Shown here: one piece after another, positions 1 through 64,000 of the stretch
Numbering within the stretch: the stretch's first letter is position 1
Layout: every line of letters begins with the position of its first letter
From: Acidimicrobiales bacterium
Lineage (GTDB): Bacteria; Actinomycetota; Acidimicrobiia; Acidimicrobiales; CATQHL01
Direction: 5' to 3'
DNA: 64,000 nucleotides
Assembly (NCBI GenBank): GCA_965116465.1
Contig: OZ220687.1
Location: forward strand, 1,604,596 to 1,668,595
Notes under the pieces: generated by a model
The model's input: the letters and a program-made list of their open reading frames with translations, nothing else
What the model was told of the DNA's origin: nothing
Database searches by the model: none
Program-made: the position numbers and the translations under genes

Positions 1-1
1 C

Positions 2-247
2 GCCGCGGCGGCCGTCGCCGACGGCAGCGAGATCGTGGTCCGGATCGGGCGGGCGGACTCCGAACTTCAGGTGTCGGTCACCGACAACGGCTGCGGCATA
101 TCCGGCGGCGAACTGGAGGAGGGTTTGGGCCTCACGCTGGTCCGCACGCTCGTGGAGAACGACCTGGGCGGCAGTCTCGTGCACCGGTCCGCCCCCGGCG
201 GCACCACGGTCGAACTCACCGCCCCGCTGCCGGTCCCGAGCGTCTAG
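2..247 (+). CDS. Sensor histidine kinase, C-terminal HATPase_c fragment (5' end outside window)
   Basis: ORF 35..247 stays open to the window edge. It carries GHKL ATPase-type motifs DNGCGI and GLGLTLVRTLV followed by GGTTV. Confidence 0.6.
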   Translation, partial: AAAAVADGSEIVVRIGRADSELQVSVTDNGCGISGGELEEGLGLTLVRTLVENDLGGSLVHRSAPGGTTVELTAPLPVPSV

Positions 248-263
248 AGCCGCGCCGCGGGAC

Positions 264-1604
264 CTACGGAGCCTCCGCCAGCGCGGCCGCGGCCTCGGCG
301 GGGCGGCCGGCGATGACGCCGTCCACGCCACGGCGCAGCAGATCGGCGTAGAACTCCCGGGTCTCCAGCACGTCGGTACCGCTGAGCCACACCCACACGT
401 ACAGTCCCTCGCTGTGCAGCCTGTCGATGAGGTCGGGCTGGACGACCTCGATGCCGGCGTAGGTGAAGGGAACCTGAAGCACCCGGTAGCGCGGGTCCAG
501 CGCCTCGCCCTCCAGCCACCACGCCACCAACTCGTCGGTGGCGGGGGTCGTGGCGACATCGGGAGCCAGTTGCTGGAAGGCGGCCAGCACCTGGTCGTTG
601 AAACACGCCACGATCACCGAGTCCTCTCGACCCAGCGCGGCGATCTCGGCGGCGAGCACCTCGGCGGCGGCGATCCCCGAGCGGGGATCGGCCTCGCCGC
701 CGGGTCCCCGCTGGAGCTTGATCTCCACGTCGAGCACGTGATGCGGGAATCGTTCGGCCACCTCCCGGAACGTCGCAACCCGGAAGTCCTCGGCGCCGAA
801 GCCCGGCGGGGGCTCGACGGCGCCGCCGCGCACCCCCCGGAACACGTACTCCTCGGGCGGCCGGGTCCGGTCGCCCCACAGGCCCGCCACGAACCAGTGG
901 GCGTTGTCGAGCGCCTGGATCTCCGCCAGGGTCAGGTCGGCCACCGCCCCGGTCGTCCCGGTGGTTCGATCGACCGTGTCGTCGTGCTGGACGATCAGCG
1001 CACCGTCGGCGGTGAGCTGCACATCGAGTTCCAGCACATCGGCGCCGGCGGCGACCGACTGCGCATATGCATACGTCGTGGAGTGCGGATAGTCCTGGTC
1101 CCCGCCCGCGTGGGCGATCACCAGCGGGCGCCCCAGCGCCAGGAGCCCGTCGAGCGTGGACGCCTCGGGCCGCGGCGCCTCCGGGATGGCCGGCGCTGCG
1201 GTCGAGGGCGGCTCAGCTGCGCCGCCGTTCGGCCCTGCCGGCGGCTGTGGTGCAACGGACTCCTCCGGCGCCGGCCCCTCGGTGGTCGGCGCGGCGGCCG
1301 GGGCAGGTCGCTCGGATGTAGCCGTCTCGGCGCCCGGCGCGGCCTCCGGCGGCTCCACGCCGGTCGTGGTGGTCGTGGCGCCCATCGTTGTCGTCGTCCC
1401 GGCCGCCGCGGTAGTCGTGGTCGGGACGACCTCGGCGGATGGCGCAGCGGGCGCGGCGCCCGCAGACTCCGTACTCGGGGCGCCGGTCGGCACCGGTGCG
1501 GCGCCGCCGGAGGTCCCCCCGCCGCAGCCGCCGAGCGCCAATGCCAACACCGCCACGATCGCGAGTCCCCCGTGCAGCGTCCGGCGGAGGCGCCCTGTAC
1601 GCAT
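264..1604 (-). CDS. Glycerophosphodiester phosphodiesterase-family lipoprotein with a long Pro/Ala/Thr-rich linker
   Basis: This is the C-terminal part of listed ORF 264..3347; ATG at 1604 is in frame and gives 446 aa. It has a signal peptide with lipobox LALGGC and GDPD-like motifs VIAHAGG and ELDVQLTADGALIVQHDD. The remainder of the listed ORF is alternate-frame overlap with nuoN. Confidence 0.8.
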   Translation of the reverse strand: MRTGRLRRTLHGGLAIVAVLALALGGCGGGTSGGAAPVPTGAPSTESAGAAPAAPSAEVVPTTTTAAAGTTTTMGATTTTTGVEPPEAAPGAETATSERPAPAAAPTTEGPAPEESVAPQPPAGPNGGAAEPPSTAAPAIPEAPRPEASTLDGLLALGRPLVIAHAGGDQDYPHSTTYAYAQSVAAGADVLELDVQLTADGALIVQHDDTVDRTTGTTGAVADLTLAEIQALDNAHWFVAGLWGDRTRPPEEYVFRGVRGGAVEPPPGFGAEDFRVATFREVAERFPHHVLDVEIKLQRGPGGEADPRSGIAAAEVLAAEIAALGREDSVIVACFNDQVLAAFQQLAPDVATTPATDELVAWWLEGEALDPRYRVLQVPFTYAGIEVVQPDLIDRLHSEGLYVWVWLSGTDVLETREFYADLLRRGVDGVIAGRPAEAAAALAEAP

Positions 1605-1699
1605 CGCGTGGCGATCCGGAACGAGATCCGACCGATCCGGCCGGCGGCCGAGACCCGGCTTGAGCACGAATCCCAAGCTAGAGCAACCGGTGGTCCGGG

Positions 1700-3256
1700 T
1701 TACAGGCCCGTGGCCACCGCCAGCAGCGAGACGTCGGTGAAGTGGGTGACGGTGGCCGGCACGACCCCGAAGACCAGAGTGGCCGCCACTGTCAGACCCA
1801 GCGCCGAGCGCAGCGAGAACGGTATGGCGATGCGCCCGGCGTCGCCCAACTCTTCGGCAGGCTTCTCGAACCACATGCGGGCGGCGATCTTGCCGTAGTA
1901 GCCCACCGCGATCACGGCGTTCACCGCCGCGAAGCCGGCCAGCACGTAACCGGAGGGGTTGTCGGCGGACACCAGCGCCTGGAAGACCGCGAACTTGGCG
2001 TACCAGCCGCCCGCCGGGGGAATGCCGGCCAGCGAGGCCAGGAACACGGTCATCACGACGGCGATCCCCGGCGACACCCTGAACAGGCCGTTGTACGAGG
2101 CCACGTCCCCGGTGCCGGTGCGGCGCGCCACGGTCATGATGACGGCGAAGACACCCAGGTTCATGGCCGCGTAGATCACCAGGTAGGTGAGCACCGCCGA
2201 GACGGCCTGGTCGGCCACCTCGGTGCTCACCCCGGCGACGGCCAGCGGCGCCAGCATGAACCCGGCCTGGGCGATCCCCGAATAGGCCATGAGGCGCACG
2301 ATGTTCTTCTGCCGCAGCGCCATGAGGTTGCCCGCGGTCATGGAGGCCGCAGCCAGGAACCACAGCGCCGGCCCGTACACGTCGTCGCGGTCCCAGAACC
2401 CCACGAACACCAGCGAGCCCAGAGCCACGAAACCGGCCGCCTTGGAGGCCACCGAGAGGAACGCGGTGATCGGCGTCGGCGCCCCCTCGTAGGTGTCGGG
2501 CGCCCAGGTGTGGAAGGGGAACGCCGAAACCTTGAAGGCGAAACCCACCAGCACGAAGATCACGCCCACCGTGATGGCGGCATTCGGCACCGCGTCGGCA
2601 CCCCGATCCAGCGGCGCCGCGGCGGCGATGTCGGCCAGCACCGTCGACCCGGAGGCGCCGAACAGCAGCGACATGCCGTAGAGCATGATGGCCGAGGCGA
2701 ACACCCCCATGAGGAAGTACTTCAGACCGGCCTCGGTGCTGCGCAGGTCGCGCTTGCGCCAGGCGGCCAGCAGGTAGGCGGGGATCGACAGCAACTCCAG
2801 CGCCACGAAGATGCTGATGAGGTCCCGCGCCGAGGCCATCACGACCATGCCCAGCAGCGACGCCAGCACCAGGCCGTAGTACTCGTTCTCCCAGTAGTCG
2901 CCCTCGGCGACGTAGTTCATGGACAGCAGCACCACGACGTAGCCCGAGACCACGAACAACGCCTTCAGGATGAGCGCGTAGCCGTCCACCACGTAGGCAC
3001 CGTCGAACATGACCCGCGGCTCGGAGGCCACGCCGGCGGTGGCCAGGGTGATGATCGGCACCAGGACGCCCAGCAGCCCCAGACCCGCCAGCGCCGAGGT
3101 GACGGCCCGTCCCCGTTCGGCCAGGGCGATGTCCAGGCAGGTCAGCAGCGCGCCGACGCCCAGCAGCGTCAGCTCCGGGGCGAGCGCGTGCCAGTCCAGG
3201 TGCGGGCGAACGAACCCGAGAACCCCCAGCGGGGCGGCGAGGGCGCCCAGGGTCAC
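1700..3256 (-). CDS. nuoN: NADH-quinone oxidoreductase subunit N (operon 1)
   Basis: 518-aa polytopic antiporter-like protein, recognisably NuoN/ND2-like. It is the last gene of a nuoA..N-ordered cluster and overlaps the nuoM stop by 4 nt. Confidence 0.9.
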   Translation of the reverse strand: MTLGALAAPLGVLGFVRPHLDWHALAPELTLLGVGALLTCLDIALAERGRAVTSALAGLGLLGVLVPIITLATAGVASEPRVMFDGAYVVDGYALILKALFVVSGYVVVLLSMNYVAEGDYWENEYYGLVLASLLGMVVMASARDLISIFVALELLSIPAYLLAAWRKRDLRSTEAGLKYFLMGVFASAIMLYGMSLLFGASGSTVLADIAAAAPLDRGADAVPNAAITVGVIFVLVGFAFKVSAFPFHTWAPDTYEGAPTPITAFLSVASKAAGFVALGSLVFVGFWDRDDVYGPALWFLAAASMTAGNLMALRQKNIVRLMAYSGIAQAGFMLAPLAVAGVSTEVADQAVSAVLTYLVIYAAMNLGVFAVIMTVARRTGTGDVASYNGLFRVSPGIAVVMTVFLASLAGIPPAGGWYAKFAVFQALVSADNPSGYVLAGFAAVNAVIAVGYYGKIAARMWFEKPAEELGDAGRIAIPFSLRSALGLTVAATLVFGVVPATVTHFTDVSLLAVATGL

Positions 3257-4899
3257 CGGCCGCTCCTGGCCTGCTCGCTGACGCGACGCAGTCGCTCGAA
3301 GCAGTCCTCACCCCGTGCCACCTCCAGGCAGTCCCCGGGGGTGCCATCCACGGCCTCCACCTGCAGCGACTCGCGCACCGCCGGGTCGGTGGCCTCGTGC
3401 AGCAGCCGGGGGAAGAACCCCAGCACCACGATCAGCACCAGCAGGGGCGCCCAGGCCAGATACTCCCGCGGGCTGGCGTCGGTGACGTCGGGCGAGTCGG
3501 CGAACTCCTCCCGGGCGTTGCCGAAGGCGGTCTTCTGCAGCATCCACAGCAGGTAGCCGGCAGCCAGAACCGTCCCGACGGCGGCGATCACCATGTAGGA
3601 CCGGAACACCGCCTTGTTGAGGATCTCCGCCGGGTTGTAGGACGCCAGGATGGCCGGGAACTCACCCCAGAACCCCGCCAGGCCGGGCAGGCCCAACGAG
3701 GCCATGACGCAGAAGCCGAGTATCCAGCCCATGCGCGGGGCCTGCTGCAACAGACCGCCCAGCCGGGACATCTCCATGGTGTGGTAGCGGTCCTTCACCG
3801 AGCCGGCGAGGAAGAACAGCATCCCGGTGATCAGGCCGTGGGCCACCATCCCGAACACCGCCGCGTTGATCCCGAAGGGGGTGAGCGTGGCGATGCCCAG
3901 CATCACGAAGCCCATGTGCGCCACCGAACTGAAGGCGATGAGGCGTTTCATGTCGCGCTGGGCCAGACACCCCAGGGCCCCGTAGATGATGCCGATCACC
4001 GCCAGCAGCCCGATCACCGGGGCCCACGCCGCGGCCGCCTCGGGCAGCATCGGCACCGCGACCCGCACGAAGCCGTAGGTGCCGAGCTTCAGGAGCACCG
4101 CCGCCAGGATCACCGAGCCCACCGTGGGCGCCTCGGTGTGGGCGTCCGGCAGCCAGGTATGGAACGGGAACATCGGCACTTTGATGCCGAATCCCAGGAA
4201 CATGCCGGCGAAGATCCACAGCTGGCTGGTGCGGGCGATGGCCGCGGTGGCACCGCCGGAGAGCGCCCGCATGTCGAAGGTGCGGGCCGCCTCCAGACCG
4301 GCCAGCGTGCCGTCGGCCAGGAAGAACATGGCCAGGAAGCTCACCAGCATGAGCGCCGAGCCGAACAGCGTGTAGAGGAAGAACTTGATGGCGGCGTAGC
4401 GCCGGTTGTCGCCGCCCCACACGCCGATCATGAAGTACATCGGCAGCAGCACGACCTCGAAGAACACGAAGAACAGAATCAGGTCCTGGGCCGCGAAGGT
4501 GCCGATCATGCCGGTCTCCAGCACCAGCAGCAGCGCCAGGAAGGCCTTCGGGTTGCGCGGCTCGGGAAAGTGCCCGAACGAATACACGATGCACAGCGGC
4601 ACGATGAGCGCCGTCAGCAGCAGCAGCGGCAGCGAGATGCCGTCGATGCCCATGATGTAGCGGCTGTTGATGAGCTCGATCCACGACCGGTCCACCACGT
4701 ACTGCAGCTCACCGGCCCGGGAGACGCTGAAGCGGGCCAGCAGGAGGACGGCGAACAGCGCCGTCACCAGCGAGGCGCCCAGCGCGGCGGCCTTCACCCA
4801 CAGCTCCCGGCTGGAGGGCAGCGCCATCACCAGCACCGCCCCCACCAGTGGGACGAAGGTGACCAGCGTGAGCCCCCATCCGTTCAGAAATGCATCCAT
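3253..4899 (-). CDS. nuoM: NADH-quinone oxidoreductase subunit M (operon 1)
   Basis: 548-aa NuoM/ND4-like antiporter subunit (WLPDAHTEAPT motif) positioned between nuoL and nuoN. Confidence 0.9.
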   Translation of the reverse strand: MDAFLNGWGLTLVTFVPLVGAVLVMALPSSRELWVKAAALGASLVTALFAVLLLARFSVSRAGELQYVVDRSWIELINSRYIMGIDGISLPLLLLTALIVPLCIVYSFGHFPEPRNPKAFLALLLVLETGMIGTFAAQDLILFFVFFEVVLLPMYFMIGVWGGDNRRYAAIKFFLYTLFGSALMLVSFLAMFFLADGTLAGLEAARTFDMRALSGGATAAIARTSQLWIFAGMFLGFGIKVPMFPFHTWLPDAHTEAPTVGSVILAAVLLKLGTYGFVRVAVPMLPEAAAAWAPVIGLLAVIGIIYGALGCLAQRDMKRLIAFSSVAHMGFVMLGIATLTPFGINAAVFGMVAHGLITGMLFFLAGSVKDRYHTMEMSRLGGLLQQAPRMGWILGFCVMASLGLPGLAGFWGEFPAILASYNPAEILNKAVFRSYMVIAAVGTVLAAGYLLWMLQKTAFGNAREEFADSPDVTDASPREYLAWAPLLVLIVVLGFFPRLLHEATDPAVRESLQVEAVDGTPGDCLEVARGEDCFERLRRVSEQARSGR

Positions 4900-4915
4900 C
4901 GGTCTCCTCTCGAGG

Positions 4916-7078
4916 TCACAGCACCAGGATCAGCGCCGCGGCCAGGATCACCGACGCCACGAACATGACACCGGCGTACTGCTGCACCTTTCCCGTCTGC
5001 ATCCGTCGAAGCTCCTCGCCGGCGCCGTGGCTTGCCACACCCGTGGTGTTCACCACGCCGTCGATGACCTTCTGGTCGATCTTGTCGTAGACAACGTGTC
5101 CGGCCGCCAGCGCCTTGCGCCCGGCCTGGTTGACCACCTCGTCGATCCCGCGCTGGTTGAACCAGTAGGCGCCCCGGGCGACCGGCCCCGCCGTGCCCTT
5201 GGCCACGATGCCGGTGTAGAGATGGTCGAGGTAGTACTTCTGCACCAGCAGCGTGTGACCCAGCCGGGCCGCGGTCCAGCGGCTCGTCGGGCCGTCGGCC
5301 AACTCGGTGGCCGCGCCGCCGGCTCTCGCCCGCCGGTCCACGCGCCGGTAGTAGGCCACGGCGGTGCCCGCACCCACCAGCACGACGAGCGTCGAGAACG
5401 CGGCCAGGGTCCAACTCGGCGTGGCGTGGGCGATCTTCGGGAAGTAGAAGTGCTCGGCGGCAACCGGCTCCACGTAGTGGCCGAACTGCTCGGTCCAGGA
5501 CTTGGGCACGATCTGGAAGCCCTTGGGCAGGTTGGTCCAGCCGGCGCCCACGGCGAAGACCGCCAGGATCCACAGCGGCATGGTGATGCGCCGTCCCGAC
5601 TCGTGCGGGTGCCCGTGGCCCCGATAGCTGCCGTAGAACGTGAGATAGATGCAGCGGGCCATGTAGGCCGCGGTCAGGGCGGCCGTCAGCATCCCCATGA
5701 AAAGCATCGCCGTGTAGGCGCCGTTGCCGCCGGTGCCGCCGAAGACGCCCCAGCCGCCGGTGCCAGCCAGGATCTCGTCCTTGGACCAGAAGCCCGCAAG
5801 GGGCGGCAGCCCTGCCAGCGCCAGCGAGGCGATCATGAAGGTGCGGAAGGTATGCGGCATGTGGCGGCGCAGCCCGCCCATGTCCTTCTTCATGTCGAAG
5901 CTGTGCACCGCGTGGCTGACCGAGCCCGAGCCCAGGAACAGGCAGGCCTTGAAGAAGGCGTGCGTGAACAGGTGGAACACCGCCGCGGTCCAGGCACCGA
6001 CGCCCAGCGCCATCACCATGTAGCCCAGCTGGCTGATGGTGGAGTAGGCCAGCACCCGCTTGATGTCGTTCTGCACGAATGCCAGCGAGGCGCCGACCAG
6101 CGTCGTGAGCCCGCCGATGAGCGCCAGGGCGTTGATCGACGACCCGGCGATCACGAGGCCCTCGAAGAACACCCCGTAGAGGCGCGCCACCAGGTAGACG
6201 CCGGCCACCACCATGGTGGCGGCGTGGATCAGCGCCGAGACCGGCGTCGGCCCGGCCATGGCGTCGGGCAGCCAGGTGTGCAGGAAGAACTGGCCCGACT
6301 TGCTGATGACCGCCGCCAGCAGGCACAGCGCCGAGATCAGCAGCAGGGTGTGGCCGATCTCGCCGTCGAGGGCCTTGGTGTTGATCTCCAGGATCGAGAA
6401 CGTGCTCCCCGCGGCGAAGAACAGCACGCTGACACCCACCAGCAGGCCGATGTCGCCGACCCGGTTCGTGAGGAAGGCCTTCAGGGCGGCGTCGGAGTTG
6501 GGCTTCTCCTCCCACCAGTGGCCGATCAGCACGAATGAGCAGACACCCACCAACTCCCAGCCCACGATCATCTGGATGGTGTTCTCGGCCAGGACGAAGA
6601 ACAGCATCGAAGCGGTGAACAGCGACAGGAAGGCGAAGAAGTGCGTGTAGCGGACGTCGCCGGCCACGTAGTCGGTGGAGTAGATGTGCACCAGCAGCGA
6701 GATGGCGGTCACCACGAACAGCAGCGCCACCGCCAGGCCGTCCACGAGTGTGCCGATGGTGAAGTCCACGCCCCCGGCGACCCACCAGGTCCAGCGGTTC
6801 ACGACGGGCTCGACGGCGGCCCCGTGGGCACCGTTGACCGTGCTGATCCACTGGCCGACGGTGCAGAGAGCCAGCACCAGGGAGGCGCCCACCGCGGCGA
6901 TGCCCAGCTCCGAGCCGCCCCGCGGCAGGCGCTTGCCGAAGAACAGGATGCCGAAGAAGCCGGCCGCCGGGATGGCCGGGATGATCCAGGCGTTGGACAG
7001 GAACCACCCGGAGACCTGGACGATCTCGGCGGAGGCCTCCGCCGCCAGCACCATGACCCCGGTCACGCCACCCGACAC
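4916..7078 (-). CDS. nuoL: NADH-quinone oxidoreductase subunit L (operon 1)
   Basis: 720-aa NuoL/ND5-like protein (WLPDAMAGPTPVSALIHAATMV motif). The GTG start at 7078 lies 6 nt after the nuoK stop; the exact start is uncertain. Confidence 0.9.
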   Translation of the reverse strand: MSGGVTGVMVLAAEASAEIVQVSGWFLSNAWIIPAIPAAGFFGILFFGKRLPRGGSELGIAAVGASLVLALCTVGQWISTVNGAHGAAVEPVVNRWTWWVAGGVDFTIGTLVDGLAVALLFVVTAISLLVHIYSTDYVAGDVRYTHFFAFLSLFTASMLFFVLAENTIQMIVGWELVGVCSFVLIGHWWEEKPNSDAALKAFLTNRVGDIGLLVGVSVLFFAAGSTFSILEINTKALDGEIGHTLLLISALCLLAAVISKSGQFFLHTWLPDAMAGPTPVSALIHAATMVVAGVYLVARLYGVFFEGLVIAGSSINALALIGGLTTLVGASLAFVQNDIKRVLAYSTISQLGYMVMALGVGAWTAAVFHLFTHAFFKACLFLGSGSVSHAVHSFDMKKDMGGLRRHMPHTFRTFMIASLALAGLPPLAGFWSKDEILAGTGGWGVFGGTGGNGAYTAMLFMGMLTAALTAAYMARCIYLTFYGSYRGHGHPHESGRRITMPLWILAVFAVGAGWTNLPKGFQIVPKSWTEQFGHYVEPVAAEHFYFPKIAHATPSWTLAAFSTLVVLVGAGTAVAYYRRVDRRARAGGAATELADGPTSRWTAARLGHTLLVQKYYLDHLYTGIVAKGTAGPVARGAYWFNQRGIDEVVNQAGRKALAAGHVVYDKIDQKVIDGVVNTTGVASHGAGEELRRMQTGKVQQYAGVMFVASVILAAALILVL

Positions 7079-7084
7079 CGCGCG

Positions 7085-7384
7085 CTAGCCCTTCATGAGG
7101 TCGGCCTCGCTGAGGTCGACGCTTTGTCGGTTGCGGTACAGCAGCAGCAGGATCGCCAGGCCCACACCCACCTCGGCGGCGGCCACGGTGATGATGAACA
7201 GGGCGAACACCTCGCCGGAGATGCTGGAGACGTAGCTGCCGAACGCCACCAGGTTGATGTTCACGGCGTTGAGGATGAGCTCGATCGACATCAGCACCAG
7301 CACGCCGTTGCGGCGCGCCAGCACCCCGTAGACGCCGATGGCGAAGAGCACGGCGCTGAGGATCAGGAACTGGTTCAGCAGCAC
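7085..7384 (-). CDS. nuoK: NADH-quinone oxidoreductase subunit K (operon 1)
   Basis: 99-aa protein with 3 TM helices, NuoK/ND4L-like, in the expected operon position. Confidence 0.9.
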   Translation of the reverse strand: MLLNQFLILSAVLFAIGVYGVLARRNGVLVLMSIELILNAVNINLVAFGSYVSSISGEVFALFIITVAAAEVGVGLAILLLLYRNRQSVDLSEADLMKG

Positions 7385-7388
7385 GGGC

Positions 7389-7898
7389 TCAGTTCCTCCG
7401 GGCGATCACGATGGCCCCGATGAGCGCCGCCAGCAGCAGCACCGAGACGGCTTCGAACGGGACGATGTACGTGCTGAAGATGGAATCGGCGACATCCGCG
7501 GTGGTGGTGCGGGTGTCGGCGGGCAGCTCGACGTCGCCGAATCCCGTCACCACGGCGTAGATGGTGACGGTGGCCACCAGCGCGGCCGCCAGCACCGCCG
7601 GCAGCCGTTTGGCGTGGTCGGTGCCCTCCTCGTCGCCGATGCGGGTGCGGGTCAGCATGATGCCGAACAGGAACAGCACCACCACCGCGCCGATGTACAC
7701 CAGGATCTGGGTGATCCCCACGAACTCGGCGCCCATCAGCAGGAACAGGGCCGCCACGCCGCCGAGCACCACCACCAGGAACAGCGCCGCGTGCACCACG
7801 TTGCGGGTGGTGACGAGACGGAGCGCCGCGAACACCATGATGGCGGCGATCACCCCGAAGGCGATGTTCTGGGCGACGAGGGCCCCGAGGACGGTCAC
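7389..7898 (-). CDS. nuoJ: NADH-quinone oxidoreductase subunit J (operon 1)
   Basis: Listed ORF 7389..8267 overlaps nuoI in another frame. An in-frame GTG at 7898 forms a GTGA overlap with the nuoI stop and gives a 169-aa NuoJ-like protein starting [16 protein letters not shown]. Confidence 0.8.
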
Positions 7899-8464
7899 GC
7901 GCCGGCGCTCCGTTGGGGTCGGTGCTCGGACGGCTCGGGCAGCTTGGGCTGCTTGACGTTGGCGCCCGGCTCGTAGGTCTCGAACTCGGGCACCGTCTCC
8001 ATCCAGTCGGCCAGCCGGTCGGCGTCGTGCAGCAGGTCGGCGATGCGGGGTTCGGAGTACTCGAACTCGGGACTCCAGAACAGGGCGTCGAAGGGGCACA
8101 CCTCCACGCAGATGCCGCAGTACATGCACAGCGCGTAGTCGATGTCGAAGCGGTCGATCTTGGCGCGCTGGCGGGGCTTGCCGCCGGGGCGCCGGGGCGG
8201 GGCGAGTTCCTTGTGGCCCTCGATGTAGATGCACCAGTCCGGGCACTCCCGGGCGCACAGCATGCACACGGTGCAGTTGTCGTGGTGCAGGCCGATGACA
8301 CCCCGGGCACGGGTCACCGGCGCCTCCTTGACGTGCGGGTACTGCACGGTGTGCGCCCCCCGCGACGGCGCCGGCACGGGCTTGCGCAGCCCGTCGGGGA
8401 ACAGCGTGCGCAGCATCGTGCGCCCCGTCACCCCCATCCCCTTGAGCATTCCGGTGCCTCGCAT
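7895..8464 (-). CDS. nuoI: NADH-quinone oxidoreductase subunit I, 2x[4Fe-4S] (operon 1)
   Basis: 189 aa with two ferredoxin motifs, [12 protein letters not shown] and [12 protein letters not shown]. Confidence 0.9.
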
Positions 8465-8489
8465 GAGCCGCCTCCCTCTCAGACCCGCT

Positions 8490-9524
8490 TCAGACCAGGA
8501 CCTTCAGCACGCCGGTCACCACGATGTTCAGCAGTGCCAGCGGGATGAGCACCTTCCAGGCCAGCTTCTGGAGCTGATCCTCACGCAGCCGCGGGAACGT
8601 GAAGCGGAACCAGAAGATGAGCGCCGAGACGGCCATGATCTTGATGAACATCACGAACGGGCCGATGAGGTTGAACCAGCCCGAGGTGGGATCCAGCCCC
8701 GGCACGTACCAGCCGCCGAGGAACAGCACCGAGGCGATGCCCGCGAAGGCGAACGCCGTGCCGAACTCGCCCATGAAGAAGAACAGGAACCGGAAGCCGG
8801 TGTACTCCACCTGGTAGCCCCCGACGATCTCGGACTCGGCCACCGGCATGTCGAAGGGCGGCTGGGTCAGCTCGGCCTGCACCGCCACCAGGAAGATGGC
8901 GAAGCCGACGAACTGCGTGAGGATGTAGGGGAAGCCCATGCCGCCCCAGCCGAAGAGCTCGCCGTTGGCCTGGGCCAGGACGATCTTGTTGAGGTCCAGG
9001 GTGCCGGCCTGGATGACCACGCCGATGGCGGCCAGCACCAGCGGCAGCTCGTAGGCGATGAGCTGGCCGGCGGCGCGCATGCCGCCCATGAGGGCGTACT
9101 TGTTGGCCGAACCCCAGCCGGCCATCAGCACGCCGATCACCGAGAGCGACGCCACCGCCAGGGCGAAGAAGAGGCCGGCGTCGAGGCCGCTCACCACCGC
9201 GTCGGGGCCCATCGGCAGGACCGCGTAGAGCAGGAAGGTGGACACCAGCACGACAACCGGCGCCAGGGCGAACACGTAGCGGTCGGCCCGGCGCGGGAAC
9301 ACGTCCTCCTTCTGGAGGAACTTCACGCCGTCGGCCAGCAGCTGCAGCGTGCCGTAGGGGCCGGCCTCCATGGGACCCAGCCGGCTCTGCATGAAGCTCA
9401 TCATCTTCATGAGGAACACGTACCCCAGGATCAGCGCCGCGGTCGGGATGACCAGCGCCACCACCACCAGCTTGATGGCGGTCTGCTGCCAGTAGGCCAG
9501 CTCGACGGCGAGGGTCCAGATCAC
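8490..9524 (-). CDS. nuoH: NADH-quinone oxidoreductase subunit H (operon 1)
   Basis: 344-aa NuoH/ND1-like membrane protein. Its start overlaps the nuoD stop by 4 nt, leaving no room for nuoE/F/G between D and H. Confidence 0.9.
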
Positions 9525-10723
9525 CGGTCGATATCCCCCAGGATGAAGTACAGGCTGGCCAGGATGGTGATCACGTCGGGAACGTAGACGCCCCGCATGA
9601 CCCAGGGCGTCACCGAGATGTTGTTGAACGAGGCGGAGCGGATCTTCACCCGGAACGGCCCCAGGTCGCCCTTGCTGACCACGTAGTAGCCCATGACGCC
9701 CAGCGGGTTCTCCGTGGCCACGTAGGCCTCACCGGCGGGCACCTTGATGATCACGGGGACCTTGGCCATCACCGGCCCCGACGGCAGGCCGTCCAGCATC
9801 TGCTCCACCATGTAGGTGGCCTCGCGGGTCTCCTGCAGGCGCACCCAGTAGCGGGCGAAGGAGTCGCCGTCGGGGTGCGTCCAGACCTTCCAGTCCAGCT
9901 GGTCGTGGACGAGCCCGCACGGGTTGTCCCGGCGCATGTCCCAGTCCACGCCCGAGGCACGCAGGTTGGCCCCCGAGAGCCCGTAGGACAGGGCGACGTC
10001 GGCGGGGATGACGCCCACGCCGCGGGTCCGGGCCTCGAAGATCTCGTTGCCCATGAGCAGGTCCTCGAGCTCGTCGCAGAAGTTGCGCATCTTGACCATG
10101 ACGCCGCGGGTCTCCTCGATCCAGCCCTTGGGCAGGTCGTCCTTGAGGCCGCCGATGCGGTCGAAGTTCGGGTGGAAGCGCCCGCCCGTGACCGCCTCGA
10201 TCTGGTTCAGGACGAACTCCCGGTCCCGGAAGGCGAAGAACACCGGGGTGAGGGCGCCGAGCTGCACGCCCATGTCGCCCAGGAACAGGGCGATGTTCGC
10301 CAGCCGCGACAACTCGAAGAGGATGGTGCGGATCCAGGCGGCCCGGGGCGGCGCCTCCACCTCCATGAGCTGCTCGGCCGCCAGGATGAACGGCACCTCG
10401 TTGGCGAAGCTGCCCAGCCAGTCGATGCGGTTGATGAGGGTGGTGACCTGCGGGTAGGTGCGCACCTCGGCCAGCTTCTCGTAGCCCCGGTGCATGTAAC
10501 CCATGACCGGCTCGGCCGCCACCACCTGCTCGCCGTCGAGACGGGCGATGATGCGCAGCGTGCCGTGGGTGGCCGGGTGCTGCGGGCCGATGTTGAGGGT
10601 CATGCCCTCGGTCTCGAGTTCCACATTGACGCGGGCGTCGGCGGCCGCCGCGGCGATGAACGCCCGCTGCTCGCGCTCGGTGACACTCATGACCGGGCCT
10701 TCATGACTGGTCCTCGCCGGCAC
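9521..10723 (-). CDS. nuoD: NADH-quinone oxidoreductase subunit D (operon 1)
   Basis: 400-aa ORF with NuoD motifs [12 protein letters not shown] and a C-terminal DR. An alternative ATG at 10690 (MSVTERE) would avoid overlap with nuoC. Confidence 0.9.
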
Positions 10724-11396
10724 TGGGCATGTCCTCCACGTCCACGAGGCCGGGCCAGGGCTTCACGCGGCGGGCCAGCAGCGGGAAGTCCTTGCGCAGC
10801 GGGTGACCCTCGAACTCACCCGGGAGGTAGATGTGACGCAGGTCGGGATGGCCGATGAAGGCGATGCCGAACATCTCCCAGGCCTCGCGCTCGTGCCAGT
10901 TGGCGCCGGCGTACACCGGGATCCACGTCTCGGTGGCAGGGTTCTCGTTCGGCAGGTCGGCCTTGAGGATGACCGCGAGGTTCTCGCCGCCCGGGTTGTC
11001 CTCGACGGCCTGCACCCGGGCGAAGATCTGCAGGCGGGTCTCGCCGCCGGCCACGCCGTGCTCGATGGCGGTGTCCCGGGCCGGTGGGCCGGTGGTGGGC
11101 CAGTCCTGCTCGGCGTCCATGTCCCGCCCGAACGGGGAGGGCAACCAGTCGATGGCCGACAGGAAGTCGAACCAGCGGCAGCCCAGGTCGTCGCGCAGCG
11201 CGTAACCCGCCCGCTGCCAGGCCTCGTGATGCACCCGCACCCACAACTCCCCCCGCTGGGAGTGGTGCTCCAGCACCGCCTCGCCGAGCACCTCGCTCAG
11301 GGTGGCGACGGCGGCGGTGTGGCGTGGATCGGCCGGGACGGCAGCGCCGTCGTCCGGTTCGCTCACGTCGCTATCGCTCACGTCGGTATCGCTCAC
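10701..11396 (-). CDS. nuoC: NADH-quinone oxidoreductase subunit C (operon 1)
   Basis: 231-aa NuoC-like protein ([22 protein letters not shown]). The 5' end contains a 15-bp tandem duplication that carries three in-frame GTGs. Confidence 0.9.
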
Positions 11397-11414
11397 TTCC
11401 GGGGTCCTCGTGCG

Positions 11415-11915
11415 CTAGCCGACGACGATCGGGTCGCCCTTCCAGCGGGCCGTCATGTCCTCGTTGGCGATGCGCTCCTGCAGCAGCACGATCCCCTCCA
11501 GCAGCGCCTCCGGCCGCGGCGGGCACCCGGGCACGTAGACGTCCACCGGGATGATCTGGTCGATGCCCTTGGTGACCGAGTATGAGTCCCAGTAGGGCCC
11601 GCCGCAGTTGGCGCAGGAGCCCATCGAGATGACGTACTTCGGGTCGGGCATCTGCTCGTAGAGGCGCAGGATCGACGGCACCATCTTGTCGGTGACGGTG
11701 CCGGAGACCACGACGAGATCGGCCTGGCGTGGGCTGGCGGGGAACGGGATCACGCCGAGGCGCATCACGTCATAGCGGGGCGAGCCGAACGCCGCTCCCA
11801 TCTCGATGGCGCAGCAGGCCAGGCCCCACTGGTAGACCCAGAGCGAGTACTTGCGGCCGAGGTTCAGCAGCTTGGTGAGGGGCGCGGGAATCTTGCCGCT
11901 CTCGACGAGGCCCAT
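11415..11915 (-). CDS. nuoB: NADH-quinone oxidoreductase subunit B (operon 1)
   Basis: 166 aa with the N2-cluster ligand pattern CCAIEM...GSCANCGG...PGCPP. Confidence 0.9.
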
Positions 11916-11962
11916 CTAGACGTGACCTCCCGCGGGGCGGGGCGCGGCGCGGCGTTCGGTGT

Positions 11963-12328
11963 TCAGACCCATCGCAGCACGCGCTTTCGCCAGGCGTAGA
12001 AGAGCCCCAGCGCCAGGATGAAGATGAAGATCGCCATCTCGACGAGGCCGAAGACCCCGTAGACCTCCAGGCGCGTGGCCCACGGGAAGATGAACACGGC
12101 CTCCACGTCGAACATCACGAACAGCAGGGCGAACAGGTAGTACCGCAGCGTGCTCTGCGACCAGCCGTCGCCGACGGGGTCCACGCCGCTCTCGTAGGTG
12201 ACGTACTTCTGCTTCTGGGGGCGCTCGGGGCGCAGCACGGCGCCGACACCCAGCATGAGTGCCACCATCAGCACCGCCAGGACGGCGAAGAAACCGACCG
12301 TCAGGTAGCTGCGGAGGAAGTCCGACAC
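11963..12328 (-). CDS. nuoA: NADH-quinone oxidoreductase subunit A (operon 1)
   Basis: C-terminal part of listed ORF 11963..12877. An in-frame GTG at 12328 gives a 121-aa, 3-TM NuoA-like protein (YESGVDP, FDVE motifs). Confidence 0.85.
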   Translation of the reverse strand: MSDFLRSYLTVGFFAVLAVLMVALMLGVGAVLRPERPQKQKYVTYESGVDPVGDGWSQSTLRYYLFALLFVMFDVEAVFIFPWATRLEVYGVFGLVEMAIFIFILALGLFYAWRKRVLRWV

Positions 12329-12402
12329 AGGGCCAGAGCCTACCCAGCGCTCGCCACGCGATGACGACTGGAAACGCCGACTGGGACCAGAGTGCGGCGC
12401 CC

Positions 12403-13767
12403 TCAGTCGCCCATGTGCGGGATGGTGGCCATGGCGGCCTCGATCGCCTCGGTCGGGTAGCTGTAATCCTGCAGCCGGCCCGTCAGATAGGAGTCGTAGG
12501 CCGACAGGTCCAGCAGGCCGTGGCCGCACAACGCGGTGAGGATGACCTTCTCCTCGCCGGTCTCGGCGCAGCGCCGGGCCTCGGCGACCGCGGAGGCCAG
12601 AGCATGGGTGGGCTCGGGGGCGGGGACAATGCCCTCGCAGCGGGCGAACAGCGTGCCCGCCTCGAAGCACTCGGACTGCGCCTTGGCCTCGGCCTCCACG
12701 AGGCCCAGGTCGTAGATGTGCGAGAGCAGGGGCGACATGCCGTGGTAGCGCAGCCCACCGGCGTGGATGGGTGCCGGCACGAACGAGTGCCCCAGCGTGT
12801 GCATCTTGATGAGCGGGGTGAAACCGGCCATGTCGCCGAAGTCGTAGGCGTACACGCCCTTGGTCAGCGACGGGCACGCCGCCGGCTCGACGCAGCGGAT
12901 GACCGGCGCCATGTTGCCGGCCAGCTTCTCGCGCAGGAACGGGAACGACAGCCCGGCGAAGTTGGAGCCACCACCGGTGCAGCCCACGATCAGATCGGGG
13001 GTCTCGCCCAGTTCGGCGAGCTGCAGCAGCGCCTCCTCGCCGATCACCGTCTGGTGCAGCAGCACGTGGTTCAGCACGCTGCCGAGGGAATAGTGCGCCT
13101 GGGGATCCTGGGCGGCCACCTCGATGGCCTCGCTGATGGCGATGCCGAGGCTGCCGGGGTTGTCCGGCTCGGCCTCCAGCAGCTTGCGCCCCGTCTCGGT
13201 GGCCGTCGACGGGCTGGGATGCACGGTGGCGCCGTAGGTCTCCATCATGAGTCGCCGGTAAGGCTTCTGGTCATAGGAGGCGCGCACCTGCCACACCTCG
13301 CATTCCAGGCCGAACATCTGGCAGGCGAACGCCAGGGCGGCGCCCCACTGCCCGGCGCCGGTCTCGGTGGTGATCTTGGTGATGCCCGACTCGGCGTTGT
13401 AGAAGGCCTGCGGGACGGCCGTGTTGGGCTTGTGCGACCCGACCGGGCTGACACCCTCGTACTTGAAGTAGATGCGGGCGGGCGTGCCCAGGGCCTCTTC
13501 CAGCCGGCGGGCGCGGATCAGCGGCGTCGGGCGCCACAGCCGGTACACCTGCTGGATGGCGTCGGGGATGTCGATGTGGCTCTCTCCGCTGACCTCTTGG
13601 AGGATCAGCGCCATCGGGAACAGGGGGGCCAGGGCCTCGGGGCCGATCGGCTCCATCGTGGCCGGGTGCAGCGGCGGCGGGGGCGGCGCCGGCAGGTCCG
13701 GGATCACGTTGTACCACTGGGTGGGCATCTGCTCTTCGGGCAGGAATGTCTTGATGCGTTCAGCCAT
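12403..13767 (-). CDS. TrpB-like PLP-dependent enzyme (tryptophan synthase beta chain 2 family)
   Basis: 454 aa with the PLP-lysine motif GSHKPNTA and GGGSNFAG; its length and N-terminal extension are typical of TrpB2. Confidence 0.8.
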
Positions 13768-13800
13768 GGCGCAACAGTATGCCGTCGGCTCGCCGCCCGC

Positions 13801-14199
13801 CTACAAACGGAAGAACTCTCGCCGCCTGAGTTTCTCGCCCTCCGGATCCACGAGGACACCGGCCTGTTCCAGCGCGATCACGCCCAGGAGCGGCTCGGCT
13901 TCGTCGTCACCGACGATGACCCGCGCGGGCGCAACGTCTTCCATGAACTCGAGTTCCGCGAAGGCGATCTCGAACTCCACCGCACTGCCGTCGGCCAACC
14001 GGTAGGTCCTGGGGCCCCGCGACTGCACGCCGATCGCCTCGAGGGCCCGGCGCGGCACCAGGCTGTCGACGGCCCCGGTGTCAACCAGGAATTCGCCCTC
14101 CCAGTAGCGTTGCCGATCCAGAGGGTTGCGCACTGTCACCATCACGTGTGTCTCGCCCATGTCCGCGATTCCCACTCCTTCGGCTTCGACTCTGCCCAC
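13801..14199 (-). CDS. Retropepsin-like (clan AA) aspartic protease family protein
   Basis: 132 aa (120 aa if it starts at ATG 14160) with the catalytic-type motif LVDTGAVDS. The family assignment is by motif only. Confidence 0.55.
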   Translation of the reverse strand: MGRVEAEGVGIADMGETHVMVTVRNPLDRQRYWEGEFLVDTGAVDSLVPRRALEAIGVQSRGPRTYRLADGSAVEFEIAFAELEFMEDVAPARVIVGDDEAEPLLGVIALEQAGVLVDPEGEKLRRREFFRL

Positions 14200-14241
14200 T
14201 CGTCAACACCGCCGGCCGGCCGACATGTGCCGGATCTGCCC

Positions 14242-14270
14242 ACCGTAGATCAGGGCCGTGATTCTGTCAA
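14242..14270 (-). promoter_or_regulatory. Candidate sigma-70-type promoter (TTGACA-N17-TACGGT) inside an AT-rich intergenic island
   Basis: The minus strand reads TTGACA (14270..14265), a 17-nt spacer, then TACGGT (14247..14242), about 40 nt upstream of the protease-like ORF. Confidence 0.4.
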
Positions 14271-14345
14271 CATAGTGAATAATCACAGATAGCGAATATT
14301 ACTGAGAATCTAAGGGTCGGCTCTGCGCGACCTGGGTCACCGCAC

Positions 14346-14927
14346 TCAGGCGCCTCGCCGGTCGGTGGATCGGGCGGCGGACTGCTCGGCGGCCCGGGCG
14401 GCTTCTATCCAGGCTGTTGTGGCGGCGATCTGCTTTGTGCCGTCGAAGCCGATTCGCCGGGTGGGCTCCACCTCGAGAATGACCCGGTTCGGCGAGTCCA
14501 GGAACTGTGCGAAGTGCCGGGCTCGTTCCGGATCCGGGTGCAGGGCTGCTGCCAGTTCGGGGTAGAACCAGGCCTTGGTCCGGTCGTCGGTGTGGAGGCG
14601 GCAGATTCCCTTGTAGGTAACGGTCCGGCGGCGGGGCACGCCGGGGGCGCCGGTACTGGTGATGACGATGCAGACCCGGGGGTCGCGGCGCACCGCGGCG
14701 ATGCGGGCCCGGCCGCCGCCTGCGGTCAGCCAGAAGCGGCCGCGGCGCCGGATGAAGCTCATGATCACCCCGACCGGCCAGCCCTCGCGGTTGGCCCAGA
14801 CGAAGGTGCACTCGGTCTGAGCGGCCAGCATGGCCTCCTCGTCGGCGGCGTCGAGCCCCCACGCCGAGACGTCCTCGTAGTGCGCCTCCTCCGGAGTCGA
14901 TACGGAGCCGACCTGATTCTCGGCCAT
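14346..14927 (-). CDS. Pyridoxamine 5'-phosphate oxidase / flavin- or F420-dependent oxidoreductase (split beta-barrel) family protein
   Basis: ATG at 14927 is preceded by GAGG plus a 6-nt spacer. An alternative GTG at 14939 forms a GTGA overlap with the upstream VOC gene stop. Family assigned by overall PPOX-like sequence pattern. Confidence 0.6.
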   Translation of the reverse strand: MAENQVGSVSTPEEAHYEDVSAWGLDAADEEAMLAAQTECTFVWANREGWPVGVIMSFIRRRGRFWLTAGGGRARIAAVRRDPRVCIVITSTGAPGVPRRRTVTYKGICRLHTDDRTKAWFYPELAAALHPDPERARHFAQFLDSPNRVILEVEPTRRIGFDGTKQIAATTAWIEAARAAEQSAARSTDRRGA

Positions 14928-14935
14928 CTTCGACC

Positions 14936-15460
14936 TCACTCCCTCAGGCGGACCGGATCGGATCCGTCCCAGTCCTGTGCTGCCTCGGCGACCATGGCGT
15001 AGAACTCTCTCAGCCGTCCGGTCGGCACATACAACTCGGTCAGGTGGCCCCGCTCGGCGATCGTGTCGATGTAGCAGACCCTCGTCTGTCCGTAGGCGTT
15101 ACCCGACCCGGCGACCTCGTAGCCCAGCGCCACGTAGCCCGCCACGGCGGCGTCGAGGTCGTCCACGAAGCAGGCCACGTGATGCAGCCCCTCCTCACCG
15201 GGGGCATACATGTCACGGACCACCGACGGGCCGGTGCCGTGATCCTGGATCAACTCGACCATGATCCGGCCCCACTGGCCGCAGGCGTTGCTGTGGTCGA
15301 AGGGCGCCGGGCGCCCCCGGTGCACCGAGTCGTGCATGGGGATGTGGTGCCGCACGAAGAACGGCCCGGCCCCGAACCGCTCGGCCCACCGCCGCGCCCC
15401 CTCGACGACATCGTTCACCACATAGGCGACCTGAACGATCTCACCGAGCGGATGCAACAC
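14936..15460 (-). CDS. VOC (glyoxalase/bleomycin-resistance/dioxygenase) family protein
   Basis: C-terminal 174 aa of listed ORF 14936..15754, from an in-frame GTG at 15460. The sequence is VOC-like (VAYVVNDV..., LHHVACFVDD); the upstream part of the ORF is low-complexity alt-frame sequence. Confidence 0.65.
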   Translation of the reverse strand: MLHPLGEIVQVAYVVNDVVEGARRWAERFGAGPFFVRHHIPMHDSVHRGRPAPFDHSNACGQWGRIMVELIQDHGTGPSVVRDMYAPGEEGLHHVACFVDDLDAAVAGYVALGYEVAGSGNAYGQTRVCYIDTIAERGHLTELYVPTGRLREFYAMVAEAAQDWDGSDPVRLRE

Positions 15461-15503
15461 GGCCTCAGACCCTAGCCAGCGCTTTCCGGCCGGCACGGTG
15501 GCA

Positions 15504-16079
15504 TCAGAAGTCGAAGTCGTCTGCCTTGACCGTGTCGAGGAACTCCCGGAGCCTCGCCGCCTGCGCCTCCAACTCGTACCGGTGACAGGCGTCCTGGGTG
15601 GGCTCGGGTTCGAAGTAGTCCGGGCACACGTCGCGGATCTCGCCGTCCAGGTCGTCGGAGATCTGAGTGGCGTCCACCACGTAGACACCGCCATCGGGAT
15701 CGGACTCGACGAAGCTGCGGGCTTCGTCGCGGTTCGCGAACACCAACAGCTCACCGTCCAGCACGGTCATGCAGGTGTCCCGGGGGCTGTCCGTCACGCC
15801 GACCCGGATCCGGCAGACCGCCTCGCGCACCTGCTCCGGTGGCGCACCCCACTCGAGCAGGAACCGCACGATGTCCAGCGCCAGCAGGTCCTCATAGGAA
15901 TACCTGCGTCGCCGCAGGCCGGGCGGACCGGGCAGGCTCGGATTGGCCATGCCGACGTCCTCCCACTCATCGAGTTGCTCGGGCGTGAGGCGGCAGATGT
16001 CCGCCGCCTCCTTGGCGCTGAACCCCACGTCCACCCCACCGGACCGCTCGGCATGCATGTCATCCCCCTGTCGTGTCAC
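15504..16079 (-). CDS. MerR-family HTH domain protein
   Basis: N-terminal MerR-like HTH (FSAKEAADICRLTPEQLDEWE...RRRYSYEDLLALDIVRFL). The C-terminal domain is unassigned. It is divergent from the Rieske oxygenase. The start is either 16079 (GTG) or 16058 (ATG). Confidence 0.55.
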   Translation of the reverse strand: MTRQGDDMHAERSGGVDVGFSAKEAADICRLTPEQLDEWEDVGMANPSLPGPPGLRRRRYSYEDLLALDIVRFLLEWGAPPEQVREAVCRIRVGVTDSPRDTCMTVLDGELLVFANRDEARSFVESDPDGGVYVVDATQISDDLDGEIRDVCPDYFEPEPTQDACHRYELEAQAARLREFLDTVKADDFDF

Positions 16080-16195
16080 AGCATTGAAATGTTCACCGAA
16101 CCATAAGGACCCCGTGTGACACAGCCGACGACCGAGTCACCGCCAAGCCTCCGGCCCGCCATGCGAACAGGCGACGCGATTCCTAGAGTCCTCCC

Positions 16196-17359
16196 ATGAC
16201 CCTCCGGTCCGATGCGGCGCCGATCACGCCCGCCGACGTGGACCGGGTCGGTCGTGACCACACAGCGGATCCTGCGGCGGCGGGCACGCTGCACGCCGAG
16301 GTGTACACCGCCCAGCGCTGGCACGACTTCGAGCAGTCGGCCATATTCGCCCGCAGTTGGCAGTGGGTCTGCCACCGGGAGAGGCTCGCCACCGCCGGCG
16401 ACTACGTCACGACGACGGTGGCGGGACTCCCCGTCGCTGTGGTTCGGGGCGATGACGGCGAGTTGCGTGCCTTCTACAACGTGTGCAAGCACCGGGCGCA
16501 CGAGATCCTCGCCGACGCGGGTTCGATCGGCTCGCTGCGGTGCCCCTACCACGGTTGGACCTACGCACTGGACGGCTCGCTGATCGCCGCCCGCCATACG
16601 AAGAACCTCGTGGACTTCGATCCGTCGGGCATCTGCCTCGACACTGTGCATGTGGAGGAGTTCGCCGGGCTCGTGTTCGTGAACCTCGACGCTGGCGCGG
16701 CGCCGCTGCGGCTGCAGGCCGCCGACCTTGGCGCCGAGATCGCCGAGAAGGCGCCCGACATAGCCGGCCTCACCCTCGCCCGCAGGCTCAGCTACGACAT
16801 CGCCTCCAACTGGAAGAACGTCATCGAGAACTACCTGGAGTGCTACCACTGCCACATCGCCCACAAGGACTTCGTGTCGCTGGTGGACATGTCGACCTAC
16901 CGGATCACGACCCACGGCATCTACTCCAGCCAGACCGCCGAGGCCGGCCGCAGCACCAACACCGCCTACGACGTGGCCGACGCCACCGTGCGGATCCACG
17001 AGGCGTGGTGGCTGTGGCCCAACACCTGCCTGATGCGCTACCCCGGGCGGGGCAACGCCATGCTGCTGCACGTGGTCCCCGCCGGCCCGCACCACACCCG
17101 GGAGACCTGGGACTTCTACCTGGAGGACCCCGAGCCCAACGAAGCCGAGACCGAGGCGATCCGCTACATCGACGAAGTGCTGCAACCCGAGGACATCGGC
17201 CTCACCGAGAGCATCCAGCGCGGCATGCGGACCCCGGCGTTCACCTCGGGCCGGCTGGCGTACGACCCGGAGGGCGGCGGCGTCAGCGAGCACGGCGTCC
17301 ACCACTTCCACGGCCTGGTGCTGGAGGCGTTCCACGCCGGGTTGGCCGCCGGCGGGTGA
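16196..17359 (+). CDS. Rieske [2Fe-2S] non-haem-iron oxygenase alpha subunit (choline-monooxygenase/GbcA-like type)
   Basis: 387 aa with the Rieske motif CKHRAH...CPYHGW and the catalytic-domain pattern NWKNVIENYLECYHCHIAH. No reductase partner is present in the window. Confidence 0.85.
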   Translation: MTLRSDAAPITPADVDRVGRDHTADPAAAGTLHAEVYTAQRWHDFEQSAIFARSWQWVCHRERLATAGDYVTTTVAGLPVAVVRGDDGELRAFYNVCKHRAHEILADAGSIGSLRCPYHGWTYALDGSLIAARHTKNLVDFDPSGICLDTVHVEEFAGLVFVNLDAGAAPLRLQAADLGAEIAEKAPDIAGLTLARRLSYDIASNWKNVIENYLECYHCHIAHKDFVSLVDMSTYRITTHGIYSSQTAEAGRSTNTAYDVADATVRIHEAWWLWPNTCLMRYPGRGNAMLLHVVPAGPHHTRETWDFYLEDPEPNEAETEAIRYIDEVLQPEDIGLTESIQRGMRTPAFTSGRLAYDPEGGGVSEHGVHHFHGLVLEAFHAGLAAGG

Positions 17360-17375
17360 TAACCACAGACTTGTT

Positions 17376-17405
17376 GTAGTCACATGATTCAGATACTGTG
17401 ACTAC
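17376..17405 (+). promoter_or_regulatory. Perfect 9-bp inverted repeat (GTAGTCACA-N12-TGTGACTAC) abutting the vapB start; candidate TA operator
   Basis: Read directly: 17376..17384 and 17397..17405 are exact reverse complements. The vapB ATG is at 17406. Confidence 0.5.
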
Positions 17406-17663
17406 ATGAACGTCGGGATCAGGGAACTCAAGGCTCGCCTCTCCGAGTACGTCGTCAAGGCGGCAGCAGGTGAGCGCATCATCGTGACCGACCGCGGAAA
17501 GCCGGTCGCCCAACTCTCCGCACTCAACGATCTATCGGCGCTCGAACGCGGGATCGAAGAGGGCTGGATCACCCCGGCGCGGCGCAGCGGCGGCCTGGAG
17601 CCGATCACTCCTTGGCCGTCCAACCTCAGTACCGCCGAAGTGCTCGACGAGGACCGCGGGTGA
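17406..17663 (+). CDS. vapB: Type II antitoxin, Phd/YefM-type (VapB)
   Basis: 85 aa with the N-terminal pattern IRELKARLSEYVVKAAAGERIIVTDRGKPVA. Its stop overlaps the PIN gene start (GTGA). Confidence 0.8.
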   Translation: MNVGIRELKARLSEYVVKAAAGERIIVTDRGKPVAQLSALNDLSALERGIEEGWITPARRSGGLEPITPWPSNLSTAEVLDEDRG

Positions 17664-18061
17664 CGCTCTACGTCGACACGAGCGCACTGTTCAAGCGCTA
17701 CGTCCCAGAGCGTGACCGCGACGTGGCCGAGCGGCTCATGGCCTCCGATCCTGTGCTCGTGACCTCGCAACTCACCGAGGTGGAACTGCGGCGCAACCTG
17801 ACCCGAGTTCTTGCCGGCGAGGATCTCCTTGAAGCGCGTCGCCAGGTCCAAGCCGACCTCGACAACTTCGCCCTCGTCGACCTCGACGCCACCACCTGCA
17901 ACGAGGCGGCCCGCATCGCCGAGCAGACGCTGTGCCGCTCCCGCGACGCCCTCCACATCGCCGCCGCCCGCCGCGCCGGCGACCGCACCGTGTTGCTCAC
18001 CTTCGACGTGCGCCAGGCCCAAGCCGCCCGCACCGCCGGGCTCACCGTCGTCGGCGTGTAA
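17660..18061 (+). CDS. vapC: PIN-domain ribonuclease toxin VapC
   Basis: In-frame GTG at 17660 gives 133 aa. It has the N-terminal LYVDTSAL acidic motif and a distal conserved Asp (SRDALHIAAA). Confidence 0.85.
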   Translation: MTLYVDTSALFKRYVPERDRDVAERLMASDPVLVTSQLTEVELRRNLTRVLAGEDLLEARRQVQADLDNFALVDLDATTCNEAARIAEQTLCRSRDALHIAAARRAGDRTVLLTFDVRQAQAARTAGLTVVGV

Positions 18062-18097
18062 GCGCCGGCGCCGGCGTCGACCCTTCGACGGAGTTGA

Positions 18098-18940
18098 GTG
18101 ACCACACGCCAAAACCACGCCAACGGCGTCGGAGGTGAGCCTCGCCGCCTGCCGACCGGGCCGCTGTCGCTGGCTGCGGGCGTGCTGCCGGAGTTCGAAC
18201 CGCCGGAGGTGGTGTCGGCGGCTGCGGTGGCGGGGTTCGAGATGGTGGGCATCTGGTTCGACCCGGAGACCTGGTCGCCGGCCCGGGCGCGAGAGGTGCG
18301 GCGGCGGCTGGACGGCACCGGGCTGGTCGCCCTGGACATGGAGCCGATCTTCGTGACGCCTAACGGCGATTGGGGCTTCGAGCTCATCGACGCGGCGGCC
18401 GCGGTGGGTGCCCGCAACGTGCTGACCGTCAGCCGCGGCCTCGCACCGGCCCGATTCGCCGAGCGCTTCGCCGAACTGTGCGACCACGCCGCGCCCGCGG
18501 GCATCACCGTGGTCGTGGAGCCAACCGTCCTCTATTCGGTCAGGACGCTCGCCGAGGCGCAGCAGGTGGTGGCGCTCGCCGGACGGCCCAACGGCGCCAT
18601 CCTGGCCGACAACCTGCACCTCGACCGCGCCGGCGAGTCGATAGCCGCTCTCCGGCAACTCGACCCCGCCCTGCTCCCGTACGCCCAAGTCTGCGACGCC
18701 CCCGCCAAGCCCGTCGAGGTGTCCCGGTCGGGCCTATTCGGGGACGCCCGCGACGACCGGCGGCTGCTCGGCGATGGCGACCTGCCGGTGCGAGAGTTCG
18801 TGGCCGCACTGCCCGCGGGGATCCCACTGTCCCTGGAGATCCGCTCCCGTCGACTCCGCGAGCGCTACGCCGACGCCGCCGAGCGAGCCACCCGCGTCCA
18901 CACCAACGCCATCGAATACCTGACCCGGCGTCGATCCTGA
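18098..18940 (+). CDS. Sugar phosphate isomerase/epimerase (xylose-isomerase-like TIM barrel) family protein
   Basis: 280 aa with an overall AP-endonuclease-2/TIM-barrel-like pattern (VVVEP..., NLHLD...). Substrate unknown. Confidence 0.7.
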   Translation: MTTRQNHANGVGGEPRRLPTGPLSLAAGVLPEFEPPEVVSAAAVAGFEMVGIWFDPETWSPARAREVRRRLDGTGLVALDMEPIFVTPNGDWGFELIDAAAAVGARNVLTVSRGLAPARFAERFAELCDHAAPAGITVVVEPTVLYSVRTLAEAQQVVALAGRPNGAILADNLHLDRAGESIAALRQLDPALLPYAQVCDAPAKPVEVSRSGLFGDARDDRRLLGDGDLPVREFVAALPAGIPLSLEIRSRRLRERYADAAERATRVHTNAIEYLTRRRS

Positions 18941-18966
18941 GTCGTCCCGACCGGCGCAGGAGCCTG

Positions 18967-19614
18967 CTACAGGTGGCCGGCGGTGGCGGCGGCGACGGCC
19001 ATGCGGACGTCGTCGATGGCCCGCGACATGGCCTGGCCGATGAGGTCGAGTCGCGAGACCTGCTCGATGCGGGGCACCAGGTTGGCCAGCTCCTTGCCCG
19101 ACAGCAGGACCCGGAAGATGCCGCACGCGTCGGCCAGGCAGATCAGCATCACGTCGCGCGGATCGGGAATGTCGTCGCTCAGCAGCACCTCCATGAGGCG
19201 CAGCTTCACCGCCTGGCGGACGCTGCCCTCCGCGGCGGGGTAGCGCCGGGTCTTGAACAGCCCCAGGACGCGTTCGTCCCGCTCCTCCAGGATGCCCTTG
19301 GCGACCAGACCGGCGAGCGCCGCCTCCCGGATGCCGTCGGCGCGTTCGGCGACGTGCTCGATCCAGAACCGCGTGTTCTGGCTCTCGGCGGCGGCGACCG
19401 CCGCCAGCGTCGGATCCAGGAGTTCGTCACCGGTCGGCGTGTCGTCGACGAGGAACAGGTGCTCCAGGTCGGTGTCGATGCGGTTGGCGTCCGCCAGCTC
19501 CATGAGGACCGCGCCGGCGATGGAGTAGCGCAGCGACCAGGTGGGGACGCGCACGAACGCCCCTCTCTCATCGCGCAGCAGGAGGAGGGTGATCTCCTCG
19601 ACAAGTCCAACCAT
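18967..19614 (-). CDS. GPP34/GOLPH3-like family protein (paralog 1)
   Basis: 215 aa. The N-terminal pattern EEITLLLLRDERG...SLRYSIAGAVLMELA..RID is typical of bacterial GPP34-family proteins. It is a clear paralog of the gene immediately upstream. Confidence 0.7.
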   Translation of the reverse strand: MVGLVEEITLLLLRDERGAFVRVPTWSLRYSIAGAVLMELADANRIDTDLEHLFLVDDTPTGDELLDPTLAAVAAAESQNTRFWIEHVAERADGIREAALAGLVAKGILEERDERVLGLFKTRRYPAAEGSVRQAVKLRLMEVLLSDDIPDPRDVMLICLADACGIFRVLLSGKELANLVPRIEQVSRLDLIGQAMSRAIDDVRMAVAAATAGHL

Positions 19615-19718
19615 TTGCGTCCCTTTCGGTGGGCGGCACGGAAAAATCTACCGCACCCACAGAGGGCGCCAGTGGTCAGCGCGCCGGCTCTGTGCGACCG
19701 GGACGCACCTCGGAGCCG

Positions 19719-20369
19719 CTACACCACCTGGTGCATCATGCTGGCCGCCAGGGCCGCCTGGCTCTCGTCGATGGCCTCCAGGACGGCGCGGCCGATCAGC
19801 TCCATCTTGCGGATCTGCTCGATGCGCGGCACGACATCGGCGAACTCGCCGCGGGACAGCAACTCCACGAACGCTCCGCAGGCGTCGGCCAGGCAGACGA
19901 GCATCACGTCGCGGGGCTCCGGGATGTCGTTCCCGAGGAGCACGCTCATCACGCGCATCCGCACCTCGCGGCGCGCCTCACCGTCGATGACCTCCGGGCG
20001 CCATGAGCGGAAGCGCCGCTTGGCGGAGTACTGCCGGCGCTCCAGGATCCCACGGTCGATCAGGCGGTCCAGCACTCCGGCATGGACGACGTCAACACGC
20101 GCCGCGGTCTGCTCGAGCCAGTGGCGGACATCGTGGCCCGGCGAGGCGGCGATCTCGGCAAGCGTGGGGTCGAGCAGGTCGTCGCCGACCGGCGTGGCGT
20201 CGATCAGCGTCAGTTGCTCCAGATCGGTGTCGATCCGGTTCTCGATGGCCAGGTCCATCAACACCGCGCCGGCGAGCCCGTAGCGCAACGACAGCGTGGG
20301 AATGTGCGTGAACGCCAGATCCTCGTCGCGGCGCAGCAGGAGGGTGACCTCGTCGACGATCCTGAGCAC
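19719..20369 (-). CDS. GPP34/GOLPH3-like family protein (paralog 2)
   Basis: C-terminal 216 aa of listed ORF 19719..21755. The in-frame GTG at 20369 is preceded by GGAAGGAG plus 7 nt and lies 23 nt after the nuoN stop. Confidence 0.7.
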   Translation of the reverse strand: MLRIVDEVTLLLRRDEDLAFTHIPTLSLRYGLAGAVLMDLAIENRIDTDLEQLTLIDATPVGDDLLDPTLAEIAASPGHDVRHWLEQTAARVDVVHAGVLDRLIDRGILERRQYSAKRRFRSWRPEVIDGEARREVRMRVMSVLLGNDIPEPRDVMLVCLADACGAFVELLSRGEFADVVPRIEQIRKMELIGRAVLEAIDESQAALAASMMHQVV

Positions 20370-20392
20370 GTCTCCGCTCCTTCCTGCCGGGG

Positions 20393-21859
20393 TCAGCCGC
20401 CGAGCCAGACCGTGGCGTCGTTGGTGAGCTCGACGAGCGGGCCGGGGAGGACCCCGAAGACAACCGTAACCGCCGCGCACACGGCCACCACGAAGCCGGC
20501 CGAGCGGGAGACGGCGGGACGCCCGTCGTCGGCGGGCGCCGTGAGGTACATCCGCACCACGAGTCGAAGGTACAGGAAGGCCGCCACCACCGCGCCCAGC
20601 ATCGCCATGGCCGCCAGCCAGTAGGAGCGAGCCTCCACCGAGGCGCCGATCACCTCCAGCTTGGCCCAGAAGCCGGTCGTGAACGGCACGCCCGCCTGTG
20701 CCAGCAGCAGCACCGTGAACGCTGCGGCCAGGGTGGGGGAGCGCTTGGCCAGGCCGTCGTAGGCGTCGAGGCTCTGGCGCCCGTCGGCGCCGCAGCCGAT
20801 GATCGTGACCACCGCGAAGCTGCCGAGCGCCAGGAATGCGTAGACGCCCAGGTAGAAGAGCGAACCGGCCACACCCGCCTCGGTCGCCGCCTGCATGCCC
20901 ACCAGGATGAACCCGGCGTGGCTGATCGACGAGTAGGCCAGCAGCCGCCGCACGTCGGACTGCACCACCGCCAGCGTGGCGCCGGCCAGCACCGTGAGCG
21001 CCGCGATGGCGTACACGATGGGCTGCCAGTCGGCGGCGTTGGCGCCGAGCGCGGCATTGAAGACCCGCAGCAGGGCGGCGAAGCCGGCCGCCTTCACGCC
21101 GGCGGACATGTAGGCCACCGCCACCGGCGGCGCTCCCTCGTACACGTCGGGCGTCCAGGCGTGGAACGGCACCGCCGCCACCTTGAAGAAGAGCCCCACG
21201 AGCAGCAGTGCCATGCCGCCGAGCAGCAGGGCGTTGGACTCCGGGCCCCCGCCGGCCAGGAACTCCGCCACCAGCGACAGCTTCGTGGACCCCGTGGCGC
21301 CGTAGAGCAGCGCCACGCCGTAGAGGAAGAACGCCGAGGCGAAGGCGCCGAGCACGAAGTACTTGAGGCCGGCCTCCTGGGAGGTGCCGCGGCGCAGGTC
21401 CAGCGCGGCCAGCACGTAGGCGGCAATGGACAGCACCTCCAGCCCCAGGAACAGCACGATGAGGTCGTTGGCGGAGGCCATCGTGACGCCGCCGGCGCCC
21501 GACAGCAGCAACAGCACGCAGAACTCCTCGGCGGGCAGGCCCTCCCGCCGCAGCGTGCCCGACGCCAGCACCGCCGCCAGCAGCACCGAGACGGTCACCA
21601 CACCGCTGAGGAAGACCGAGAACCCGTCGATGCCGATGGTGTCGGCGATCGTCGTGAAGGCGCCCCGGGCCGGGTCCTGGACCCTGATCCACAGCCAGAT
21701 CACCCCGCCGAGCGCCCCCAGCGCGGCCCCCGCGCTGAAGACCGTGGCGAACCACGGCGGCAGGCGCCGGCGCAGCAACGACCCGAAGGTCAGAAGCACC
21801 AGACCGCCGCCGCCGAGGAAGTACTGCGGCAGCAGCGCCGGCCAGTCCACCTGCGGCAT
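20393..21859 (-). CDS. nuoN: NADH-quinone oxidoreductase subunit N (operon 2)
   Basis: 488-aa NuoN/ND2-like membrane protein, last nuo gene of the second cluster. Confidence 0.9.
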   Translation of the reverse strand: MPQVDWPALLPQYFLGGGGLVLLTFGSLLRRRLPPWFATVFSAGAALGALGGVIWLWIRVQDPARGAFTTIADTIGIDGFSVFLSGVVTVSVLLAAVLASGTLRREGLPAEEFCVLLLLSGAGGVTMASANDLIVLFLGLEVLSIAAYVLAALDLRRGTSQEAGLKYFVLGAFASAFFLYGVALLYGATGSTKLSLVAEFLAGGGPESNALLLGGMALLLVGLFFKVAAVPFHAWTPDVYEGAPPVAVAYMSAGVKAAGFAALLRVFNAALGANAADWQPIVYAIAALTVLAGATLAVVQSDVRRLLAYSSISHAGFILVGMQAATEAGVAGSLFYLGVYAFLALGSFAVVTIIGCGADGRQSLDAYDGLAKRSPTLAAAFTVLLLAQAGVPFTTGFWAKLEVIGASVEARSYWLAAMAMLGAVVAAFLYLRLVVRMYLTAPADDGRPAVSRSAGFVVAVCAAVTVVFGVLPGPLVELTNDATVWLGG

Positions 21860-21911
21860 CAGCGCGCCGCCTTCTCTCGACCGGCGGGGATGTCGAGCCG
21901 GGCGGTGGCGC

Positions 21912-23458
21912 TCACGGCGCCGCCTCCGGCTCGGCGCCCTCGCTGCCGGCGGGGTCGCCGTGGACCTCCACGTGGGCCAGGAGGGCGTCCACCGAGGGCT
22001 CCATGCGGTCCAGGACCGGGCGCGGGTACACGCCCAGGAAGATGATCAGCACCAGCAGGGGAGCCAGAACGAGGCCTTCCCGCCAGCGCAGGTCCACCAT
22101 GGTGGCGTTGGCGCCCCGCGCGGGGCCGTGGAAGACCCGCTGGTAGGCCCACAGCAGGTAGATCGCCGCCAGGATCACGCCGGCGGTCGCCAGCACCGCC
22201 CACCAGCGGTGCGCCTCGAAGGCCCCCAGCAGCACCAGGAACTCGCCCACGAAACCGTTGAGCCCCGGCAGCCCCACCGAGGAGAGCATGACCACCATGA
22301 AGGTCAGCGCCAGCACCGGGGCGGGCCGCGCCAGGCCGCCCAGCTCGGCGATGGCGCGGGTGTGGCGCCGCTCGTAGATGTAGCCGACCAGCAGGAACAG
22401 CGCCCCGGTGGAGATGCCGTGGTTCACCATCTGCAGCAGCCCGCCGCTGAGGCCCTCGGTGTTGAGGGCGAAGATCCCCAGGATGATGAAGCCCAGGTGC
22501 GCCACCGAGGAATAGGCGATGAGCCGCTTGAAATCGGTCTGCATGGTGGCGACGATGGCTCCGTAGAGGATGCCCACCACACCGAGCGTGATCATCAGCG
22601 GGGCGAAGAAGCGGGACGCCTCGGGGAACAGGTACAGCCCGAAGCGCACGAACCCGTAGGTGCCGAGCTTCAGAAGGACCCCCGCCAGGATCACCGATCC
22701 CGCGGTGGGGGCGTCGGTGTGGGCGTCGGGAAGCCAGGTGTGCACCGGGATGAGCGGGACCTTCACGGCGAAACCGAGGGCGAAAGCCAGGAAGATCCAG
22801 CGGGCCGTGGTGGTGGCCAGCGACTGCGCCTCGGCGATCTCCACCACGTCGAAGGTGAGCGGGCCGCCGGTCGCGGCGGCGTGCAGGAACGCCGTCGCCA
22901 GGATTCCCACGAGCATCAGCGCCGAGCCGAACATCGTGAACAGGAAGAACTTGACCGCCGAGTACCGGGCGTTGCCGTGGCCCCACTGGCCGATGAGGAA
23001 GTACATCGGCACCAGCACGACCTCGAAGAAGAGGAAGAACAGCAGCAGGTCCAGCGCCGAGAACACGCCCAGGCAGCCGAACTCCAGCAGCAGCAGCCAC
23101 ACGTAGTAGGCCTTGTGATCGTGGCCCGGATCCACCGCCAGGGCCCCCAGCGGGAACAGCAGTGCGGTGAGCGCCAGCAGGAACAGCGAGATGCCGTCGA
23201 CGCCCAGCTTCCAGCTGATCCCCCAGGCCGCCACCCAGGTCTGGTCGACGATCATCTCGAAGCCGCCCGAGGTGACCGGGTAGGCGGCGATGATCCAGCC
23301 CGCCACCGCGGCGGCGCCCGACATGAACAGCACCGTCACGGGGCGCACCAGCTCGACCCGGCTGCGGGGCAGCAGCAGCACCGCGGCGGCGCCCAGCAAC
23401 GGCAGGACGACCAGCATCCCCAGCACGGGGAAGTCCTGGGTGGCGACGGCCGCCAGGA

Positions 23459-23462
<4 letters not shown>
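21912..23462 (-). CDS. nuoM: NADH-quinone oxidoreductase subunit M (operon 2)
   Basis: 516-aa NuoM-like protein (WLPDAHTDAPT) with a 4-nt overlap with nuoL. Confidence 0.9.
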
Positions 23463-25339
<1,877 letters not shown>

Positions 25340-25351
25340 CGCCGCCCACCC

Positions 25352-25654
25352 TCAGCCGCGCAGCACCGAGACGTCGTCCGCGGTGGCACCGGAGCGGCGG
25401 CGCATGATCGCCACCACGATCGCCAGCCCCACCACCACCTCGGCGGCCGCCACCACCAGGACGAAGAACACCGACACCTGGCCGCCCAGATCGGTGAGGT
25501 CGCGGCCGAACGCCACGAACGTGAGGTTGACCGCGTTCAGCATGAGCTCCACGCACATGAACATGATCAGCGGGTTGCGCCGCACCAGCAGGCCCACCGC
25601 GCCGAGCGCGAAGACCACGGCGGCGAGTGCCAGATACCAGCCGGTGCCGACCAT
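25352..25654 (-). CDS. nuoK: NADH-quinone oxidoreductase subunit K (operon 2)
   Basis: 100-aa, 3-TM NuoK-like protein. Its ATG overlaps the TAA of an upstream mini-ORF (TAATG). Confidence 0.9.
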   Translation of the reverse strand: MVGTGWYLALAAVVFALGAVGLLVRRNPLIMFMCVELMLNAVNLTFVAFGRDLTDLGGQVSVFFVLVVAAAEVVVGLAIVVAIMRRRSGATADDVSVLRG

Positions 25655-25663
25655 TATCGGCGC

Positions 25664-25750
25664 GCCTCCGGGGCCATTGTCAGCGTGCCTGCGGGGCCAT
25701 TGTCAGCGTGCCTCCGGGGCCATGGTCAGCCTGCCTCCGGGGGCCATCAG
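25664..25750. repeat. 23-bp tandem repeat, 3 full copies plus 1 partial copy, in the nuoJ-nuoK intergenic region
   Basis: Plus-strand copies are 25664-25686 gcctccggggccattgtcagcgt, 25687-25709 (1 mismatch), 25710-25732 (2 mismatches) and 25733-25750 (partial, 1-nt insertion). Confidence 0.9.
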
Positions 25751-26403
25751 CCGACCGCCTCGGGGGTCGGGTCCGGGACGGACTCGTCGTCGGTGCCGCC
25801 GGAGCCCCGGTGGCGCGCCAGGACCACCGCCCCCACGACGGCGACGGTCAGCAGCAGACCGGTCAACTGGAAGGCCCAGACGTAGTCGGTGAACACCCAC
25901 CAGGCCACCTGGCGGATGTTGGAGATGGGCTCGGGGCCGTCGCAGGCAATGGCCGCCGCCGACCCCTCGAGTGCCTTGGGCACGCCGGTGCAGCTGTCGA
26001 ACTCGGGCGCTACCGCCGCCGGCCGGCCCGTGGCCACCGTGTCACCGCCGAAGCCGCCGGAGCCGGCGGCGATGGCGAACAGCAGCGCCAGGACCAGCAC
26101 GGCCACACCCAGGCCGGCCGCCAGAGGGCGCTGGCCGCCGAGCGGCTCGGTGCGCAGGTTCTCGGCCCGGTCCACCCCCAGGAGCATGATGACGAACAGG
26201 AACAGCACCACGATGGCGCCGGCGTAGACGATCACCTGCACGGCGGCGAGGAACTGCGCGTCCAGCGTCAGGAACAGCACGGCGATGCCGAACAGGGTCG
26301 CCACCAGGGACAGGGCGGCGTGCACCGGGTGGCGGGTCACGATGACCCCGAGCGCGCCACCGATCACGATGGCGGCGCAGACCGCAAAGACTGCGATCTC
26401 CAT
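25747..26403 (-). CDS. nuoJ: NADH-quinone oxidoreductase subunit J (operon 2)
   Basis: ATG at 26403 (residue 51 of the listed ORF) shares 1 nt with the nuoI stop (TGATG) and gives 218 aa starting MEIAVFAVCAAIVIGG. It carries a Cys-containing insert relative to the operon-1 paralog. Confidence 0.85.
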   Translation of the reverse strand: MEIAVFAVCAAIVIGGALGVIVTRHPVHAALSLVATLFGIAVLFLTLDAQFLAAVQVIVYAGAIVVLFLFVIMLLGVDRAENLRTEPLGGQRPLAAGLGVAVLVLALLFAIAAGSGGFGGDTVATGRPAAVAPEFDSCTGVPKALEGSAAAIACDGPEPISNIRQVAWWVFTDYVWAFQLTGLLLTVAVVGAVVLARHRGSGGTDDESVPDPTPEAVG

Positions 26404-27029
26404 CAGGCCGGGGACTCCTCGTCGCCTGCGTCGGACCCGGCCCCCGCCGACTGCCCCCGCTCGGGCGGGCGCACCCCGTACCCCAACTCGGCCGACCAGG
26501 CGGCCCGGCCCTCCCACGCCGCCGAACCCGACGGCGACGTGGCGCGCATCCAACCCGACGTGTGCTCGTCGTCACCCGGGCGCCAGTCCTCCCAGGGAAG
26601 CTGCCGGGGGCGCCCGTCGTCGCCCACCAGCAACTCGTCCTTGGTGTAGACCGCGTCGTCGCGGGACGTGAAGGAGAACTCGAAGAGTTTCGACTCGGTG
26701 ATGGCCTCGGTGGGGCACGCCTCCACGCACAGGTCGCAGTGGATGCACCGCAGGTAGTTGATCTCGTAGACGTAGCCGTAGCGCTCGCCCGGAGCCACCG
26801 GGCTGTCGGGCGGGTTGTCGGCGCCGCGCACGTAGATGCAGCGGGCCGGGCAGACGCCGGCACAGAGCTCGCAGCCGATGCAGCGCTCCATCCCGTCCTC
26901 GTAGCGCCCCAGCACGTGGCGGCCGTGAAAGCGCTCGGGCTTGCGACGCTTGACAGTGGGGTACTGCGAGGTGACACGGTCCTCGAAGAGCTTCGCGAAA
27001 GTCACCTTGAATCCGCCGAAGAAGTTCAT
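26403..27029 (-). CDS. nuoI: NADH-quinone oxidoreductase subunit I (operon 2), with a C-terminal extension
   Basis: C-terminal 208 aa of listed ORF 26403..28067. ATG at 27029 forms an ATGA overlap with the nuoH stop. Motifs CIGCELCAGVCP and CIHCDLCVEACP are present. Confidence 0.9.
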   Translation of the reverse strand: MNFFGGFKVTFAKLFEDRVTSQYPTVKRRKPERFHGRHVLGRYEDGMERCIGCELCAGVCPARCIYVRGADNPPDSPVAPGERYGYVYEINYLRCIHCDLCVEACPTEAITESKLFEFSFTSRDDAVYTKDELLVGDDGRPRQLPWEDWRPGDDEHTSGWMRATSPSGSAAWEGRAAWSAELGYGVRPPERGQSAGAGSDAGDEESPA

Positions 27030-28252
27030 CGCTGCGCACCCCCTTGCGCCGGCTGCCCGGCGGCCTCCTCGTCGGCCTGCCGCTCCGCCCGCCCGGCCCG
27101 GACCGCGGTCCGCAGCAGCAGGCCGCCGGTGGCCAGCGCGGCCACGCTCACCACGACGACCACCGCCGCCGGCCAGCCCCGATCGCGGCCGATGCTGAGG
27201 GCGCCCAGGAACAGCAGCCAGCCCAGCGACAGCGGGATGAGGACCTTCCAGCCCACGTCCATCAGCTGGTCGTAGCGGAGCCGGGGCAGCGTGGCCCGCA
27301 GCCACACGAACAGGAACAGGAACGCCATCAACTTCACGAAGAACCAGACGATCCCCCACAGCCAGTCCGCGCCCTCGATGAGGATCGGGCCGTCGGGACC
27401 ACCCAGGAACAGCGTGACGATGATCGCCGACATGGTGATGACGTTCATGAACTCGGCCAGGAAGAACAGCGCGAAGCGGATGGAGCTGTACTCGGTGTGG
27501 AAGCCCCCCACCAACTCCTGCTCGGCCTCCACCATGTCGAACGGCGGGCGGTTCAACTCGGCGGTCGCCGCCACCAGGAACACCACGAACGGGACGATGC
27601 CGGTGACCCAGAGGTTCCAGTCGTAGCCGCTCTGGTCCACGACGATGTCGTGGGTGGACAGGCTGCCCGACTGCAGCAGCACGGCGGCCAGGGACAGACC
27701 CAGGGCGGCCTCGTAGGAGACCATCTGGGCCGAGGCCCGCACAGACCCCAGCAGTGGGTACTTCGAGCCCGAGGACCAGCCCGCCAGCATCACGCCGTAG
27801 ACCGCCATGGAGGACATGGCCAGCACCAGCAGGATCCCGATGTGCGGGTCGGCCACCTGCAGGTAGGTGGTGTTCCCCCACCAGCTCACCGTGCCGTCGC
27901 CGCTGGTGAAATTGCCGCCCACCGGCACGACGGTGAACACCAGGAAGGCGGGCACCAGCGAGAGATAGGGCGCCAGCTTGAAGACGAAGCGGTCCGAGCG
28001 GGCCGGGATCAGATCCTCCTTGAAGAAGAGCTTGACCCCGTCGGCCAGGGTCTGCAGGATGCCCCACGGCCCCGCCAGCGCCGGTCCGATGCGGTTCTGC
28101 ATGTCACCGATGAGCTTGCGCTCGAACCAGATCATCAGCATCACCGCCACCATCAGCATGGCGAAGGCGGCGACCACCTTGATGATCAGGATCAGCGCCT
28201 CATCGAGACCGAAGCCGCCGATGTAGGCCGGGTCCAGGGCGAGCACGTTCAT
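27026..28252 (-). CDS. nuoH: NADH-quinone oxidoreductase subunit H (operon 2)
   Basis: 408-aa NuoH/ND1-like protein with a 4-nt overlap with nuoG. Confidence 0.9.
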   Translation of the reverse strand: MNVLALDPAYIGGFGLDEALILIIKVVAAFAMLMVAVMLMIWFERKLIGDMQNRIGPALAGPWGILQTLADGVKLFFKEDLIPARSDRFVFKLAPYLSLVPAFLVFTVVPVGGNFTSGDGTVSWWGNTTYLQVADPHIGILLVLAMSSMAVYGVMLAGWSSGSKYPLLGSVRASAQMVSYEAALGLSLAAVLLQSGSLSTHDIVVDQSGYDWNLWVTGIVPFVVFLVAATAELNRPPFDMVEAEQELVGGFHTEYSSIRFALFFLAEFMNVITMSAIIVTLFLGGPDGPILIEGADWLWGIVWFFVKLMAFLFLFVWLRATLPRLRYDQLMDVGWKVLIPLSLGWLLFLGALSIGRDRGWPAAVVVVVSVAALATGGLLLRTAVRAGRAERQADEEAAGQPAQGGAQR

Positions 28253-30777
28253 GAGATCGGCGGCTCCACCCTGATCTCGCAGACAACGGCGTCGGCGTCG
28301 ATGAGCTCACCGGGATCGGCGCCGCCGGAGTTCACGGTGAGGGCGGCGACCGCCGTGGGAACCGCTTCGTCGGGGGTGGCCGTCACCGATATGGCCCCGG
28401 CCGGCGAGCTGACCCGAAGCAGGTCGTCGGGGCCGCAACCGAGACGTTCGAAGTCCCGCGGGTTGAGCCGGAGCGCGCCGGGCCGTGCGAAGTTGGCGAG
28501 CGACGGGCAGTTGGAGGTGACCGTGCCGGCGTCGTAGGTCCTGCGGTCGGCAACCAGCCGGTAGGAGTAGCGATCGAACGCCACCGCCTGCGCTGCGGGA
28601 AGCCGCACGTCGTCGAGGCCCAGCCGGCGCGGCGGCGGTCCGCCGTCGGTGGCGGCACCCGGCGCCGCGCCGTTGCCGGCGGCCACCGGGAGCAGCACCC
28701 CGTCGAGACTGGCTCGGACCTCGTCCCAACCCGCTCCCGCGTGCAGGGGCGAGAGGTCGGCCAGTTCGGCCCAGGCCTGCGGCGCCGAGGAGATCCCGAG
28801 GTCGGATCCGAGTTGCAGCGCCAGTTCGGCGGCGATCTCCCAGTCCCGCCGGCACTGCGGCGGCGGGGTGACCTGGCGGGTCTCGGCGGTGGCGCGACCC
28901 TCGATATTCACGTGCGTGCCGGCACGCTCGCCGAACATCACCGCCGGCAGGACCACGTCGGCGCGGTTCACCGAGGCGGTGCCGAAGGTGTCGACGGCGA
29001 TCACCGTTCCGACCCTCTCCAGCGCCCGCCGTGCCAGTTCCCTGTCGGGGAAGTCGGCCAGCGGGTCGGCTCCGAGGAGGAACAGCACGTTGATGCGGCC
29101 CGCGGCGGCGGCAACGAGGATGCCGGCCGCATCCGCGCCGCGCCGGGCCGGCACCGCGCCCCAGGCGGCGCCGTAGTGGGCCCCGGCGCCCTCCAGCGAG
29201 GTGCGCCCCGGCAGCAACCCCGGTGCGAGACCCGCGTCGACGGCTCCCGCGGCAGCGCCTCGCCGCAGCAGCGGCAGGAACCGGGCGTGGGGGAAGGCGC
29301 CGGCCAGGCGCAGCGCCGCGGTGGCGGTGGGGATCACCGACTCCGCCACCGAGCTGCGGCCGACGAGCACGGTCAGCGGATTGTCGGCGAGCAGGGGGCC
29401 GGCGGCACGCAGGTCCCCGGCGGCTATCCCGGCGAGAGCGGCGCCCTGGGGCGGATCCAGGATCGCCTCGGCGATCATGTCGGCGTCTCCGGGACGCACC
29501 CGCAGGGAATGGCGGGCCAGCGGCGTGAGGCTCCCGGCGAGCGGCGACATCTCCACGAGCGTCACCGCGCCGGAGTCCACGGCCCCCCGGAGGCGCAGGA
29601 AGAGGCTGCCGAACTCCTCTCTGAGGTCCCCCGCGATCGTCAGCACCACACCGCCGGGCCGGCAGGCGTCGGCGATCGTGGCCCGCGGCAGGGCGCAGAC
29701 CAACTCGGCCGGCAGGCCGTCGCCGAGTTGGGCGTCCACATTGTCGGTCCCGATGAGGCCCTTGGCCAGCTTCGCCCAGGCGTACTGGTCCTCGCTGCAG
29801 AGCCTGGCGCCGCCCACCACGGCCACCGAGGAGGGCCCGTTGCGACCCAGCGCCTCGGCGGTGGCCCCCGCAGCGGCGGCGAGGGCGGCCGACCACGAGG
29901 TACCGACGAGTTCGGCGTGGGAGCGCAGCAGGGGCTCGGTCAGGCGTCCCGGGCTGTGGACGGCCTCGAAGCTGAACCGGTCGCGGTCGGCGAGCCAGCC
30001 GTGGTTCACCGCCTCGGAGTCGACACCCTGGATCCGCAGCAGGCGGTTGCGGGAGGCGTGCACCGACACCCGGTCGCCGGTGGCATTGGGATAGGTCGAG
30101 GTCATCTCGGTGAGGTCCCAGGGCCGGGCCCGGAACCGGTAGGGGCGGGCGGTGAGCGCACCCACGGGACAGATCTGGACCGTGTTGCCGCTGAAGTACG
30201 AGTCGAAGGGTCGATCGGGGAAGGTGTTCACCTCGGTGTGGTAGCCGCGGCCCTGGAAGCCGATGAGCGGTTCGCCGGCCACCTCGTCGGCGAAGCGGGT
30301 GCAGCGGTCGCAGAGGATGCAGCGTTCCCGGTCGAGGTAGACCAGGTCGCTGATCGGCAGCGGTTTGTCGAAGTGGCGCTTCTCCTCCACGAAGCGGCTC
30401 TCCCCGGGGCCGTAGGCCATGGTCTGGTCCTGCAGCGGGCACTCGCCCCCCTTGTCGCAGACCGGGCAGTCCAGGGGGTGGTTCACCAGCAGGAACTCCA
30501 GCACGCCGTCCTGCGCCTTGCGGGCGGCGTCGCTGGCGGTGTCCACCACCATGCCCTCGCTCACCGTGAGCATGCACGAAGGCGCCAGGGCGGGGCCGCG
30601 GCCGGTGTCGACGTCCACCAGGCACATGCGGCACATTCCCACGGGCCGCATGCGCGGGTGGTAGCAGAACCGGGGGATGTAGGTGCCGGCCTGCTCGCAG
30701 GCGTCGATGAGCAACTGGTCCGCTGCGGCCTCGATCTCGGTCCCGTCGACGGTGATGCGCACCGGGGTCTCGCTCAT
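28249..30777 (-). CDS. nuoG: NADH-quinone oxidoreductase subunit G
   Basis: 842 aa. It has an N-terminal 2Fe-2S/4Fe-4S cysteine pattern (CYHPRMRPVGMCRMC, HPLDCPVCDKGGEC, CILCDRCTRF) and a molybdopterin-oxidoreductase-like C-terminus. Confidence 0.9.
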   Translation of the reverse strand: MSETPVRITVDGTEIEAAADQLLIDACEQAGTYIPRFCYHPRMRPVGMCRMCLVDVDTGRGPALAPSCMLTVSEGMVVDTASDAARKAQDGVLEFLLVNHPLDCPVCDKGGECPLQDQTMAYGPGESRFVEEKRHFDKPLPISDLVYLDRERCILCDRCTRFADEVAGEPLIGFQGRGYHTEVNTFPDRPFDSYFSGNTVQICPVGALTARPYRFRARPWDLTEMTSTYPNATGDRVSVHASRNRLLRIQGVDSEAVNHGWLADRDRFSFEAVHSPGRLTEPLLRSHAELVGTSWSAALAAAAGATAEALGRNGPSSVAVVGGARLCSEDQYAWAKLAKGLIGTDNVDAQLGDGLPAELVCALPRATIADACRPGGVVLTIAGDLREEFGSLFLRLRGAVDSGAVTLVEMSPLAGSLTPLARHSLRVRPGDADMIAEAILDPPQGAALAGIAAGDLRAAGPLLADNPLTVLVGRSSVAESVIPTATAALRLAGAFPHARFLPLLRRGAAAGAVDAGLAPGLLPGRTSLEGAGAHYGAAWGAVPARRGADAAGILVAAAAGRINVLFLLGADPLADFPDRELARRALERVGTVIAVDTFGTASVNRADVVLPAVMFGERAGTHVNIEGRATAETRQVTPPPQCRRDWEIAAELALQLGSDLGISSAPQAWAELADLSPLHAGAGWDEVRASLDGVLLPVAAGNGAAPGAATDGGPPPRRLGLDDVRLPAAQAVAFDRYSYRLVADRRTYDAGTVTSNCPSLANFARPGALRLNPRDFERLGCGPDDLLRVSSPAGAISVTATPDEAVPTAVAALTVNSGGADPGELIDADAVVCEIRVEPPIS

Positions 30778-32738
30778 GAGGTCACCGGCGCCGCGGCGAC
30801 CGGGATGCGGCGTGGCAGGTAGGACTCGAACTCATCCCGGAAGTCCCGGAGCGCCGAGACGATCGGCGAGGCGGCCGACGGACCCAGCGGGCAGATGGTC
30901 GTCATGCGCGGCGGCCAGGCCAGACCGGGGCTGATGTTGTCACAGACGTCGTTGAGCAGGTCCAGGTCGCCGGGACGGCCCCGGCCCGCCAGGATGCGCT
31001 CGAGGATGACCTCCAGCCAACTGGTCCCCTCCCGGCAGGGCGTGCACTTGCCGCAGGACTCGCGGGCGAAGAACCGAACCAGGTTGTGGCAGGCCCGGGG
31101 AATGTCGGTGGTGGAGTCCATCACCACGATGGCGCCGGAGCCGAGCATCGACCCGGCGGCGTCCACAGCCGCCTTGTCCAGCGGCAGATCCAGGTGCTCG
31201 GCGGTGAACCAGGGGGCCGAGGCGCCGCCGGGGATGAAGGCCTTCAGGTCGCGGCCGTCCCGGATCCCGCCCCCGTAGCGCTCGTCACAGATGATCTCCC
31301 GGAACGTCGTCGTGCCGAAGGGCACCTCGAAGACCCCAGGGGTACGCACGTGGCCCGACACCGCGAACACCCGCGTGCCCGCCGACTGCTCGGCCCCCCT
31401 GGCGACGAAGGCGGCCGCCCCGTGGGTCACGATCCACGGCAGGTTCGACAGCGTCTCCACGTTGTTGACGATCGTCGGCCGGCCGTACAACCCCACGGCC
31501 GCAGGGAAGAACGGCGGCTTCAGCCGGGGCATCCCGCGGCTGCCCTCGAGGCTCTCGATGAGGGCCGTCTCCTCGCCCACGATGTAGGCGCCGGCGCCGG
31601 AGTGCAGCACGATGTCCACGCCGAAGTCGCTGCCGCAGACGCCCGAGCCCACGTAGCCGGCGGCGTAGGCCTCGTTGAGCGCGGCGGCGAGGCGCTCGGC
31701 CGCCAGGGCCATCTCACCGCGCACGTACAGGAAGCACTGCGACAGACCCAGCGCGTAGCAGGCGATCAGGCAGCCCTCGATGAGCTGGTGCGGGTCGCGC
31801 TCCATCAGCAGGCGGTCCTTGTAGGTGCCGGGCTCGCTCTCGTCACCGTTGACGACCAGATAACGCGGCCAGGCGTTCGGCGGGCAGAAGCCCCACTTCA
31901 CCCCTGCGGGGAAGCCGGCCCCGCCGCGCCCCAGCAGGCTGGCCGCCCGCACCTCGGCATGCACGGCGGCCGGCGGCGAGGCCAGCGCCCGGCGGAGGCC
32001 CTCGTAACCGCCGGTGCGGAGGTAGCCCTCGAGCGTGTGACCGTCATCGAGATCGCACCTGGCGGTCACGATCAGCTCCTCCGGCGAGGCCGGCTCCGGC
32101 TCCGGGAGGGCGCCGGCGGCGTCAGCCTCGCCGTTGGTCCGGTGGCGCTCCCACCAGGACGGCGGTCCCGGCGCCGACGGCGGGGAGACCCCGGCGGCGC
32201 GCTTCGGCGGGATCTGTTGGCGCACCATGGCCAGGGTGCCGTGGGGCGGCACGCCCGGTCGACCGCCGTTGCGCAGCTCGCCGACCAGGCGGTCGAAGTC
32301 CTCGGTGGCCACGCCGCCCACGTAGCGGTAGTTCACCTGCAGGCAGGGCGCCTCGGTGCAGGCCGCCACGCACTCCACCGCCTCCAGGGTGATGGCGCCG
32401 TCGGCGGTGGTGCCGCCCACGGGCACACCCAGCGAGTCCGAGGCGTGCTCGATCAACTCGTCGGCGCCGAGCAGGTGGCAGCTGATGCCCCGGCAGATGT
32501 TCAGGCGGTAGGTGCCGCCGGCTGAGCGCTTGAACATCTCGTAGAACGAGCACGTGCTGAGGACCTCCGACGGTGTCGTGCCGACCAACTCGGCGATGTG
32601 CTCCATCGCCTCGTCGCTGACGTGGCCCTCCTGTGCCTGTGCCACGTGCAGCAGCGGGATGAGCGCCGAGCGCGGCACCGGGTAGCGCCCGATGATCTCG
32701 GCGGCCAGTCTGAGGTTCTCGTCGCTGAGACGAGCCAT
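30774..32738 (-). CDS. nuoEF: Fused NADH-quinone oxidoreductase subunits E and F (single 654-aa ORF)
   Basis: The N-terminal ~190 aa are NuoE-like (CRGISC...ECVAACTEAPC). From about aa 217 the sequence is NuoF-like (GRGGAGFPAGVKWGF, GDESEPGT, ESCGKCTPCREG). The two parts are joined by a Pro/Ala/Glu-rich linker with no stop codon. Confidence 0.85.
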   Translation of the reverse strand: MARLSDENLRLAAEIIGRYPVPRSALIPLLHVAQAQEGHVSDEAMEHIAELVGTTPSEVLSTCSFYEMFKRSAGGTYRLNICRGISCHLLGADELIEHASDSLGVPVGGTTADGAITLEAVECVAACTEAPCLQVNYRYVGGVATEDFDRLVGELRNGGRPGVPPHGTLAMVRQQIPPKRAAGVSPPSAPGPPSWWERHRTNGEADAAGALPEPEPASPEELIVTARCDLDDGHTLEGYLRTGGYEGLRRALASPPAAVHAEVRAASLLGRGGAGFPAGVKWGFCPPNAWPRYLVVNGDESEPGTYKDRLLMERDPHQLIEGCLIACYALGLSQCFLYVRGEMALAAERLAAALNEAYAAGYVGSGVCGSDFGVDIVLHSGAGAYIVGEETALIESLEGSRGMPRLKPPFFPAAVGLYGRPTIVNNVETLSNLPWIVTHGAAAFVARGAEQSAGTRVFAVSGHVRTPGVFEVPFGTTTFREIICDERYGGGIRDGRDLKAFIPGGASAPWFTAEHLDLPLDKAAVDAAGSMLGSGAIVVMDSTTDIPRACHNLVRFFARESCGKCTPCREGTSWLEVILERILAGRGRPGDLDLLNDVCDNISPGLAWPPRMTTICPLGPSAASPIVSALRDFRDEFESYLPRRIPVAAAPVTS

Positions 32739-34006
32739 CAGCGGTCCACCTCACCCATGATCGGATCCACCGAGGAGATGATGGCCACGGCGTCGGCCAC
32801 CAGGCGTCCCTCCAGCAGGTACGGCAGCGCCTGCAGGTTGACGAAGCTGGGTGCCCTGATGTGCATGCGCAGCGGCTTGGGGCCGCCGTCGCTGACCATG
32901 TAGCAGCCCAACTCGCCGCGGGGCGACTCCACCGCCGCGTACACCTCGCCGGCGGGCACCTTGAAGCCTTCGGTGAAGATCTTGAAGTGGTGGATGAGCG
33001 CCTCCATGGACTCGTCGATGCGTCCCCGCGGCGGCGGGGTGACCTTCTTGTCCTGGACGCGGTAGTCGCCGGGCGGCATGCCCTCGAGGATCTGGCGCAC
33101 CAGCCGGATCGACTCGCGGATCTCGTTCAGGCGGATGGCGTAGCGGTCGAACGAGTCGCCGTAGCTGCCGCAGAGGATGTCGAAGGAGAGCCGGTCGTAG
33201 TCCAGGTACGGCATGTGGCGGCGCAGGTCCCAGGAGTAGCCGGTGCTGCGCAGGATGGGTCCCGTGACGCCCAGCGCCAGACACTCCTCCGCGCTGATGA
33301 CACCCACGCCCTGCAGGCGTTCCCGCCAGATCGGCTGGCCGGTCAGCAGCGCGTCGTACTCGTCGAGCCGATCACCGATGGGGTCCAGCAACGACAGGGT
33401 GTCGTCGCGCCAGTCGTCGGGCAGGTCGGCCGCCACCCCGCCGGGGCGGATGTAGTTGTGGTTCATGCGCAGACCGGTGATCTGCTCCAGCAGGCGCAGC
33501 ACCTCCTCGCGCTCGCGCCAGCCGTAGAGCATCATCGACACTGCGCCGAGGTCCATGCCGTTGGTGGCCTGGAAGAGCAGGTGCGAGCTGATGCGGTTCA
33601 ACTCGCACATGAGCATGCGGATCCAGGTGGCACGGGGCGGGAGCTCGAGGCCCAGCAGCGTCTCGGTCGCCATCGAGAAGGCCAGCTCGGTGAACAGGGG
33701 CGAGGCGTAGTCCATGCGGGTGACGTTGGTGGGGCCCTGCAGGTAGGTGAGCGTCTCGCCGGTCTTCTCCATGCCGGTGTGCAGGTAGCCGATGATCGGC
33801 TTGCAGCGCGTCACCGTCTCGCCGTCGAGCTCCAGCAGCAGCCGCAGCACCCCGTGCGTGGACGGGTGCTGGGGGCCCATGTTGATGATCATGCGCTCCG
33901 GCGCCGAGGGCGCCGCCGTTTGGGCCTCCGACTCGCTGAGCCGCAGCACGGGCCCGCCGGCGCGGGCGAAGACGCGGCCCACCGCGGGAGGGGCTTCGGC
34001 GCTCAC
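32738..34006 (-). CDS. nuoD: NADH-quinone oxidoreductase subunit D (operon 2)
   Basis: 422 aa ([12 protein letters not shown]...EVDR). Its stop shares 1 nt with the nuoEF ATG. Confidence 0.9.
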
Positions 34007-34506
34007 CGGGTGTCCCCGGCCGCCTTGAAACGCACGGGCACGATCCCGACGGCGTAGTCCTTGCGGAGGGGATGGCCCTCCCAGTCCTCGGGCATCAGGA
34101 TGCGGGTCATGTCGGGATGGTCATCGAAGCCGATGCCGAACATGTCGAACGCTTCCCGTTCGAGGTTCTCGGTCCCGGGGAACAGGTCGAACAGCGTGGG
34201 CAGCCGCGGGTCCTCCTCGGGGACCTGCACCCGCAGCCGCACCCGGCCGCGCGACCGGTGTGAGATGAGGGTGACCACCACCTCGAACCGTTCGGGAACC
34301 ACCGCTTCGGGGAGATCCGCCCTGGGATCGGCGCCGAGGTAGTCCACGGCGCACAGGTCGAGGCACTGGAGGTAGCCGGCGTCGCGCAGCGCGGCCACAA
34401 CCGCCAACAGCTCCGCCGGACCAGGATGCAGCACCGGTCCACCGCCGGGGTCGGTGCTGACGGGAACGCCGAGGTCGGCTACTCCCGCCGGCGAGGACGA
34501 CGCCAC
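34003..34506 (-). CDS. nuoC: NADH-quinone oxidoreductase subunit C (operon 2)
   Basis: 167-aa NuoC-like protein ([17 protein letters not shown]). Confidence 0.85.
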
Positions 34507-34510
34507 CGAC

Positions 34511-35151
<641 letters not shown>

Positions 35152-35155
<4 letters not shown>

Positions 35156-35646
35156 GAGACCGGCTCCCCAGGTGGGGCGGCCGCCGTGGGCACCGGCAGT
35201 CCCGGCTCGGAGTCGCCGGGCGGAACCCGGCGGATGGTCCCGGCGGTGGTGCGGGCCGCGTCAACGGCACCCTCGGCGCGGCGCACCCGCAGCGGACCCC
35301 AGTCCAGCGCACCCTTGCTGATGAGGTAGACGAACGACTCGAAGACGGCGAAGGAGAAGATCCCGATCGCCACCAGCCCGAAGAGCCCGAGCGCGCCGTG
35401 GGTGACCGCCCACGGGTAGAGGAACACGATCTCCACGTCGAAGACGATGAAGATCATCGCCACCAGGAAGAATCGGACCGGGAAACGCTCGGGGATCTCG
35501 GTCTGCGAGACCACGCCGCACTCGTAGGGGGCGTTCTTGGCCCTCGTCGGGCGCCGGGGGGCCAGGAGGCGCGACGCCACGAAGCTCAGGGCGCAGAACA
35601 CCACCGCCAGCACTCCGAGGGCCAGGATCGGAAGGTACTGTCCCAC
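35152..35646 (-). CDS. nuoA: NADH-quinone oxidoreductase subunit A (operon 2), with a C-terminal extension
   Basis: 164 aa; the NuoA core (YECGV, FDVE) is followed by a ~45-aa Pro/Ala-rich tail. Confidence 0.85.
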
Positions 35647-35661
35647 CCCGTCCTCCCGCCT

Positions 35662-36876
35662 CTACGCCGTGGCGCTCTCGAAGGCCTCCTGCTCCCGGCG
35701 GAACCGCTGGTCGCGCCAGTGCAGGCTGAGCACCAGGGTCAGGAAGATGAGGCCCGAGCCGATCGCGATCAGGGCCGGCACCAGGCGGAGATCGCCCAGG
35801 TTGCGGACCATCACGATGGAGAAGGTCTCGCCGCTGCGATCCGGCTCCGGCAGCGGAGGCGCCTCGCCCAGAATCTGGACCTTCGGCACCGCCGGACGGG
35901 CCTGCACGACGGCGTAGTGCGGCGGATGCGTGATGCGCGCCGAGTTGGTGATCTTGTTGGCGACCCTGGACCACGTTCCGCCCTCGGGGGCGGGCTTGCC
36001 CCCGATCTCGTAGGCATCCTCGAAGACGTACAGCGGGCTCACCGAGGCCTCCTCGCTGCCGTCGGGCAGCGAGACCACCGTCGGGACGAAGGCGAACGTG
36101 TCGCGTTCGGTCAGGAAGGCCTCGGCGCTGGCGGCCGCCTCACCGGACTCGGCGGTGGACAGCAACTCCCAACCCCTCAAATCGATGTAGCCGACCCTCT
36201 CCGCCCACTCGATGACCTGCGGGGCCGCGGCCGCCAGGGCGCTCAGGGAGAGGTTGTCGATGCGAGTGGCCTCCGCCGCAGCCTGCTCGGTGAATTTGGC
36301 CTCCAGAGCCGCCTCGTCCAGGTGGCGGGGATCCTCGGGCGACAGCAGGCTGTTGCGCTCGACCAGCCGGCCGCGGATGGTCTCGGTGTCGACGGTGGCG
36401 ACGGCTGCGCGCACCTCGTCCCGATCGGGTCCCGAGTAGTGCAGCGCCAGCGCGATGGCCCGGGGGAGGCAGCCATGCGCCGGCGGCGCGAAGGTCCAGC
36501 CGGTCTCTTCGACAGGGAAGATGCGCCCCGTGTCGCAGTTGGGATCGGGCAGGTCGCCGACCGTGGCCACATAGGCGTCCTCGATGCCGGTCCTCTCGAT
36601 GCCCGCCGGATCCGCGAACGTCCCCTCGTACTCCCACCTGGGCGATTCGCCGACGTAGCCGATGCCCTGCAGCCACCAGATGACCGCCATGATCGTGAAC
36701 CAGCCGAACATCCCCGCCAGCGCCAGGAGCGAGCCGAGGCGCACGCCGGTGTTCAGCACCAGCAGCAACCAGACCGTCCCCATCAGCAGGGCCGAGGCGA
36801 GGGCCACCGTCAGGATGCCGCGGATCTCGGGCTCCCAACTGATCCCGCCGAGGGTTACGAGGGCACCTACTCCCAT
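35662..36876 (-). CDS. Uncharacterised membrane protein (N-terminal TM helices, large soluble domain, C-terminal TM)
   Basis: 404-aa ORF with coding-like composition, lying 11 nt after the dihaem cytochrome c stop and 15 nt before the nuoA start. I recognise no family motif. Confidence 0.7.
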   Translation of the reverse strand: MGVGALVTLGGISWEPEIRGILTVALASALLMGTVWLLLVLNTGVRLGSLLALAGMFGWFTIMAVIWWLQGIGYVGESPRWEYEGTFADPAGIERTGIEDAYVATVGDLPDPNCDTGRIFPVEETGWTFAPPAHGCLPRAIALALHYSGPDRDEVRAAVATVDTETIRGRLVERNSLLSPEDPRHLDEAALEAKFTEQAAAEATRIDNLSLSALAAAAPQVIEWAERVGYIDLRGWELLSTAESGEAAASAEAFLTERDTFAFVPTVVSLPDGSEEASVSPLYVFEDAYEIGGKPAPEGGTWSRVANKITNSARITHPPHYAVVQARPAVPKVQILGEAPPLPEPDRSGETFSIVMVRNLGDLRLVPALIAIGSGLIFLTLVLSLHWRDQRFRREQEAFESATA

Positions 36877-36887
36877 GGCCCGACCTG

Positions 36888-38102
36888 CTAGAGCTGCCGC
36901 TCGTACGCCACGATGGCGGCGATCTGGGCGGGCGTCAGGATCCCCTCACCACCGTGTGCGAGGCAGAACTCGATCCGGCTGATGTACTCCAGGTCACCGG
37001 CGTCGCGGTCGGCCACGCAGGCGCCGAACGACGGCATCTGGCCCCCGCCGTCGCCCTGGCCGAAGTTCCCGTACTCCACGCCGTTCTGGCTGCCCGTCCA
37101 GATGAAGGACTCGTGCTCGTCGGCCGTGTCGAACTGCCGGGTGGTGGCGCCGCTGTTCAGCGGCGGGCCGAAGCCCCCGCCGCCGGCGATCTCCGCCGGC
37201 ACCAGCGGGTTCTGCGCGGCCACCTCGTTGGCGTCGTAGGACCATCCGGGCGTGTGGCAGCGGGCGCAGCCGTAGACGCCGCCGTCCCCTTCGTTGTTGA
37301 AGAGCAGCTCGCCCAGCCTGATCGGGTCGTCGGCGGCGTCGGCCAGGATCTGTTGGGCGGCAGCGGTGACATCGGTGTTGGAGGCGCCCGCGCCCAGCTG
37401 CGCGACGGCCATCTGCCGGGCGGTCGAGGCGATGCCGTCCTGGGCCCGCTGGCGGATCTCGGGAACGTCTATCTGCTCGTGCTCCAGGTAGACGATGACG
37501 TCGTCGATCTGCTGGGTGGTGAACGGGCCGCCGCCGGCGATGCCCCACGCCGGCATGGGCGTGTTGGGGCGGCCGTACTCCATCACGTAGCGCACCTCCT
37601 CGGTGGAGTAGCGGTAGAGGACGGCCCCAAGCGAGGGCACCTTCCATTGCACCTGCGCCAGGAAGAGCCCGTTGTTGTCGATGAGAGTGTGGTCGCGCAG
37701 CCCGCCGGGCCCATCCACCGAGCCGTGACAGGTGGCGCAGCGCTCCTCGTAGAGGTGGTGGCCGCGCTCGGCCGCCAGTTCGTCGCTGACCTCGATGAGT
37801 CCGTCGTGACGACCCGGCTCACCCAGCCAGTACAGCGGCAGGGCGATGGCGATGATGACGATGAACACCAGCCCGGCCATGAGGCCCTGGTCCAGCCGGC
37901 GCCCCTCCATCTCCTCGTCGTCGGGCAGCGGTTTGCGGTTGGGCGCCAGCTCGATCTCCGAACCGGTCTCGGCCCGGCCCACGAACCAGTTGAAGATCCA
38001 GTAGAGCAGGAAGCCGCCGATAGCCAGAACACCGATGACGGTGCCGATGGTCCGCTGGGTGGACGCCGCGAAGACACCGAGGTCGCCCAATGCAGGTGGC
38101 AT
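36888..38102 (-). CDS. qcrC: Membrane-anchored dihaem c-type cytochrome (QcrC-like)
   Basis: 404 aa with two CXXCH motifs (CATCH, CARCH), Met-ligand contexts PMPAW and QMPSF, and an N-terminal TM helix. Its ATG overlaps the Rieske TAA (TAATG). Confidence 0.85.
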   Translation of the reverse strand: MPPALGDLGVFAASTQRTIGTVIGVLAIGGFLLYWIFNWFVGRAETGSEIELAPNRKPLPDDEEMEGRRLDQGLMAGLVFIVIIAIALPLYWLGEPGRHDGLIEVSDELAAERGHHLYEERCATCHGSVDGPGGLRDHTLIDNNGLFLAQVQWKVPSLGAVLYRYSTEEVRYVMEYGRPNTPMPAWGIAGGGPFTTQQIDDVIVYLEHEQIDVPEIRQRAQDGIASTARQMAVAQLGAGASNTDVTAAAQQILADAADDPIRLGELLFNNEGDGGVYGCARCHTPGWSYDANEVAAQNPLVPAEIAGGGGFGPPLNSGATTRQFDTADEHESFIWTGSQNGVEYGNFGQGDGGGQMPSFGACVADRDAGDLEYISRIEFCLAHGGEGILTPAQIAAIVAYERQL

Positions 38103-38962
38103 TACTCGCTGGCCTCGCCGATGCAGTGCGCACCCTGCGCCTCCTGGTTGGTCGTGTTCGTCCCGATGGGCGAGCCCTGGATGATCTTGCCGGTGTCGAC
38201 GAGGAACTCACCGCGGTCGTTGACCGAGGTGGCGAAATGGTCCATGCCCCGCGGGGCCGGCCCGCCGCGCTTCTCGCCCACCTGGTTGTACTTCGAGCCG
38301 TGGCAGGGACACTCGAACCACTGCGAACTGACGCACTCCGGCACGGTGCAACCCAGGTGGGGGCACTTCCAGTACAGGGCCACCAGCCCGGCCTCCATGC
38401 CCCCCAGCACCGCCGGCGAGTAGACCTCCCGAGCCGAGGCCAGCGCCCCTTCGGGATACTCGGTCACCCACATGCGCCCTTCGGGCAGCTTCAGGAAGCC
38501 GTTCTCGTCGCGCACCTGGGTCTTGAGGCTGTCCACGGTGCCGACGTTGAGGACCGCCCCGAAGCCGGTCACGAACGGAGGCCAGAGGAAGCCCAGGACG
38601 GCGGCACCGAAGCCCGTGATGCTGAGGGTCATGAAGCCCACGATCGAGCGGTTCAGGAACTGCCGGCGGGTGACACCGACCTCCTCCGGATCGGGTGGCG
38701 TCCAGGGCTCGCCATCGTCGGCGGGGATCGCCGGCAGGTCGTCGGGCTCGCGGCGGGCCAGGACCGCGGCGCGTTCGATCTCGCGCCCGGTGGGCGCGGC
38801 GGGCTCCGCCGCCTCGGAGCGCCGGGCCAGCCGGTCGCGCAGCCGGGTGCGCCGGGAGAGCCGTCCGGTGACCGAGCGCACCTCGCGCCGGCGGTAGGCG
38901 GCGATCAGCATGATGAGGGCGGCCGCGGCCAGGATCGGGATGACGATGGCAAGAACGATCAC
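38102..38962 (-). CDS. qcrA: Rieske [2Fe-2S] subunit of a cytochrome b-type quinol oxidoreductase
   Basis: 286 aa with Rieske boxes CPHLGC and CPCHGS, an internal Tat-like TRRQFL motif, and an extra N-terminal TM helix. Confidence 0.9.
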   Translation of the reverse strand: MIVLAIVIPILAAAALIMLIAAYRRREVRSVTGRLSRRTRLRDRLARRSEAAEPAAPTGREIERAAVLARREPDDLPAIPADDGEPWTPPDPEEVGVTRRQFLNRSIVGFMTLSITGFGAAVLGFLWPPFVTGFGAVLNVGTVDSLKTQVRDENGFLKLPEGRMWVTEYPEGALASAREVYSPAVLGGMEAGLVALYWKCPHLGCTVPECVSSQWFECPCHGSKYNQVGEKRGGPAPRGMDHFATSVNDRGEFLVDTGKIIQGSPIGTNTTNQEAQGAHCIGEASE

Positions 38963-38972
38963 GGCACGTGCC

Positions 38973-39743
38973 TCAGAAGTCGAAGAACAGCCCGTCTTGC
39001 CACGGGAAGATGAAGTTGAAGCCCGGACCCCTGAAGAACGAGCCGATCATGACCAGGATCGCCCAGAACATGAGGTGCACGGTCATCAGGGACACCGCGA
39101 ACTTGCGCTTCTCGGGGGCGTTCTCCTTGTTCCGGTCGATGTAGGGGGCCAGGATCAGCAGGAACAGGGCGATTCCGGGAATGGTGACACCGGCCACCAT
39201 GGGGTGGAACATCGTCAGGAGTTCCTGCAGGCCCAGGAAGTACCACGGCGCCTTCGACGGGTTCGGCGTCTCGTTGACGTTCGCCAACTCCAGCAGGGGG
39301 GCGTTCACGAAGACCGAGAAGATCAGCAGGAACGCCGTGATGAACAGCGACGCCACGAACTCGCCCAGCAGGAGGTGCGGCCAGACGTGCACCCTGTCCT
39401 GCGGCATGGCCTTGACGTCCTGGATGGAACCCGACTTGACGACGGTGAGAAGCCGCTGGGTGTGCCCGCCGGGACCGGTGGGCAGGCTCGGCGGAGCCGG
39501 GGCGACAGGCCCACCGGGCGCTGCCGGGGCCATGGCGGCCTGCTCGGAGGCCGAGCGCGAGCGATCCAGCAGGTGTGCCGGGATCTTCTCGGTGTCGCCG
39601 GCGTCGGGCGCGTCCGCCGCGGCCTCGGCCGGCGGCGCAGCGTCGGCGGCGGGCGCCTCGCCTTCGGGGGTCGCGGGGGCGCCCTCCAGCCGCTCGCGCG
39701 CCTCCTTGGCGCGGCGCAGCAGGTGTTCGGGGATTTCGGTCAT
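38973..39743 (-). CDS. Cytochrome b C-terminal domain protein (b6f subunit IV-like) with a long N-terminal cytoplasmic extension
   Basis: 256 aa with a PEWY-box variant (KAPWYFLGLQELL) and 3 TM helices. The ~95-aa N-terminal Ala/Pro-rich region contains two copies of an IPxHLLxR motif. Confidence 0.8.
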   Translation of the reverse strand: MTEIPEHLLRRAKEARERLEGAPATPEGEAPAADAAPPAEAAADAPDAGDTEKIPAHLLDRSRSASEQAAMAPAAPGGPVAPAPPSLPTGPGGHTQRLLTVVKSGSIQDVKAMPQDRVHVWPHLLLGEFVASLFITAFLLIFSVFVNAPLLELANVNETPNPSKAPWYFLGLQELLTMFHPMVAGVTIPGIALFLLILAPYIDRNKENAPEKRKFAVSLMTVHLMFWAILVMIGSFFRGPGFNFIFPWQDGLFFDF

Positions 39744-39767
39744 GGCTCGTCGATCCCTCGCACCGGC

Positions 39768-40529
39768 CTACAGCGGTCCGGAGATCCCGCCGTCCTTGCG
39801 GACCCGCCAGAAGTGGACCGCAAGGAAAATGATCAATACGAAAGGTAACATCAAAACGTGTAGGACATACCACCGCAGGAGCGTGTCGGTGCCGATTTCC
39901 ACGCCGCTGAGCAGCACGAACCGCACCTGGTCGCCGAACACCGGGGTGAAGCCCATCATGTTGGTGCCGACGGTGACGGCCCAAAGCGCCAGCTGGTCCC
40001 AGGGCAGCAGGTAGCCGGTGAACGAGAGCAGCAGCGTGAGCGTCAGCAGGATCACGCCGATCACCCAGTTGAACTCCCGCGGCGGCTTGTAGGCGCCGTG
40101 GTAGAAGACCCGGGCCATGTGCAGGAACACCGTCAGCACCATCAGGTGGGCGCCCCAACGGTGAATGTTCCGCACCAGGAGCCCGAAGGCCACCTCGGTC
40201 TGGAGGATGTAGATGTCGTCCCAGGCCTGCGCGGCGGTGGGCCGGTAGAAGAACATCAGGAATATGCCGGTCACCGTCAGCAGGATGAACAGGAAGAAGC
40301 TGAGCCCGCCGAGGCACAGCGTGTAGCTGACCCGCACACCGTGGCGCTTCACCTTCACCGGGTGCAGGTGGTACAGGACACTGTTCATGATGACGTAGGA
40401 CCGGTTCCGCGGGCTGTCGGTGTAGCCCTTGCGGAAGATCGACCCGGGCCGGAAGATCGACACCCAGGCCTGTGACCCCTGGACCTGGCCCATGAGATCC
40501 GACGCCTTGCCGCCGAGCTGGGTGCCCAT
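39768..40529 (-). CDS. qcrB: Cytochrome b6-type subunit (N-terminal four-helix haem-binding half of cytochrome b)
   Basis: It has the haem-ligand helices ([26 protein letters not shown]; [24 protein letters not shown]) and ends [10 protein letters not shown], like the split Bacillus-type b6. The start is uncertain: ATG 40529 or TTG 40568. Confidence 0.85.
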
Positions 40530-40599
40530 GCGGCGAATGTCGTCTGCTGTCGGGAGCCTGGGGGCCAACTCGTCCGCCTCTCTCGTCGCCGTTCCGGGA

Positions 40600-41016
40600 T
40601 TACGCCAGGCGCATGCCGTAGCCGTAGCCGTAGCTGACCACGCGCTGGTGAGGATCGCCGTCCGGCGGCGCGTCTCCAACCTTGCCCATGATGATGACAC
40701 CGGTGGGGCAGCGATCCACGCACAGGGCGCAGCGCGTGCAGACGTCGTCGTCGATCGTGAAGATCACGTGATCGCTGGGGTCGGCACCCGGGCGCTCGGT
40801 ACCGATCGCCATGTCGATGGCGTCGGGGGTGACCATGTGGATGCACTTCCACGGGCAGATGTCCACGCAGCCCTCGCACATGATGCACTCGGACTGGTCG
40901 ATGTGGATGAACTGCTTGGGCTTGACGGCGGCCGAGAGCCAGTCGGCGTCGACCTCGGCGAGGACGTAGTCGTCGCGGAACTCCGGCATCGGGGGATTGG
41001 CGTCGTTGGAAGCCAT
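40600..41016 (-). CDS. 2x[4Fe-4S] ferredoxin-domain protein
   Basis: ATG at 41016 gives 138 aa with motifs [12 protein letters not shown] and [12 protein letters not shown]. The start shares 1 nt with the upstream gene's stop (TGATG). Confidence 0.8.
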
Positions 41017-41612
41017 CAGGCCTCGACTCCTTCTCGTACCAGCGGTCGGCCGTAGCGGGACGCCGGCTCCGGCACCTCCACGGGCGGGCGGTCTCGGTTC
41101 TGCCACATGACGTGGATGGCAATCTGGCCCACCAGGAACAGGCCGTAGATGACCGTGGCGACGACGTCGCGGGCGACTCGATAGGTCAGATCGAACGGAA
41201 GTGCCCAGGTCAGCAGGTTCTGTCCCGGTGCCCACCAGCCCGGCAGCGCCGGACCGACCAGCATGCGGTCGGCACGCCAGTTCAACTCGCTGTCGGCGAA
41301 CACCAGCCACCAGTGCGGCACCACGCCGTAGATCCAGAACATCAGGAAGAACGCCAGCGTGGCGCCGACCATGGCGCCGCCCCAGGTCACGGGCTCCCCC
41401 GGCTCCCGGCGGCGGGCGTACCAGAGAACGCCGTAGATCCCCAGGCAGCTCACGACCCACGAGGACGTGAAGGCCACATTGAAGTACGGCGGATCGGCGT
41501 CCCGGGTGATTCCCAGCCAGAGGGCGAGCACGCCGAACAGCAGCACCGAACTGCCGACCATGGCGCGGGTGAACTTCTTCGCCGCTACATCGATCGCCCG
41601 GATTTCAGCCAC
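41016..41612 (-). CDS. Uncharacterised polytopic membrane protein, first gene of the Rieske/cytochrome b cluster
   Basis: In-frame GTG at 41612 is preceded by GAGGGAG plus 4 nt and gives 198 aa with about 4-5 Trp-rich hydrophobic segments. No family recognised. Confidence 0.65.
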   Translation of the reverse strand: MAEIRAIDVAAKKFTRAMVGSSVLLFGVLALWLGITRDADPPYFNVAFTSSWVVSCLGIYGVLWYARRREPGEPVTWGGAMVGATLAFFLMFWIYGVVPHWWLVFADSELNWRADRMLVGPALPGWWAPGQNLLTWALPFDLTYRVARDVVATVIYGLFLVGQIAIHVMWQNRDRPPVEVPEPASRYGRPLVREGVEA

Positions 41613-41684
41613 GCTGCTCCCTCTGGTTGACCAAGCGATGTTAGCCACGCAGGCCGCCCGAGCACACACACGGAACAAGTGCGC

Positions 41685-41702
41685 TCGTGAAAGTGCTCAC
41701 AA
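41685..41702. promoter_or_regulatory. Rex-operator-like palindrome TCGTGAAAGTGCTCACAA
   Basis: It matches the remembered Rex consensus TTGTGAA-N4-TTCACAA at 12 of 14 specified positions. It lies in the divergent intergenic region between the respiratory cluster (start 41612) and cytochrome c (41815). Confidence 0.4.
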
Positions 41703-41814
41703 GGAGTCTAGCCTGCTGTCGAGATCCCCACGGCGGCCGCGAGAGCGGCCGCACCGGCCCGCATTTGGCCGACGCTAGGATCTCGCCGGCGGCCGCCACC
41801 GTGCACGGAGGACC

Positions 41815-42636
41815 ATGACCGAAGTACCCGAGTATCTGCTCGAGCGGTCGCGTCAGCGACGCTTGGAGTTGACCGGCGAGGGCGGAACGGCCGAAGGTTC
41901 CCCCGCCGAGGGTGCCGCAACCGCGACGCCGGCCACCACCGGCGGCGGCGCGCCTGCGGCGGCGGCTCCGGCGCGCTCACCGTTGCCGGCGGTGCCACCG
42001 GCGGCGCCACCCCCGCCTCCGGCGCCGCCCAAGCCCTGGGTGCAGGCCGCGCTCGGGCGCAACAAGATCCCCTACTGGGTGATGCCGGTGCTGCTGTTCC
42101 TGCCCATCTGGGTCTTCATGTACGTCGGGACCCTGGAGGATCCCACCCGGGCCGCAACCGGCATCGTGGCCGACGGGGCCGGGATATACGCGCAGGAGTG
42201 CGCTACCTGCCACGTCGCCTCGGGTGCAGGGGGTGGCACCGGGCCCCGGCTGAACGACGGCGAAGTCCTGCTGACGTTCCCCGACGACGCCGAGAACCTG
42301 GGGCTGGCCCAGCATGTCACCTGGGTGGCCATCGCCACCGACGGTACGGGAGAGGGCAACCCGTACGGCTCGTCCGAGCGAGGCCGGGTGGCCGGCTGGT
42401 TCGCCAACATGCCCGGCCACTACGACGAGCTGACCGGCACGGAGATCCTGGCGGTGGTGCTCTACGAGCGGATCACCCACGGCGAGAGCGACGTGGCCGC
42501 CACCCTGGCGCCGCTCGTCGACGAGCTGCTGGCCGCCGGAACCCTGGAACTTCCCGAGCACTTCGACGAGAACGTGACCCCCGCCGACGTGGCGGGGCTC
42601 CTGGCACCTCTCCTGGCAGCCGGCGACGGAGCCTGA
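41815..42636 (+). CDS. Membrane-anchored monohaem c-type cytochrome
   Basis: 273 aa with one CXXCH (CATCH), one central TM helix (IPYWVMPVLLFLPIWVFMYV), and an N-terminal TEVPEYLLERSR motif. Confidence 0.8.
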   Translation: MTEVPEYLLERSRQRRLELTGEGGTAEGSPAEGAATATPATTGGGAPAAAAPARSPLPAVPPAAPPPPPAPPKPWVQAALGRNKIPYWVMPVLLFLPIWVFMYVGTLEDPTRAATGIVADGAGIYAQECATCHVASGAGGGTGPRLNDGEVLLTFPDDAENLGLAQHVTWVAIATDGTGEGNPYGSSERGRVAGWFANMPGHYDELTGTEILAVVLYERITHGESDVAATLAPLVDELLAAGTLELPEHFDENVTPADVAGLLAPLLAAGDGA

Positions 42637-43883
42637 CGATCGCCCACCGCCACGATCTGGTCGTCGTCGGCGGTGGACCAGCCGGCGCGGCCACCGCCTA
42701 CTGGGCGGCACTGCAGGGGCTGGACGTGCTCGTGCTGGAACGCAAGCAGTTCCCGCGCGACAAGACCTGCGGTGACGGCCTGACCCCCCGGGCGGTGAAG
42801 CAGCTCGCCGACATGGGTCTCGGCGGCGAGATGGAGTCGTACCACCGCTTCGGCGGCCTGCGCGCCGTCGCCCACGGCCACACCCGGGAGCTCCCCTGGC
42901 CCGAGCACCCGATCTTTCCCCGCTACGGCTACGTGGTGCGGCGCAGCACGCTGGACGCCGCGGTGCTGGATCACGCCCGCAAGGCCGGGGCGCTGGTGTG
43001 GCACGGGGCCGAGGCCACAGAGCCGCTGCTGGCCGGCAGCCTCTGCCGGGGGGTGCGCGTCGTGGATCGCACCTCCGGTGAGCAGAGCGACGTGGAGACC
43101 TCGTACCTGGTGGTCGCCGACGGGGCGAACTCCCGGGTCGGACGAGGGCTGGGCTGCCGCCGCGAGCGCACCTGGCCCCAGGGAATGGCGATCCGCACCT
43201 ACTTCGAGAGCCCCAACGGTGACGATCCCTGGATCGAGAGCGCCCTGGACGTGCGCGACCGCAACGGCGCCACCCTGCCCGGCTACGGCTGGATCTTCCC
43301 CCTCGGGGACGGGACCGTGAACGTGGGCATCGGCCTGCTCACCTCCTACCGGGACTGGCGGAGCGTGAACACCAGCCACCTCATGGAGGAGTGGGCCTAC
43401 GCCGCACCCGAGCGCTGGGGTCTCGACCCGACGGCGCCGCTGGCGCCCCCGGTGGGGGGCCGCCTGCCGATGGCCGGCTCGGTGAACCCCAAGGCGGGTC
43501 CCAACTTCCTGGTGGTGGGCGACGCGGCGGGCTCGGTGAACCCGTTCAACGGCGAGGGGATCGATTACGCCTACGAGACGGGCCGCCTCGCCGCCGAACT
43601 GGTGGCCGAGGCGGTGATCTGCGACGACGGCCTGGCCCTGTCCCGCTACCCCGAACTGCTGGAGAGCACCTACGGGGCCTACTACAAGGTGGCCCGGCTC
43701 TTCGCCTACGCCATCGGCCGGCCCCGCCTCATCAGCCGCCTCGTGCAGTTCGGGATGCAGTCCCAGACCCTCATGGAGCTGGCGCTGCGGATCATGGCCA
43801 ACCTCATGCACGAGGACGACCCCGGCGCAGCCGAGTACATCTACAAGACCGCCGCCAAAGCCGCCTGGCTCTGGCCCGACTGA
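42633..43883 (+). CDS. Geranylgeranyl reductase-family FAD-dependent oxidoreductase (candidate isoprenoid-quinone side-chain reductase)
   Basis: Conserved sequence begins at DLVVVGGGPAGAATA (the FAD fold), with GDAAGSVNPFNGEGI further on. No ATG/GTG/TTG is available between the upstream overlap and the FAD motif. A CTG at 42633 forms a CTGA overlap with the cytochrome c stop. The start is uncertain. Confidence 0.8.
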   Translation: MTIAHRHDLVVVGGGPAGAATAYWAALQGLDVLVLERKQFPRDKTCGDGLTPRAVKQLADMGLGGEMESYHRFGGLRAVAHGHTRELPWPEHPIFPRYGYVVRRSTLDAAVLDHARKAGALVWHGAEATEPLLAGSLCRGVRVVDRTSGEQSDVETSYLVVADGANSRVGRGLGCRRERTWPQGMAIRTYFESPNGDDPWIESALDVRDRNGATLPGYGWIFPLGDGTVNVGIGLLTSYRDWRSVNTSHLMEEWAYAAPERWGLDPTAPLAPPVGGRLPMAGSVNPKAGPNFLVVGDAAGSVNPFNGEGIDYAYETGRLAAELVAEAVICDDGLALSRYPELLESTYGAYYKVARLFAYAIGRPRLISRLVQFGMQSQTLMELALRIMANLMHEDDPGAAEYIYKTAAKAAWLWPD

Positions 43884-44227
43884 GGGCCGGATGCGCCCGG
43901 ACGCAACGGCGGCGCTGTTCGTGCAGCCGAGATGGCTTTCGGCGAAGATCGCCTCGATGCGCTCGTTTCCGATGGCGCGGACCGCAGCGGCGCGTCGAAG
44001 TTGGGTGACTGGCATACCTCTGAGGCACATACGGCGCGCTATTGGGCGCAAACCTCGAAATGATATCTCAGCATCTATCCGAACAGATGTTGTGGCTGTC
44101 ACAGGGGTCCACTAGAGTAGGGGTACCGGTCACTGGCCCTTGCTTCGGCGGGGTCGGTGTTCCCCGACCGGCTTGTCGGTTCGGCCGACCTGAGCCCGTT
44201 CTGGATGTTGCCTTCGGGGGACGACCG

Positions 44228-45496
44228 ATGACCGATCTGGACCTCTCCACTGCCGAGTCCCGCACCGATCTGGCCGGTCGGGTTCTGGCGTCGTTCGATG
44301 CGTCGCTGGCGGGGCTGCGGGCGATGGACGGGGAGTGCTTGGAGGAACGGCTGCGGCTCGTGGGGCGTTGCGAGTCCCGGCTGGCTGCGGTGAAGGCGGA
44401 GACGATTGACGCCCTTGCCCGCCGGGATGGCGAGGCCCGTGCGGCGGACGTACTGCGCAACGATGTAAAGCAGTCCCGAGGGTCGGCCAAGCGGCAGGTG
44501 AAGGAGGCCGGACGGCTGGCGCAGGTGCCGAAGGTGGCTCGGGCTCTGGCCGAGGGGGCGATCACGCCGCAGCACGCCCGGTTGATCGCCGAGGCTGCCG
44601 AGCAGGCGCCTCCGGGGGCGCCGATCGATGAGGCCGAGTTGCTCACAGCGGCCACCGGGCAGCCTGCCGACCTGTTCGGCGCGACGGTGCGTGACCATCT
44701 CAACAAGCGCAGCGGCGACGACTTGAAGGAGCGCCGCAAGCGTCAGCGCGCCCAGCGCCGGCTCAGCTTCAAGCGCCAGCCCGACGGCATGTTCGAGTTG
44801 TTCGGCCGGTTCGATCCCCTCACCGGCAGCCGCATCGAGACGGCGATCACCGCCGCGGCGAACAAGCTCTGGCGTGACGAGGACCCCAAGAACCGCGCCA
44901 CCCCCCAGCAGCGTCTCGCGGACGCTCTCGAATCGCTCGTCACCCACGGCGACAAGGCCAAAGGAGCCGCCCAAGGCGTCGACCTGCTCGTCATGGTCGA
45001 CTACGACGTCCTCGCCGCTCAACTCGCCAATCCCCGCCTGGTTGACGGCACCCCGCTGTCGGCGCAGGAACTACTCCGCCTAGCCTGCGACGCCAACATC
45101 CTCCCGGCCATCTTCGAACAGAAGAGCCGGCCGCTGTGGCTGGGCCGCGGCAAACGACACGCCACCAAGCACCAGCGTTCAGTGCTCGCCGCCCGGGACA
45201 AGGGCTGCATCGGCTGCGCCACCTCGCCCAACTGGTGCCAAGCCCACCACGTCTGGCACTGGGAACACGGCGGCCCAACCGACATCGACAACATGTGCCT
45301 GCTCTGCAGCCACTGCCACAGCCTGGTCCACACCAACGCCGCCGACATCATCCAAGAGCCCGACGGTGGCTTCACGCTTCACCATCGGCGTCGCAGCCGA
45401 GGACCGTCGCCGGCTGGCAACGGCACCCACTATGCATCCATGTCCAACCTGCCAACAGGCAACGGCGCGGACGTCGCCCTCCCCCTTCGCTGCTGA
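44228..45496 (+). CDS. DUF222-type HNH endonuclease (13E12-repeat-like family)
   Basis: ATG at 44228 gives 422 aa with a C-terminal HNH motif (CQAHHVWHWEHGGPTDIDNMCLLCSHCHSLVH) and a long helical N-terminal domain typical of actinobacterial DUF222 proteins. Confidence 0.8.
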   Translation: MTDLDLSTAESRTDLAGRVLASFDASLAGLRAMDGECLEERLRLVGRCESRLAAVKAETIDALARRDGEARAADVLRNDVKQSRGSAKRQVKEAGRLAQVPKVARALAEGAITPQHARLIAEAAEQAPPGAPIDEAELLTAATGQPADLFGATVRDHLNKRSGDDLKERRKRQRAQRRLSFKRQPDGMFELFGRFDPLTGSRIETAITAAANKLWRDEDPKNRATPQQRLADALESLVTHGDKAKGAAQGVDLLVMVDYDVLAAQLANPRLVDGTPLSAQELLRLACDANILPAIFEQKSRPLWLGRGKRHATKHQRSVLAARDKGCIGCATSPNWCQAHHVWHWEHGGPTDIDNMCLLCSHCHSLVHTNAADIIQEPDGGFTLHHRRRSRGPSPAGNGTHYASMSNLPTGNGADVALPLRC

Positions 45497-45640
45497 AGGT
45501 CACGACCTCCAGCGGATGACCGGCCTCGCCCGGCCGAGCGAACATTCGCCGAAGTAGGGCACGCCAGGGATAGGGGCGGATCGACTGCGGGCAGAGCCGG
45601 ACGCCCAACCAGCGGTCCACGCCCGGCGCACGACGAGTGA

Positions 45641-47539
<1,899 letters not shown>

Positions 47540-47602
47540 GCGGCCGCAGGGCCCCGCTCGCCATCGCTGAACAAGCCGAACCACTCGACCGACGAGGTGC
47601 CT

Positions 47603-48829
47603 ATGGGAAAGTTCGCGATCGGCCTTCTCGGCCTGTTCCGGAGGATCTTGCTGCTCGTCCGGAGGCTTCGAGGCCACACGCCCGATGACGTGGCCGACCG
47701 CCGCGTCGTCAGCGGCCAGTCCTGGAACGAGTTCTGTGATGCGCTGAAGGCGGCCGGGGCCGCTCTGAGTTTTCCCGACACCCCGCGGGATCCGTTCAAT
47801 CAAGCCGAGGGATACCGCTACCTGAGCCGTCTCGCCCGTGCCGGGCTGATGGCGTTCGTCGAGCACGCCGACCCCGCAGCGCCGGTGCTGCATCGCGTCG
47901 TCGACGAGACCACCAAGATGGGCGCGGACAATCCCGACAACTTCTACCTGACAGCCGCGCTGGACGGCGGCTACGACTACAGGATCACCGGGCGTCGCAA
48001 CACGATCGCCTACTTGAGCTTCGGGACCCAGTCCGGCCACTACGGTCAGGGTGGTGGCCTTCCCCCGACCGGGTACATCGAGTCCGATGAGATCGAGATG
48101 GACACCGACGGCTGCTTCGAGCTGGTGGTGAGTTCCAACCCCAGCGACGGCAACTGGCTCCCGATGACGCCGGAGACCGGGGCCCTGGTGGTCCGCCAGA
48201 CCTTCGGTGACCGCGACGCGGAAACTCCGGCGGAGCTGACCATCGAGCGCATCAACTGCGCCGACGAGGGACGCCACGCCTCCCACCTCACGGCGCGAGC
48301 CCTCGACGAGGGGCTGCGGAAGGCCGGGGCGCTGGTGGCCGGCGCGCCGCTCCTGTTCGCCAAGTGGGCGCGTGACTTCCAGAAGCACAGCAACGAGCTG
48401 CCGATGTTCGACCCGCAGGTGTCACGGGCCGCCGGCGGCGATCCGAACATCACCTACTACCACAGCCACTGGGCGATCGGCCCCGACGAGGCCCTGCTGA
48501 TAGAGGTCACACCGCCGGAATGCGAGCACTGGAACTTCCAGTTGAACAACTACTGGATGGAGTCGCTGGACTACCGCCACTTCAGGATCCACACCAACAA
48601 GCACCTCGCCCACTACGCCACCGACGGCTCGGTGCGTCTGATCGTGGCGCACCGGGATCCCGGCCTCCCCAACTGGATCGAGACCGCGGGCCACACCTCG
48701 GGCACCATGTGTTTCCGGTGGGTGCGGGCGAAGGAGCACCCGCAACCCCGGACCCGGCTCGTCAAGCTGGACAGCCTTCCGGAGGCGGCGGCGCGGGAGA
48801 TCGGCCCCGCAGTCGGGGGTAGCGCGTGA
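47603..48829 (+). CDS. Conserved hypothetical protein (DUF1214-like by recollection)
   Basis: ATG at 47603 is preceded by GACGAGG plus 5 nt. The stop overlaps the sulfotransferase start (GTGA). The family call comes from the remembered pattern EGYRYL...ADNPDNFY and is unverified. Confidence 0.6.
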   Translation: MGKFAIGLLGLFRRILLLVRRLRGHTPDDVADRRVVSGQSWNEFCDALKAAGAALSFPDTPRDPFNQAEGYRYLSRLARAGLMAFVEHADPAAPVLHRVVDETTKMGADNPDNFYLTAALDGGYDYRITGRRNTIAYLSFGTQSGHYGQGGGLPPTGYIESDEIEMDTDGCFELVVSSNPSDGNWLPMTPETGALVVRQTFGDRDAETPAELTIERINCADEGRHASHLTARALDEGLRKAGALVAGAPLLFAKWARDFQKHSNELPMFDPQVSRAAGGDPNITYYHSHWAIGPDEALLIEVTPPECEHWNFQLNNYWMESLDYRHFRIHTNKHLAHYATDGSVRLIVAHRDPGLPNWIETAGHTSGTMCFRWVRAKEHPQPRTRLVKLDSLPEAAAREIGPAVGGSA

Positions 48830-50067
48830 CGTCGACGGACTACGCGAACCCGTATCGCCCCCTGGCGATCAGGTTGTTCAACCGGATCGGCAGGGCCGGG
48901 CGGAGCCTCGAGGGGCCCGGTCGGCTGGATGTCGATTCAATCGTCGACTCGGCGCGCCGCAAGACCGGGTTGACGGACTTCGGGGCGGACGGACACCTCC
49001 GTGCCCTGGGCGTGCTCGTCGAGTCGATCAACGCCGAGGCCCGGTTGACAGCCACCGGGCGGCTGATGCAGAAGTCGCGACTCTCCGGCGCGCTGGTCAA
49101 CCGGCTGCAGATCCAGGAACTGCTGAGGCGGCATCCGGAGATCGATGACATCTACCTCGGCGGGATCGTTCTGGTCGCCGGTCTGCAGCGCACCGGCACC
49201 ACGCTGCTGCAGCGCCTGCTGAGCTCCCATCCGGAGATTCGAAGCATCACAGGACCCGAAGTACTGCACCCGGTGCCCGATGTCGATGATGTCGAACGCG
49301 GCGAGAGAGCCCGTGCGAGGCGGGCGGTCCTGGCCAAGCGGGCGTTCTCCTATCTGGCACCGGAGTTCACGGTGATCCATCCGATCGACCACGACCAGCC
49401 GGAGGAGGAGGTCCTGCTGATGGATCTGACCTTCATGAGCCAGTCGGGTGAGGCCACCATGCACGTGCCGAGCTACTCGCGCTGGCTCGAGGGTGAGGAT
49501 CACACGTGGACCTACGAGTACTTCAAGCGGGTCCTGAAGGTGCTCTGCTGGCAGCGTCCCGGCCGGACCTGGGTGCTCAAGACGCCGCAGCACATGGAGC
49601 ACCTCGACGCATTCAGGACCGTGTTCCCCGAGGCCACGATCGTGCAGACCCATCGCGATCCGCGGAAGACGGTCGCCTCGTTCTGCAGTTTGGTGGCACA
49701 TGCCCGCGGCATGTTCAGTGACAGCGTCGACCCGCTGGAGATCGGCGAGCACTGGTTCCGCAAGACGCAACGGATGGTTCAACGGTCGGCACAGGTCCGG
49801 GAGGACGCGGGCGACCGCCGATTCATCGACGTCTCGTACTACGACCTGACCAGAGATCCGATCGCCGAACTCCGGCGGATCTGCAACGAGGCGGGGATCG
49901 CCTTCGACGACGTCGCCGAGCTCACGGCCAAACGCTGCATCGAGGCGAATCCGAAGGACCGCTTCGGCAAGCACGTCTACCGGCTGAGTGACTTCGGATT
50001 GAGCGAGCAGATGGTGGACGAGGCCTTCTCCTCGTACCGGGAGAAGCATGCGATCCCGATCGAATAG
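48826..50067 (+). CDS. PAPS-dependent sulfotransferase (Sulfotransfer_3 / Stf-like)
   Basis: 413 aa with a 5'-PSB-like loop GLQRTGTTLLQRLL and a 3'-PB-like motif THRDPRKTVASF. Confidence 0.8.
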   Translation: MTSTDYANPYRPLAIRLFNRIGRAGRSLEGPGRLDVDSIVDSARRKTGLTDFGADGHLRALGVLVESINAEARLTATGRLMQKSRLSGALVNRLQIQELLRRHPEIDDIYLGGIVLVAGLQRTGTTLLQRLLSSHPEIRSITGPEVLHPVPDVDDVERGERARARRAVLAKRAFSYLAPEFTVIHPIDHDQPEEEVLLMDLTFMSQSGEATMHVPSYSRWLEGEDHTWTYEYFKRVLKVLCWQRPGRTWVLKTPQHMEHLDAFRTVFPEATIVQTHRDPRKTVASFCSLVAHARGMFSDSVDPLEIGEHWFRKTQRMVQRSAQVREDAGDRRFIDVSYYDLTRDPIAELRRICNEAGIAFDDVAELTAKRCIEANPKDRFGKHVYRLSDFGLSEQMVDEAFSSYREKHAIPIE

Positions 50068-50117
50068 GCCCGCAGGCGTCTGCTGAGTAGGGGCTCGCAC
50101 CGGGGGTACCGATCACC

Positions 50118-51125
50118 ATGGCACCAGAATCCCCGAAGGCCCGGCGCGGCAACGTGGTCGACGCCATGATCAAGGCGATCCGCGACCTGAGGGATCTCAA
50201 GAACCCGGAACTCGGCCCGCTCCGCGATGACGAGCGGATCGACGGCAGGACCTGCCTGATCACGGGGGCCAACAGCGGACTGGGTCGGGCTGCGGCGATC
50301 GAACTGGCGAGGCGCGGCGGGAACATGATCCTGGCCTGCCGGCCGGGTCATGCCGGGATCTCCGACGAGATCGGGCGACTCTCCGGATCCGACGCCGTGG
50401 ACTTGATCGACGTGGATCTCTCCGATCTGCGCTCCGTACATCGCTTCTGCGACGAGCTGCAGCGACGGGGCACCCGCATCGACATCGCGCTCCTGAACGC
50501 CGGCTGCATGTCGCGCCGGTCACAGCGGACGCCGCAGGGATACGAGATCATGTTCACGGTCCACTTCCTGGCGAATCGGGTGATGATCGACCGCTGGCTG
50601 GCCGACGGTGTCGTCAACCCGTCGAGCCGGCCCGGCGAGACGCCGCGGATCGTCTTCGTGTCATCGGACTCGCACCGGTCCGCTCCGCCCATCGATTTCG
50701 ATCGCCTGGGTTCCTGCCCGGAGTACGGCATGTCTCAGAGCATGCGGCACTACGCCGGGAGCAAGCTGGTCCTGTGCACCTTCGCCACGGAACTCTCCCG
50801 CCGGTTGAACCCCGGCGAGGGCGTCGGCGTGGCCGTGCACGCGCTGTGCCCGGGAGGGGTCGCCACCAACATCGTCAAGGACGCGCCGAGGCTGCTGAAG
50901 CCGGTCCTGAACGCCTGGTTGCGGCGGTTCTTCCAGAAGCCGGAGGAGGCGATCGGACCGATCCTCCACCTCTGCTGCGCGCCGGAGGCGGGTAACTCCA
51001 CCGGGACGTACCTGCACATGATGCACAGGCGGCAGGTCTCGCCCGATGCGGCGGACCCGGACAACGGCGCCCGGTTGTGGGAAGCCAGCGAGCCCATGGT
51101 GGCGAGTTCCCGGCAAGCCCACTGA
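50118..51125 (+). CDS. Short-chain dehydrogenase/reductase family oxidoreductase
   Basis: 335 aa with the cofactor motif TGANSGLG and the catalytic motif YAGSK. Confidence 0.8.
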   Translation: MAPESPKARRGNVVDAMIKAIRDLRDLKNPELGPLRDDERIDGRTCLITGANSGLGRAAAIELARRGGNMILACRPGHAGISDEIGRLSGSDAVDLIDVDLSDLRSVHRFCDELQRRGTRIDIALLNAGCMSRRSQRTPQGYEIMFTVHFLANRVMIDRWLADGVVNPSSRPGETPRIVFVSSDSHRSAPPIDFDRLGSCPEYGMSQSMRHYAGSKLVLCTFATELSRRLNPGEGVGVAVHALCPGGVATNIVKDAPRLLKPVLNAWLRRFFQKPEEAIGPILHLCCAPEAGNSTGTYLHMMHRRQVSPDAADPDNGARLWEASEPMVASSRQAH

Positions 51126-51245
51126 TCCCACCCACCACAAACCACCGAGGGCGGGGGGTCGGGGGGTCGGGCTGCGACGCCTTTGGCCCGCCATGAAGGA
51201 GCAGAGCGGCACCCCGGACCCCCGCCCGGACAGGCGCCGACCGGG

Positions 51246-52553
51246 CTAGGGCAGTTCGGCGGCCAGTTCGGCGGCGGCGTCTGTGGCGGCGCTGACGGTT
51301 GCGTCGATGTCGGCGTCGCTGTGGGCCAGGCTGACGAATATGGCCTCGTAGGGGCCGGGGGCCAGCGCCACGCCGCGGCGCAGCATGGCACCGAAGAACG
51401 GGGCGTAGAGACCCCTTGCCACCGAGGCGGCGGCCTCGTCGAAGTTCCGCGGCGTCTCGGCGCCGAAGAACAGGCCCAGCAGCGAACCGACACGCGGCAC
51501 CACGGCGGCAACCCCCGCAGCGGCGAAGGCGCCCTCGAGCCCGGCGGCGAGTCGCACGGCGGTGGCCTCGAGACGCTCATAGGCCGACCCGTCGAGCGCC
51601 GCGAGCGTGGCCAGTCCGGCCGCGGTCGCCAGCGGATTCCCCGAGAGGGTGCCGGCCTGGTACACGCCGCCGAGCGGGGCCAGGTGTCCCATGAGTGCCC
51701 GGCTGCCGCCGAAGGCGCCCACGGGGAGGCCGCCACCGATGACCTTGCCGAAACACCACAGGTCGGGCCGCACCCCGTAGAACTCCGTGGCGCCGCCGCG
51801 CCCCAGGCGGAAGCCGGTGATCACCTCGTCGAAGACCAGCAGCGCGCCGACTCGGTCGCAGGCCGCCCGGAGCCCTTCCAGAAACCCCTCCGCCGGCGCC
51901 ACCAGGCCCATGTTGGCGGCCACCGGCTCCACCAGAACCGCGGCGGTGTACTCGTCGACGTCGGGCACCACGTTGTAGGGGGCGACCACCGTGTCGGCGA
52001 CCGCACCCGGGGTGACGCCGTCGCAGCCGCTGAGCCCCTGGTTGGCCACGCCGCTGCCGCCGGCCGCCAGCAGCGAGTCGGAATGGCCGTGATAGCAGCC
52101 GGCGAACTTGACGATCTTGTTGCGGCCCGTGGCGCCCCGCGCCAGGCGGACCGCCGACATGGCCGCCTCGGTGCCGCTGGAGACCAGCCGCAGCATCTCC
52201 AGACCCGGGACCCGGGCGCGCATCTCGGTGGCCAGGCGCACCTCCGCCTCGGTGGGGGCGCCGAAGCTGGTGCCGCCGGCGGCGGCCGCGGCGACGGCTT
52301 CGACGACAGCGGCCGGGGCGTGGCCGAGAATGCCCGGCCCGTAGCTCTGGACGTAGTCGATGTAGCGATTGCCTTCGACGTCCCACACGTGGGCCCCCTG
52401 CCCGCGGGCGACGAAGTAGGGGGTGCCGCCGACGGAGCCGAACGCCCGCACGGGCGAGTTGACCCCGCCGGGGAGCACGGCGCAGGCGCGCCCGAACAGG
52501 TCGGCGTTGGTGGGGTTGCTCTCGCCCGCGGGGACCCCCGGCGGCTCAGCCAC
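51246..52553 (-). CDS. hemL: Glutamate-1-semialdehyde 2,1-aminomutase
   Basis: 435-aa HemL-like protein (GGVNSPVRAF, the class-III aminotransferase pattern). Confidence 0.9.
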   Translation of the reverse strand: MAEPPGVPAGESNPTNADLFGRACAVLPGGVNSPVRAFGSVGGTPYFVARGQGAHVWDVEGNRYIDYVQSYGPGILGHAPAAVVEAVAAAAAGGTSFGAPTEAEVRLATEMRARVPGLEMLRLVSSGTEAAMSAVRLARGATGRNKIVKFAGCYHGHSDSLLAAGGSGVANQGLSGCDGVTPGAVADTVVAPYNVVPDVDEYTAAVLVEPVAANMGLVAPAEGFLEGLRAACDRVGALLVFDEVITGFRLGRGGATEFYGVRPDLWCFGKVIGGGLPVGAFGGSRALMGHLAPLGGVYQAGTLSGNPLATAAGLATLAALDGSAYERLEATAVRLAAGLEGAFAAAGVAAVVPRVGSLLGLFFGAETPRNFDEAAASVARGLYAPFFGAMLRRGVALAPGPYEAIFVSLAHSDADIDATVSAATDAAAELAAELP

Positions 52554-53550
52554 CGAGCGCCTCGGCCATGCCTGCGGCGAAGTAGGTGAGGATGAAGTCG
52601 GCGCCGGCTCGCTTGACGGCGGTCAACTGCTCGAGCGCAACCGCCGGGCCGTCGATCCAGCCCCGCTCGGCGGCGGCGGCGATCATGGCGTACTCGCCGG
52701 AGACGTGGTAGGCCCCGAGCGGCACGTCGACCGCGGCGCGGGTGCGGGCGATCACGTCCAGGTAGGTGACCGCCGGCTTGACCATGACCATGTCGGCCCC
52801 TTCGGCCACGTCGGCGAGCACCTCGGTCATCGCCTCGCGGGTATTGCGCCAGTCCTGCTGGTAGCCCTTGCGGTCGCCGCTGCGGATGGTCACGTCGACG
52901 GCGTCCCGGAACGGGCCGTAGAGCGCCGAGGCGTACTTGGCGGCGTAGGCCAGGATCGCCACGTCGGTGTGGCCGGCGCCGTCGAGGGCGCTGCGGATCG
53001 CTCCCACCTGGCCGTCCATCATCCCGCTGGGGGCGCACACGTGGGCGCCGGCATCGGCTTGGGCCACGGCGGCCTGGGTGTAGATGGCCAACGTGGCGTC
53101 GTTGTCCACCGAGCCGTCGGCGGTGAGGATGCCGCAGTGCCCGTGGTCGGTGTACTCGTCGACGCAGAGGTCGGCCATCAGCACCACGTCGTCGCCCACC
53201 GCGTCCCGCAGCTCCCGCAGTGCCACCTGGACGATGCCGTCGGGATTCCAGGCCCCGGACCCCTCGGCATCCTTGCGGGCCGGCACGCCGAACAGGATCA
53301 CCGCCGGCACACCCAGCCGGCGCAGCCGCCTCACCTCGTCGCGCAGCGTCGCCACCGTGTGCTGGGCGACGCCCGGCAACGACGGCACCGGCTGCGGCTC
53401 GTCGATGCCCTCGCGTACGAACAGCGGCGCCACCAGGTCGTCGATGCGCAGGGCCGTCTCGGCCACGAGCCGGCGCAGCGCGGCGCTGCGGCGCAGCCGG
53501 CGAGGACGCTGGGCGGGGAAGGCCACGGAGCCCGAGTCTACGAACGGCAC
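52546..53550 (-). CDS. hemB: Porphobilinogen synthase (delta-aminolevulinate dehydratase)
   Basis: 334-aa HemB-like protein (RPRRLR, DEYTDHGHCG). Confidence 0.9.
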   Translation of the reverse strand: MPFVDSGSVAFPAQRPRRLRRSAALRRLVAETALRIDDLVAPLFVREGIDEPQPVPSLPGVAQHTVATLRDEVRRLRRLGVPAVILFGVPARKDAEGSGAWNPDGIVQVALRELRDAVGDDVVLMADLCVDEYTDHGHCGILTADGSVDNDATLAIYTQAAVAQADAGAHVCAPSGMMDGQVGAIRSALDGAGHTDVAILAYAAKYASALYGPFRDAVDVTIRSGDRKGYQQDWRNTREAMTEVLADVAEGADMVMVKPAVTYLDVIARTRAAVDVPLGAYHVSGEYAMIAAAAERGWIDGPAVALEQLTAVKRAGADFILTYFAAGMAEALGG

Positions 53551-53596
53551 CTGACGATCAGCCGGGCCGGCCGGACGCAGGCCGGCGTTGCCGGTC

Positions 53597-54352
53597 TCAG
53601 CCCGCGTGGGCGGCCAGGGCGGCGACCAGGCCCTCGACGGTGTACTCGGTGGCCTCCACGTGAACGGCCAGGTTCCGGCGGCGTGCCGCCGAGGCCGTGA
53701 CCGGGCCGATGACGGCGACGGTCGCCGGCACCGGCAGCGGCTCGGGCTGATCGCAGAACGCCTCGACGACCGAGGGTGATGTGAAGATCACGGTGTCACA
53801 GCCGGCTGCGGCGGCACGTTCGGTCGCTGTGAGGACTCGAGGCTCGGCCCGGTAGGCGGCCACGGCGTCGACCGACCAACCCTTGGCGCGCAGCCCCACC
53901 GGCACCACCTCGCGGGCCACCTCGGCCCGGACGACCAGGACCCGTCCGGACGGGTTGGGTCCCCCGGGTGACGGGAAGGCGTCCACCAGGGACTCGGCGA
54001 CGAACCGTTCGGGCAGCAGGGAGACCACCGCGCCCATCTCGGCCAGAGCCGCAGCGGTGGCCGGACCGATGGCGGCGGCCCGCAGGGCCGGCGGCAGCCC
54101 CCGATCGCCGAGCGCGGCCGCGAATCGCTTCGCACCGTTCGCCGAGGTCAGGACCAGCCAGTCATAGTCGGCCAGACGCGTCACCGCCTCGGCCAGGGCG
54201 GTGCCCCCGTCGCGTGGCGGCAACAACTCGATGAGCGGCACGAGCGTGGGCTCGGCTCCCGCGGCTCGCAGCACTTCGGCGCTTTCGAGACCCTGCGCGG
54301 CGGGCCTGACGACCAGGATCCGCCGCCCCGCCAAGGCCGGCTGTTCACGCAT
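53597..54352 (-). CDS. hemD: Uroporphyrinogen-III synthase
   Basis: ATG at 54352 (residue 112 of the listed ORF) gives 251 aa with the HemD-like pattern (ILVVRP..., WLVLTSANG). It overlaps the hemC stop by 8 nt. Confidence 0.8.
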   Translation of the reverse strand: MREQPALAGRRILVVRPAAQGLESAEVLRAAGAEPTLVPLIELLPPRDGGTALAEAVTRLADYDWLVLTSANGAKRFAAALGDRGLPPALRAAAIGPATAAALAEMGAVVSLLPERFVAESLVDAFPSPGGPNPSGRVLVVRAEVAREVVPVGLRAKGWSVDAVAAYRAEPRVLTATERAAAAGCDTVIFTSPSVVEAFCDQPEPLPVPATVAVIGPVTASAARRRNLAVHVEATEYTVEGLVAALAAHAG

Positions 54353-55271
54353 CGCCACGCTCCGCCGCCCCACGCCCCCAGGACCGTGCCGGATCGCCCG
54401 CCAGAAGGATCTCGGCAAGTTGGCGACCGGCCCGTGCGCCGTCGTCGCCCCGCACCGTGGCGCGGCGCAATGGTTCCCCCTCGGCGGGCGCCAGCACACC
54501 GCGCAGGTGAACCGCGTCCTCCAGTAGCTCGGCGTGCGCGCCCGCCGGCACGGTGCAGTCGCCTCCCAGGGCGGCCAGGAAGGCCCGCTCGGCATCGACG
54601 CAGCGGCGCGACTCCGCATCCTCGATCGCCGCCAGCAGGCCGCGGAGTCCGGCGTCGTCGGCCCGGCACTCCACCGCCAGGGCACCCTGGCCGACCTGCG
54701 GAACCATCAGATCGACATCGAGGACGTCCACCACCGCCGGCGCCCGGCCGAGGCGTTCGAGGGCGACGAGCGCCACGACGATCGCATCGAAGCCCTCCGC
54801 CTTCGCCAGGCGGGTGTCGATGTTGCCGCGCAGGTCGGCGAACCGCAGGTCCGGCCGCAGTTCGGCCAACTGCACGCGCCGGCGCGCCGAACCGGTGGCG
54901 ACGGTGCCACCGGGCGGCAGGTCGGCCAAGCGGGCGCCGACGAGCGCATCGCGCACCTCACCGCGCCGTGGCACCGCCGCGAGGCAGAGACCCTCGGGAG
55001 TCGCCGACGGCAGATCCTTCGCCGAATGCACCGCCACGTCGGCCCGACCATCGAGAACCGCAGCCTGAAGCGCCCGCACGAAGACCCCCTTGCCCCCGAT
55101 CTCCGCCAGGGAGGCCGTCGCCAGGCGATCTCCCTCGGTCCGGATCGGCACGGCCTCGCCGACCACACCCGGACGTGCCTCCGCCAGCATCCGGCCCACG
55201 GCCGCGGCCTGCCAGAGGGCCAGCGCGCTCGAACGCGTCGCCGCCCGCAACCGCCGCGGTGCAACCGGCAC
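54345..55271 (-). CDS. hemC: Hydroxymethylbilane synthase (porphobilinogen deaminase)
   Basis: HemC-like protein (TRSSALALWQA, HSAKDLP). A GTG at 55271 starts 23 nt after the hemA stop. The listed start at 55343 would overlap hemA by 50 nt. Confidence 0.85.
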   Translation of the reverse strand: MPVAPRRLRAATRSSALALWQAAAVGRMLAEARPGVVGEAVPIRTEGDRLATASLAEIGGKGVFVRALQAAVLDGRADVAVHSAKDLPSATPEGLCLAAVPRRGEVRDALVGARLADLPPGGTVATGSARRRVQLAELRPDLRFADLRGNIDTRLAKAEGFDAIVVALVALERLGRAPAVVDVLDVDLMVPQVGQGALAVECRADDAGLRGLLAAIEDAESRRCVDAERAFLAALGGDCTVPAGAHAELLEDAVHLRGVLAPAEGEPLRRATVRGDDGARAGRQLAEILLAGDPARSWGRGAAERGDA

Positions 55272-55293
55272 CGCGCGGTCCGGCAGGTTCTGC

Positions 55294-56553
55294 TCAGATG
55301 TCGAAGAGCTCGCGGAGGGCACCGGCGAGATGCTCGCTCCCACCGTCGGGGGCGGCTTCCTTCAGGCGCACGGTGGGCTCGTGCAGGACCTTGTTGACGA
55401 TCCCGTGCACCAGCGCCTCGACCGCCCGGCGCTGCTCGACATCGAGGGAGGCGAGACGGGCGTCGAAACGTTCGAACTCCGCCTGGGAGATGTCACAGAT
55501 GCGCCGCCGGAACTCGCTGATGAGCGGCGCCACGTCGCGCGCCGCCGCCTGGTCGCCGTGCCGCTCCGCCTCGGTGGAGACGATCGCCCAGGCCTTGCGG
55601 ATCTCGGCCTCGGTGTGGCCGCCGTTGGCGGCGGCGAACGACCGCACGTCGGACATGTCGCACAGCCTCAGGCCGTCGAGCGCGGCCACGGCAGGATCCA
55701 CGTCGCGGGGCACGGCGATGTCCACCACGAGCAGTTCCCGCCCGCCCCGCTCGGCCATCACCTTGTCCAGCTCGTCGAAGTCCATCACCAGCGAGGTGGC
55801 GGCCGTCGAGGTGAACAGCACGTCGGCATGCACGAGTTCGGCCGCAAGCTCGTCGAGGTGGACGGCGCGGGCCCCCAGCATGAGCGCCAACTCCTGCGCC
55901 CGCTGCCAGGACCGGCTGGCCAGGACCAGCTCGGCGTCGCGGACCGGGGCGATCGCCCTGGCCATCCCGCCACCCATCTCTCCTGCACCCAGCACGGCGA
56001 TGCGCCGGCCGGCGAATCCGCCGAGGTGCCCCGACGCCAGGGCCACTGCCGCCTCGGACACCGAGGTCAGCACGCGCCCCAACCGTGTCTCGGTCCGGAC
56101 CCTCCGGCCGACTCCGAGGGCCTGCCGGAAGAGGGGGTTCAGGTTGCCGCCCGCGGTTCCCGCCGCCTCGGCGGTCTGCCAGGCTCGCTTCACCTGACCC
56201 TGGATCTCCGCCTCGCCCACGACGACCGAGTCCAGCCCGCTCACCACGGCGTAGAGATGGCGCACCGCGTCGGGGCCGTACAGGGAGTAGACCGAGCCGC
56301 TCATTTCCACCGCGGCCACAGAGGCCTGCTCGGCGAGGTGGTCGTAGATGTGCTCGTACGCCGAGTGGAACTTCTCGGCCCAGGCGTACACCTCCAGCCG
56401 GTTGCACGTCGAAAGGACGACCGTCTCGTCGACGTTCGGCAACTCGCCGAGCCTGGCGAGGGTCTTCGGAAGAATGCCGTGCGGTGCGCTGAGGCGTTCC
56501 AGCAGGTCCAGCGGCGCTGTGCGGTGATTCAGGCCGATGGCGAGAACGGACAC
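55294..56553 (-). CDS. hemA: Glutamyl-tRNA reductase
   Basis: 419-aa HemA-like protein (LSTCNRLEVY) lying 9 nt downstream of rex. Confidence 0.9.
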   Translation of the reverse strand: MSVLAIGLNHRTAPLDLLERLSAPHGILPKTLARLGELPNVDETVVLSTCNRLEVYAWAEKFHSAYEHIYDHLAEQASVAAVEMSGSVYSLYGPDAVRHLYAVVSGLDSVVVGEAEIQGQVKRAWQTAEAAGTAGGNLNPLFRQALGVGRRVRTETRLGRVLTSVSEAAVALASGHLGGFAGRRIAVLGAGEMGGGMARAIAPVRDAELVLASRSWQRAQELALMLGARAVHLDELAAELVHADVLFTSTAATSLVMDFDELDKVMAERGGRELLVVDIAVPRDVDPAVAALDGLRLCDMSDVRSFAAANGGHTEAEIRKAWAIVSTEAERHGDQAAARDVAPLISEFRRRICDISQAEFERFDARLASLDVEQRRAVEALVHGIVNKVLHEPTVRLKEAAPDGGSEHLAGALRELFDI

Positions 56554-56562
56554 GCGGTCAAT

Positions 56563-57282
56563 CTAGCGACCGAGCTGCGAGACCCGTCCCGGGGACAGTC
56601 CCGACTCCAGCAGATCCTCCAGACCGCCCGGCACGTGGCGACGCTGGTAGAAGCTGAGCACCTGCAGTTCGACCGCCAGGTCCACGTTGCGCACGCTGAC
56701 ACCGCCGGCGGTGTTCACGACGACCGGGGCGAAGTTGAGGATCGAGCCGATGCCGGCGGCCACCAGGCGGTCCACCACGTCCTGCGCGGCCCCGGCGGGG
56801 GTGGCCACGATCCCGATCGCGATGTTGTTCTCCGCCACGATCTTCTCGAGTTCGTCGACGTGGCGCACCGGCACGCCGGCCACCTTCCGGCCGACCTTCG
56901 CCGGATCGGTGTCCACCAGCGCCCGCACGGGGAAGCCTCTCTCCTGGAATCCGCCGTAGTTCGCCAGCGCCGAACCGAGGTTGCCGAGACCGACGATGAG
57001 CACGGGCCAGTCATGGGTCAGGCCCAGCTCCCTGCTCACCTCGTAGAGCAGGTGCTCGACGTTGTAGCCCACGCCGCGGATGCCGAAGGACCCCAGGTAC
57101 GAGAGATCCTTGCGCACCTTGGCGGCGTTCACCCCGGCGAGGGTCGCCAGGCGGGTCGAGGACACCGTCGTGGTCCGGGTGGACAGCAACTCCAGGAGAA
57201 CCCGCCGGTAGACCGGCAGCCGGGCCACGGCCGCTGCAGGGATCGAGTTGTAGCCGTCGCCCCCCGGGTCGCCTGCGCGCAT
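56563..57282 (-). CDS. rex: Redox-sensing transcriptional repressor Rex
   Basis: 239 aa with an N-terminal winged helix (RLPVYRRVL...KVRKDLSYLG) and Rossmann motif GLGNLGSAL. The rex-hemACD arrangement matches that described in Streptomyces. Confidence 0.9.
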   Translation of the reverse strand: MRAGDPGGDGYNSIPAAAVARLPVYRRVLLELLSTRTTTVSSTRLATLAGVNAAKVRKDLSYLGSFGIRGVGYNVEHLLYEVSRELGLTHDWPVLIVGLGNLGSALANYGGFQERGFPVRALVDTDPAKVGRKVAGVPVRHVDELEKIVAENNIAIGIVATPAGAAQDVVDRLVAAGIGSILNFAPVVVNTAGGVSVRNVDLAVELQVLSFYQRRHVPGGLEDLLESGLSPGRVSQLGR

Positions 57283-57331
57283 GGGGGGAGGCTAGTGAGA
57301 GTTCTCTAATTCACAAAGTGCCGGTCCGCGC

Positions 57332-57421
57332 TCAGCGGGCCAGGAAGAAGATCTGCAGAACGCCGGCCACGAGCACCGCGACGAGCAGGACGGCGATCAC
57401 GATGGTGGTGCCGTGTCTCAT
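57332..57421 (-). CDS. Possible 29-aa single-TM micropeptide (MRHGTTIVIAVLLVAVLVAGVLQIFFLAR)
   Basis: Not in the supplied track. The ATG at 57421 forms an ATGA overlap with the DUF62 gene stop, and the peptide is entirely hydrophobic. Evidence rests on sequence only. Confidence 0.3.
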   Translation of the reverse strand: MRHGTTIVIAVLLVAVLVAGVLQIFFLAR

Positions 57422-58314
57422 TGCCCGCCTCCCGTCCGACCGCCCAGACGCACCGCCACGGTACCGGCGCCTCGGGCCGACGCGTCCGTGCCGTCCTCTG
57501 GGTCCTCGGAGTCCTCGAGGCGGCTGAGCGTCACCGCCGATCCGGGCCCCAGAGAGAGTTCCGCGGCGCAGTCGCGGCGATCCTGAGCCAGCGAGGCGAG
57601 CCCGTAGGAGTCCACCACGAGGCCGGTCTCGCCGGCCCCGATGGCGGCATAGGTCACGGCCCGCCGCACCACGCGCCTGTCATCGGCCGTCCGCAGTTCC
57701 AGCGAGTCGCCCAGGTGCGCGAGATCCTCGGGGTCGACGTTCAACTGGGCGTTGCCGTAGTGGTCGACCCACAGGACCTCCGCCTCGACGCGGTCGGCGT
57801 GCACGGCGGCGTTGGCCACGATGCCCGGCACCAGTCCTGCGGGATCGACCTCCGGGCCCAACTCGGTGAGCGGCACGCCGAGGGCCAGGTGACCGGCGGC
57901 CGGGCCGAAGACGTCGCGGCCGTCGAAGGTGCAGGCGGCCCCGCCGAGGCGGTAGCGCCCGTTGCGCAACTCCACGACACGTGTGGCGCCGCCCACGAGT
58001 CCGACGGCCGGTGCCAGCAACCCATTGTCGGGGCCGACCAGGACCGACGAGCCGTCGCCCACCTCCACGGCGATGGGCCGGCGCTTGGTGCCGACGGTGG
58101 GGTCGACCACCGCCAGAACGACGCCGGGATTCAGGTACTGCGCGGCCCGCGCCAGGGTGAGGCCCCCGCCGCGGATGTCATAGCGGGCAACCTCGTGGGT
58201 GATGTCGACGATCCGGACGTCGGGCGCGATCGACCAGACGACCGACTTGACGACGCCGACGAACTCGTCGGTCAGCCCATAGTCGGAGAGAAACGAGACC
58301 GTGCGGTAGCGCAG
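57418..58314 (-). CDS. SAM hydrolase / SAM-dependent halogenase family (DUF62) protein
   Basis: The frame stays open upstream of the listed GTG (58110) and encodes the conserved DUF62 N-terminus VSFLSDYGLTDEFVGVVKSVV. The only plausible initiator is a CTG at 58314, 4 nt after the upstream stop. Confidence 0.75.
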   Translation of the reverse strand: MRYRTVSFLSDYGLTDEFVGVVKSVVWSIAPDVRIVDITHEVARYDIRGGGLTLARAAQYLNPGVVLAVVDPTVGTKRRPIAVEVGDGSSVLVGPDNGLLAPAVGLVGGATRVVELRNGRYRLGGAACTFDGRDVFGPAAGHLALGVPLTELGPEVDPAGLVPGIVANAAVHADRVEAEVLWVDHYGNAQLNVDPEDLAHLGDSLELRTADDRRVVRRAVTYAAIGAGETGLVVDSYGLASLAQDRRDCAAELSLGPGSAVTLSRLEDSEDPEDGTDASARGAGTVAVRLGGRTGGGQ

Positions 58315-58318
58315 GGCT

Positions 58319-58513
58319 TCAGACGGCTCTGGTGTAGCGGCCCGCCAGGTAGGCGTCCACGTCGGCCTCGTCGATCCGGTAGGACTTGCCGAACCGGACA
58401 GCGCGAAGATCGCCGGCCTTGATGAGTCGATACACCGTCATCGTCGAGACGCGCATCAACTCCGCCACCTCTGCCACGGTCATGAACCGGGGCCTCTGTT
58501 GTGCCTTGGTCAT
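58319..58513 (-). CDS. Small excisionase-family (MerR-superfamily) HTH DNA-binding protein
   Basis: ATG at 58513 gives 64 aa with MTVAEVAELMRVSTMTVYRLIKAGDL. Adjacency to proC resembles the mycobacterial proC/Rv0500A pair (from memory). Confidence 0.75.
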   Translation of the reverse strand: MTKAQQRPRFMTVAEVAELMRVSTMTVYRLIKAGDLRAVRFGKSYRIDEADVDAYLAGRYTRAV

Positions 58514-58635
58514 GTCTCCCCCTACTCCGCGGCCCACACAGTACGCAGGCGCAACACACCGAACAAGTCGAACAAGATGCGCTTGTGCCACAGTGGCCCC
58601 ACCCCCAGCGGTAGCGACGGCGGGACCGGGACCGC

Positions 58636-59430
58636 TCAGGGGCCGCCCAACTCCACGGACCGCCGGGTGGCGGCCGCCACCGCGGCGGCGAAGGCCTCCC
58701 GGATCCCCTCCTGCTCCAGAACTCGGATCCCCTCCGCGGTCGTGCCCCCGGGCGAGGTGACGTCGGCCCGCAACGCCGCCGGGGCGCTGTCGGCGCGCAC
58801 GAGCAGCTCGCCGGCGCCCCGGATGGTCTCCCGCACCAGGCCGTCGGCGACCTCCGGAGCCAGTCCCTCGGCAACACCCGCGGCGATGAGAGCCTCGGCC
58901 ACCAGGAAAACGTACGCCGGCCCCGAGCCCGACAGCCCCGTGACCGCGTCGAGCTGAACCTCAGAGGTGACCTTCACGGCACCCACGCTGCTGAGCACGT
59001 CGACAGCCCAGCTCACGTCGTCGGCCGAGGCGGAGACGCCGGGGGCCACCGCCGACGCGCCGGAACCCACCAGCGCGGGCGTGTTGGGCATGGCGCGGAC
59101 CACCCGGGTCCCGGCACCCAGCCAGTGCTCCAGAGAGGCCGTCCGCACCCCGGCGGCAATCGACAGCACGCGGGGTGGGCAGAGGGGGCCGAGTGCACCG
59201 GCGGCCACCTCGATGTCGTCGGGCTTGACGGCCAGAACGGCGTCGACGCCCGCCAGGGGCGCATCGCTCACCAATGTCCGCGGGTATCGGCCGGACAGTT
59301 CGGTGCGCCGCTCCGCCAGAGGCTCGGTCACCGCCAGTTCGTCCGGCCGCGCCCAGCCCTCGGCAATGAGGCCGCCGAGGAGCGCCTCGCCCATCTTGCC
59401 GCCGCCGATGAATTGCAGCCGGAAGCCCAC
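58636..59430 (-). CDS. proC: Pyrroline-5-carboxylate reductase
   Basis: 264-aa ProC-like protein (FIGGGKMGEAL, SPGGTTAEG). Confidence 0.9.
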   Translation of the reverse strand: MGFRLQFIGGGKMGEALLGGLIAEGWARPDELAVTEPLAERRTELSGRYPRTLVSDAPLAGVDAVLAVKPDDIEVAAGALGPLCPPRVLSIAAGVRTASLEHWLGAGTRVVRAMPNTPALVGSGASAVAPGVSASADDVSWAVDVLSSVGAVKVTSEVQLDAVTGLSGSGPAYVFLVAEALIAAGVAEGLAPEVADGLVRETIRGAGELLVRADSAPAALRADVTSPGGTTAEGIRVLEQEGIREAFAAAVAAATRRSVELGGP

Positions 59431-59540
59431 GCCCGCACCCTAGCCCGGTCGCCTCGCTGCCCCGGCCGGGAAGGGGTGCCGGACCGGTCGCTTCCCCGAG
59501 AGAGCCGGCCCGGGCAACCCCTTGTGTGGTGGCAGATTGA

Positions 59541-59569
59541 AAGATACTGATATTGTCGATAATTGTCAA
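59541..59569 (-). promoter_or_regulatory. Candidate sigma-70-type promoter (TTGACA-N17-TATCTT) within an ~80-bp AT-rich tract upstream of proC
   Basis: The minus strand reads TTGACA (59569..59564), a 17-nt spacer, then TATCTT (59546..59541), about 110 nt upstream of the proC ATG. Confidence 0.4.
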
Positions 59570-59630
59570 CTGAATTAATTTATTTCAGGACTATCCATAT
59601 GATGTCGTGAGTGCAGCGCCGGCGACTCGC

Positions 59631-60095
59631 TCAGCCGCGGAAGCGGCCGGCGTAGCCGATGCGCATCGCCGGCCGGAAGTGCCGCTCGGTTGTCTCGTAG
59701 ACGGTGCCCAGGATGCGGTCGAGCTCGTCGTCGTCGACATCGGCGGCGGCGATCTCGCCGAGCAGGAACACGGCGTCCTCTGCACCGATGGCGAACCGGG
59801 CGCCGCGCAGCTTGAGATTGTGCCGCAGGCAGTACTCGTAGAGTTGGACGCGGTTCTCCTCGGGGGCCGGCACGAAATAGGTCTCGAAGTGCAGCGAGCG
59901 CTGCTGCAGCGTCAACCAGATGGAGAAGACGGACTTCTCCTCGCCGAGCAGCCGGATGTACCAACGCCGCAAGGGTGGCTCGGCCCGCTCCACGCCGGCG
60001 ACAGAGGCGTCGGCGGCCACCTGGCGGGCGGCCCAGGCGTCTATGCGCCCTTCGATCTCGTCGAGTTCGGTCGGCGTCGCCGGCCGGCGCGCCAT
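59631..60095 (-). CDS. YbjN-like (type III secretion chaperone-fold) conserved hypothetical protein
   Basis: ATG at 60095 gives 154 aa and shares 1 nt with the mshA stop (TGATG). The mshA-adjacent position resembles mycobacterial Rv0487 (from memory). Confidence 0.55.
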   Translation of the reverse strand: MARRPATPTELDEIEGRIDAWAARQVAADASVAGVERAEPPLRRWYIRLLGEEKSVFSIWLTLQQRSLHFETYFVPAPEENRVQLYEYCLRHNLKLRGARFAIGAEDAVFLLGEIAAADVDDDELDRILGTVYETTERHFRPAMRIGYAGRFRG

Positions 60096-61306
60096 CAGGC
60101 CAGGCACTCCACGAGCCGGCGCCGGCGCAACCGGTCGTAGCAACCCGCCAGCAGGCCGGCGGTCGCGTCCCAGGAATAGCCCCTGGCGACAGCGGCCGCC
60201 TCCAGCGCCATCGCGGCGGCCGTGAGCCGATCCTCCAGGATCTCCTCCACCCGTTGAGCCCACGATCGGGGATTGCGGTCCGCCACGAGGTAGCCGGTGC
60301 GGCCGTGACGCACGAGCGTCCTGAGGCCCCCGACCTCCGCGGCCACCACCGGCGCTCCACAGGCCGCCGCCTCCAGCGCCACCAGTCCGAACGTCTCGCT
60401 CCGGCTCGGCACGAGAACCACGTCGGCGGCTCGGTAGTAGGTGGCGAGACGGTGGTGCGGCTGGGGAGCCACGAAGCGCACGCGCTCGGCAAGACCGGCG
60501 GTGGCGACCAGGCGGCGGGCCCGGATCAGCTCGGCCCGGCCCTGCCGGCCGCTGGGACCCCCCACGACGAGCAGCCGGGCACGCCCCCGATTGCCGTCGA
60601 GGGCATCCAGCGTCCGCACCGCCAGATCCAGGCCCTTCAGCGGCTGCACCCGGCCGACGAACAGCAGCACGGGCTCGGCGCCGAGCCCCAGGGCGCTCCG
60701 GGCGCCGTCGGGGTCGCCGGGTGAGAACAGGGCGTGCTCCACCCCCGGCGCCACGATCTGCACCCTGTCGGCCGGCGCGCCGTACAACTCCACCAGATGG
60801 TCCGTCTCGGTCGGTCCGGCAGCGCATATGACATCCGAGCAGGCCACCACCTCCTCCTCGGCACGGGCGCGATCCGGAGACTCCGTCTCGCCGAGACTCT
60901 CCTTCACCCGGCCGAGGGTGTGGAACGTCGTCACGAGCGGCCGGTCGAGGGCGTGCTTTATCCGGTGACCGGCGACCCCGGAGAGCCAGTAGTGCGCGTG
61001 GATGGCGTCGACGCCGCCGGACCGTCCGATGTCGGCGAGGACACCCTCGGTGAAGACGTCGAGGGTGCCGGCCAGCTCCTCCTTCGGGAGGTCGGGTGGC
61101 CCCGCCGGGACGTGGACGACCCGTACGCCAGGCTCCACGTGGATCTCCTGCGGCAGGTCGTCCCCGAAGCGGCGCACGTACACGGAGCATTCCAGCCGGC
61201 GATGCGCCAGTGCCGCGGAGAGCTCGCGCACGTAGACGTTCATGCCGCCGCTGTCGCCGGACCCCGGCTGGACCAGCGGGGAGGTGTGCAGCGAGATGAC
61301 CGCCAC
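60095..61306 (-). CDS. mshA: D-inositol-3-phosphate glycosyltransferase (mycothiol biosynthesis) - catalytic part
   Basis: It has the hallmark N-terminus VAVISLHTSPLVQPGSGDSGGMNVYV and a GT4 C-terminus (SRSETFGLVALEAAACGAPVV). An internal GTG at 61306 would give 403 aa, but the frame is open upstream into a ThiS/MoaD-like domain. Confidence 0.85.
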   Translation of the reverse strand: MAVISLHTSPLVQPGSGDSGGMNVYVRELSAALAHRRLECSVYVRRFGDDLPQEIHVEPGVRVVHVPAGPPDLPKEELAGTLDVFTEGVLADIGRSGGVDAIHAHYWLSGVAGHRIKHALDRPLVTTFHTLGRVKESLGETESPDRARAEEEVVACSDVICAAGPTETDHLVELYGAPADRVQIVAPGVEHALFSPGDPDGARSALGLGAEPVLLFVGRVQPLKGLDLAVRTLDALDGNRGRARLLVVGGPSGRQGRAELIRARRLVATAGLAERVRFVAPQPHHRLATYYRAADVVLVPSRSETFGLVALEAAACGAPVVAAEVGGLRTLVRHGRTGYLVADRNPRSWAQRVEEILEDRLTAAAMALEAAAVARGYSWDATAGLLAGCYDRLRRRRLVECLA

Positions 61307-61558
61307 GTGACCGGTGCGGCCGGCTCCGCCGGACACGGGAGGCAGTGCGGCGATCTCGTCGCCGGCGGCGACGGGCTCCGACGGGTCGGCGGGCTCCCCG
61401 TTGCGCCAGATCCGGCAGGCGCGCAACTGCTCCTCGAACGCCGGACCGAAGCGGGCCGCAGCCGCCTCGAGCACCTCCGCGACCGTGGCGCCGCCGAGCT
61501 CCACGGCGCTCACGCCGGCAGCCTGGCGCACGGCGGCGAAGAGACGCAGGGTGGGCAC
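61307..61558 (-). CDS. ThiS/MoaD/CysO-like beta-grasp domain ending PPVSGG, in frame with mshA and with no stop codon
   Basis: The GTG at 61558 opens PTLRLFAAVRQAAGVSAVELGGATVAEVLEAAAARFGPAFEEQLRACRIWRNGEPADPSEPVAAGDEIAALPPVSGG. A 6-aa linker (AGRTGH) follows, then the MshA core. Confidence 0.6.
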
Positions 61559-61630
61559 ACCTTGAGCGTAGGTGTGACCGCCGCCTGTGGCACCGTCGCT
61601 CGGCGGCGAGCGGCGGTATCGTCGCCGCTC

Positions 61631-62266
61631 GTGGCCCGGTTGATGCTGCTGCGACATGCCGAGAGCGAATGGAACGCCCAGGGGCGCTGGCAGGGCCAGG
61701 CGGATACGCCGCTGACCGACCGCGGCAGGCGCCACGCCGCCGAGGCCGGACCGCTGCTGGCGACATTCGAGATGCTGGTGTGCTCCGACCTCTGCCGCGC
61801 CCGGCAGTCGGCGGAAATCATCGCCACCGGTGCCGGGATCGACGTGATCGACATCGAGCCGCGCCTGCGTGAACGCAACGCGGGGCCGTGGCAGGGCCTC
61901 ACCCGGGACGAGATCGAGCGGGACTGGCCGGGTTATCTGAGCAGCGGCCGGCGGCCCACCGACTACGAATCGGACGAGCAACTCGTGGCGCGGGCGGACG
62001 CGGCCCTGCGCGACGTCGCCCTGCTGGCGGACCGCAGGGGCACATCCGAGGTGCTGGTCGTCACCCACGGCGGGGTCATTCACAGCCTGACCGTGCGGGC
62101 CGGATTGAAAATGGTGCCGATGCCGAACCTCTCGGGGCGCTGGGTGACCGTCGAGGGTGGCACGGTGCTCGTCGGCGAGCCGGTCACCGTCGGTGATGCC
62201 GACCGGCACAGTTCCGAGGCCGTCGAAGCCGGCCGCCCGCCGCAGCGCGGCGCTCAACTGCGATAA
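61631..62266 (+). CDS. Histidine phosphatase (phosphoglycerate mutase) family protein
   Basis: It has the RHG-type motif LLRHAESEWN and a distal HGG. The start is GTG 61631 or ATG 61643. The rest of listed ORF 60734..62266 is antisense to mshA. Confidence 0.75.
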   Translation: MARLMLLRHAESEWNAQGRWQGQADTPLTDRGRRHAAEAGPLLATFEMLVCSDLCRARQSAEIIATGAGIDVIDIEPRLRERNAGPWQGLTRDEIERDWPGYLSSGRRPTDYESDEQLVARADAALRDVALLADRRGTSEVLVVTHGGVIHSLTVRAGLKMVPMPNLSGRWVTVEGGTVLVGEPVTVGDADRHSSEAVEAGRPPQRGAQLR

Positions 62267-62273
62267 TCGGGAC

Positions 62274-62347
62274 GCCCCCGTAGCCAAGCCCGGCAAGGCA
62301 TCGGACTTTTAATCCGCAGATCGTGGGTTCGAATCCCACCGGGGGCA
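62274..62347 (+). tRNA. tRNA-Lys (anticodon UUU)
   Basis: Folded by hand into a 74-nt cloverleaf. The acceptor stem is GCCCCCG/CGGGGGC and the T-arm is GTGGG-TTCGAAT-CCCAC. The anticodon loop is CTTTTAA and the D-loop contains GG. One mismatch sits at the base of the anticodon stem, and CCA is not encoded. Confidence 0.85.
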
Positions 62348-62410
62348 CCGCTGAGCCGGAACTCGCTCGGGGTGCGCCGGGTGCCAGGTGGGTCGCCGTA
62401 ATCTGGCAAT

Positions 62411-63382
62411 GTGGCACCCTTGCGAGCGCGGCACGGCCCGGCGGCGGTCGTTGTGGCGCTGTTGGTTCCCGCCGTTCTCGCAGCCGCCTGCACGATCAGT
62501 TCGGAGTCGCCCGGCGCGGCCGGCCTGCGGGGCCCGGCGAGTGGGACGACCACGACCGCCGGGAGCGGTGGCGAGACGGCCGGGGGCGCGCCGGCTCCCG
62601 GCTCCGCGGAGCCGGAACGGGAGAACCCCGCCGGAAACGCCGCCTCGAGCGACACGATCCCGGTCACGCCCGAGGCGCCGGCCGGCGGGCCCGGGGAGGC
62701 CGAGCCGCCGGTCGATGCCGCCACGGTCGACGAGACTCCCGACGCGACGGCCGCCGAGCAGGTTCCCCCGGCAGGGCAGCCCGCGGTGGACGAACAGGCT
62801 CCCGAGACGCCCCGCAGCACCGCCACCACAGCTGCGGGCCCCGACGCTGATCCTGGCGACGGTGACCCCGGCACCGGCGACGAGACCCCCGCGTCCACCA
62901 CCGGCACGCCCGCAGGCGCCGAGACCGCGTTCGACGAGCGCTCGAAGGTCTCGACGGTCGGCATCGGCTCGGTGTTCTTCGGGATGTCCCCGGAGGAGGC
63001 CGCCGAGCGAGTGGGCACCGCCTGGGCGGGGAGACCCGAGGGCGGGGCGGACTGCTACGTGATCACGCCGACCAACGGGCCGCCCGGCGTGGCGTTGTGG
63101 GTGTACCACGGCACCGTCGAGCGCGTCGACATCGACACCCCCCTGCTGCGCACGCCGTCCGGGCTGGGAGTGGGCACGCACCTCGGCGAACTCCGTTCGA
63201 GCCTCGGAGACAAACTCGTCGTCGAGGAGCATCCATACCTGGCCGGATGGATCCTCGCCACGTTCGTGCCGACCGACCCGAATGATGCCGCGTTCCGCAT
63301 CGCCTTCGACATATCCGGCGGCGAGGTCATCCGCTTCCGCGCGGGGCGGACCGAGATCGTTGCGCTGGAAGGCTGTGCGTAG
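62411..63382 (+). CDS. Putative lipoprotein with a long acidic Pro/Ala/Thr-rich linker and a C-terminal globular domain
   Basis: 323 aa with a signal peptide and lipobox LAAAC. The function of the C-terminal ~130 aa is not recognised. Confidence 0.65.
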   Translation: MAPLRARHGPAAVVVALLVPAVLAAACTISSESPGAAGLRGPASGTTTTAGSGGETAGGAPAPGSAEPERENPAGNAASSDTIPVTPEAPAGGPGEAEPPVDAATVDETPDATAAEQVPPAGQPAVDEQAPETPRSTATTAAGPDADPGDGDPGTGDETPASTTGTPAGAETAFDERSKVSTVGIGSVFFGMSPEEAAERVGTAWAGRPEGGADCYVITPTNGPPGVALWVYHGTVERVDIDTPLLRTPSGLGVGTHLGELRSSLGDKLVVEEHPYLAGWILATFVPTDPNDAAFRIAFDISGGEVIRFRAGRTEIVALEGCA

Positions 63383-63752
63383 AGCACCGCGTCACGCGGC
63401 GGCAGTCGACCGCATCAGTCTGAGCCTGCCGCCCGAGCCGGCTTCGGTCCCGCTCGCCCGCACCGCGGCGGTCGGGCTGCTGCAGCACCGCGCCGGTGGC
63501 GACGTGCTGGGCGCGCGCCTGGCATCGGTCGCCGCCGACCTCCTCGGCGCCGGCCTGGCCCGGGCGCACCCCAGAGATCGCCTCCTCGTCCACTTCGACC
63601 TCGGGGTCGATTCGGTCACCGCCACGGTGGAACTCCGTCGACCGGGGCGCTGGCAACCCGGCGGGTCGTTCCTGGAGAGCTCCGTCCTGCATTTCAATCA
63701 TGACAGTGCCCGGAGCCGACCCGGAGCCGGAGGGCGAGCGTCGCACAACTGA
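63375..63752 (+). CDS. Hypothetical protein (weak resemblance to the N-terminus of RsbW-type anti-sigma/HATPase proteins)
   Basis: In-frame GTG at 63375 with coding-like GC3. The pattern ISLSLPPEPASVPLARTAAV is present, but no ATP-binding boxes were recognised. Confidence 0.35.
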   Translation: MRRAPRHAAAVDRISLSLPPEPASVPLARTAAVGLLQHRAGGDVLGARLASVAADLLGAGLARAHPRDRLLVHFDLGVDSVTATVELRRPGRWQPGGSFLESSVLHFNHDSARSRPGAGGRASHN

Positions 63753-63794
63753 CCTGCGGCGCACCGGCGGGTGTGACGCACCGCCGGCGCGCGG

Positions 63795-64000
63795 TCAGCG
63801 ACCGGTCGAGCCGAATCCCCCGCTGCCCCGCTCCGATTGCGGCAACTCGTCGACCTCGCGCAGCTCGGCGACCGCCACCGGCTGGATCACCAACTGGGCG
63901 ATGCGTTCCCCCCGGCGCACTGTGAACGGCTCGCTGGGATCGGTGTTGACGAGTAGCACCTTCAACTCGCCGCGGTAGCCGCTGTCGATGAGGCCCGGCG
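63795..64000 (-). CDS. dut: dUTP diphosphatase, C-terminal fragment (5' end outside window)
   Basis: Not in the ORF track because no start lies in the window. Reverse translation gives [67 protein letters not shown], with the stop at 63797..63795. Confidence 0.85.

Follow-up and report, generated by a model that had tools for sequence, protein, structure and literature searches.

The nuoJ–nuoK junction and its tandem array

The window analysed here is the whole 64,000-nt stretch of DNA, and the locus of interest lies on its minus strand, where a spacer of 92 nt separates nuoJ from nuoK. The other junctions examined in the same operon measure −4 nt (nuoH/I), −1 nt (nuoI/J) and +12 nt (nuoK/L), and the nuoJ–nuoK junction of operon 1 reads TGA-GCCC-GTG, with a 4-nt spacer at 7385-7388. 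The nuoJ stop is the TGA at 25749-25747, and the C-terminal codons of the gene (...PEAVG) contain a CGAGG upstream of the first repeat ATG. The same 218-aa nuoJ gene call is found in the near-identical contigs L211 and L212, and NuoK is 92–99% identical across the genus. The flanking features are as follows.

25747..26403, minus strand: nuoJ, NADH-quinone oxidoreductase chain 6, 218 aa (Pfam PF00499, E 8e-40)
25750..25766, minus strand: 3' end of nuoJ, CCCCCGAGGCGGTCGGC, a proto-unit homologous to the repeat-unit body (by comparison with the ancestral junction)
25352..25654, minus strand: nuoK, chain 4L, 100 aa, ATG at 25654 (Pfam PF00420, E 7e-26)
23459..25339, minus strand: nuoL, 626 aa, 12 nt downstream of nuoK (Pfam PF00361 and PF00662)

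Between the two genes lie four head-to-tail units of 24, 23, 23 and 23 nt (25655-25747, minus strand). Tandem Repeats Finder (TRF) places an array of period 23 at 25651-25747 (4.2 copies, 89% matches). Its score of 143 is the highest in the 64-kb window, and the period-46 alignment (25663-25766) includes the 3' end of nuoJ in the array. A pattern search allowing up to three mismatches gave 3 matches, against 0.00 expected from shuffled sequence. At the same tolerance, the whole 3.53-Mb genome held no copies of the 23-nt unit other than the three at this locus. The units, the small open reading frames (mini-ORFs) that run through them and their Shine-Dalgarno (SD)-like motifs are listed below.

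25724..25747, minus strand: unit 1, 24 nt, ATGGCCCCCGGAGGCAGGCTGACC, with one additional C (sequence reading)
25701..25723, minus strand: unit 2, 23 nt, ATGGCCCCGGAGGCACGCTGACA, the consensus unit
25678..25700, minus strand: unit 3, 23 nt, ATGGCCCCGCAGGCACGCTGACA, with a weaker SD, GCAGG
25655..25677, minus strand: unit 4, 23 nt, ATGGCCCCGGAGGCGCGCCGATA, ancestral TGA now CGA, new TAA overlapping the nuoK ATG
25703..25747, minus strand: mini-ORF 1, MAPGGRLTMAPEAR, stop TGA, starting 1 nt inside the nuoJ stop (relay trace)
25680..25700, minus strand: mini-ORF 2, MAPQAR, stop TGA, starting 2 nt past the stop of mini-ORF 1 (relay trace)
25654..25677, minus strand: mini-ORF 3, MAPEARR, stop TAA, starting 2 nt past the stop of mini-ORF 2 (relay trace)
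25665..25669, minus strand: GGAGG in unit 4, with the nuoK ATG 10 nt downstream
25734-25738 and 25711-25715 (GGAGG), 25688-25692 (GCAGG) and 25758-25762 (CGAGG, inside nuoJ), minus strand: other SD-like motifs

The ATG of unit 1 overlaps the nuoJ TGA (TGATG, with the A common to both), and because the additional base of this unit shifts its own TGA out of frame, the unit 1 ORF continues into unit 2. At the other end of the array, the TAA of mini-ORF 3 shares its second A with the nuoK ATG (TAATG). The hand-over distances from nuoJ through the mini-ORFs to nuoK are therefore −1, +2, +2 and −1 nt, and by computed spacing every SD-like motif sits 10 nt ahead of the next ATG. What an earlier note had read from this sequence is borne out throughout, with one small correction: the array of about four 23-bp copies filling the 92-nt spacer (by TRF, pattern search and sequence reading), the positions and stop/start overlaps of the 14-codon ORF, MAPQAR and MAPEARR (exactly as claimed, by the relay trace), and the 4-nt junction of operon 1. 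It had also given every unit an ATG and a GGAGG; the full GGAGG is present in three of the four units, and unit 3 has GCAGG. The 3' end of the genome's 16S rRNA is GGATCACCTCCTTTCT, so the anti-SD CCUCC is present, and the GGAGG of unit 4 is likely the SD of nuoK. Unit 4, which is also the final unit of the 2-unit allele in L212, differs by a change from CTGACA to CCGATA that is, read from the sequence, a compensated switch of stop position.

Origin of the unit

In non-expanded relatives the junction comprises 23 nt: the five last nuoJ codons (GCC, CCC, GAG, GCG and GTC, which hold the nuoK SD, GAGG), the stop TGA, the two nucleotides GC, and the nuoK start ATG. In L014-L020 this ancestral junction reads GCCCCCGAGGCGGTCTGAGCATG, and the repeat unit aligns base for base with the junctions of L014-L016 and L018-L020, and with that of L022 from the neighbouring genus. 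Because the unit is the ancestral 23-nt junction of non-expanded relatives, the array arose in place, by tandem duplication of a coupling junction, which the earlier note had offered as one of its readings. The "empty" sites of relatives already contain the 23-nt sequence as their gene junction, so duplication and not insertion produced the array, and the absence of the unit elsewhere in the genome argues against a mobile or dispersed element. For the 23-nt unit, which is locus-specific in the 3.53-Mb genome, we reject a dispersed or mobile element.

The head-to-tail duplication took place in the common ancestor of 10 species that form one clade. Units have been gained and lost in the array since then, with slipped-strand mispairing or unequal recombination as the most likely mechanism, and the copy number now runs from 1 to about 8. 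Both genes stay whole when the duplicated stretch crosses their boundary. Since the duplication began at a nuoJ codon boundary, every new unit is a complete small cistron, with an ATG, five or six codons, a stop 2 nt before or overlapping the next ATG, and a GGAGG 10 nt upstream of that ATG.

Copy number across relatives

All expanded junctions but that of G013 fall within one 10-species clade of an Acidimicrobiia genus (support 100/100). The spacer is only 2–3 nt in the sister clade (5 species), in the basal G011 and in another genus (3 species), and among NuoK relatives at or below 83% identity (genome and metagenome contigs, from Acidimicrobiia MAGs and Ca. Poriferisocius) it is mostly −4 or −1 nt. 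Across relatives the number of units ranges from 0 to about 8: one in G004 and G010, two in G008, three in G005, G009, G015 and G017, four in the genome studied here and in G016, about 4.6 in G013, and about 8 in L211. Variation between strains, anticipated in the earlier note, is seen in L212, whose nuoK DNA matches that of the window at 297 of 303 positions (98%), yet which has 2 units vs 4; it carries units 1 and 4 of the window and lacks exactly units 2 and 3. Between species, expanded alleles span 1 to about 8 units. The units are arranged head to tail and resemble each other more within an array than across lineages, their tails fall into species-specific types, and whole units are gained or lost, as in a slippage VNTR or minisatellite. 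The array lies outside both coding sequences, and nuoJ and nuoK are intact at every copy number observed. A phase-variable contingency locus was considered and rejected: the nuoJ and nuoK frames are unaffected, and the array has no promoter-like site.

Probable constraint on the stop-to-start chain

The earlier note would have counted a lack of conserved ATG/TGA phasing in relatives against its reading. An unbroken stop-to-start chain, with all hand-overs between −1 and +3 nt, is found in 21 of the 22 distinct expanded alleles, which are phylogenetically related and do not count as independent trials. The one broken allele is L214, an 842-nt TARA contig with a decayed array whose first ORF enters nuoK in the wrong frame. 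Shuffled spacers keep an intact relay in 0.2–8% of trials, and under neutral substitution at d = 0.2 each allele would be expected to remain intact 5–65% of the time; for comparison, the fourfold-site divergence of nuoK within the clade is 0.25.

The pattern of divergence within the unit adds to this. Divergence is 0.14 in the head (from the ATG to GGAGGC.C); in the 7-nt tail it reaches 0.50, twice the synonymous (fourfold-site) rate. In spite of these fast-diverging tails, an in-frame stop falls at codon 7 or 8 in 30/30 distinct 23-nt units (again related sequences and not independent trials), by five solutions: TGA+2, TAG+2, TAATG, TGATG and TAGTG. When tails are shuffled the stop is kept in 3.8 of 30 units, with a maximum of 12. 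GGAGG is retained by 26 of the 30. Units within an array are often near-identical (young or homogenised), so the signals look more conserved than they are. The relay is also partly self-healing, because with a period of 3n+2 no reading frame stays open for more than three units before a unit stop closes it, and less selection is needed to keep it.

The geometry is that of a coupling junction as defined by Huber and colleagues, in which neighbouring ORFs overlap or lie within about 10 nt (PMC10666635): such distances occur throughout the window's chain and in 21/22 alleles, and the ribosome-binding signal of each downstream start lies within the upstream ORF. The same work found that termination-reinitiation loses 40–80% of its strength at a distance of +14 nt and hardly occurs at +38 nt, and that coupling needs no more of the upstream gene than its final 15 nt (PMC10666635). 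We infer that ribosomes ending nuoJ re-initiate on mini-ORF 1 and are passed from unit to unit up to nuoK, so that the mini-ORFs would be translated and nuoK would depend on the translation of nuoJ. With such a relay, the 92 nt would never form an untranslated gap that abolishes termination-reinitiation coupling; a gap of this kind might additionally expose the mRNA to polarity. Selection would then target the relay (starts, stops and SD) and neither the peptides nor any given copy number, and copy number itself is probably near neutral. The re-initiation relay put forward in the earlier note is thus favoured by comparative evidence. The best reading is a VNTR born of slippage, both tolerated and kept under constraint because every copy restores the termination-reinitiation signals. 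Judged from sequence comparison, we think it likely that the array as a whole is a locus-specific minisatellite (VNTR), formed by tandem duplication of the nuoJ/nuoK coupling junction and maintaining a putative ribosome relay under selection.

Alternative explanations

The alternative that survives best is that the array is a neutral by-product of tolerated slippage, with mini-ORFs that are not usefully translated and a nuoK that is initiated independently from the last GGAGG. That GGAGG, 10 nt ahead of the nuoK ATG, would allow de novo initiation of nuoK without any relay; moreover, units within arrays are near-identical (the three units of G015 are fully so), the L214 allele is broken, and all three frames meet a unit stop by construction through the self-correcting 3n+2 period. 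It is harder to reconcile a neutral by-product with tails that diverge at twice the fourfold-site rate and still hold a stop in every distinct unit by five solutions, or with the mixture of stop solutions inside single arrays (L235, and the window's unit 4). Drift at d = 0.1–0.3 would break most alleles. Furthermore, in the G006 lineage an unrelated 137-nt insertion at the same nuoJ–nuoK site is likewise fully bridged, here by a single 44-codon ORF ending in TGATG, which arises in 0.7% of shuffles; this ORF is still open in a 20%-diverged copy, a weak test given a chance retention of 22%. On balance we regard the neutral explanation as unlikely, while giving it some weight.

A second alternative is that copy number acts as an adaptive dial, a heritable and reversible attenuator in which ribosome loss at each step tunes NuoK, NuoL, NuoM and NuoN against NuoA-J. 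How efficiently ribosomes re-initiate is strongly affected by the geometry of the junction (PMC10666635), a point in favour of a dial. Copy number is also polymorphic, from the pair of near-identical strains to the overall range of 0 to about 8. NuoJ and NuoK are 1:1 subunits of one complex, in one membrane arm, and there is no obvious gain from making less NuoK. Copy number tracked only phylogeny, and similar arrays at unrelated junctions point to a general mutational process rather than a nuo-specific adaptation. The throttle setting the NuoJ:NuoK ratio, which the earlier note had raised beside the relay, accordingly found no support, and a dial seems very unlikely to us. A broader proposal, in which discrete steps of NuoK-L-M-N per NuoA-J are joined to junction duplication as a common and undescribed route to spacers in high-GC Actinomycetota, is speculative and we hold it to be improbable.

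The regular 23-nt spacing and the conserved unit head might suggest a different role for the array: it could fold into a structured RNA, bind a protein as a set of iterons, act as an internal promoter or terminator, or encode functional micropeptides. RNA folding, one of the checks proposed earlier, gave no sign of structure: for the spacer and its flanks the predicted fold is no better than for shuffled sequence (z = +1.0), an Rfam search returned no match at E <= 1, and the RNA structure reading was rejected. A search for promoter-like and terminator-like sites inside the junction found none. The peptides, of 6–8 residues derived from the nuoJ tail, vary among alleles in length and fusion, and conservation is confined to the ATG, the GGAGG and a stop. 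We consider any such role highly improbable. Finally, mis-assembly of a short repeat, which a probable 1-nt assembly error nearby in the relative MAG G005 might bring to mind, can practically be dismissed as a source of the array or its copy number, as the array is 93 nt, below ordinary read length, in a single-contig 3.5-Mb assembly, and homologous arrays recur in more than 30 independently assembled contigs from differing samples and sources, with an identical 73-nt allele in eight contigs, all from different samples.

Comparison with known systems

The earlier note knew of no described equivalent in nuo operons, and our literature search likewise found none described for nuo operons. There is, however, a published analogue outside them in the mycobacterial interspersed repetitive units (MIRU, MIRU-VNTR), such as the repeats between senX3 and regX3 (Supply et al. 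1997, cited through PMC12548453 and PMC3184786). As in MIRUs, tandem units stand between genes of an operon, with unit ORFs whose ends overlap or abut the stop and start of the neighbours; here the overlap is TGATG on the nuoJ side and TAATG on the nuoK side, with co-transcription presumed. The tandem copy number is strain-variable in both, here 2 vs 4 units at 98% nuoK DNA identity. MIRUs are 40–100 bp long (PMC3184786) and dispersed over about 40–50 loci per genome, whereas the array unit is 23 bp (24 in unit 1) and confined to one locus. MIRUs also look like inserted MITE-like elements with direct repeats, in contrast to the array, which is a copy of the local junction. The host also differs, being a member of the Acidimicrobiia and not Mycobacterium. 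The array is not a member of the MIRU family, and the MIRU-VNTR is the closest known case.

The array also resembles pairs of genes coupled by termination-reinitiation (TeRe; Huber et al. 2019 and 2023; PMC6728339, PMC10666635). The hand-overs are canonical (TGATG/TAATG at −1, or +2 nt), and each SD lies within the ORF before it. The 15 nt at the end of the upstream gene, the stretch sufficient for coupling, are part of the unit. NuoJ and NuoK also belong to a heteromeric complex, and it is among genes for subunits of such complexes that tight junctions are enriched (PMC10666635). A TeRe pair has one junction, whereas the array chains three to five junctions through ORFs of 6–14 codons. "Delivery" ORFs and bicistronic designs (PMC12548453) are alike in having a non-functional short ORF whose only likely role is the hand-over of ribosomes to the next start; the ORFs of the array differ from those in being tandem, born of duplication, and placed inside an operon between genes instead of in a 5' leader. 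Our literature search found no published account of locally generated junction duplications in prokaryotes.

Significance and other junctions

The presumed function of termination-reinitiation coupling is to let the subunits of membrane complexes be made in equal amounts, and the evidence for natural selection on it has been mostly statistical. The alleles of this locus form a natural series, with 0, 1, 2, 3, 4 and about 8 junction copies between the genes for two 1:1 subunits of complex I. What is conserved in this series is only the start, the SD, and a stop adjoining the next start; because the stop has been re-invented five ways, the series provides direct comparative evidence of selection against an untranslated nuoJ–nuoK gap. 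It also shows that no mobile element is needed for a MIRU-like architecture, which can be generated on the spot, because compact operons tolerate repeats that are not a multiple of 3 only when these span a gene boundary. If junction duplication is indeed a general route, only the duplications that restore coupling would survive, and such loci would be a natural gauge of selection on coupling. In practical terms, strains of these uncultured, apparently sponge-associated Acidimicrobiia could be typed by this VNTR, and the unit is a ready 23-nt coupling cassette for synthetic operons.

Similar arrays are found at unrelated junctions in the same genome and in relatives. One of them, in the genome studied here, is a junction duplication of a 61-nt unit in 3.8 copies (C1:2469483-2469709), also with chained mini-ORFs. 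As a separate observation, the 137-nt spacer of the G006 lineage contains a dispersed REP-like palindrome.

Structure and origin of the array

In the second nuo operon, between nuoJ (PF00499) and the downstream nuoK (PF00420) and nuoL, the assembled sequence carries four head-to-tail units (window 25747-25655, minus strand).

Units of the nuoJ-nuoK array
Unit 1, 24 nt, minus strand: ATGGCCCCCGGAGGCAGGCTGACC
Unit 2, 23 nt, minus strand: ATGGCCCCGGAGGCACGCTGACA
Unit 3, 23 nt, minus strand: ATGGCCCCGCAGGCACGCTGACA
Unit 4, 23 nt, minus strand: ATGGCCCCGGAGGCGCGCCGATA

Tandem Repeats Finder gives a period of 23, 4.2 copies, 89% matches and a score of 143, the highest of 68 rows for the window, and a pattern search with the consensus unit (≤3 mismatches) returned 3 matches against 0.00 expected. 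The first ATG of the array overlaps the nuoJ TGA (25749-25747), and the TAA of the last mini-ORF overlaps the nuoK ATG at 25654. Reading the sequence and tracing the chain of ORFs reproduced exactly the repeat and three mini-ORFs described, with coordinates, in the earlier note, which was also right that operon 1 has only 4 nt at the paralogous junction (TGA-GCCC-GTG). Other junctions around nuoJ-nuoK in the operon measure -4, -1 and +12 nt.

We compared the nuoJ-nuoK junction in all genomes having it among the 21 species genomes of the family, of which 18 belong to the window's genus. The spacer is 2 nt in six species of this genus and one of a neighbouring genus, and 3 nt in the remaining two species of the latter. 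The six unexpanded junctions within the genus read ...GCCCCCGAGGCGGTC TGA GC ATGGTC..., with minor variation. Their 23-nt stretch GCC CCC GAG GCG GTC TGA GC ATG aligns position by position with the repeat unit (ATG + GCCCCGGAGGCACGCTGACA). The unit is therefore nothing other than the junction, in which five final nuoJ codons (APEAV), holding the GAGG that serves nuoK, are followed by the stop, two more bases and the start codon of nuoK. The array almost certainly arose by local tandem duplication of this junction, bearing out the earlier suggestion that a coupling junction had expanded. Tandem duplication across a gene boundary leaves both genes intact, and as this one began at a nuoJ codon boundary, the copied ATG reads directly into the copied nuoJ tail and stop, hence the peptide sequence M-APEAR.

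Distribution and copy number

According to a maximum-likelihood tree built from 1.5 kb of nuoK-nuoL DNA, all expanded junctions but that of species genome G013 form one ten-species clade (support 100/100); unexpanded junctions occupy a five-species sister clade and the basal G011.

Repeat units per species genome
G004 (closest sister of the window genome): 1
G010: 1
G008: 2
G005, G009, G015 (all three units identical) and G017: 3 each
Window genome and G016: 4 each
G013: about 4.6

Further alleles came from contigs of other samples encoding an identical NuoK or that of a sister species. The earlier expectation that copy number could vary between strains held: contig L212, whose nuoK DNA matches the window at 297/303 positions, has two units only, equal to window units 1 and 4, against four in the window. 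In contig L211 the spacer is 189 nt long and accommodates about eight units, L226, L230, L231 and L235 carry further combinations, and a single 73-nt allele is common to eight contigs from different samples. This recurrence, together with the shortness of the array, argues against an assembly artefact. That the array behaves as a VNTR is close to certain.

Conservation of the stop/start chain

In every expanded allele we traced the chain from the nuoJ stop through the nuoK ATG, accepting any start codon located between -4 and +3 nt from each stop. It was unbroken in 21 of 22 distinct expanded alleles, and an in-frame stop lies at codon 7 or 8 in 30/30 distinct 23-nt units despite a fast-diverging tail, two counts that are not independent, given the relatedness of the alleles and the homogenisation of units inside each array. 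When spacers were shuffled at constant composition, the chain was complete in 0.2-8% of trials; only 5-65% of each allele would stay intact under random substitution at d = 0.2, and shuffled tails had a stop in 3.8/30 units (maximum 12; 2000 trials). The stops take five forms (TGA+2 nt, TAG+2 nt, TAATG, TGATG and TAGTG), which may be combined inside a single array, as in L235; unit 4 of the window has a compensated change (CTGACA to CCGATA) in which TGA is lost and TAATG gained. Within the clade, pairwise difference at nuoK fourfold sites, our neutral yardstick, is 0.25, against 0.14 for positions 1-16 of the nuoK-proximal unit (ATG, GCCCC, GGAGG) and 0.50 for the 7-nt tail. GGAGG is kept in 26/30 units, always 10 nt ahead of the next ATG; the 16S rRNA of the window genome ends ...CACCUCCUUUCU. 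The comparison shows conservation of start, Shine-Dalgarno (SD) sequence and stop, and not of peptide or copy number.

Indels mostly affect the initial units, as gains of 1, 2 or 3 nt within a C run or, for the first unit of G013, as a length one base shorter, and downstream units restore the phase. The sole broken chain is in L214 (TARA_SAMEA6046707 scaffold_1390362, 842 nt; 336-382), a decayed two-unit array with its second ATG changed to CTG and its first GGAGG lost, where the first mini-ORF extends 66 codons, out of frame, into nuoK; this may reflect genuine decay or an error caused by low coverage. In G005 (L005, G005:C95), nuoJ lacks 1 nt that is present in all relatives (…VVGAG|CWRAT…), some 150 nt before its stop codon, probably an assembly error in this 74% complete MAG. 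The frameshifted nuoJ continues through the array and even so terminates at the last TAATG, on the nuoK start.

A possible re-initiation relay

We propose that ribosomes finishing nuoJ would re-initiate serially through the mini-ORFs and arrive at nuoK, so that coupling of two 1:1 complex I subunits could survive the 92-nt spacer. Published experiments support this proposal: a distance of +14 nt lowers re-initiation by 40-80% and one of +38 nt leaves almost none, coupling needs no more than the final 15 nt of the upstream gene, and tight junctions are enriched among subunits of heteromeric complexes (PMC10666635). The main rival is that nuoK is initiated independently from the SD of the last unit, with the mini-ORFs as inert passengers. 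The robustness of the chain is partly structural, because a 3n+2 period brings all three frames to a unit stop within three units; the conserved chain and stops fit the re-initiation relay. We regard a functional relay from nuoJ to nuoK as reasonably likely, and the combined reading of junction-duplication origin, VNTR behaviour and functional relay as likely. Neither the throttle on the NuoJ:NuoK translation ratio raised in the earlier note nor tuning by copy number found support.

Further readings were excluded. The RNA-folding check suggested earlier gave no fold better than dinucleotide shuffles, spacer and flanks folding slightly worse (z = +1.0), and Rfam has no family for the array at E ≤ 1. 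The 23-nt unit has no copy elsewhere in the 3.53-Mb genome, a single contig, which dismisses a dispersed or mobile repeat. The search for promoter-like and terminator-like sites at the array found none.

The array is not a new type of system. The closest described one is the mycobacterial MIRU-VNTR, whose repeat units lie between the genes of operons and carry ORFs that are coupled to the adjoining genes (PMC12548453; PMC3184786). The nuoJ-nuoK array works alike, yet is not a MIRU, because size (23 bp vs 40-100 bp), dispersal (one locus vs about 40-50) and origin (local duplication vs insertion) all differ. Our literature search found no published account of locally generated junction duplications in prokaryotes, nor a description of such an array in nuo operons. 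With its clean series of natural alleles, the array lends itself to tests of serial termination-reinitiation.

Junction duplications elsewhere

Junction duplication is a general habit of these genomes. Whole-genome TRF found about 38 tandem repeats with a period that is not a multiple of 3, mostly intergenic.

Duplications at other loci
G000:C1:2469483-2469709 (+), window genome, outside the window: 61-nt unit x3.8, 91% matches
G000:C1:1674408-1674727 (-), about 6 kb past the window end: 101-nt unit x3.2, 94%
L048:1117-1222 and L048:1492-1604, Ca. Poriferisocius sp. (NZ_OZ241836.1): two nuo junctions

The 61-nt unit takes in ~13 codons from the end of the upstream gene (...GLS*), a TGATG overlap and the opening codons of the gene that follows, giving chained 18-codon mini-ORFs (MVVRLVSKSTPRVRTPWD), each ending 4 nt ahead of the next ATG. 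The 101-nt unit duplicates a leader together with the initial ~17 codons of its gene, which starts VVLDVRLLRNEMERV and has a seryl-tRNA-synthetase-like N-terminus, and yields two truncated decoy starts before the real gene. In L048, from a related family (NuoK 77% identical), a 73-nt duplication at nuoJ-nuoK is bridged by a 23-codon ORF ending in TGATG; at nuoK-nuoL, a 38-nt x3.0 repeat (96%), which joins the final 4 codons of nuoK, TAG, 7 nt and the initial 6 codons of nuoL, forms mini-ORFs ending in ATGA overlaps. Across 160 more distant loci the nuoJ-nuoK junction is mostly -4 or -1 nt. One more distant lineage, L153 (Ga0126310_10100607; NuoK 74% identical), carries one 23-nt unit, GTGGCTCCCGAGGTGGCGCGCTA, flanked on both sides by TAGTG overlaps and placed immediately before nuoK at 1186; its resemblance to the lineage's own nuoJ 3' end points to a separate duplication event of equal length.

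The G006 lineage has at this junction (L013:1804-1940) an unrelated 137-nt sequence containing a dispersed REP/MITE-like palindrome (core TCGTCATTCCGGCGAAGGCCGGAATCCA), present in at least 40 copies per genome in G000, G006, G008 and G017 (for example G000:C1:2927657-2927710) and also flanking several tandem repeats of the window's genome, e.g., near C1:932448 and C1:176032. One 44-codon ORF bridges this spacer, starting 3 nt past the nuoJ stop and ending in TGATG, as happens in only 0.7% of shuffles; it is still open in a 20%-diverged copy (chance retention 22%).

Two other short intergenic arrays of the window's genome lie between co-directional genes: a 17 nt x8.7 repeat (CGTCGTCCCGGCCTGAT, 96%) at G000:C1:2078162-2078309 (+), and, immediately ahead of a gene start, a 14 nt x4.1 repeat (GGACGGCCCGGTGA) at G000:C1:2986498-2986554 (+) whose units all contain GTGA.

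What the first reader, a model, noticed from the sequence alone, without database searches (positions are those of the whole stretch)
36888..41612. Non-canonical Rieske/cytochrome b module: split b6 plus subunit IV with an added 2x[4Fe-4S] ferredoxin and an unknown membrane subunit
Seen in sequence, in minus-strand order:
- a 198-aa polytopic membrane protein;
- (TGATG coupling) a 138-aa ferredoxin with two CxxCxxCxxxCP motifs;
- cytochrome b6 (four helices, ends [10 protein letters not shown]);
- a subunit-IV-like protein (APWYFL box);
- a Rieske protein (CPHLGC/CPCHGS, Tat-like TRRQFL);
- (TAATG coupling) a dihaem cytochrome c (CATCH, CARCH).

Established knowledge: the textbook actinobacterial complex is qcrCAB with one long unsplit cytochrome b. 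Split b6/SUIV is the Bacillota/heliobacterial/cyanobacterial layout. Neither layout includes a soluble dicluster ferredoxin or this extra membrane protein.

Inference: this may be a variant quinol-oxidising or quinone-reducing complex with an additional low-potential Fe-S entry or exit. A ferredoxin-linked or bifurcating branch is one possibility.
Basis: partly seen in the sequence, partly recalled or inferred. Interest (0 to 1): 0.66.

Follow-up and report, generated by a model that had tools for sequence, protein, structure and literature searches.

The report
Ferredoxin-bearing cytochrome b6 respiratory complex
This operon encodes the cytochrome b6-type "complex III" of deep-branching Actinomycetota, which always carries an extra two-cluster iron-sulfur protein and a small membrane protein, so a central respiratory enzyme probably has an undescribed electron side-door on its cytoplasmic face.

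Summary
All six genes lie at the stated coordinates, with the stated motifs and overlapping stop/start codons.

The core is a split Rieske/cytochrome b6 complex. It has the CLGG haem-ci motif and the APWY quinol-site motif. This "APWY clade" was already described, including in an Acidimicrobiia genome (Kao & Hunte 2014).

What I did not find described is the conserved pair upstream: a 3-4-helix membrane protein (here called memX) and an acidic 2x[4Fe-4S] ferredoxin with no signal peptide.
- In 87 related loci (Acidimicrobiia, Nitriliruptoria and other Actinomycetota MAGs) the ferredoxin gene is followed by b6 in 81/81 cases with enough sequence.
- It is followed by SUIV in 63/63, Rieske in 60/60 and cytochrome c in 58/58.
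- The order holds even at 33-48% ferredoxin identity.
- A memX homologue sits directly upstream of the ferredoxin gene and nowhere else in these loci.
- A seventh membrane protein follows the cytochrome c gene.
- b6 carries a basic N-terminal extension on the cytoplasmic side (n-side) that is nearly invariant and seen only in these loci.

Most likely the ferredoxin is a bound n-side subunit wired to haems bH/ci. Physical association and the direction of electron flow are inferred, not shown.

Verdict: new variant of a known kind, moderately high interest.

The parts
41016..41612 (-). memX: a 198-aa, 4-helix membrane protein of an unnamed family, and the putative membrane anchor or partner of the ferredoxin. 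Its conserved core motif is W..A..(TM)..P[SH].W.Y..D. Its conserved C-terminal tail (S.YGRPL) is predicted to be cytoplasmic.
   Evidence: - ORF and RBS.
- No Pfam or NCBIfam family.
- 194 homologues, all Acidimicrobiia-type.
- AF2 model has pLDDT 83 and four helices; no PDB fold match (best E 2.1).
- An HMM built from it hits 56 ORFs among 4272 in 87 loci. All 56 lie directly upstream of the Fd gene.
40600..41016 (-). Acidic 138-aa 2x[4Fe-4S] ferredoxin-like protein. It has no signal peptide and no TM helix. It has family-specific N- and C-terminal extensions.
   Evidence: - Pfam Fer4 models.
- All 8 Cys ligands are invariant across 33 diverse members, and there is a near-invariant ninth Cys (CPWxC).
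- pI 4.3, net charge -13, no TM helix.
- At least 78% identical in the top 120 clusters.
- Always followed by b6.
- Best fold matches are PscB, FwdF, NdhI and PsaC, from a low-confidence model.
39768..40529 (-). Cytochrome b6: four helices, four His haem ligands, the CLGG haem-ci motif and the C-terminus GISGPL. It also has a basic N-terminal extension of about 35 aa on the n-side (W.SIFRPGS.FRKGY.D..R.R).
   Evidence: - Best PDB matches are chloroplast and cyanobacterial b6 (E 2e-47), against QcrB at 1e-22.
- CLGG is found in 77 of 82 b6 hits, and the misses are truncated sequences.
- The extension is nearly invariant in all loci.
- NCBIfam ExtP scores 303.6 bits, with the model starting at residue 47.
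38973..39743 (-). Subunit IV homologue with three TM helices and the APWY Qo motif. It has a cytoplasmic N-terminal extension of about 110 aa: the motif TEIPEHLLRRA, then an Ala/Pro-rich linker, then a second HLLDRS copy.
   Evidence: - Pfam Cytochrom_B_C.
- APWY in 64/64 loci.
- N-terminal motif.
38102..38962 (-). Rieske [2Fe-2S] protein with CPHLGC/CPCHGS and a TRRQFL Tat-like motif. An extra N-terminal helix and a cytoplasmic loop precede that motif.
   Evidence: - Pfam Rieske.
- Best PDB sequence matches are the Kuenenia (anammox) Rieske proteins 9rk4/9rk3, followed by b6f PetC.
36888..38102 (-). Membrane-anchored dihaem cytochrome c (CATCH, CARCH). Its start overlaps the Rieske stop in TAATG.
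   Evidence: - ORF, Pfam and TAATG.
- Only faint similarity to QcrC (E 0.004).
- Present after Rieske in 58/58 loci.
35662..36876 (-). Seventh cassette gene: a 404-aa protein with N-terminal helices, a large acidic domain and a C-terminal helix. No known family. It starts 11 nt after the cytochrome c gene and ends 15 nt before nuoA.
   Evidence: - ORF and spacing.
- No Pfam or NCBIfam hit.
- The HMM finds a homologue directly after the cytochrome c gene in 41 of 55 loci.
41815..42636 (+). Divergently transcribed, membrane-anchored monohaem cytochrome c. It is a probable downstream electron carrier. Its cytoplasmic N-terminus carries the same TE[IV]PE[HY]LL.R[AS] motif as subunit IV.
   Evidence: - Pfam Cytochrom_C.
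- Conserved divergent neighbour in Acidimicrobiia loci L001-L004 and L091.
- Shared motif.
41613..41814 (.). Divergent intergenic region of 202 bp, the presumed promoter region for both transcription units. It contains a 24-nt imperfect inverted repeat at 41715-41790.
   Evidence: - No sigma-70 consensus and no Rfam family.
- Inverted repeat.
- Function not tested.

Best explanation
The region is the operon for the menaquinol:cytochrome c oxidoreductase ('complex III') of non-Actinomycetia Actinomycetota.

The known part is a split Rieske/cytochrome b6 enzyme of the APWY clade with a haem-ci site and a dihaem cytochrome c.

The lineage-specific part consists of conserved extra subunits:
- a small 3-4-helix membrane protein (memX);
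- an acidic 2x[4Fe-4S] ferredoxin-like protein;
- a seventh membrane protein.

Proposed mechanism:
- The ferredoxin is not a free carrier. It is a peripheral subunit on the cytoplasmic side (n-side).
- It is held by memX and by the basic N-terminal extension of b6, and perhaps by the long N-terminal tail of SUIV.
- Its two clusters form a wire between the cytoplasm and the haem bH/haem ci pair at the quinone-reduction site.

I commit to the inward direction as the more likely. Low-potential cytoplasmic donors (reduced soluble ferredoxin or a ferredoxin-dependent dehydrogenase) feed electrons through the clusters to haem ci and menaquinone. This would be the function long proposed for ferredoxin and haem cn in chloroplast b6f, while the normal Q cycle continues.

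What is shown:
- gene content, motifs and invariant cluster ligands;
- absolute synteny and conserved translational coupling;
- the co-occurring b6 extension;
- absence of an export signal.

What is inferred: physical binding, position near haem ci, and direction of electron flow.
For: **Synteny.**
- In 87 loci found through the ferredoxin or memX, the ferredoxin gene is followed on the same strand by b6 in 81/81, SUIV in 63/63, Rieske in 60/60 and cytochrome c in 58/58 loci with enough sequence.
- The order is identical in 58/58 loci.
- This holds although Fd identity falls to 33-48%.
- The most divergent member found, P0366, is also flanked by a memX-like gene and b6.

**Specificity of memX.** A memX HMM hits 56 of 4272 ORFs in those loci. 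All 56 lie directly upstream of Fd, usually overlapping or within a few nt of it.

**Selection on redox function.** All eight cluster Cys are invariant. Within Acidimicrobiia, Fd (77-87% identity) is the second most conserved product after b6.

**Location.** Fd has no TM helix and no Tat or Sec signal, so it is cytoplasmic. Its net charge is -13. The b6 N-terminal 66 residues have pI 11 and charge +8.

**Co-occurring feature.** The b6 extension W.SIFRPGS.FRKGY.D..R.R is nearly invariant in every Fd-bearing locus. It is absent from cyanobacterial b6 and from the ExtP model.

**Haem ci.** The CLGG motif is present in all complete b6 sequences.

**Respiratory context.**
- nuo operon directly downstream, with its own NuoI.
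- Cytochrome oxidase and cytochrome c maturation genes next to the cassette in L005-L007.
- No internal terminator.

**Fold.** The Fd model resembles PscB, NdhI and PsaC, which are dicluster subunits bound to the n-side of membrane complexes (weak).

**Precedent.** N-side Fe-S chains are modelled on anammox Rieske/b complexes (PMC12954380). Cytochrome b fused to 4Fe-4S domains is reported in PMC4122944.
Against: - There is no direct evidence of binding.
- No genuine Fd-b6 or memX-Fd fusion exists. The apparent fusions in the databases are frameshift artefacts.
- The Fd model is of low confidence (pLDDT 66).
- Between classes, Fd (median 39% identity) diverges faster than b6 (71%) and SUIV (55%). 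That is somewhat unexpected for a tightly integrated core subunit.
- The direction of electron flow rests only on general thermodynamics and analogy.
- Cluster potentials are unknown.
- Related APWY/haem-ci complexes, such as Geobacter ExtOPQ, work without such a subunit, so it is not needed for basic turnover.
Confidence: 0.45

Rival explanations
1. Same architecture, opposite direction. The ferredoxin subunit is an exit. The low-potential electron from quinol oxidation (bL to bH/ci) is passed out to the clusters to reduce a cytoplasmic acceptor such as soluble ferredoxin, or NAD(P)+ through a partner. This would be quinol-based electron bifurcation, as proposed for the anammox Rieske/b complexes. 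Alternatively the complex runs in reverse, as suggested for the APWY clade.
For: - The Rieske protein's closest solved relatives are the Kuenenia Rieske proteins of exactly those complexes.
- The anammox models place a 4Fe-4S chain on the n-side next to haems bN/cN.
- Kao & Hunte argue that APWY-type complexes may work in reverse.
- The same synteny evidence applies as for the main explanation.
Against: - No FAD or NAD(P) domain is encoded in the cassette.
- In L005-L007 the cassette lies next to cytochrome oxidase and cytochrome c maturation genes, and in the window next to the nuo operon. This suggests an ordinary respiratory complex III that needs its Q cycle. That it is the only complex III in these genomes was not tested.
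- Moving an electron to the n-side works against the membrane potential. Reaching typical 4Fe-4S potentials from menaquinol is therefore harder (established bioenergetics, not tested here).
Confidence: 0.15
2. The ferredoxin and memX are not electron-transfer subunits of the working enzyme. They would instead be assembly, maturation or regulatory factors. Examples are a reductant supply for covalent haem-ci attachment (no CCB system is known outside cyanobacteria and plants) or a redox/O2-sensing module controlling the complex.
For: - How haem ci is attached outside cyanobacteria and plants is unknown (PMC5600118).
- All Fd-bearing b6 sequences keep the CLGG Cys.
- A Rex-like regulator lies next to the cassette in L005 and L007.
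- Between classes, Fd and memX evolve faster than the catalytic core.
Against: - The Geobacter ExtOPQ cluster, whose cytochrome b model this b6 matches, contains no such genes. From general knowledge, haem-ci-bearing Bacillota also lack them; that was not tested here.
- Fd and memX are the first genes of the operon, are translationally coupled, and Fd is conserved at structural-subunit level within Acidimicrobiia.
- The invariant b6 n-side extension suggests a permanent interface.
Confidence: 0.15
3. The ferredoxin is an ordinary soluble electron carrier for unrelated enzymes, and memX is an unrelated small membrane protein. They are merely co-transcribed with the b6 operon by historical accident.
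For: - Fd has no TM helix, and its Pfam and NCBIfam matches are generic.
- No fusion proteins link it to the complex.
Against: - Gene order is absolute, without one exception, across loci whose Fd is only 33-48% identical.
- Family-specific extensions and signature (DY..VD..WL, CPWxC) are conserved.
- The family is compact. Only 47 representatives at 50% clustering reach E<=1e-30, many of them fragments, and every member whose locus I examined lies in this context.
- memX homologues are found only directly upstream of Fd in the examined loci.
Confidence: 0.1

Closest known systems
'APWY clade' of split Rieske/cytochrome b complexes (Kao & Hunte 2014, PMC4122944)
   Same: - Split cytochrome b plus SUIV.
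- APWY quinol-site motif.
- CxGG haem-ci motif.
- The clade was reported in Ilumatobacter (Acidimicrobiia), the Rubrobacter group, Planctomycetes, Chloroflexi, Nitrospirae, deltaproteobacteria and Symbiobacterium.
- No member has been characterised biochemically.
   Different: - That work analysed cytochrome b and Rieske sequences only. It mentions no ferredoxin or memX subunit.
- The motif here is T[FYL]CLGG, whereas WCMGG is typical of the clade.
Cyanobacterial/chloroplast cytochrome b6f
   Same: - The b6 here is its closest solved relative (E 2e-47). The four His ligands, the haem-cn Cys and even the GISGPL C-terminus are shared.
- SUIV is split off.
- Ferredoxin or FNR donation to haem cn on the n-side has long been proposed for b6f.
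   Different: - No cytochrome f and no PetG/L/M/N; a dihaem cytochrome c is present instead.
- Probably menaquinone rather than plastoquinone (not tested; a MenJ-like gene is adjacent).
- The ferredoxin here is encoded in the operon.
- b6 has an extra N-terminal extension.
Anammox (Kuenenia) Rieske/cytochrome b complexes Kuste4569-4574 and Kustd1480-1485
   Same: - A Rieske/b6-type core with an added cytoplasmic-side Fe-S chain next to haems bN/cN.
- Their Rieske proteins are the closest solved relatives of the Rieske protein here.
   Different: - The anammox n-side subunit is a large FAD/NAD(P) oxidoreductase with four clusters, and its p-side partners are multihaem/HAO proteins.
- Here the n-side protein is a bare 138-aa dicluster protein with a small membrane partner, in aerobic heterotroph lineages.
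Geobacter ExtOPQ (Cbc6) module of the extHIJKLMNOPQS cluster
   Same: The b6 here passes the NCBIfam ExtP equivalog cut-off (303.6 against 290 bits). SUIV weakly matches ExtQ. The core is Rieske + b + small membrane subunit.
   Different: - The ext cluster has multihaem cytochromes, a porin and a rhodanese, and no ferredoxin or memX.
- The ExtQ match is below its cut-off.
- The ExtP name would be a mis-annotation here.
Actinobacterial QcrCAB (bcc) complex of Mycobacterium and Corynebacterium
   Same: Same phylum, and a dihaem cytochrome c. From general knowledge (not tested here), QcrCAB also uses menaquinol and its Rieske protein has extra N-terminal helices.
   Different: - QcrB is unsplit (about 540 aa) and much more distant (E 1e-22 against 1e-47 for b6). 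From general knowledge it also lacks haem ci.
- Similarity to QcrC is only faint.
- From general knowledge, qcrCAB encodes no Fe-S protein besides the Rieske protein.
PscB / PsaC / NdhI-NuoI: dicluster subunits bound to the n-side of membrane complexes
   Same: - 2x[4Fe-4S] fold with an insert and terminal extensions.
- These are the best fold and sequence matches.
- They act as a two-cluster wire between a membrane complex and soluble ferredoxin.
   Different: - The matches are weak (E 1e-4 to 1e-2, from a pLDDT-66 model).
- Complex I here has its own NuoI.
- No reaction centre is present.

Membership tests
Rieske/cytochrome b (bc-type) complexes | Cytochrome b four-helix bundle with four His ligands for two b haems | tested here: met
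   Pfam Cytochrome_B scores 5.8e-46. In the alignment to b6 structures, IHRW, FLHM, VLH and AVHF align with the four His ligands.
Rieske/cytochrome b (bc-type) complexes | Rieske [2Fe-2S] subunit with CxHxGC...CxCHGS | tested here: met
   CPHLGC and CPCHGS are present. Pfam Rieske scores 1.6e-8. PDB matches are b6f and anammox Rieske proteins.
Rieske/cytochrome b (bc-type) complexes | Quinol-oxidation (Qo) motif PxWY-type in the C-terminal half of cytochrome b or in SUIV | tested here: met
   APWY is present in the window and in 64/64 related SUIV sequences.
b6-type (split, haem ci) subgroup | Cytochrome b split into a four-helix b6 and a three-helix SUIV | tested here: met
   There are two ORFs separated by 24 nt. 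They match Pfam Cytochrome_B and Cytochrom_B_C respectively.
b6-type (split, haem ci) subgroup | CxGG motif for covalent haem ci/cn | tested here: met
   YTLCLGG aligns with the haem-cn Cys35 region of b6. CLGG occurs in 77 of 82 b6 hits, and the misses are truncated. Actual haem binding cannot be tested here.
Cyanobacterial/chloroplast b6f proper | Cytochrome f (PetA) and the small subunits PetG/L/M/N | tested here: not met
   The c-type subunit is a class-I-like dihaem protein (Pfam Cytochrome_CBB3). Nothing like PetA is in the cassette.
Actinobacterial QcrCAB (bcc) | Single unsplit QcrB of about 540 aa; NCBIfam bc1_QcrB_actin | tested here: not met
   The cytochrome b here is split. bc1_QcrB_actin scores 115.6 bits against a cut-off of 500, and bc1_QcrC_actin scores 18.5 against 200.
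Bacillota QcrABC (b6c) | SUIV fused to a C-terminal cytochrome c domain (QcrC) | tested here: not met
   SUIV ends after its third helix and has no CxxCH. The cytochrome c is a separate gene after Rieske.
APWY clade (Kao & Hunte 2014) | APWY Qo motif plus split b plus CxGG | tested here: met
   All three features are present. The clade definition comes from PMC4122944. Placement on a phylogenetic tree was not computed.
Geobacter Ext (selenite/tellurite) operon | ExtP and ExtQ equivalogs together with ExtH-N/S (rhodanese, porin, multihaem cytochromes) | tested here: not met
   ExtP is just above its cut-off (303.6 against 290 bits). ExtQ is far below its own (51 against 150). No multihaem, porin or rhodanese genes lie in the cassette.
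Anammox-type Rieske/b complexes with an n-side NAD(P) reductase | FAD/NAD(P)-binding Fe-S subunit encoded in the cluster | tested here: not met
   The only extra Fe-S protein is the 138-aa dicluster ferredoxin. No FAD or NAD domain occurs in any cassette product.
2x[4Fe-4S] bacterial-type ferredoxins | Two CxxCxxCxxxCP motifs in a Fer4 dicluster fold | tested here: met
   Both motifs are present and invariant. Pfam Fer4, Fer4_21, Fer4_10 and Fer4_7 score above their cut-offs. Cluster content itself cannot be tested here.
NuoI/NdhI (complex I subunit I) | Passes the NuoI family cut-off and is the only such gene for the nuo operon | tested here: not met
   TIGR01971 NuoI scores 41.4 bits against a cut-off of 113. 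A separate bona fide nuoI lies between nuoH and nuoJ at about 26403-27020.
Bound subunit of the complex (physical membership of Fd and memX) | Co-purification, or a confident predicted interface with b6/SUIV | not testable with these tools
Only indirect evidence exists: synteny, translational coupling, charge complementarity and the co-occurring b6 extension.

The most novel reading that the evidence does not exclude
A whole branch of Actinomycetota, including abundant marine, sponge-associated and soil lineages, runs a complex III with a built-in ferredoxin port. The two [4Fe-4S] clusters exchange electrons with haem ci/bH. The same enzyme would then act both as a quinol:cytochrome c oxidoreductase and as a ferredoxin:menaquinone oxidoreductase, or as a quinol-driven ferredoxin reductase. 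This would be a natural, genetically hard-wired version of the long-debated ferredoxin to haem cn route of b6f in cyclic electron flow, and a new coupling site between low-potential metabolism and the quinone pool.
Probability: 0.3. Interest if true: 0.85.

Novelty: new variant of a known kind. Interest (0 to 1): 0.68.

Why it matters
Rieske/cytochrome b complexes are among the best-studied energy-converting enzymes. Their subunit sets are considered known for the main lineages.

Here a conserved seven-gene cassette adds three uncharacterised proteins to the b6-type core. One of them is a dicluster Fe-S protein on the cytoplasmic side. It spans at least Acidimicrobiia and Nitriliruptoria, plus many MAGs named only to phylum or class.

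If the ferredoxin is wired to haem ci, two things follow:
- It gives a tractable bacterial model for the disputed role of haem ci/cn as an entry point for ferredoxin electrons.
- It gives a simpler counterpart to the hypothetical bifurcating complexes of anammox bacteria.

It also corrects annotation. The b6 gene is liable to be named 'ExtP selenite/tellurite reduction cytochrome', and the ferredoxin 'NuoI/formate hydrogenlyase subunit 6'.

Tried and rejected
**Not a displaced NuoI.** The nuo operon has its own nuoI, and the NuoI family score is far below its cut-off.

**No fusion evidence.** Long 'memX-Fd', 'Fd-b6' and similar proteins from the representative search (P0249, P0259, P0279, P0314, P0323, P0343) are frameshifted mis-assemblies read across frames. 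They are not real fusions.

**His100 of memX is not a haem ligand.** It is invariant only within Acidimicrobiia. Elsewhere it is usually Ser.

**Fold search with memX found nothing.** The best PDB match has E 2.1.

**A pseudo-multimer AF2 run was refused.** The input was memX-Fd-b6-SUIV fused with linkers, with 8 paired rows.

**No regulatory signals found.** There is no Rfam family, no sigma-70-like promoter and no credible terminator in 34000-44500.

**Literature.** Nine full-text searches found the APWY-clade paper, the Dibrova reviews, the anammox Rieske paper and the ExtI paper. None describes a ferredoxin or memX subunit in an actinobacterial b6 complex. This is absence within the searchable open-access library only.

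**The ExtP equivalog hit is not operon membership.** The rest of the ext cluster is missing.

Full report
**1. Observation**

The window is about 70% G+C. On the minus strand it carries a tight, co-oriented gene series.
- memX, 41016-41612, 198 aa, GTG start after GGGAG.
- A 138-aa ferredoxin (Fd), 40600-41016.
- Cytochrome b6, 39768-40529.
- Subunit IV (SUIV), 38973-39743.
- Rieske protein, 38102-38962.
- A dihaem cytochrome c, 36888-38102.

memX and Fd overlap in TGATG. Rieske and cytochrome c overlap in TAATG. The remaining gaps are 10-70 nt.

Pfam confirms a Fer4 dicluster protein, Cytochrome_B, Cytochrom_B_C, Rieske and class-I cytochrome c. memX has no family. A public contig carrying the identical ferredoxin was independently called with the same gene lengths.

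- A seventh gene lies at 35662-36876 (404 aa, membrane protein, no family). It starts 11 nt after the cytochrome c gene and ends 15 nt before nuoA.
- A divergently transcribed, membrane-anchored monohaem cytochrome c lies at 41815-42636.
- The b6 carries the haem-ci motif.

**2. The core enzyme**

The b6 is far closer to chloroplast and cyanobacterial b6 (E 2e-47) than to mycobacterial or corynebacterial QcrB (about 1e-22). It keeps the four His ligands, the Cys of the CxGG haem-cn/ci motif (YTLCLGG) and the C-terminal GISGPL.

SUIV carries APWY at the quinol-oxidation site. The closest solved relatives of the Rieske protein are the two Kuenenia Rieske proteins, followed by b6f PetC. The cytochrome c has only faint similarity to QcrC.

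This is the 'APWY clade' of Kao & Hunte (PMC4122944). Those authors listed a split, APWY-type cytochrome b in Ilumatobacter (Acidimicrobiia). They noted CxGG in the clade and stressed that no member has been characterised. The split b6/SUIV layout in a basal actinobacterium is therefore already known.

NCBIfam places the b6 just above the cut-off of 'ExtP', the cytochrome b of the Geobacter extHIJKLMNOPQS cluster (303.6 against 290 bits). SUIV matches ExtQ only weakly. That cluster has Rieske (ExtO), b (ExtP) and a membrane subunit (ExtQ) with multihaem cytochromes and no ferredoxin.

**3. The extra genes are part of a conserved cassette**

memX has 194 detectable homologues, none with an informative name. 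Those with a taxon label come from Acidimicrobiia, Acidimicrobiales or Candidatus Poriferisocius.

In marine Acidimicrobiales and Ca. Poriferisocius contigs the gene order is the same as in the window. That order is divergent cyt c | memX-Fd-b6-SUIV-Rieske-cyt c-unknown-nuoABCD.

The ferredoxin is strikingly conserved. The top 120 clusters at 90% identity are all 137-138 aa and at least 78% identical.

A filter-free search of 1.84 billion representatives shows a compact family: 596 hits at E<=1e-3 and 47 at E<=1e-30, many of them fragments. The apparent fusion proteins among those hits are frameshift artefacts.

More distant members (34-48% identity: P0291, P0302, P0482) lie in the same cassette. 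That cassette is small membrane protein, Fd, b6, SUIV, Rieske, cyt c, unknown. In those loci it sits next to cytochrome c maturation genes and aa3- or cbb3-type oxidase genes.

Of these, 591 were confirmed as relatives. The 80 nearest to the distant query come from several groups:
- Nitriliruptoria (Euzebya, Egibacter, Nitriliruptor and Egicoccus lineages);
- MAGs labelled Actinomycetota, Actinomycetes, Frankiaceae or Mycobacteriales;
- one Acidimicrobiia MAG.

Across the 87 loci then in hand, the ferredoxin gene is followed on the same strand by:
- b6 in 81/81 loci with enough sequence;
- SUIV in 63/63;
- Rieske in 60/60;
- cytochrome c in 58/58.

All 58 complete sets have the same order.

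A memX HMM searched against all 4272 ORFs of these loci gives 56 hits at E<1e-3. Every one lies directly upstream of the ferredoxin gene.

The 404-aa protein has a homologue directly after the cytochrome c gene in 41 of 55 loci.

The most divergent ferredoxin found (P0366) sits on a 1.2-kb contig. It is still flanked by a memX-like gene, with a 4-nt overlap, and by b6.

**4. Properties that bear on mechanism**

*Ferredoxin.*
- It has no TM helix and no export signal, so it should stay in the cytoplasm.
- It is very acidic: pI 4.3, net charge -13.
- All eight cluster ligands are invariant over the whole family. So is a family signature: DY..VD..WL, CPWxC with a near-invariant ninth Cys, and CTRC..C..RCP.
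- Its AF2 model is only moderately confident (pLDDT 66). The best fold matches are PscB of the green-sulfur reaction centre, FwdF domains, NdhI and PsaC. Sequence search gives the same kinds of protein.
- It is not complex I subunit I. The nuo operon has its own nuoI, and the NuoI score is far below its cut-off.

*memX.*
- The model shows four helices (pLDDT 83). There is no structural relative in the PDB.
- By the positive-inside rule its conserved C-terminal tail is cytoplasmic. This is my inference from the sequence.
- The short 151-aa forms lack helix 1.

*b6 N-terminal extension.*
- In every ferredoxin-bearing locus about 70 residues precede the haem-ci Cys, against 34 in cyanobacterial b6.
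- This region contains a nearly invariant basic segment, W[KRS]S[IMV]FRPGS.[FY]R.GY.D..R.R...MN.V.YHLHP.K.KRH.
- In the window, the first 66 residues have pI 11 and charge +8.
- The segment is absent from cyanobacterial b6. It lies before the start of the ExtP model, which begins at residue 47.

*SUIV and Rieske.* SUIV has an N-terminal cytoplasmic tail of 100 or more residues in all groups. The Rieske protein also has a cytoplasmic loop.

The complex therefore has unusually elaborate and conserved n-side features that co-occur with an acidic n-side Fe-S protein.

**5. Interpretation**

The best-supported reading has three parts.
- The cassette encodes the respiratory menaquinol:cytochrome c oxidoreductase of these lineages.
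- Fd and memX are bona fide extra subunits. I estimate this at about 0.75.
- The ferredoxin acts as a two-cluster wire between the cytoplasm and haems bH/ci.

The direction of electron flow is not determined.

I favour entry, that is, low-potential donors feeding haem ci and menaquinone, for three reasons.
- The cassette sits with oxidase, cytochrome c maturation and nuo genes. It is therefore probably the main complex III, which needs its Q cycle.
- No flavin or NAD(P) module is encoded in the cassette.
- Pushing electrons from menaquinol to typical 4Fe-4S potentials on the n-side is energetically demanding.

The first point comes from the calls cited. The last rests on general bioenergetics, not on tests made here.

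The opposite direction is the main rival. It would be bifurcation, as proposed for the anammox complexes, whose Rieske proteins are the closest solved relatives. It could also be reverse operation, as suggested for APWY enzymes.

A non-catalytic role in maturation or regulation is possible but less well supported. Mere co-transcription of an unrelated ferredoxin is also possible but less well supported still.

**6. Novelty and limits**

The following are already known:
- the split b6/SUIV with APWY and CxGG in basal Actinobacteria (PMC4122944);
- cytochrome b proteins fused to 4Fe-4S domains in other clades (same paper);
- modelled n-side Fe-S chains in anammox complexes (PMC12954380).

The following were not found in nine full-text searches, in the two phylogenomic surveys I read (PMC4122944, PMC5600118), or among solved structures:
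- the operon-encoded dicluster ferredoxin with its membrane partner;
- the co-occurring b6 extension;
- the seventh gene;
- their strict conservation across Actinomycetota classes.

I therefore rate this a new variant of a known kind.

The limits are as follows.
- No physical or transcript data exist.
- Multimer modelling was not possible.
- The taxonomic labels are those of MAG records.
- Only the 80 best of at least 591 genome hits were inspected.
- The outgroup comparison for the b6 extension rests on cyanobacterial b6 and the ExtP model only.
- The literature search covers open-access text only.

Noticed in passing
window 35662-36876 (-): A 404-aa membrane protein with N-terminal helices, a large acidic domain and a C-terminal helix. 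It matches no Pfam or NCBIfam family. It is a seventh conserved gene of the cassette: a homologue follows the cytochrome c gene in 41 of 55 related loci.
   Followed up: partly
window 39743 (-, SUIV N-terminus) and 41815 (+, monohaem cytochrome c N-terminus); also L001 and L004: Both proteins start with the same short cytoplasmic motif, (M/L)TE[IV]PE[HY]LL.R[AS], followed by an Ala/Pro-rich linker. SUIV has a second internal copy (IPAHLLDRSRSA). This suggests a shared cytoplasmic docking partner. Non-Acidimicrobiia SUIV tails carry a different conserved helix (DQE.[FY]D..L).
   Followed up: partly
window 39768-40529 (-), residues ~18-66 of b6: A basic N-terminal extension on the n-side, W.SIFRPGS.FRKGY.D..R.R...MN.V.YHLHP.K.KRH. 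It is nearly invariant in all ferredoxin-bearing loci. It is absent from cyanobacterial b6, and its first part lies before the start of the ExtP model. It is a candidate ferredoxin docking surface.
   Followed up: partly
window 39768-40529 (-) and 40600-41016 (-): Annotation hazard. The NCBIfam equivalog 'ExtP, selenite/tellurite reduction operon b-type cytochrome' scores 303.6 bits against a cut-off of 290 on this b6, although the ext operon is absent. Public sources name relatives of the ferredoxin 'formate hydrogenlyase subunit 6/NuoI', 'PreA subunit' or 'DUF362 domain-containing protein'.
   Followed up: yes
window 42600-43883 (+): A geranylgeranyl-reductase family gene lies next to the divergent cytochrome c. 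It resembles MenJ: MenJ model 337 bits, below its cut-off, and the GG-reductase superfamily model above its cut-off. A gene with the same FAD_binding_3 domain occupies this position in the Acidimicrobiia loci L001-L004 and L091. This is consistent with a partly saturated menaquinone as substrate.
   Followed up: partly
window 44042-51125 (+): This stretch holds a DUF222/HNH endonuclease gene, a fused ATP sulfurylase/APS kinase, a DUF1214 protein, a sulfotransferase and an SDR. They lie between the MenJ-like gene and the haem-biosynthesis genes (hemL 51246-52553, hemB 52546-53550, hemA 55294-56553). In L001 and L004 the haem genes lie much closer, so this looks like an inserted sulfation island.
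   Followed up: no
window ~20393-35646 (-): A complete nuo operon (nuoA to nuoN) follows the cassette on the same strand with only a 15-nt gap and no terminator. nuoI lies at about 26403-27020. A single 654-aa ORF (30774-32738) lies where nuoE and nuoF are expected and may be a fusion; this was not checked.
   Followed up: partly
window 40600-41016 (-), Cys58: There is a near-invariant ninth cysteine three residues after the first CP (CPWxC). It recalls the non-ligand Cys of CPVDC in 7Fe ferredoxins. It is replaced by Ala in at least one family member (P0472).
   Followed up: no
L005 12467-13150 (-), L007 12829-13491 (-): A Rex-like redox-sensing regulator gene (Put_DNA-bind_N + CoA_binding) lies directly after the cassette in two distant loci.
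   Followed up: no
window 41715-41790: An imperfect inverted repeat (24-nt arms, 75% complementary, 28 nt apart) lies in the divergent intergenic region between memX and the monohaem cytochrome c gene. It may be an operator or a chance match.
   Followed up: no
proteins P0249, P0259, P0279, P0314, P0323, P0343 (public metagenome predictions): Database 'proteins' that appear to fuse memX, ferredoxin and b6 are frameshifted reads across adjacent genes. They could mislead domain-fusion analyses.
   Followed up: yes

Follow-up and report, generated by a model that had tools for sequence, protein, structure and literature searches.

A candidate sulfation operon combining a dedicated PAPS synthase with a mobile DUF1214-like/sulfotransferase/SDR triad in a sponge-type actinobacterium

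Introduction

In Mycobacterium tuberculosis, sulfomenaquinone (S881) is produced by the Stf3/Cyp128 pathway, which needs a P450 hydroxylase and in which a sulfotransferase of the Stf family acts on an isoprenoid quinone. Another sulfotransferase of this species, STF1, belongs to the Rv3531c-Rv3530c-Rv3529c (stf1) operon and its substrate is stated to be unknown (PMC13449962). Rv3531c is preceded by a KstR motif, KstR being that of the cholesterol regulon (PMC1995591), and is listed as needed for growth on cholesterol (PMC6429209). Among the characterised Sulfotransfer_3 enzymes, BtSULT sulfates steroids and ErSULT, the structurally closest to STF1, sulfates hydroxy fatty acids (PMC13449962). 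BtSULT (BT0416) of Bacteroides thetaiotaomicron acts on a lipid alcohol, the sterol 3-OH, and its cluster is described as also including PAPS-synthesis genes (PMC13449962).

Here, we analysed a window of 64,000 nucleotides (the whole stretch of DNA under study) from an uncultured sponge-type actinobacterium that carries a four-gene cassette sharing features with all these systems. As in the BtSULT cluster, a Sulfotransfer_3-family enzyme is accompanied by PAPS synthesis, but the cassette uses a Sat-CysC fusion whereas BtSULT receives PAPS from CysD, CysN and CysC, and the BtSULT paper makes no mention of a DUF1214-like or SDR partner (PMC13449962). As in the Stf3/Cyp128 pathway, the sulfotransferase is of the Stf family, but linkage to a MenJ-like gene is not conserved and no Cyp128-like P450 partner was found among the Pfam-scanned ORFs, which cover 35.6-54.7 kb of the window. 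The stf1 operon, seen via a Mycobacterium genome, has the same three families side by side, i.e. a DUF1214-like protein (about 375 aa), an SDR and a Sulfotransfer_3 enzyme, and the core of the cassette appears from sequence to be paralogous to it. However, the DUF proteins are only 29% and the sulfotransferases 34% identical, the latter falling in separate clades, and the SDRs belong to different subfamilies. The order is DUF-SDR-sulfotransferase in Mycobacterium but DUF-sulfotransferase-SDR in the window. Furthermore, the mycobacterial operon has no adjoining PAPS synthase and lies amid steroid-ring degradation genes, whereas the cassette lies between respiratory and haem genes.

Results

Organisation of the cassette

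The four genes are arranged head to tail in the order sat-cysC, DUF1214-like gene, Stf1-type sulfotransferase gene and SDR gene (Table 1). Spacers of 57 nt and 50 nt separate sat-cysC from the DUF gene and the sulfotransferase gene from the SDR gene, respectively. The stop codon of the DUF gene and the start codon of the sulfotransferase gene overlap by 4 nt (GTGA, 48826-48829), through which the latter appears to be translationally coupled to the former. The sat-cysC ORF is open from a TTG at 45683 but the ATG at 45779 is the probable start, since the alignment of its relatives begins at that residue. The cassette is preceded by a Rieske/cytochrome b6 operon and followed by hemL, hemB and hemD on the opposite strand. 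A previous sequence-only reading of this DNA had placed these genes, quoted the motifs GLQRTGTTLL, RDPRKTVAS, TGANSGLG and YAGSK, claimed the GTGA coupling and reported cytochrome genes beside the reductase. All genes lie where it had put them, each motif was recovered in the translations, the overlap exists, and both the cytochrome c gene and the Rieske/cytochrome b6 operon are present. Because the same gene order is seen again in dozens of unrelated contigs, the arrangement is well beyond chance.

Table 1. Features of the cassette and of its upstream neighbours (positions in the window)
Feature	Position	Strand	Matches, motifs and remarks
Monohaem cytochrome c	41815-42636		Upstream of cassette
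Geranylgeranyl-reductase-family flavoprotein (MenJ-like)	about 42633-43883	+	TIGR02032; neighbour
DUF222/HNH gene	start 44042 or 44228, end 45496	+	Neighbour, outside cassette
sat-cysC, bifunctional Sat-CysC (sulfate adenylyltransferase / APS kinase)	45779-47539	+	NF004040; PUA_2, ATP-sulfurylase and APS_kinase domains
DUF1214-like gene, PDB 6ANS family	47597-48829 (GTG 47597 or ATG 47603)	+	PF06742; 6ANS
PAPS-dependent sulfotransferase, Sulfotransfer_3 / mycobacterial Stf1-Stf9 type	48826-50067	+	PF13469
Classical SDR, 335 aa, PRK06197-like	50118-51125	+	adh_short; TGANSGLG, YAGSK

Supply of activated sulfate

The sat-cysC product matches NF004040 with 817 bits (cut-off 669) and is syntenic and 85-95% identical in congeners. 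It is the sole ATP sulfurylase and the sole APS kinase of the single-contig genome. A NIR_SIR sulfite reductase was looked for in this genome and not found, and neither the CysH nor the CysD model had a match, the lone PAPS_reduct-family match (36 bits) corresponding to neither of them. Since the genome is 94.5% complete, the absence of cysH and sir is strong but not absolute. As no sulfate-reduction genes were found, this genome shows no use of PAPS other than sulfation. These data support a PAPS supply dedicated to sulfation and not to assimilation, as the sequence-only reading had held.

Proteins of the triad

The sulfotransferase matches Sulfotransfer_3 (166 bits), a Pfam family that a control search also detected in B. 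thetaiotaomicron. Its best relatives of known structure are the lipid-type mycobacterial enzymes Stf9 and Stf1 (PDB 2Z6V, E 1e-52; 2ZQ5, M. tuberculosis STF1, E 7e-51), with which its 5'-PSB loop (RTGTT), K-x-P-x-H histidine and 3'-PB loop (RDP...S) align. In a tree that includes Stf1, it falls within a 19-row cross-phylum clade nested in the triad clade, Stf1 being in a separate one. The SDR scores 63 bits against adh_short and 128 bits against PRK06197, the latter under the model cut-off of 268. Among the cassette proteins, no start resembling a signal peptide was found other than the DUF anchor helix.

The DUF1214-like protein matches the Pfam DUF1214 model only marginally (28.5 bits, cut-off 25) but is a full-length homolog of the uncharacterised protein 6ANS from Burkholderia cenocepacia (E 9e-120; about 51% identity in the structural alignment). 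Its AlphaFold model (pLDDT 88) superimposes on 6ANS with TM 0.84-0.94, and it shares its fold with the Vibrio DUF1254/DUF1214 structures 3U07, 3VB9 and 2P3Y. Its fold matches are restricted to structures without known function, these four included, and the fold shows no recognisable catalytic fold or metal site. A hydrophobic/amphipathic helix at residues 3-24 is specific to the sponge-type clade, unlike 6ANS-type and most other homologs, which lack it. Homologs form 3807 representative clusters, and the invariant polar residues of the family include R74, R78, R81, E89, K107, D111, D114, R200, N318, E322 and R374. The DUF1214-like protein is a near-obligatory upstream partner of the Stf1-type sulfotransferase: the sulfotransferase gene lies directly 3' of the DUF gene, with a start within 340 nt, in 59 of the 65 metagenome loci.

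Conservation and mobility

All four genes are kept in 12 of 14 genomes of the genus and, in four congeners, they are found as a block at another site; the unit therefore moves as a block. In two other congeners, the DUF and SDR genes are gone genome-wide while sat-cysC and an intact sulfotransferase gene are retained.

Beyond the genus, the conserved core is the DUF1214-like/sulfotransferase/SDR triad, which is common to bacteria of many phyla and of which we found no published description. Its order is unchanged in contigs labelled Chloroflexi, Gammaproteobacteria, Bryobacterales, Poriferisocius, Pseudomonadota (Rubrivivax-like) and SAR86. DUF proteins from Chloroflexi-, Gammaproteobacteria- and Acidobacteria-labelled contigs are 76-83% identical, versus 63-67% for the sulfotransferases across phyla, which makes the DUF protein the most conserved member of the triad. 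Pairwise distances of both proteins are correlated (r = 0.86, reached in 0 of 999 permutations). Contigs of other phyla also have an SDR ortholog (65-71% identical) after the sulfotransferase. However, distant triads, that of Mycobacterium among them, have SDRs of a different, shorter subfamily, and the role of the SDR may thus not be conserved.

The genes recurrently found beside the triad are those of a lipid-binding SRPBCC protein, in 13-14 groups, of additional SDRs, in 15-17, 10 and 7 groups, and of CysC or Sat-CysC, in 13 groups. Neither glycosyltransferase genes nor genes for polysaccharide export or secretion are recurrent there. Many triads lie amid catabolic genes, such as those encoding a Baeyer-Villiger monooxygenase, an esterase, CoA-transferases, Rieske oxygenases or HsaEGF. 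For instance, the paralogous triad of a Mycobacterium follows hsaE-hsaG-hsaF-PPE; the sulfotransferase of this triad shares 89% identity with 2ZQ5.

Discussion

We consider it reasonably probable that the four genes constitute a self-sufficient cytoplasmic sulfation operon yielding a sulfated lipid alcohol, with a mobile triad and an incidental MenJ-like reductase. Very probably, the cassette attaches its own activated sulfate to a greasy alcohol. Sat-CysC would convert sulfate and ATP into PAPS, from which the Stf1-type sulfotransferase would transfer sulfate to the hydroxyl of a hydrophobic small molecule. Sulfate transfer is suggested by the intact PAPS loops and catalytic histidine, and the hydrophobic nature of the acceptor by the known substrates of the family and the neighbours of the triad. 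The SDR may interconvert ketone and alcohol at or near the sulfated position. The DUF1214-like protein, presumably membrane-tethered in the sponge-type clade, could deliver or tailor the acceptor or act on the sulfate ester. The triad core would be an old module, disseminated by horizontal transfer across several phyla of sponge-associated bacteria, to which this genus probably added a private PAPS synthase.

That sat-cysC is a plain assimilatory sulfate-activation gene beside unrelated genes would fit its being the only sulfate-activating gene of the genome, but this is extremely improbable given the lack of any detected sulfite reductase, CysH or CysD, the fact that sat-cysC accompanies the triad wherever the cassette has moved to another site, and the stand-alone cysC that adjoins the triad in unrelated metagenome contigs. 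The sequence-only reading had proposed, by comparison with Stf3 and Cyp128, that a menaquinone or other polyprenyl compound on which the MenJ-like reductase acts is sulfated by the cassette. Indeed, the reductase gene has the same orientation and is located 1.9 kb upstream, with only a mobile-type HNH gene in between, and its product scores 237 bits against TIGR02032 (cut-off 159). Its best NCBIfam match is the MenJ equivalog, but the score of 336 bits is below half the cut-off of 700. The intervening gene (DUF222, 94 bits; HNH, 27 bits), found in 20 copies across the genome by tblastn and not always present between the reductase and sat-cysC, is a neighbour and not a member of the cassette; at locus L045 of one relative it is missing and sat-cysC directly abuts the reductase. 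However, this adjacency is limited to part of one genus: in relatives, the reductase stays with the cytochrome c/cytochrome b6 block whereas the cassette can be elsewhere, as in the four congeners mentioned above. Outside the genus, such a reductase is lacking from the vicinity of all of the about 87 non-redundant triad loci, and triads occur in SAR86 and other Proteobacteria. With, in addition, no P450 among the scanned ORFs and a sulfotransferase clade separate even from Stf1, a quinone acceptor is very improbable and we judge the reductase to be incidental and functionally unlinked to the cassette.

Other readings concern the fate of the sulfate and the acceptor. Sulfate could be a temporary leaving group, the triad using PAPS to remove or move an unreactive hydroxyl of a steroid-like lipid: the SDR would make a secondary alcohol, the sulfotransferase would activate it and the DUF1214-like protein would expel or displace the sulfate. 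Elimination to an alkene, inversion or ring closure would then serve breakdown or remodelling, and no sulfated product would accumulate. Sulfation followed by elimination has a precedent in CurM/OLS-type sulfotransferases, to which PDB 4GOX provides a weak match, and aziridine formation is another precedent for sulfate as a leaving group. The strong conservation of the DUF protein relative to the sulfotransferase, the rarity with which their genes are found apart, its invariant set rich in Arg/Lys and Asp/Glu that resembles an anion-suited active site, and the fusion of one homolog to a SnoaL / limonene-epoxide-hydrolase-like domain all favour this chemistry. So do the listed requirement of Rv3531c for growth on cholesterol (PMC6429209) and the catabolic neighbourhoods, including hsaEGF in Mycobacterium, which are at least as compatible with degradation as with a stable product. 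However, this chemistry is wholly inferred and the DUF protein shows no recognisable catalytic fold or metal site. Moreover, the retention of sat-cysC and the sulfotransferase after loss of the DUF and SDR genes in two congeners suggests that the sulfate ester itself is useful, which we count in favour of a stable product, and having a private PAPS synthase when sulfate is not assimilated suggests a high flux to product. Overall, we regard a leaving-group role as rather unlikely. Sponge symbionts inhabit a matrix of sulfated glycans, and the acceptor could also be a carbohydrate or a protein, e.g. a cell-envelope glycan or a mimic of host-like glycosaminoglycans. This is quite improbable: the matches to tyrosyl-protein sulfotransferase and to the Nod-factor sulfotransferase NoeE are weak and span the PAPS P-loop only (E about 0.003 or 23 bits). 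Besides, SDRs and a lipid-binding protein, and not glycosyltransferase, export or secretion genes, recur beside the triad, and the cassette proteins have no signal peptide-like start apart from the DUF anchor helix.

Our best guess for the acceptor is a hydrophobic, possibly polycyclic, alcohol; of the "isoprenoid, lipid or quinone" proposed from sequence alone, the isoprenoid/lipid class is still reasonable and the quinone is not supported. The end product would most likely be a stable sulfated lipid alcohol, possibly a polycyclic triterpenoid (sterol or hopanoid). Hints of a steroid or triterpenoid come from the hsaEGF neighbourhood of the mycobacterial triad, from the KstR motif and listed cholesterol requirement of Rv3531c, and from the gene neighbours and hopanoid cluster described next, but just 2 of the about 87 non-redundant groups of triads have steroid-marker neighbours. 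The Bryobacterales ortholog adjoins ERG4/ERG24, a KshA-like Rieske protein, DUF1295 and a sulfatase. A second sulfotransferase/DUF pair of the genome studied here comes after an ERG4/ERG24 gene, an adjacency found in this genome and one close relative only. This genome also harbors a hopanoid cluster.

Gene content and PAPS supply of the cassette

Pfam and NCBIfam searches of the window recovered all the genes named in the sequence-only reading (see table), and the motifs quoted there were found in the translations. As it had reported, the end of the DUF1214-like gene overlaps the start of the sulfotransferase gene by a GTGA at 48826-48829. Gaps of 57 nt (sat-cysC to DUF1214-like) and 50 nt (sulfotransferase to SDR) separate the other genes of the cassette. 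A promoter and terminator scan gave no signal above chance. Downstream of the cassette, hemL, hemB and hemD lie on the opposite strand. The cytochrome genes mentioned near the geranylgeranyl-reductase-family gene (hereafter the reductase) correspond to a cytochrome c gene and a Rieske/cytochrome b6 operon located upstream. The DUF222/HNH gene is one of about 20 copies in the genome, the others being found at 19 places (30-85% identical).

Genes of the sulfation cassette and its upstream neighbors (window positions)
Gene or product	Position	Assignment
Geranylgeranyl-reductase-family flavoprotein	about 42633-43883	passes TIGR02032; MenJ 336 bits vs 700-bit cut-off
DUF222/HNH gene	44228-45496	confirmed by Pfam/NCBIfam
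Sat-CysC fusion	45779 (probable ATG) to 47539	NF004040, 817 bits vs cut-off 669
DUF1214-like protein, 410 aa	47597-48829	marginal DUF1214 match
Sulfotransfer_3 enzyme	48826-50067	PF13469
SDR, 335 aa	50118-51125	Pfam/NCBIfam search

NF004040 assigns the Sat-CysC fusion as a bifunctional PAPS synthase, and the Pfam domains PUA_2, ATP-sulfurylase and APS_kinase are all present. According to whole-genome family searches, it is the sole ATP sulfurylase and the sole APS kinase of this genome. The same kind of search of the single contig (3.53 Mb, 94.5% complete) gave no match to NIR_SIR sulfite reductase. For CysH/CysD, it gave a single PAPS_reduct-family match of 36 bits that fits none of the CysH or CysD models, only uncharacterised PP-loop proteins. 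Since neither CysH nor sulfite reductase was found, assimilatory sulfate reduction via sat-cysC was rejected. Therefore, sulfation is the only visible use of PAPS, in agreement with the earlier proposal that this gene is dedicated to sulfation. The genome also carries four inositol-monophosphatase/CysQ-family genes, whose products could clear the by-product PAP. More generally, assimilation should not be assumed from a sat-cysC annotation without a check for reductive genes.

Conservation and mobility within the genus

Close homologs come from MAGs labelled Acidimicrobiia or Acidimicrobiales. More distant orthologs are named Candidatus Poriferisocius and Candidatus Poriferisodalis, both belonging to Acidimicrobiales by taxonomy. 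Poriferisodalaceae and Aldehydirespiratoraceae have been described as lineages of sponge symbionts (PMC11706023). An ortholog of the sulfotransferase (72-95% identical) is carried by 14 of the 17 other genomes of the genus, and none was found in three sister-genus genomes and 40 other families of the order.

The four genes are co-conserved: sat-cysC, DUF1214-like, sulfotransferase and SDR genes follow each other in the same order in 12 of these 14 genomes. In most of the 12, hemL flanks the block, and the reductase lies beyond the opposite end in all cases in which the fetched sequence extends that far; at one of the congener loci (L045), the HNH gene is missing between reductase and sat-cysC. 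Four genomes carry the complete block at another place, where no hemL and no reductase gene lie within 8 kb. Two congeners (loci L051 in G217 and L056 in G215) have lost the DUF1214-like and SDR genes and harbor sat-cysC directly beside an intact sulfotransferase gene; no DUF1214-like gene was found anywhere in either genome. Since the block is kept and relocated whole, the four genes move together, and since the DUF1214-like and SDR genes are both missing in two congeners, they were lost together. The reductase does not accompany the relocated blocks and is therefore outside the unit.

The sequence-only reading had also suggested a quinone pathway on the basis of this MenJ-like reductase. This link does not survive, since only part of one genus shows the adjacency and the other triad loci lack it (triad meaning the DUF1214-like, sulfotransferase and SDR genes): synteny in the 14 congeners and about 90 other loci speaks against it. 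Furthermore, a P450, as in a sulfomenaquinone-type pathway involving Stf3 and Cyp128, was not found among the scanned ORFs of the window.

Relationship to the mycobacterial sulfotransferases

The window sulfotransferase matches PF13469 with 166 bits (cut-off 27). Its best solved relatives are 2Z6V, which we take to be Stf9 from M. avium, and 2ZQ5. Stf1 is one of the four M. tuberculosis sulfotransferases named in the early 2000s. According to a reference list, 2ZQ5 is STF1 of M. tuberculosis H37Rv, the substrate of which was called unknown in 2026 (PMC13449962). In the alignment, the 5'-phosphosulfate loop of the window enzyme (GLQRTGTT) corresponds to GLVRTGTT in 2ZQ5 and GMPRTGTT in 2Z6V, its catalytic histidine motif (KTPQH) to KNPSH and KMPSH, and its 3'-phosphate loop (HRDPRKTVAS) to HRPVETIMAS and HRDPYKATGS, respectively. 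The enzyme is of the Sulfotransfer_3 / mycobacterial Stf1-Stf9 type and, judging from these motifs, is predicted to be PAPS-dependent.

In a tree that covers Stf1 and Stf9, the window enzyme belongs to a 19-row clade (support 100) together with versions labelled Chloroflexi, Gammaproteobacteria, Bryobacterales and Poriferisocius, itself nested in a 60-row clade of triad sulfotransferases. Together with its mycobacterial orthologs, 2ZQ5 makes up a clade of its own (support 100), and the other half of the tree contains Stf9 and the second sulfotransferase of the window's genome. Hence, the window enzyme is a paralog, not an ortholog, of M. tuberculosis Stf1 (Rv3529c).

At a Mycobacterium locus (L180), genes encoding an FAA-hydrolase (hsaE-like), an acetaldehyde dehydrogenase (hsaG-like), a DmpG-type aldolase (hsaF-like) and a PPE protein precede a triad (8720-11770) that encodes a DUF1214-like protein of 375 aa, an SDR and a sulfotransferase sharing 89% identity with 2ZQ5. 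From this order and this identity, we concluded that L180 has the Rv3536c-Rv3529c arrangement. A KstR operator is located upstream of Rv3531c (PMC1995591), and this gene is listed as one of those that growth on cholesterol is predicted to require (PMC6429209). As in Rv3531c-Rv3530c-Rv3529c, co-oriented DUF1214-like and SDR genes adjoin the sulfotransferase gene in the window (47597-51125). However, the window triad lies outside any steroid-catabolism cluster, its neighbors being cytochrome c/b6 genes, the reductase, the HNH gene and hemLBD. The genome that carries L180 (G479) harbors the stf1-type triad twice (L180 and L181), ~16 kb apart across the record start, and both sulfotransferases are ~89% identical to PDB 2ZQ5. 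More broadly, the DUF1214-like family was found in 31 of 401 sampled Actinomycetota genomes; in one actinobacterial genus (genomes of 5-6.5 Mb), to which the L180 genome belongs, nearly every DUF1214-like copy adjoins a sulfotransferase copy.

Distribution of the triad beyond the genus

Homologs of the DUF1214-like protein fall into 3807 representative clusters at E <= 0.001. The 120 closest ones share 77-92% identity, and among them are proteins from MAGs labelled Chloroflexi, Gammaproteobacteria and Bryobacterales, these phylum labels being as deposited. On their contigs, the DUF1214-like/sulfotransferase/SDR order is kept in clearly different genomic settings: (i) an ankyrin protein, an esterase and a Baeyer-Villiger-type monooxygenase; (ii) a TonB-dependent receptor, which backs at least a Gram-negative assignment, with a second SDR, an SRPBCC protein and a SulP transporter; (iii) on a Bryobacterales contig, a sulfatase, ERG4/ERG24, a KshA-like Rieske protein and DUF1295; or (iv) luciferase-like monooxygenases and CoA-transferases. 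The same order was found with DUF1214-like homologs of 38-53% identity in a Rubrivivax-like proteobacterium, a marine contig and SAR86.

Using a profile built from a narrow alignment, we collected 80 metagenome loci, 65 of which leave room to see the downstream gene. The sulfotransferase gene starts at most 340 nt downstream of the DUF1214-like gene in 59 of these 65 loci and within 1.6 kb in four more. The SDR gene comes after the sulfotransferase gene in 49 loci and before the DUF1214-like gene in 10-12. Neighbors were compared by clustering all six-frame ORFs. Among 87 non-redundant groups of triad loci, a divergent second SDR (15-17 groups) and an SRPBCC/Polyketide_cyc2 lipid-binding protein (13-14 groups) are recurrent neighbors, further SDRs also recur, and cysC or sat-cysC lies near the triad in 13 groups.

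The G+C content of the module follows that of the host contig, from 36% to 69%; therefore, the transfers are not recent. Across phyla, the DUF1214-like proteins are 76-83% identical, versus 63-67% for the sulfotransferases. The distances of the two proteins are correlated (r = 0.86; none of 999 permutations as high), as expected from joint inheritance. Stf1-type enzymes nearly always occur together with an SDR and a DUF1214-like partner that is highly conserved. Our literature search found neither a paper joining DUF1214 with a sulfotransferase nor a published description of the triad. Harmless bacteria of many phyla carry the module, in some versions with its own PAPS supply, which makes it amenable to work on the acceptor and on what the partner does.

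The DUF1214-like partner

The window protein matches PF06742 marginally (28.5 bits, cut-off 25) and 6ANS, an uncharacterised structure from Burkholderia cenocepacia, with an E value of 9e-120. In a fold search, its predicted structure (pLDDT 88) matched 6ANS (TM 0.84-0.94) and, more loosely, Vibrio DUF1254/DUF1214 structures. This search gave no meaningful match to a protein of known function, Cry toxins, SIDT and cupins being at TM < 0.2. The invariant polar residues of the family include R74, R78, R81, E89, K107, D111, D114, R200, N318, E322 and R374, a composition that would suit catalysis or anion binding better than a purely scaffolding role. An N-terminal hydrophobic helix, found only in the sponge-type clade of the family, would keep the protein at the membrane.

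Five frames of 736-789 aa that were considered as sulfotransferase::DUF1214-like fusions proved to be sulfotransferase frames that simply remain open upstream. A DUF1214-like match adjoins only one of them (L185); it is in frame, but a stop lies between. A 793-aa homolog (P0249) has no sulfotransferase part, and no natural fusion to a sulfotransferase was found in the cases examined. Other combinations exist: a 539-aa protein (P0355) carries a C-terminal SnoaL / limonene-epoxide-hydrolase-like domain, and another (P0378) a DUF1254 segment. The closest 50%-cluster representative (P0241, 55% identical) is annotated as coming from a eukaryote, Diplonema papillatum (KAJ9473238.1), and could result from bacterial gene transfer or contamination. 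In two Actinomycetota families (f83 and f85), the DUF1214-like matches of several genomes contain a single in-frame TGA. At three metagenome loci (L110, L121 and L137), the match continues for just 5-14 residues past a TGA, which, being so near the end, is probably a true stop read through by the alignment.

Proposed function of the cassette

Our data establish that the cassette has its own PAPS supply, encodes an intact Stf1-type sulfotransferase that is tightly coupled to the conserved partner and the SDR, and moves as a unit. In the mechanism that we propose, the acceptor would be a hydrophobic alcohol, which the recurrent SRPBCC and SDR neighbors fit. The SDR would set its ketone/alcohol state, and the DUF1214-like protein would deliver or tailor the acceptor or process the ester. 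The product is probably a stable sulfated lipid. The many triads found in catabolic neighborhoods would suit another scheme, in which sulfate is a temporary leaving group and no stable sulfated product accumulates. However, two congeners retain sat-cysC and the sulfotransferase gene alone, which makes this scheme unlikely and favors a stable product. The near-identical module across symbiont phyla, in an organism with a PAPS factory but no sulfate assimilation, suggests that symbionts make a sulfated lipid. Sulfated sterols are well known from sponges, although it is unclear which organisms make them.

We consider it rather improbable that the DUF1214-like protein represents a novel enzyme type, one eliminating, displacing or inverting the sulfate of the ester made by its partner. 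If it did, the near-universal sulfotransferase/DUF1214-like pair and the SDR would constitute an undescribed PAPS-driven removal or relocation of unreactive hydroxyls on sterol-, hopanoid- or other lipid-type molecules, a route that would account for the stf1 operon in the M. tuberculosis cholesterol regulon as well.

Hints about the acceptor

Characterised members of the Sulfotransfer_3 family act on steroids (BtSULT) or hydroxy fatty acids (ErSULT) (PMC13449962). Several contexts hint at a polycyclic triterpenoid acceptor: the mycobacterial one, the Bryobacterales contig, the SAR86 triad, which has a KshA-type Rieske gene beside it, and a second, paralogous pair in the genome of the window. 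This pair (C1:493261-496970 on the genome's contig; L183 5259-8974) directly follows an ERG4/ERG24 sterol-reductase-family gene. It encodes a 421-aa sulfotransferase and a 376-aa DUF1214-like protein, 29% identical to that of the window, and has no SDR gene. One DUF222/HNH copy (C1:490496-491569) is located about 3 kb upstream of this locus. ERG4/ERG24 beside the second pair is not a general pattern: apart from this genome, a single close relative (G204) shows it. ERG4/ERG24 genes are carried by 15 of the 18 genomes of the genus (14 of 17 without that of the window), often in 2-4 copies, and by only two of 201 genomes sampled from the class. A general steroid context was not retained: KshA-like, ERG4/ERG24, DUF1295 and hsaEFG homologs occur in only two of about 87 triad groups, so that a steroid acceptor is a hint, not a rule.

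The genome of the window also harbors a hopanoid-type cluster (C1:1162708-1170528; L190 8708-16528) that encodes a squalene/phytoene synthase, a polyprenyl synthase, a squalene-hopene cyclase and a radical-SAM/DUF3463 (HpnH-like) protein. A second cyclase-domain gene is located at C1:652403-653377, a KshA-like Rieske gene at C1:1790903-1791907 and a DUF1295 gene at C1:2708964-2709770.
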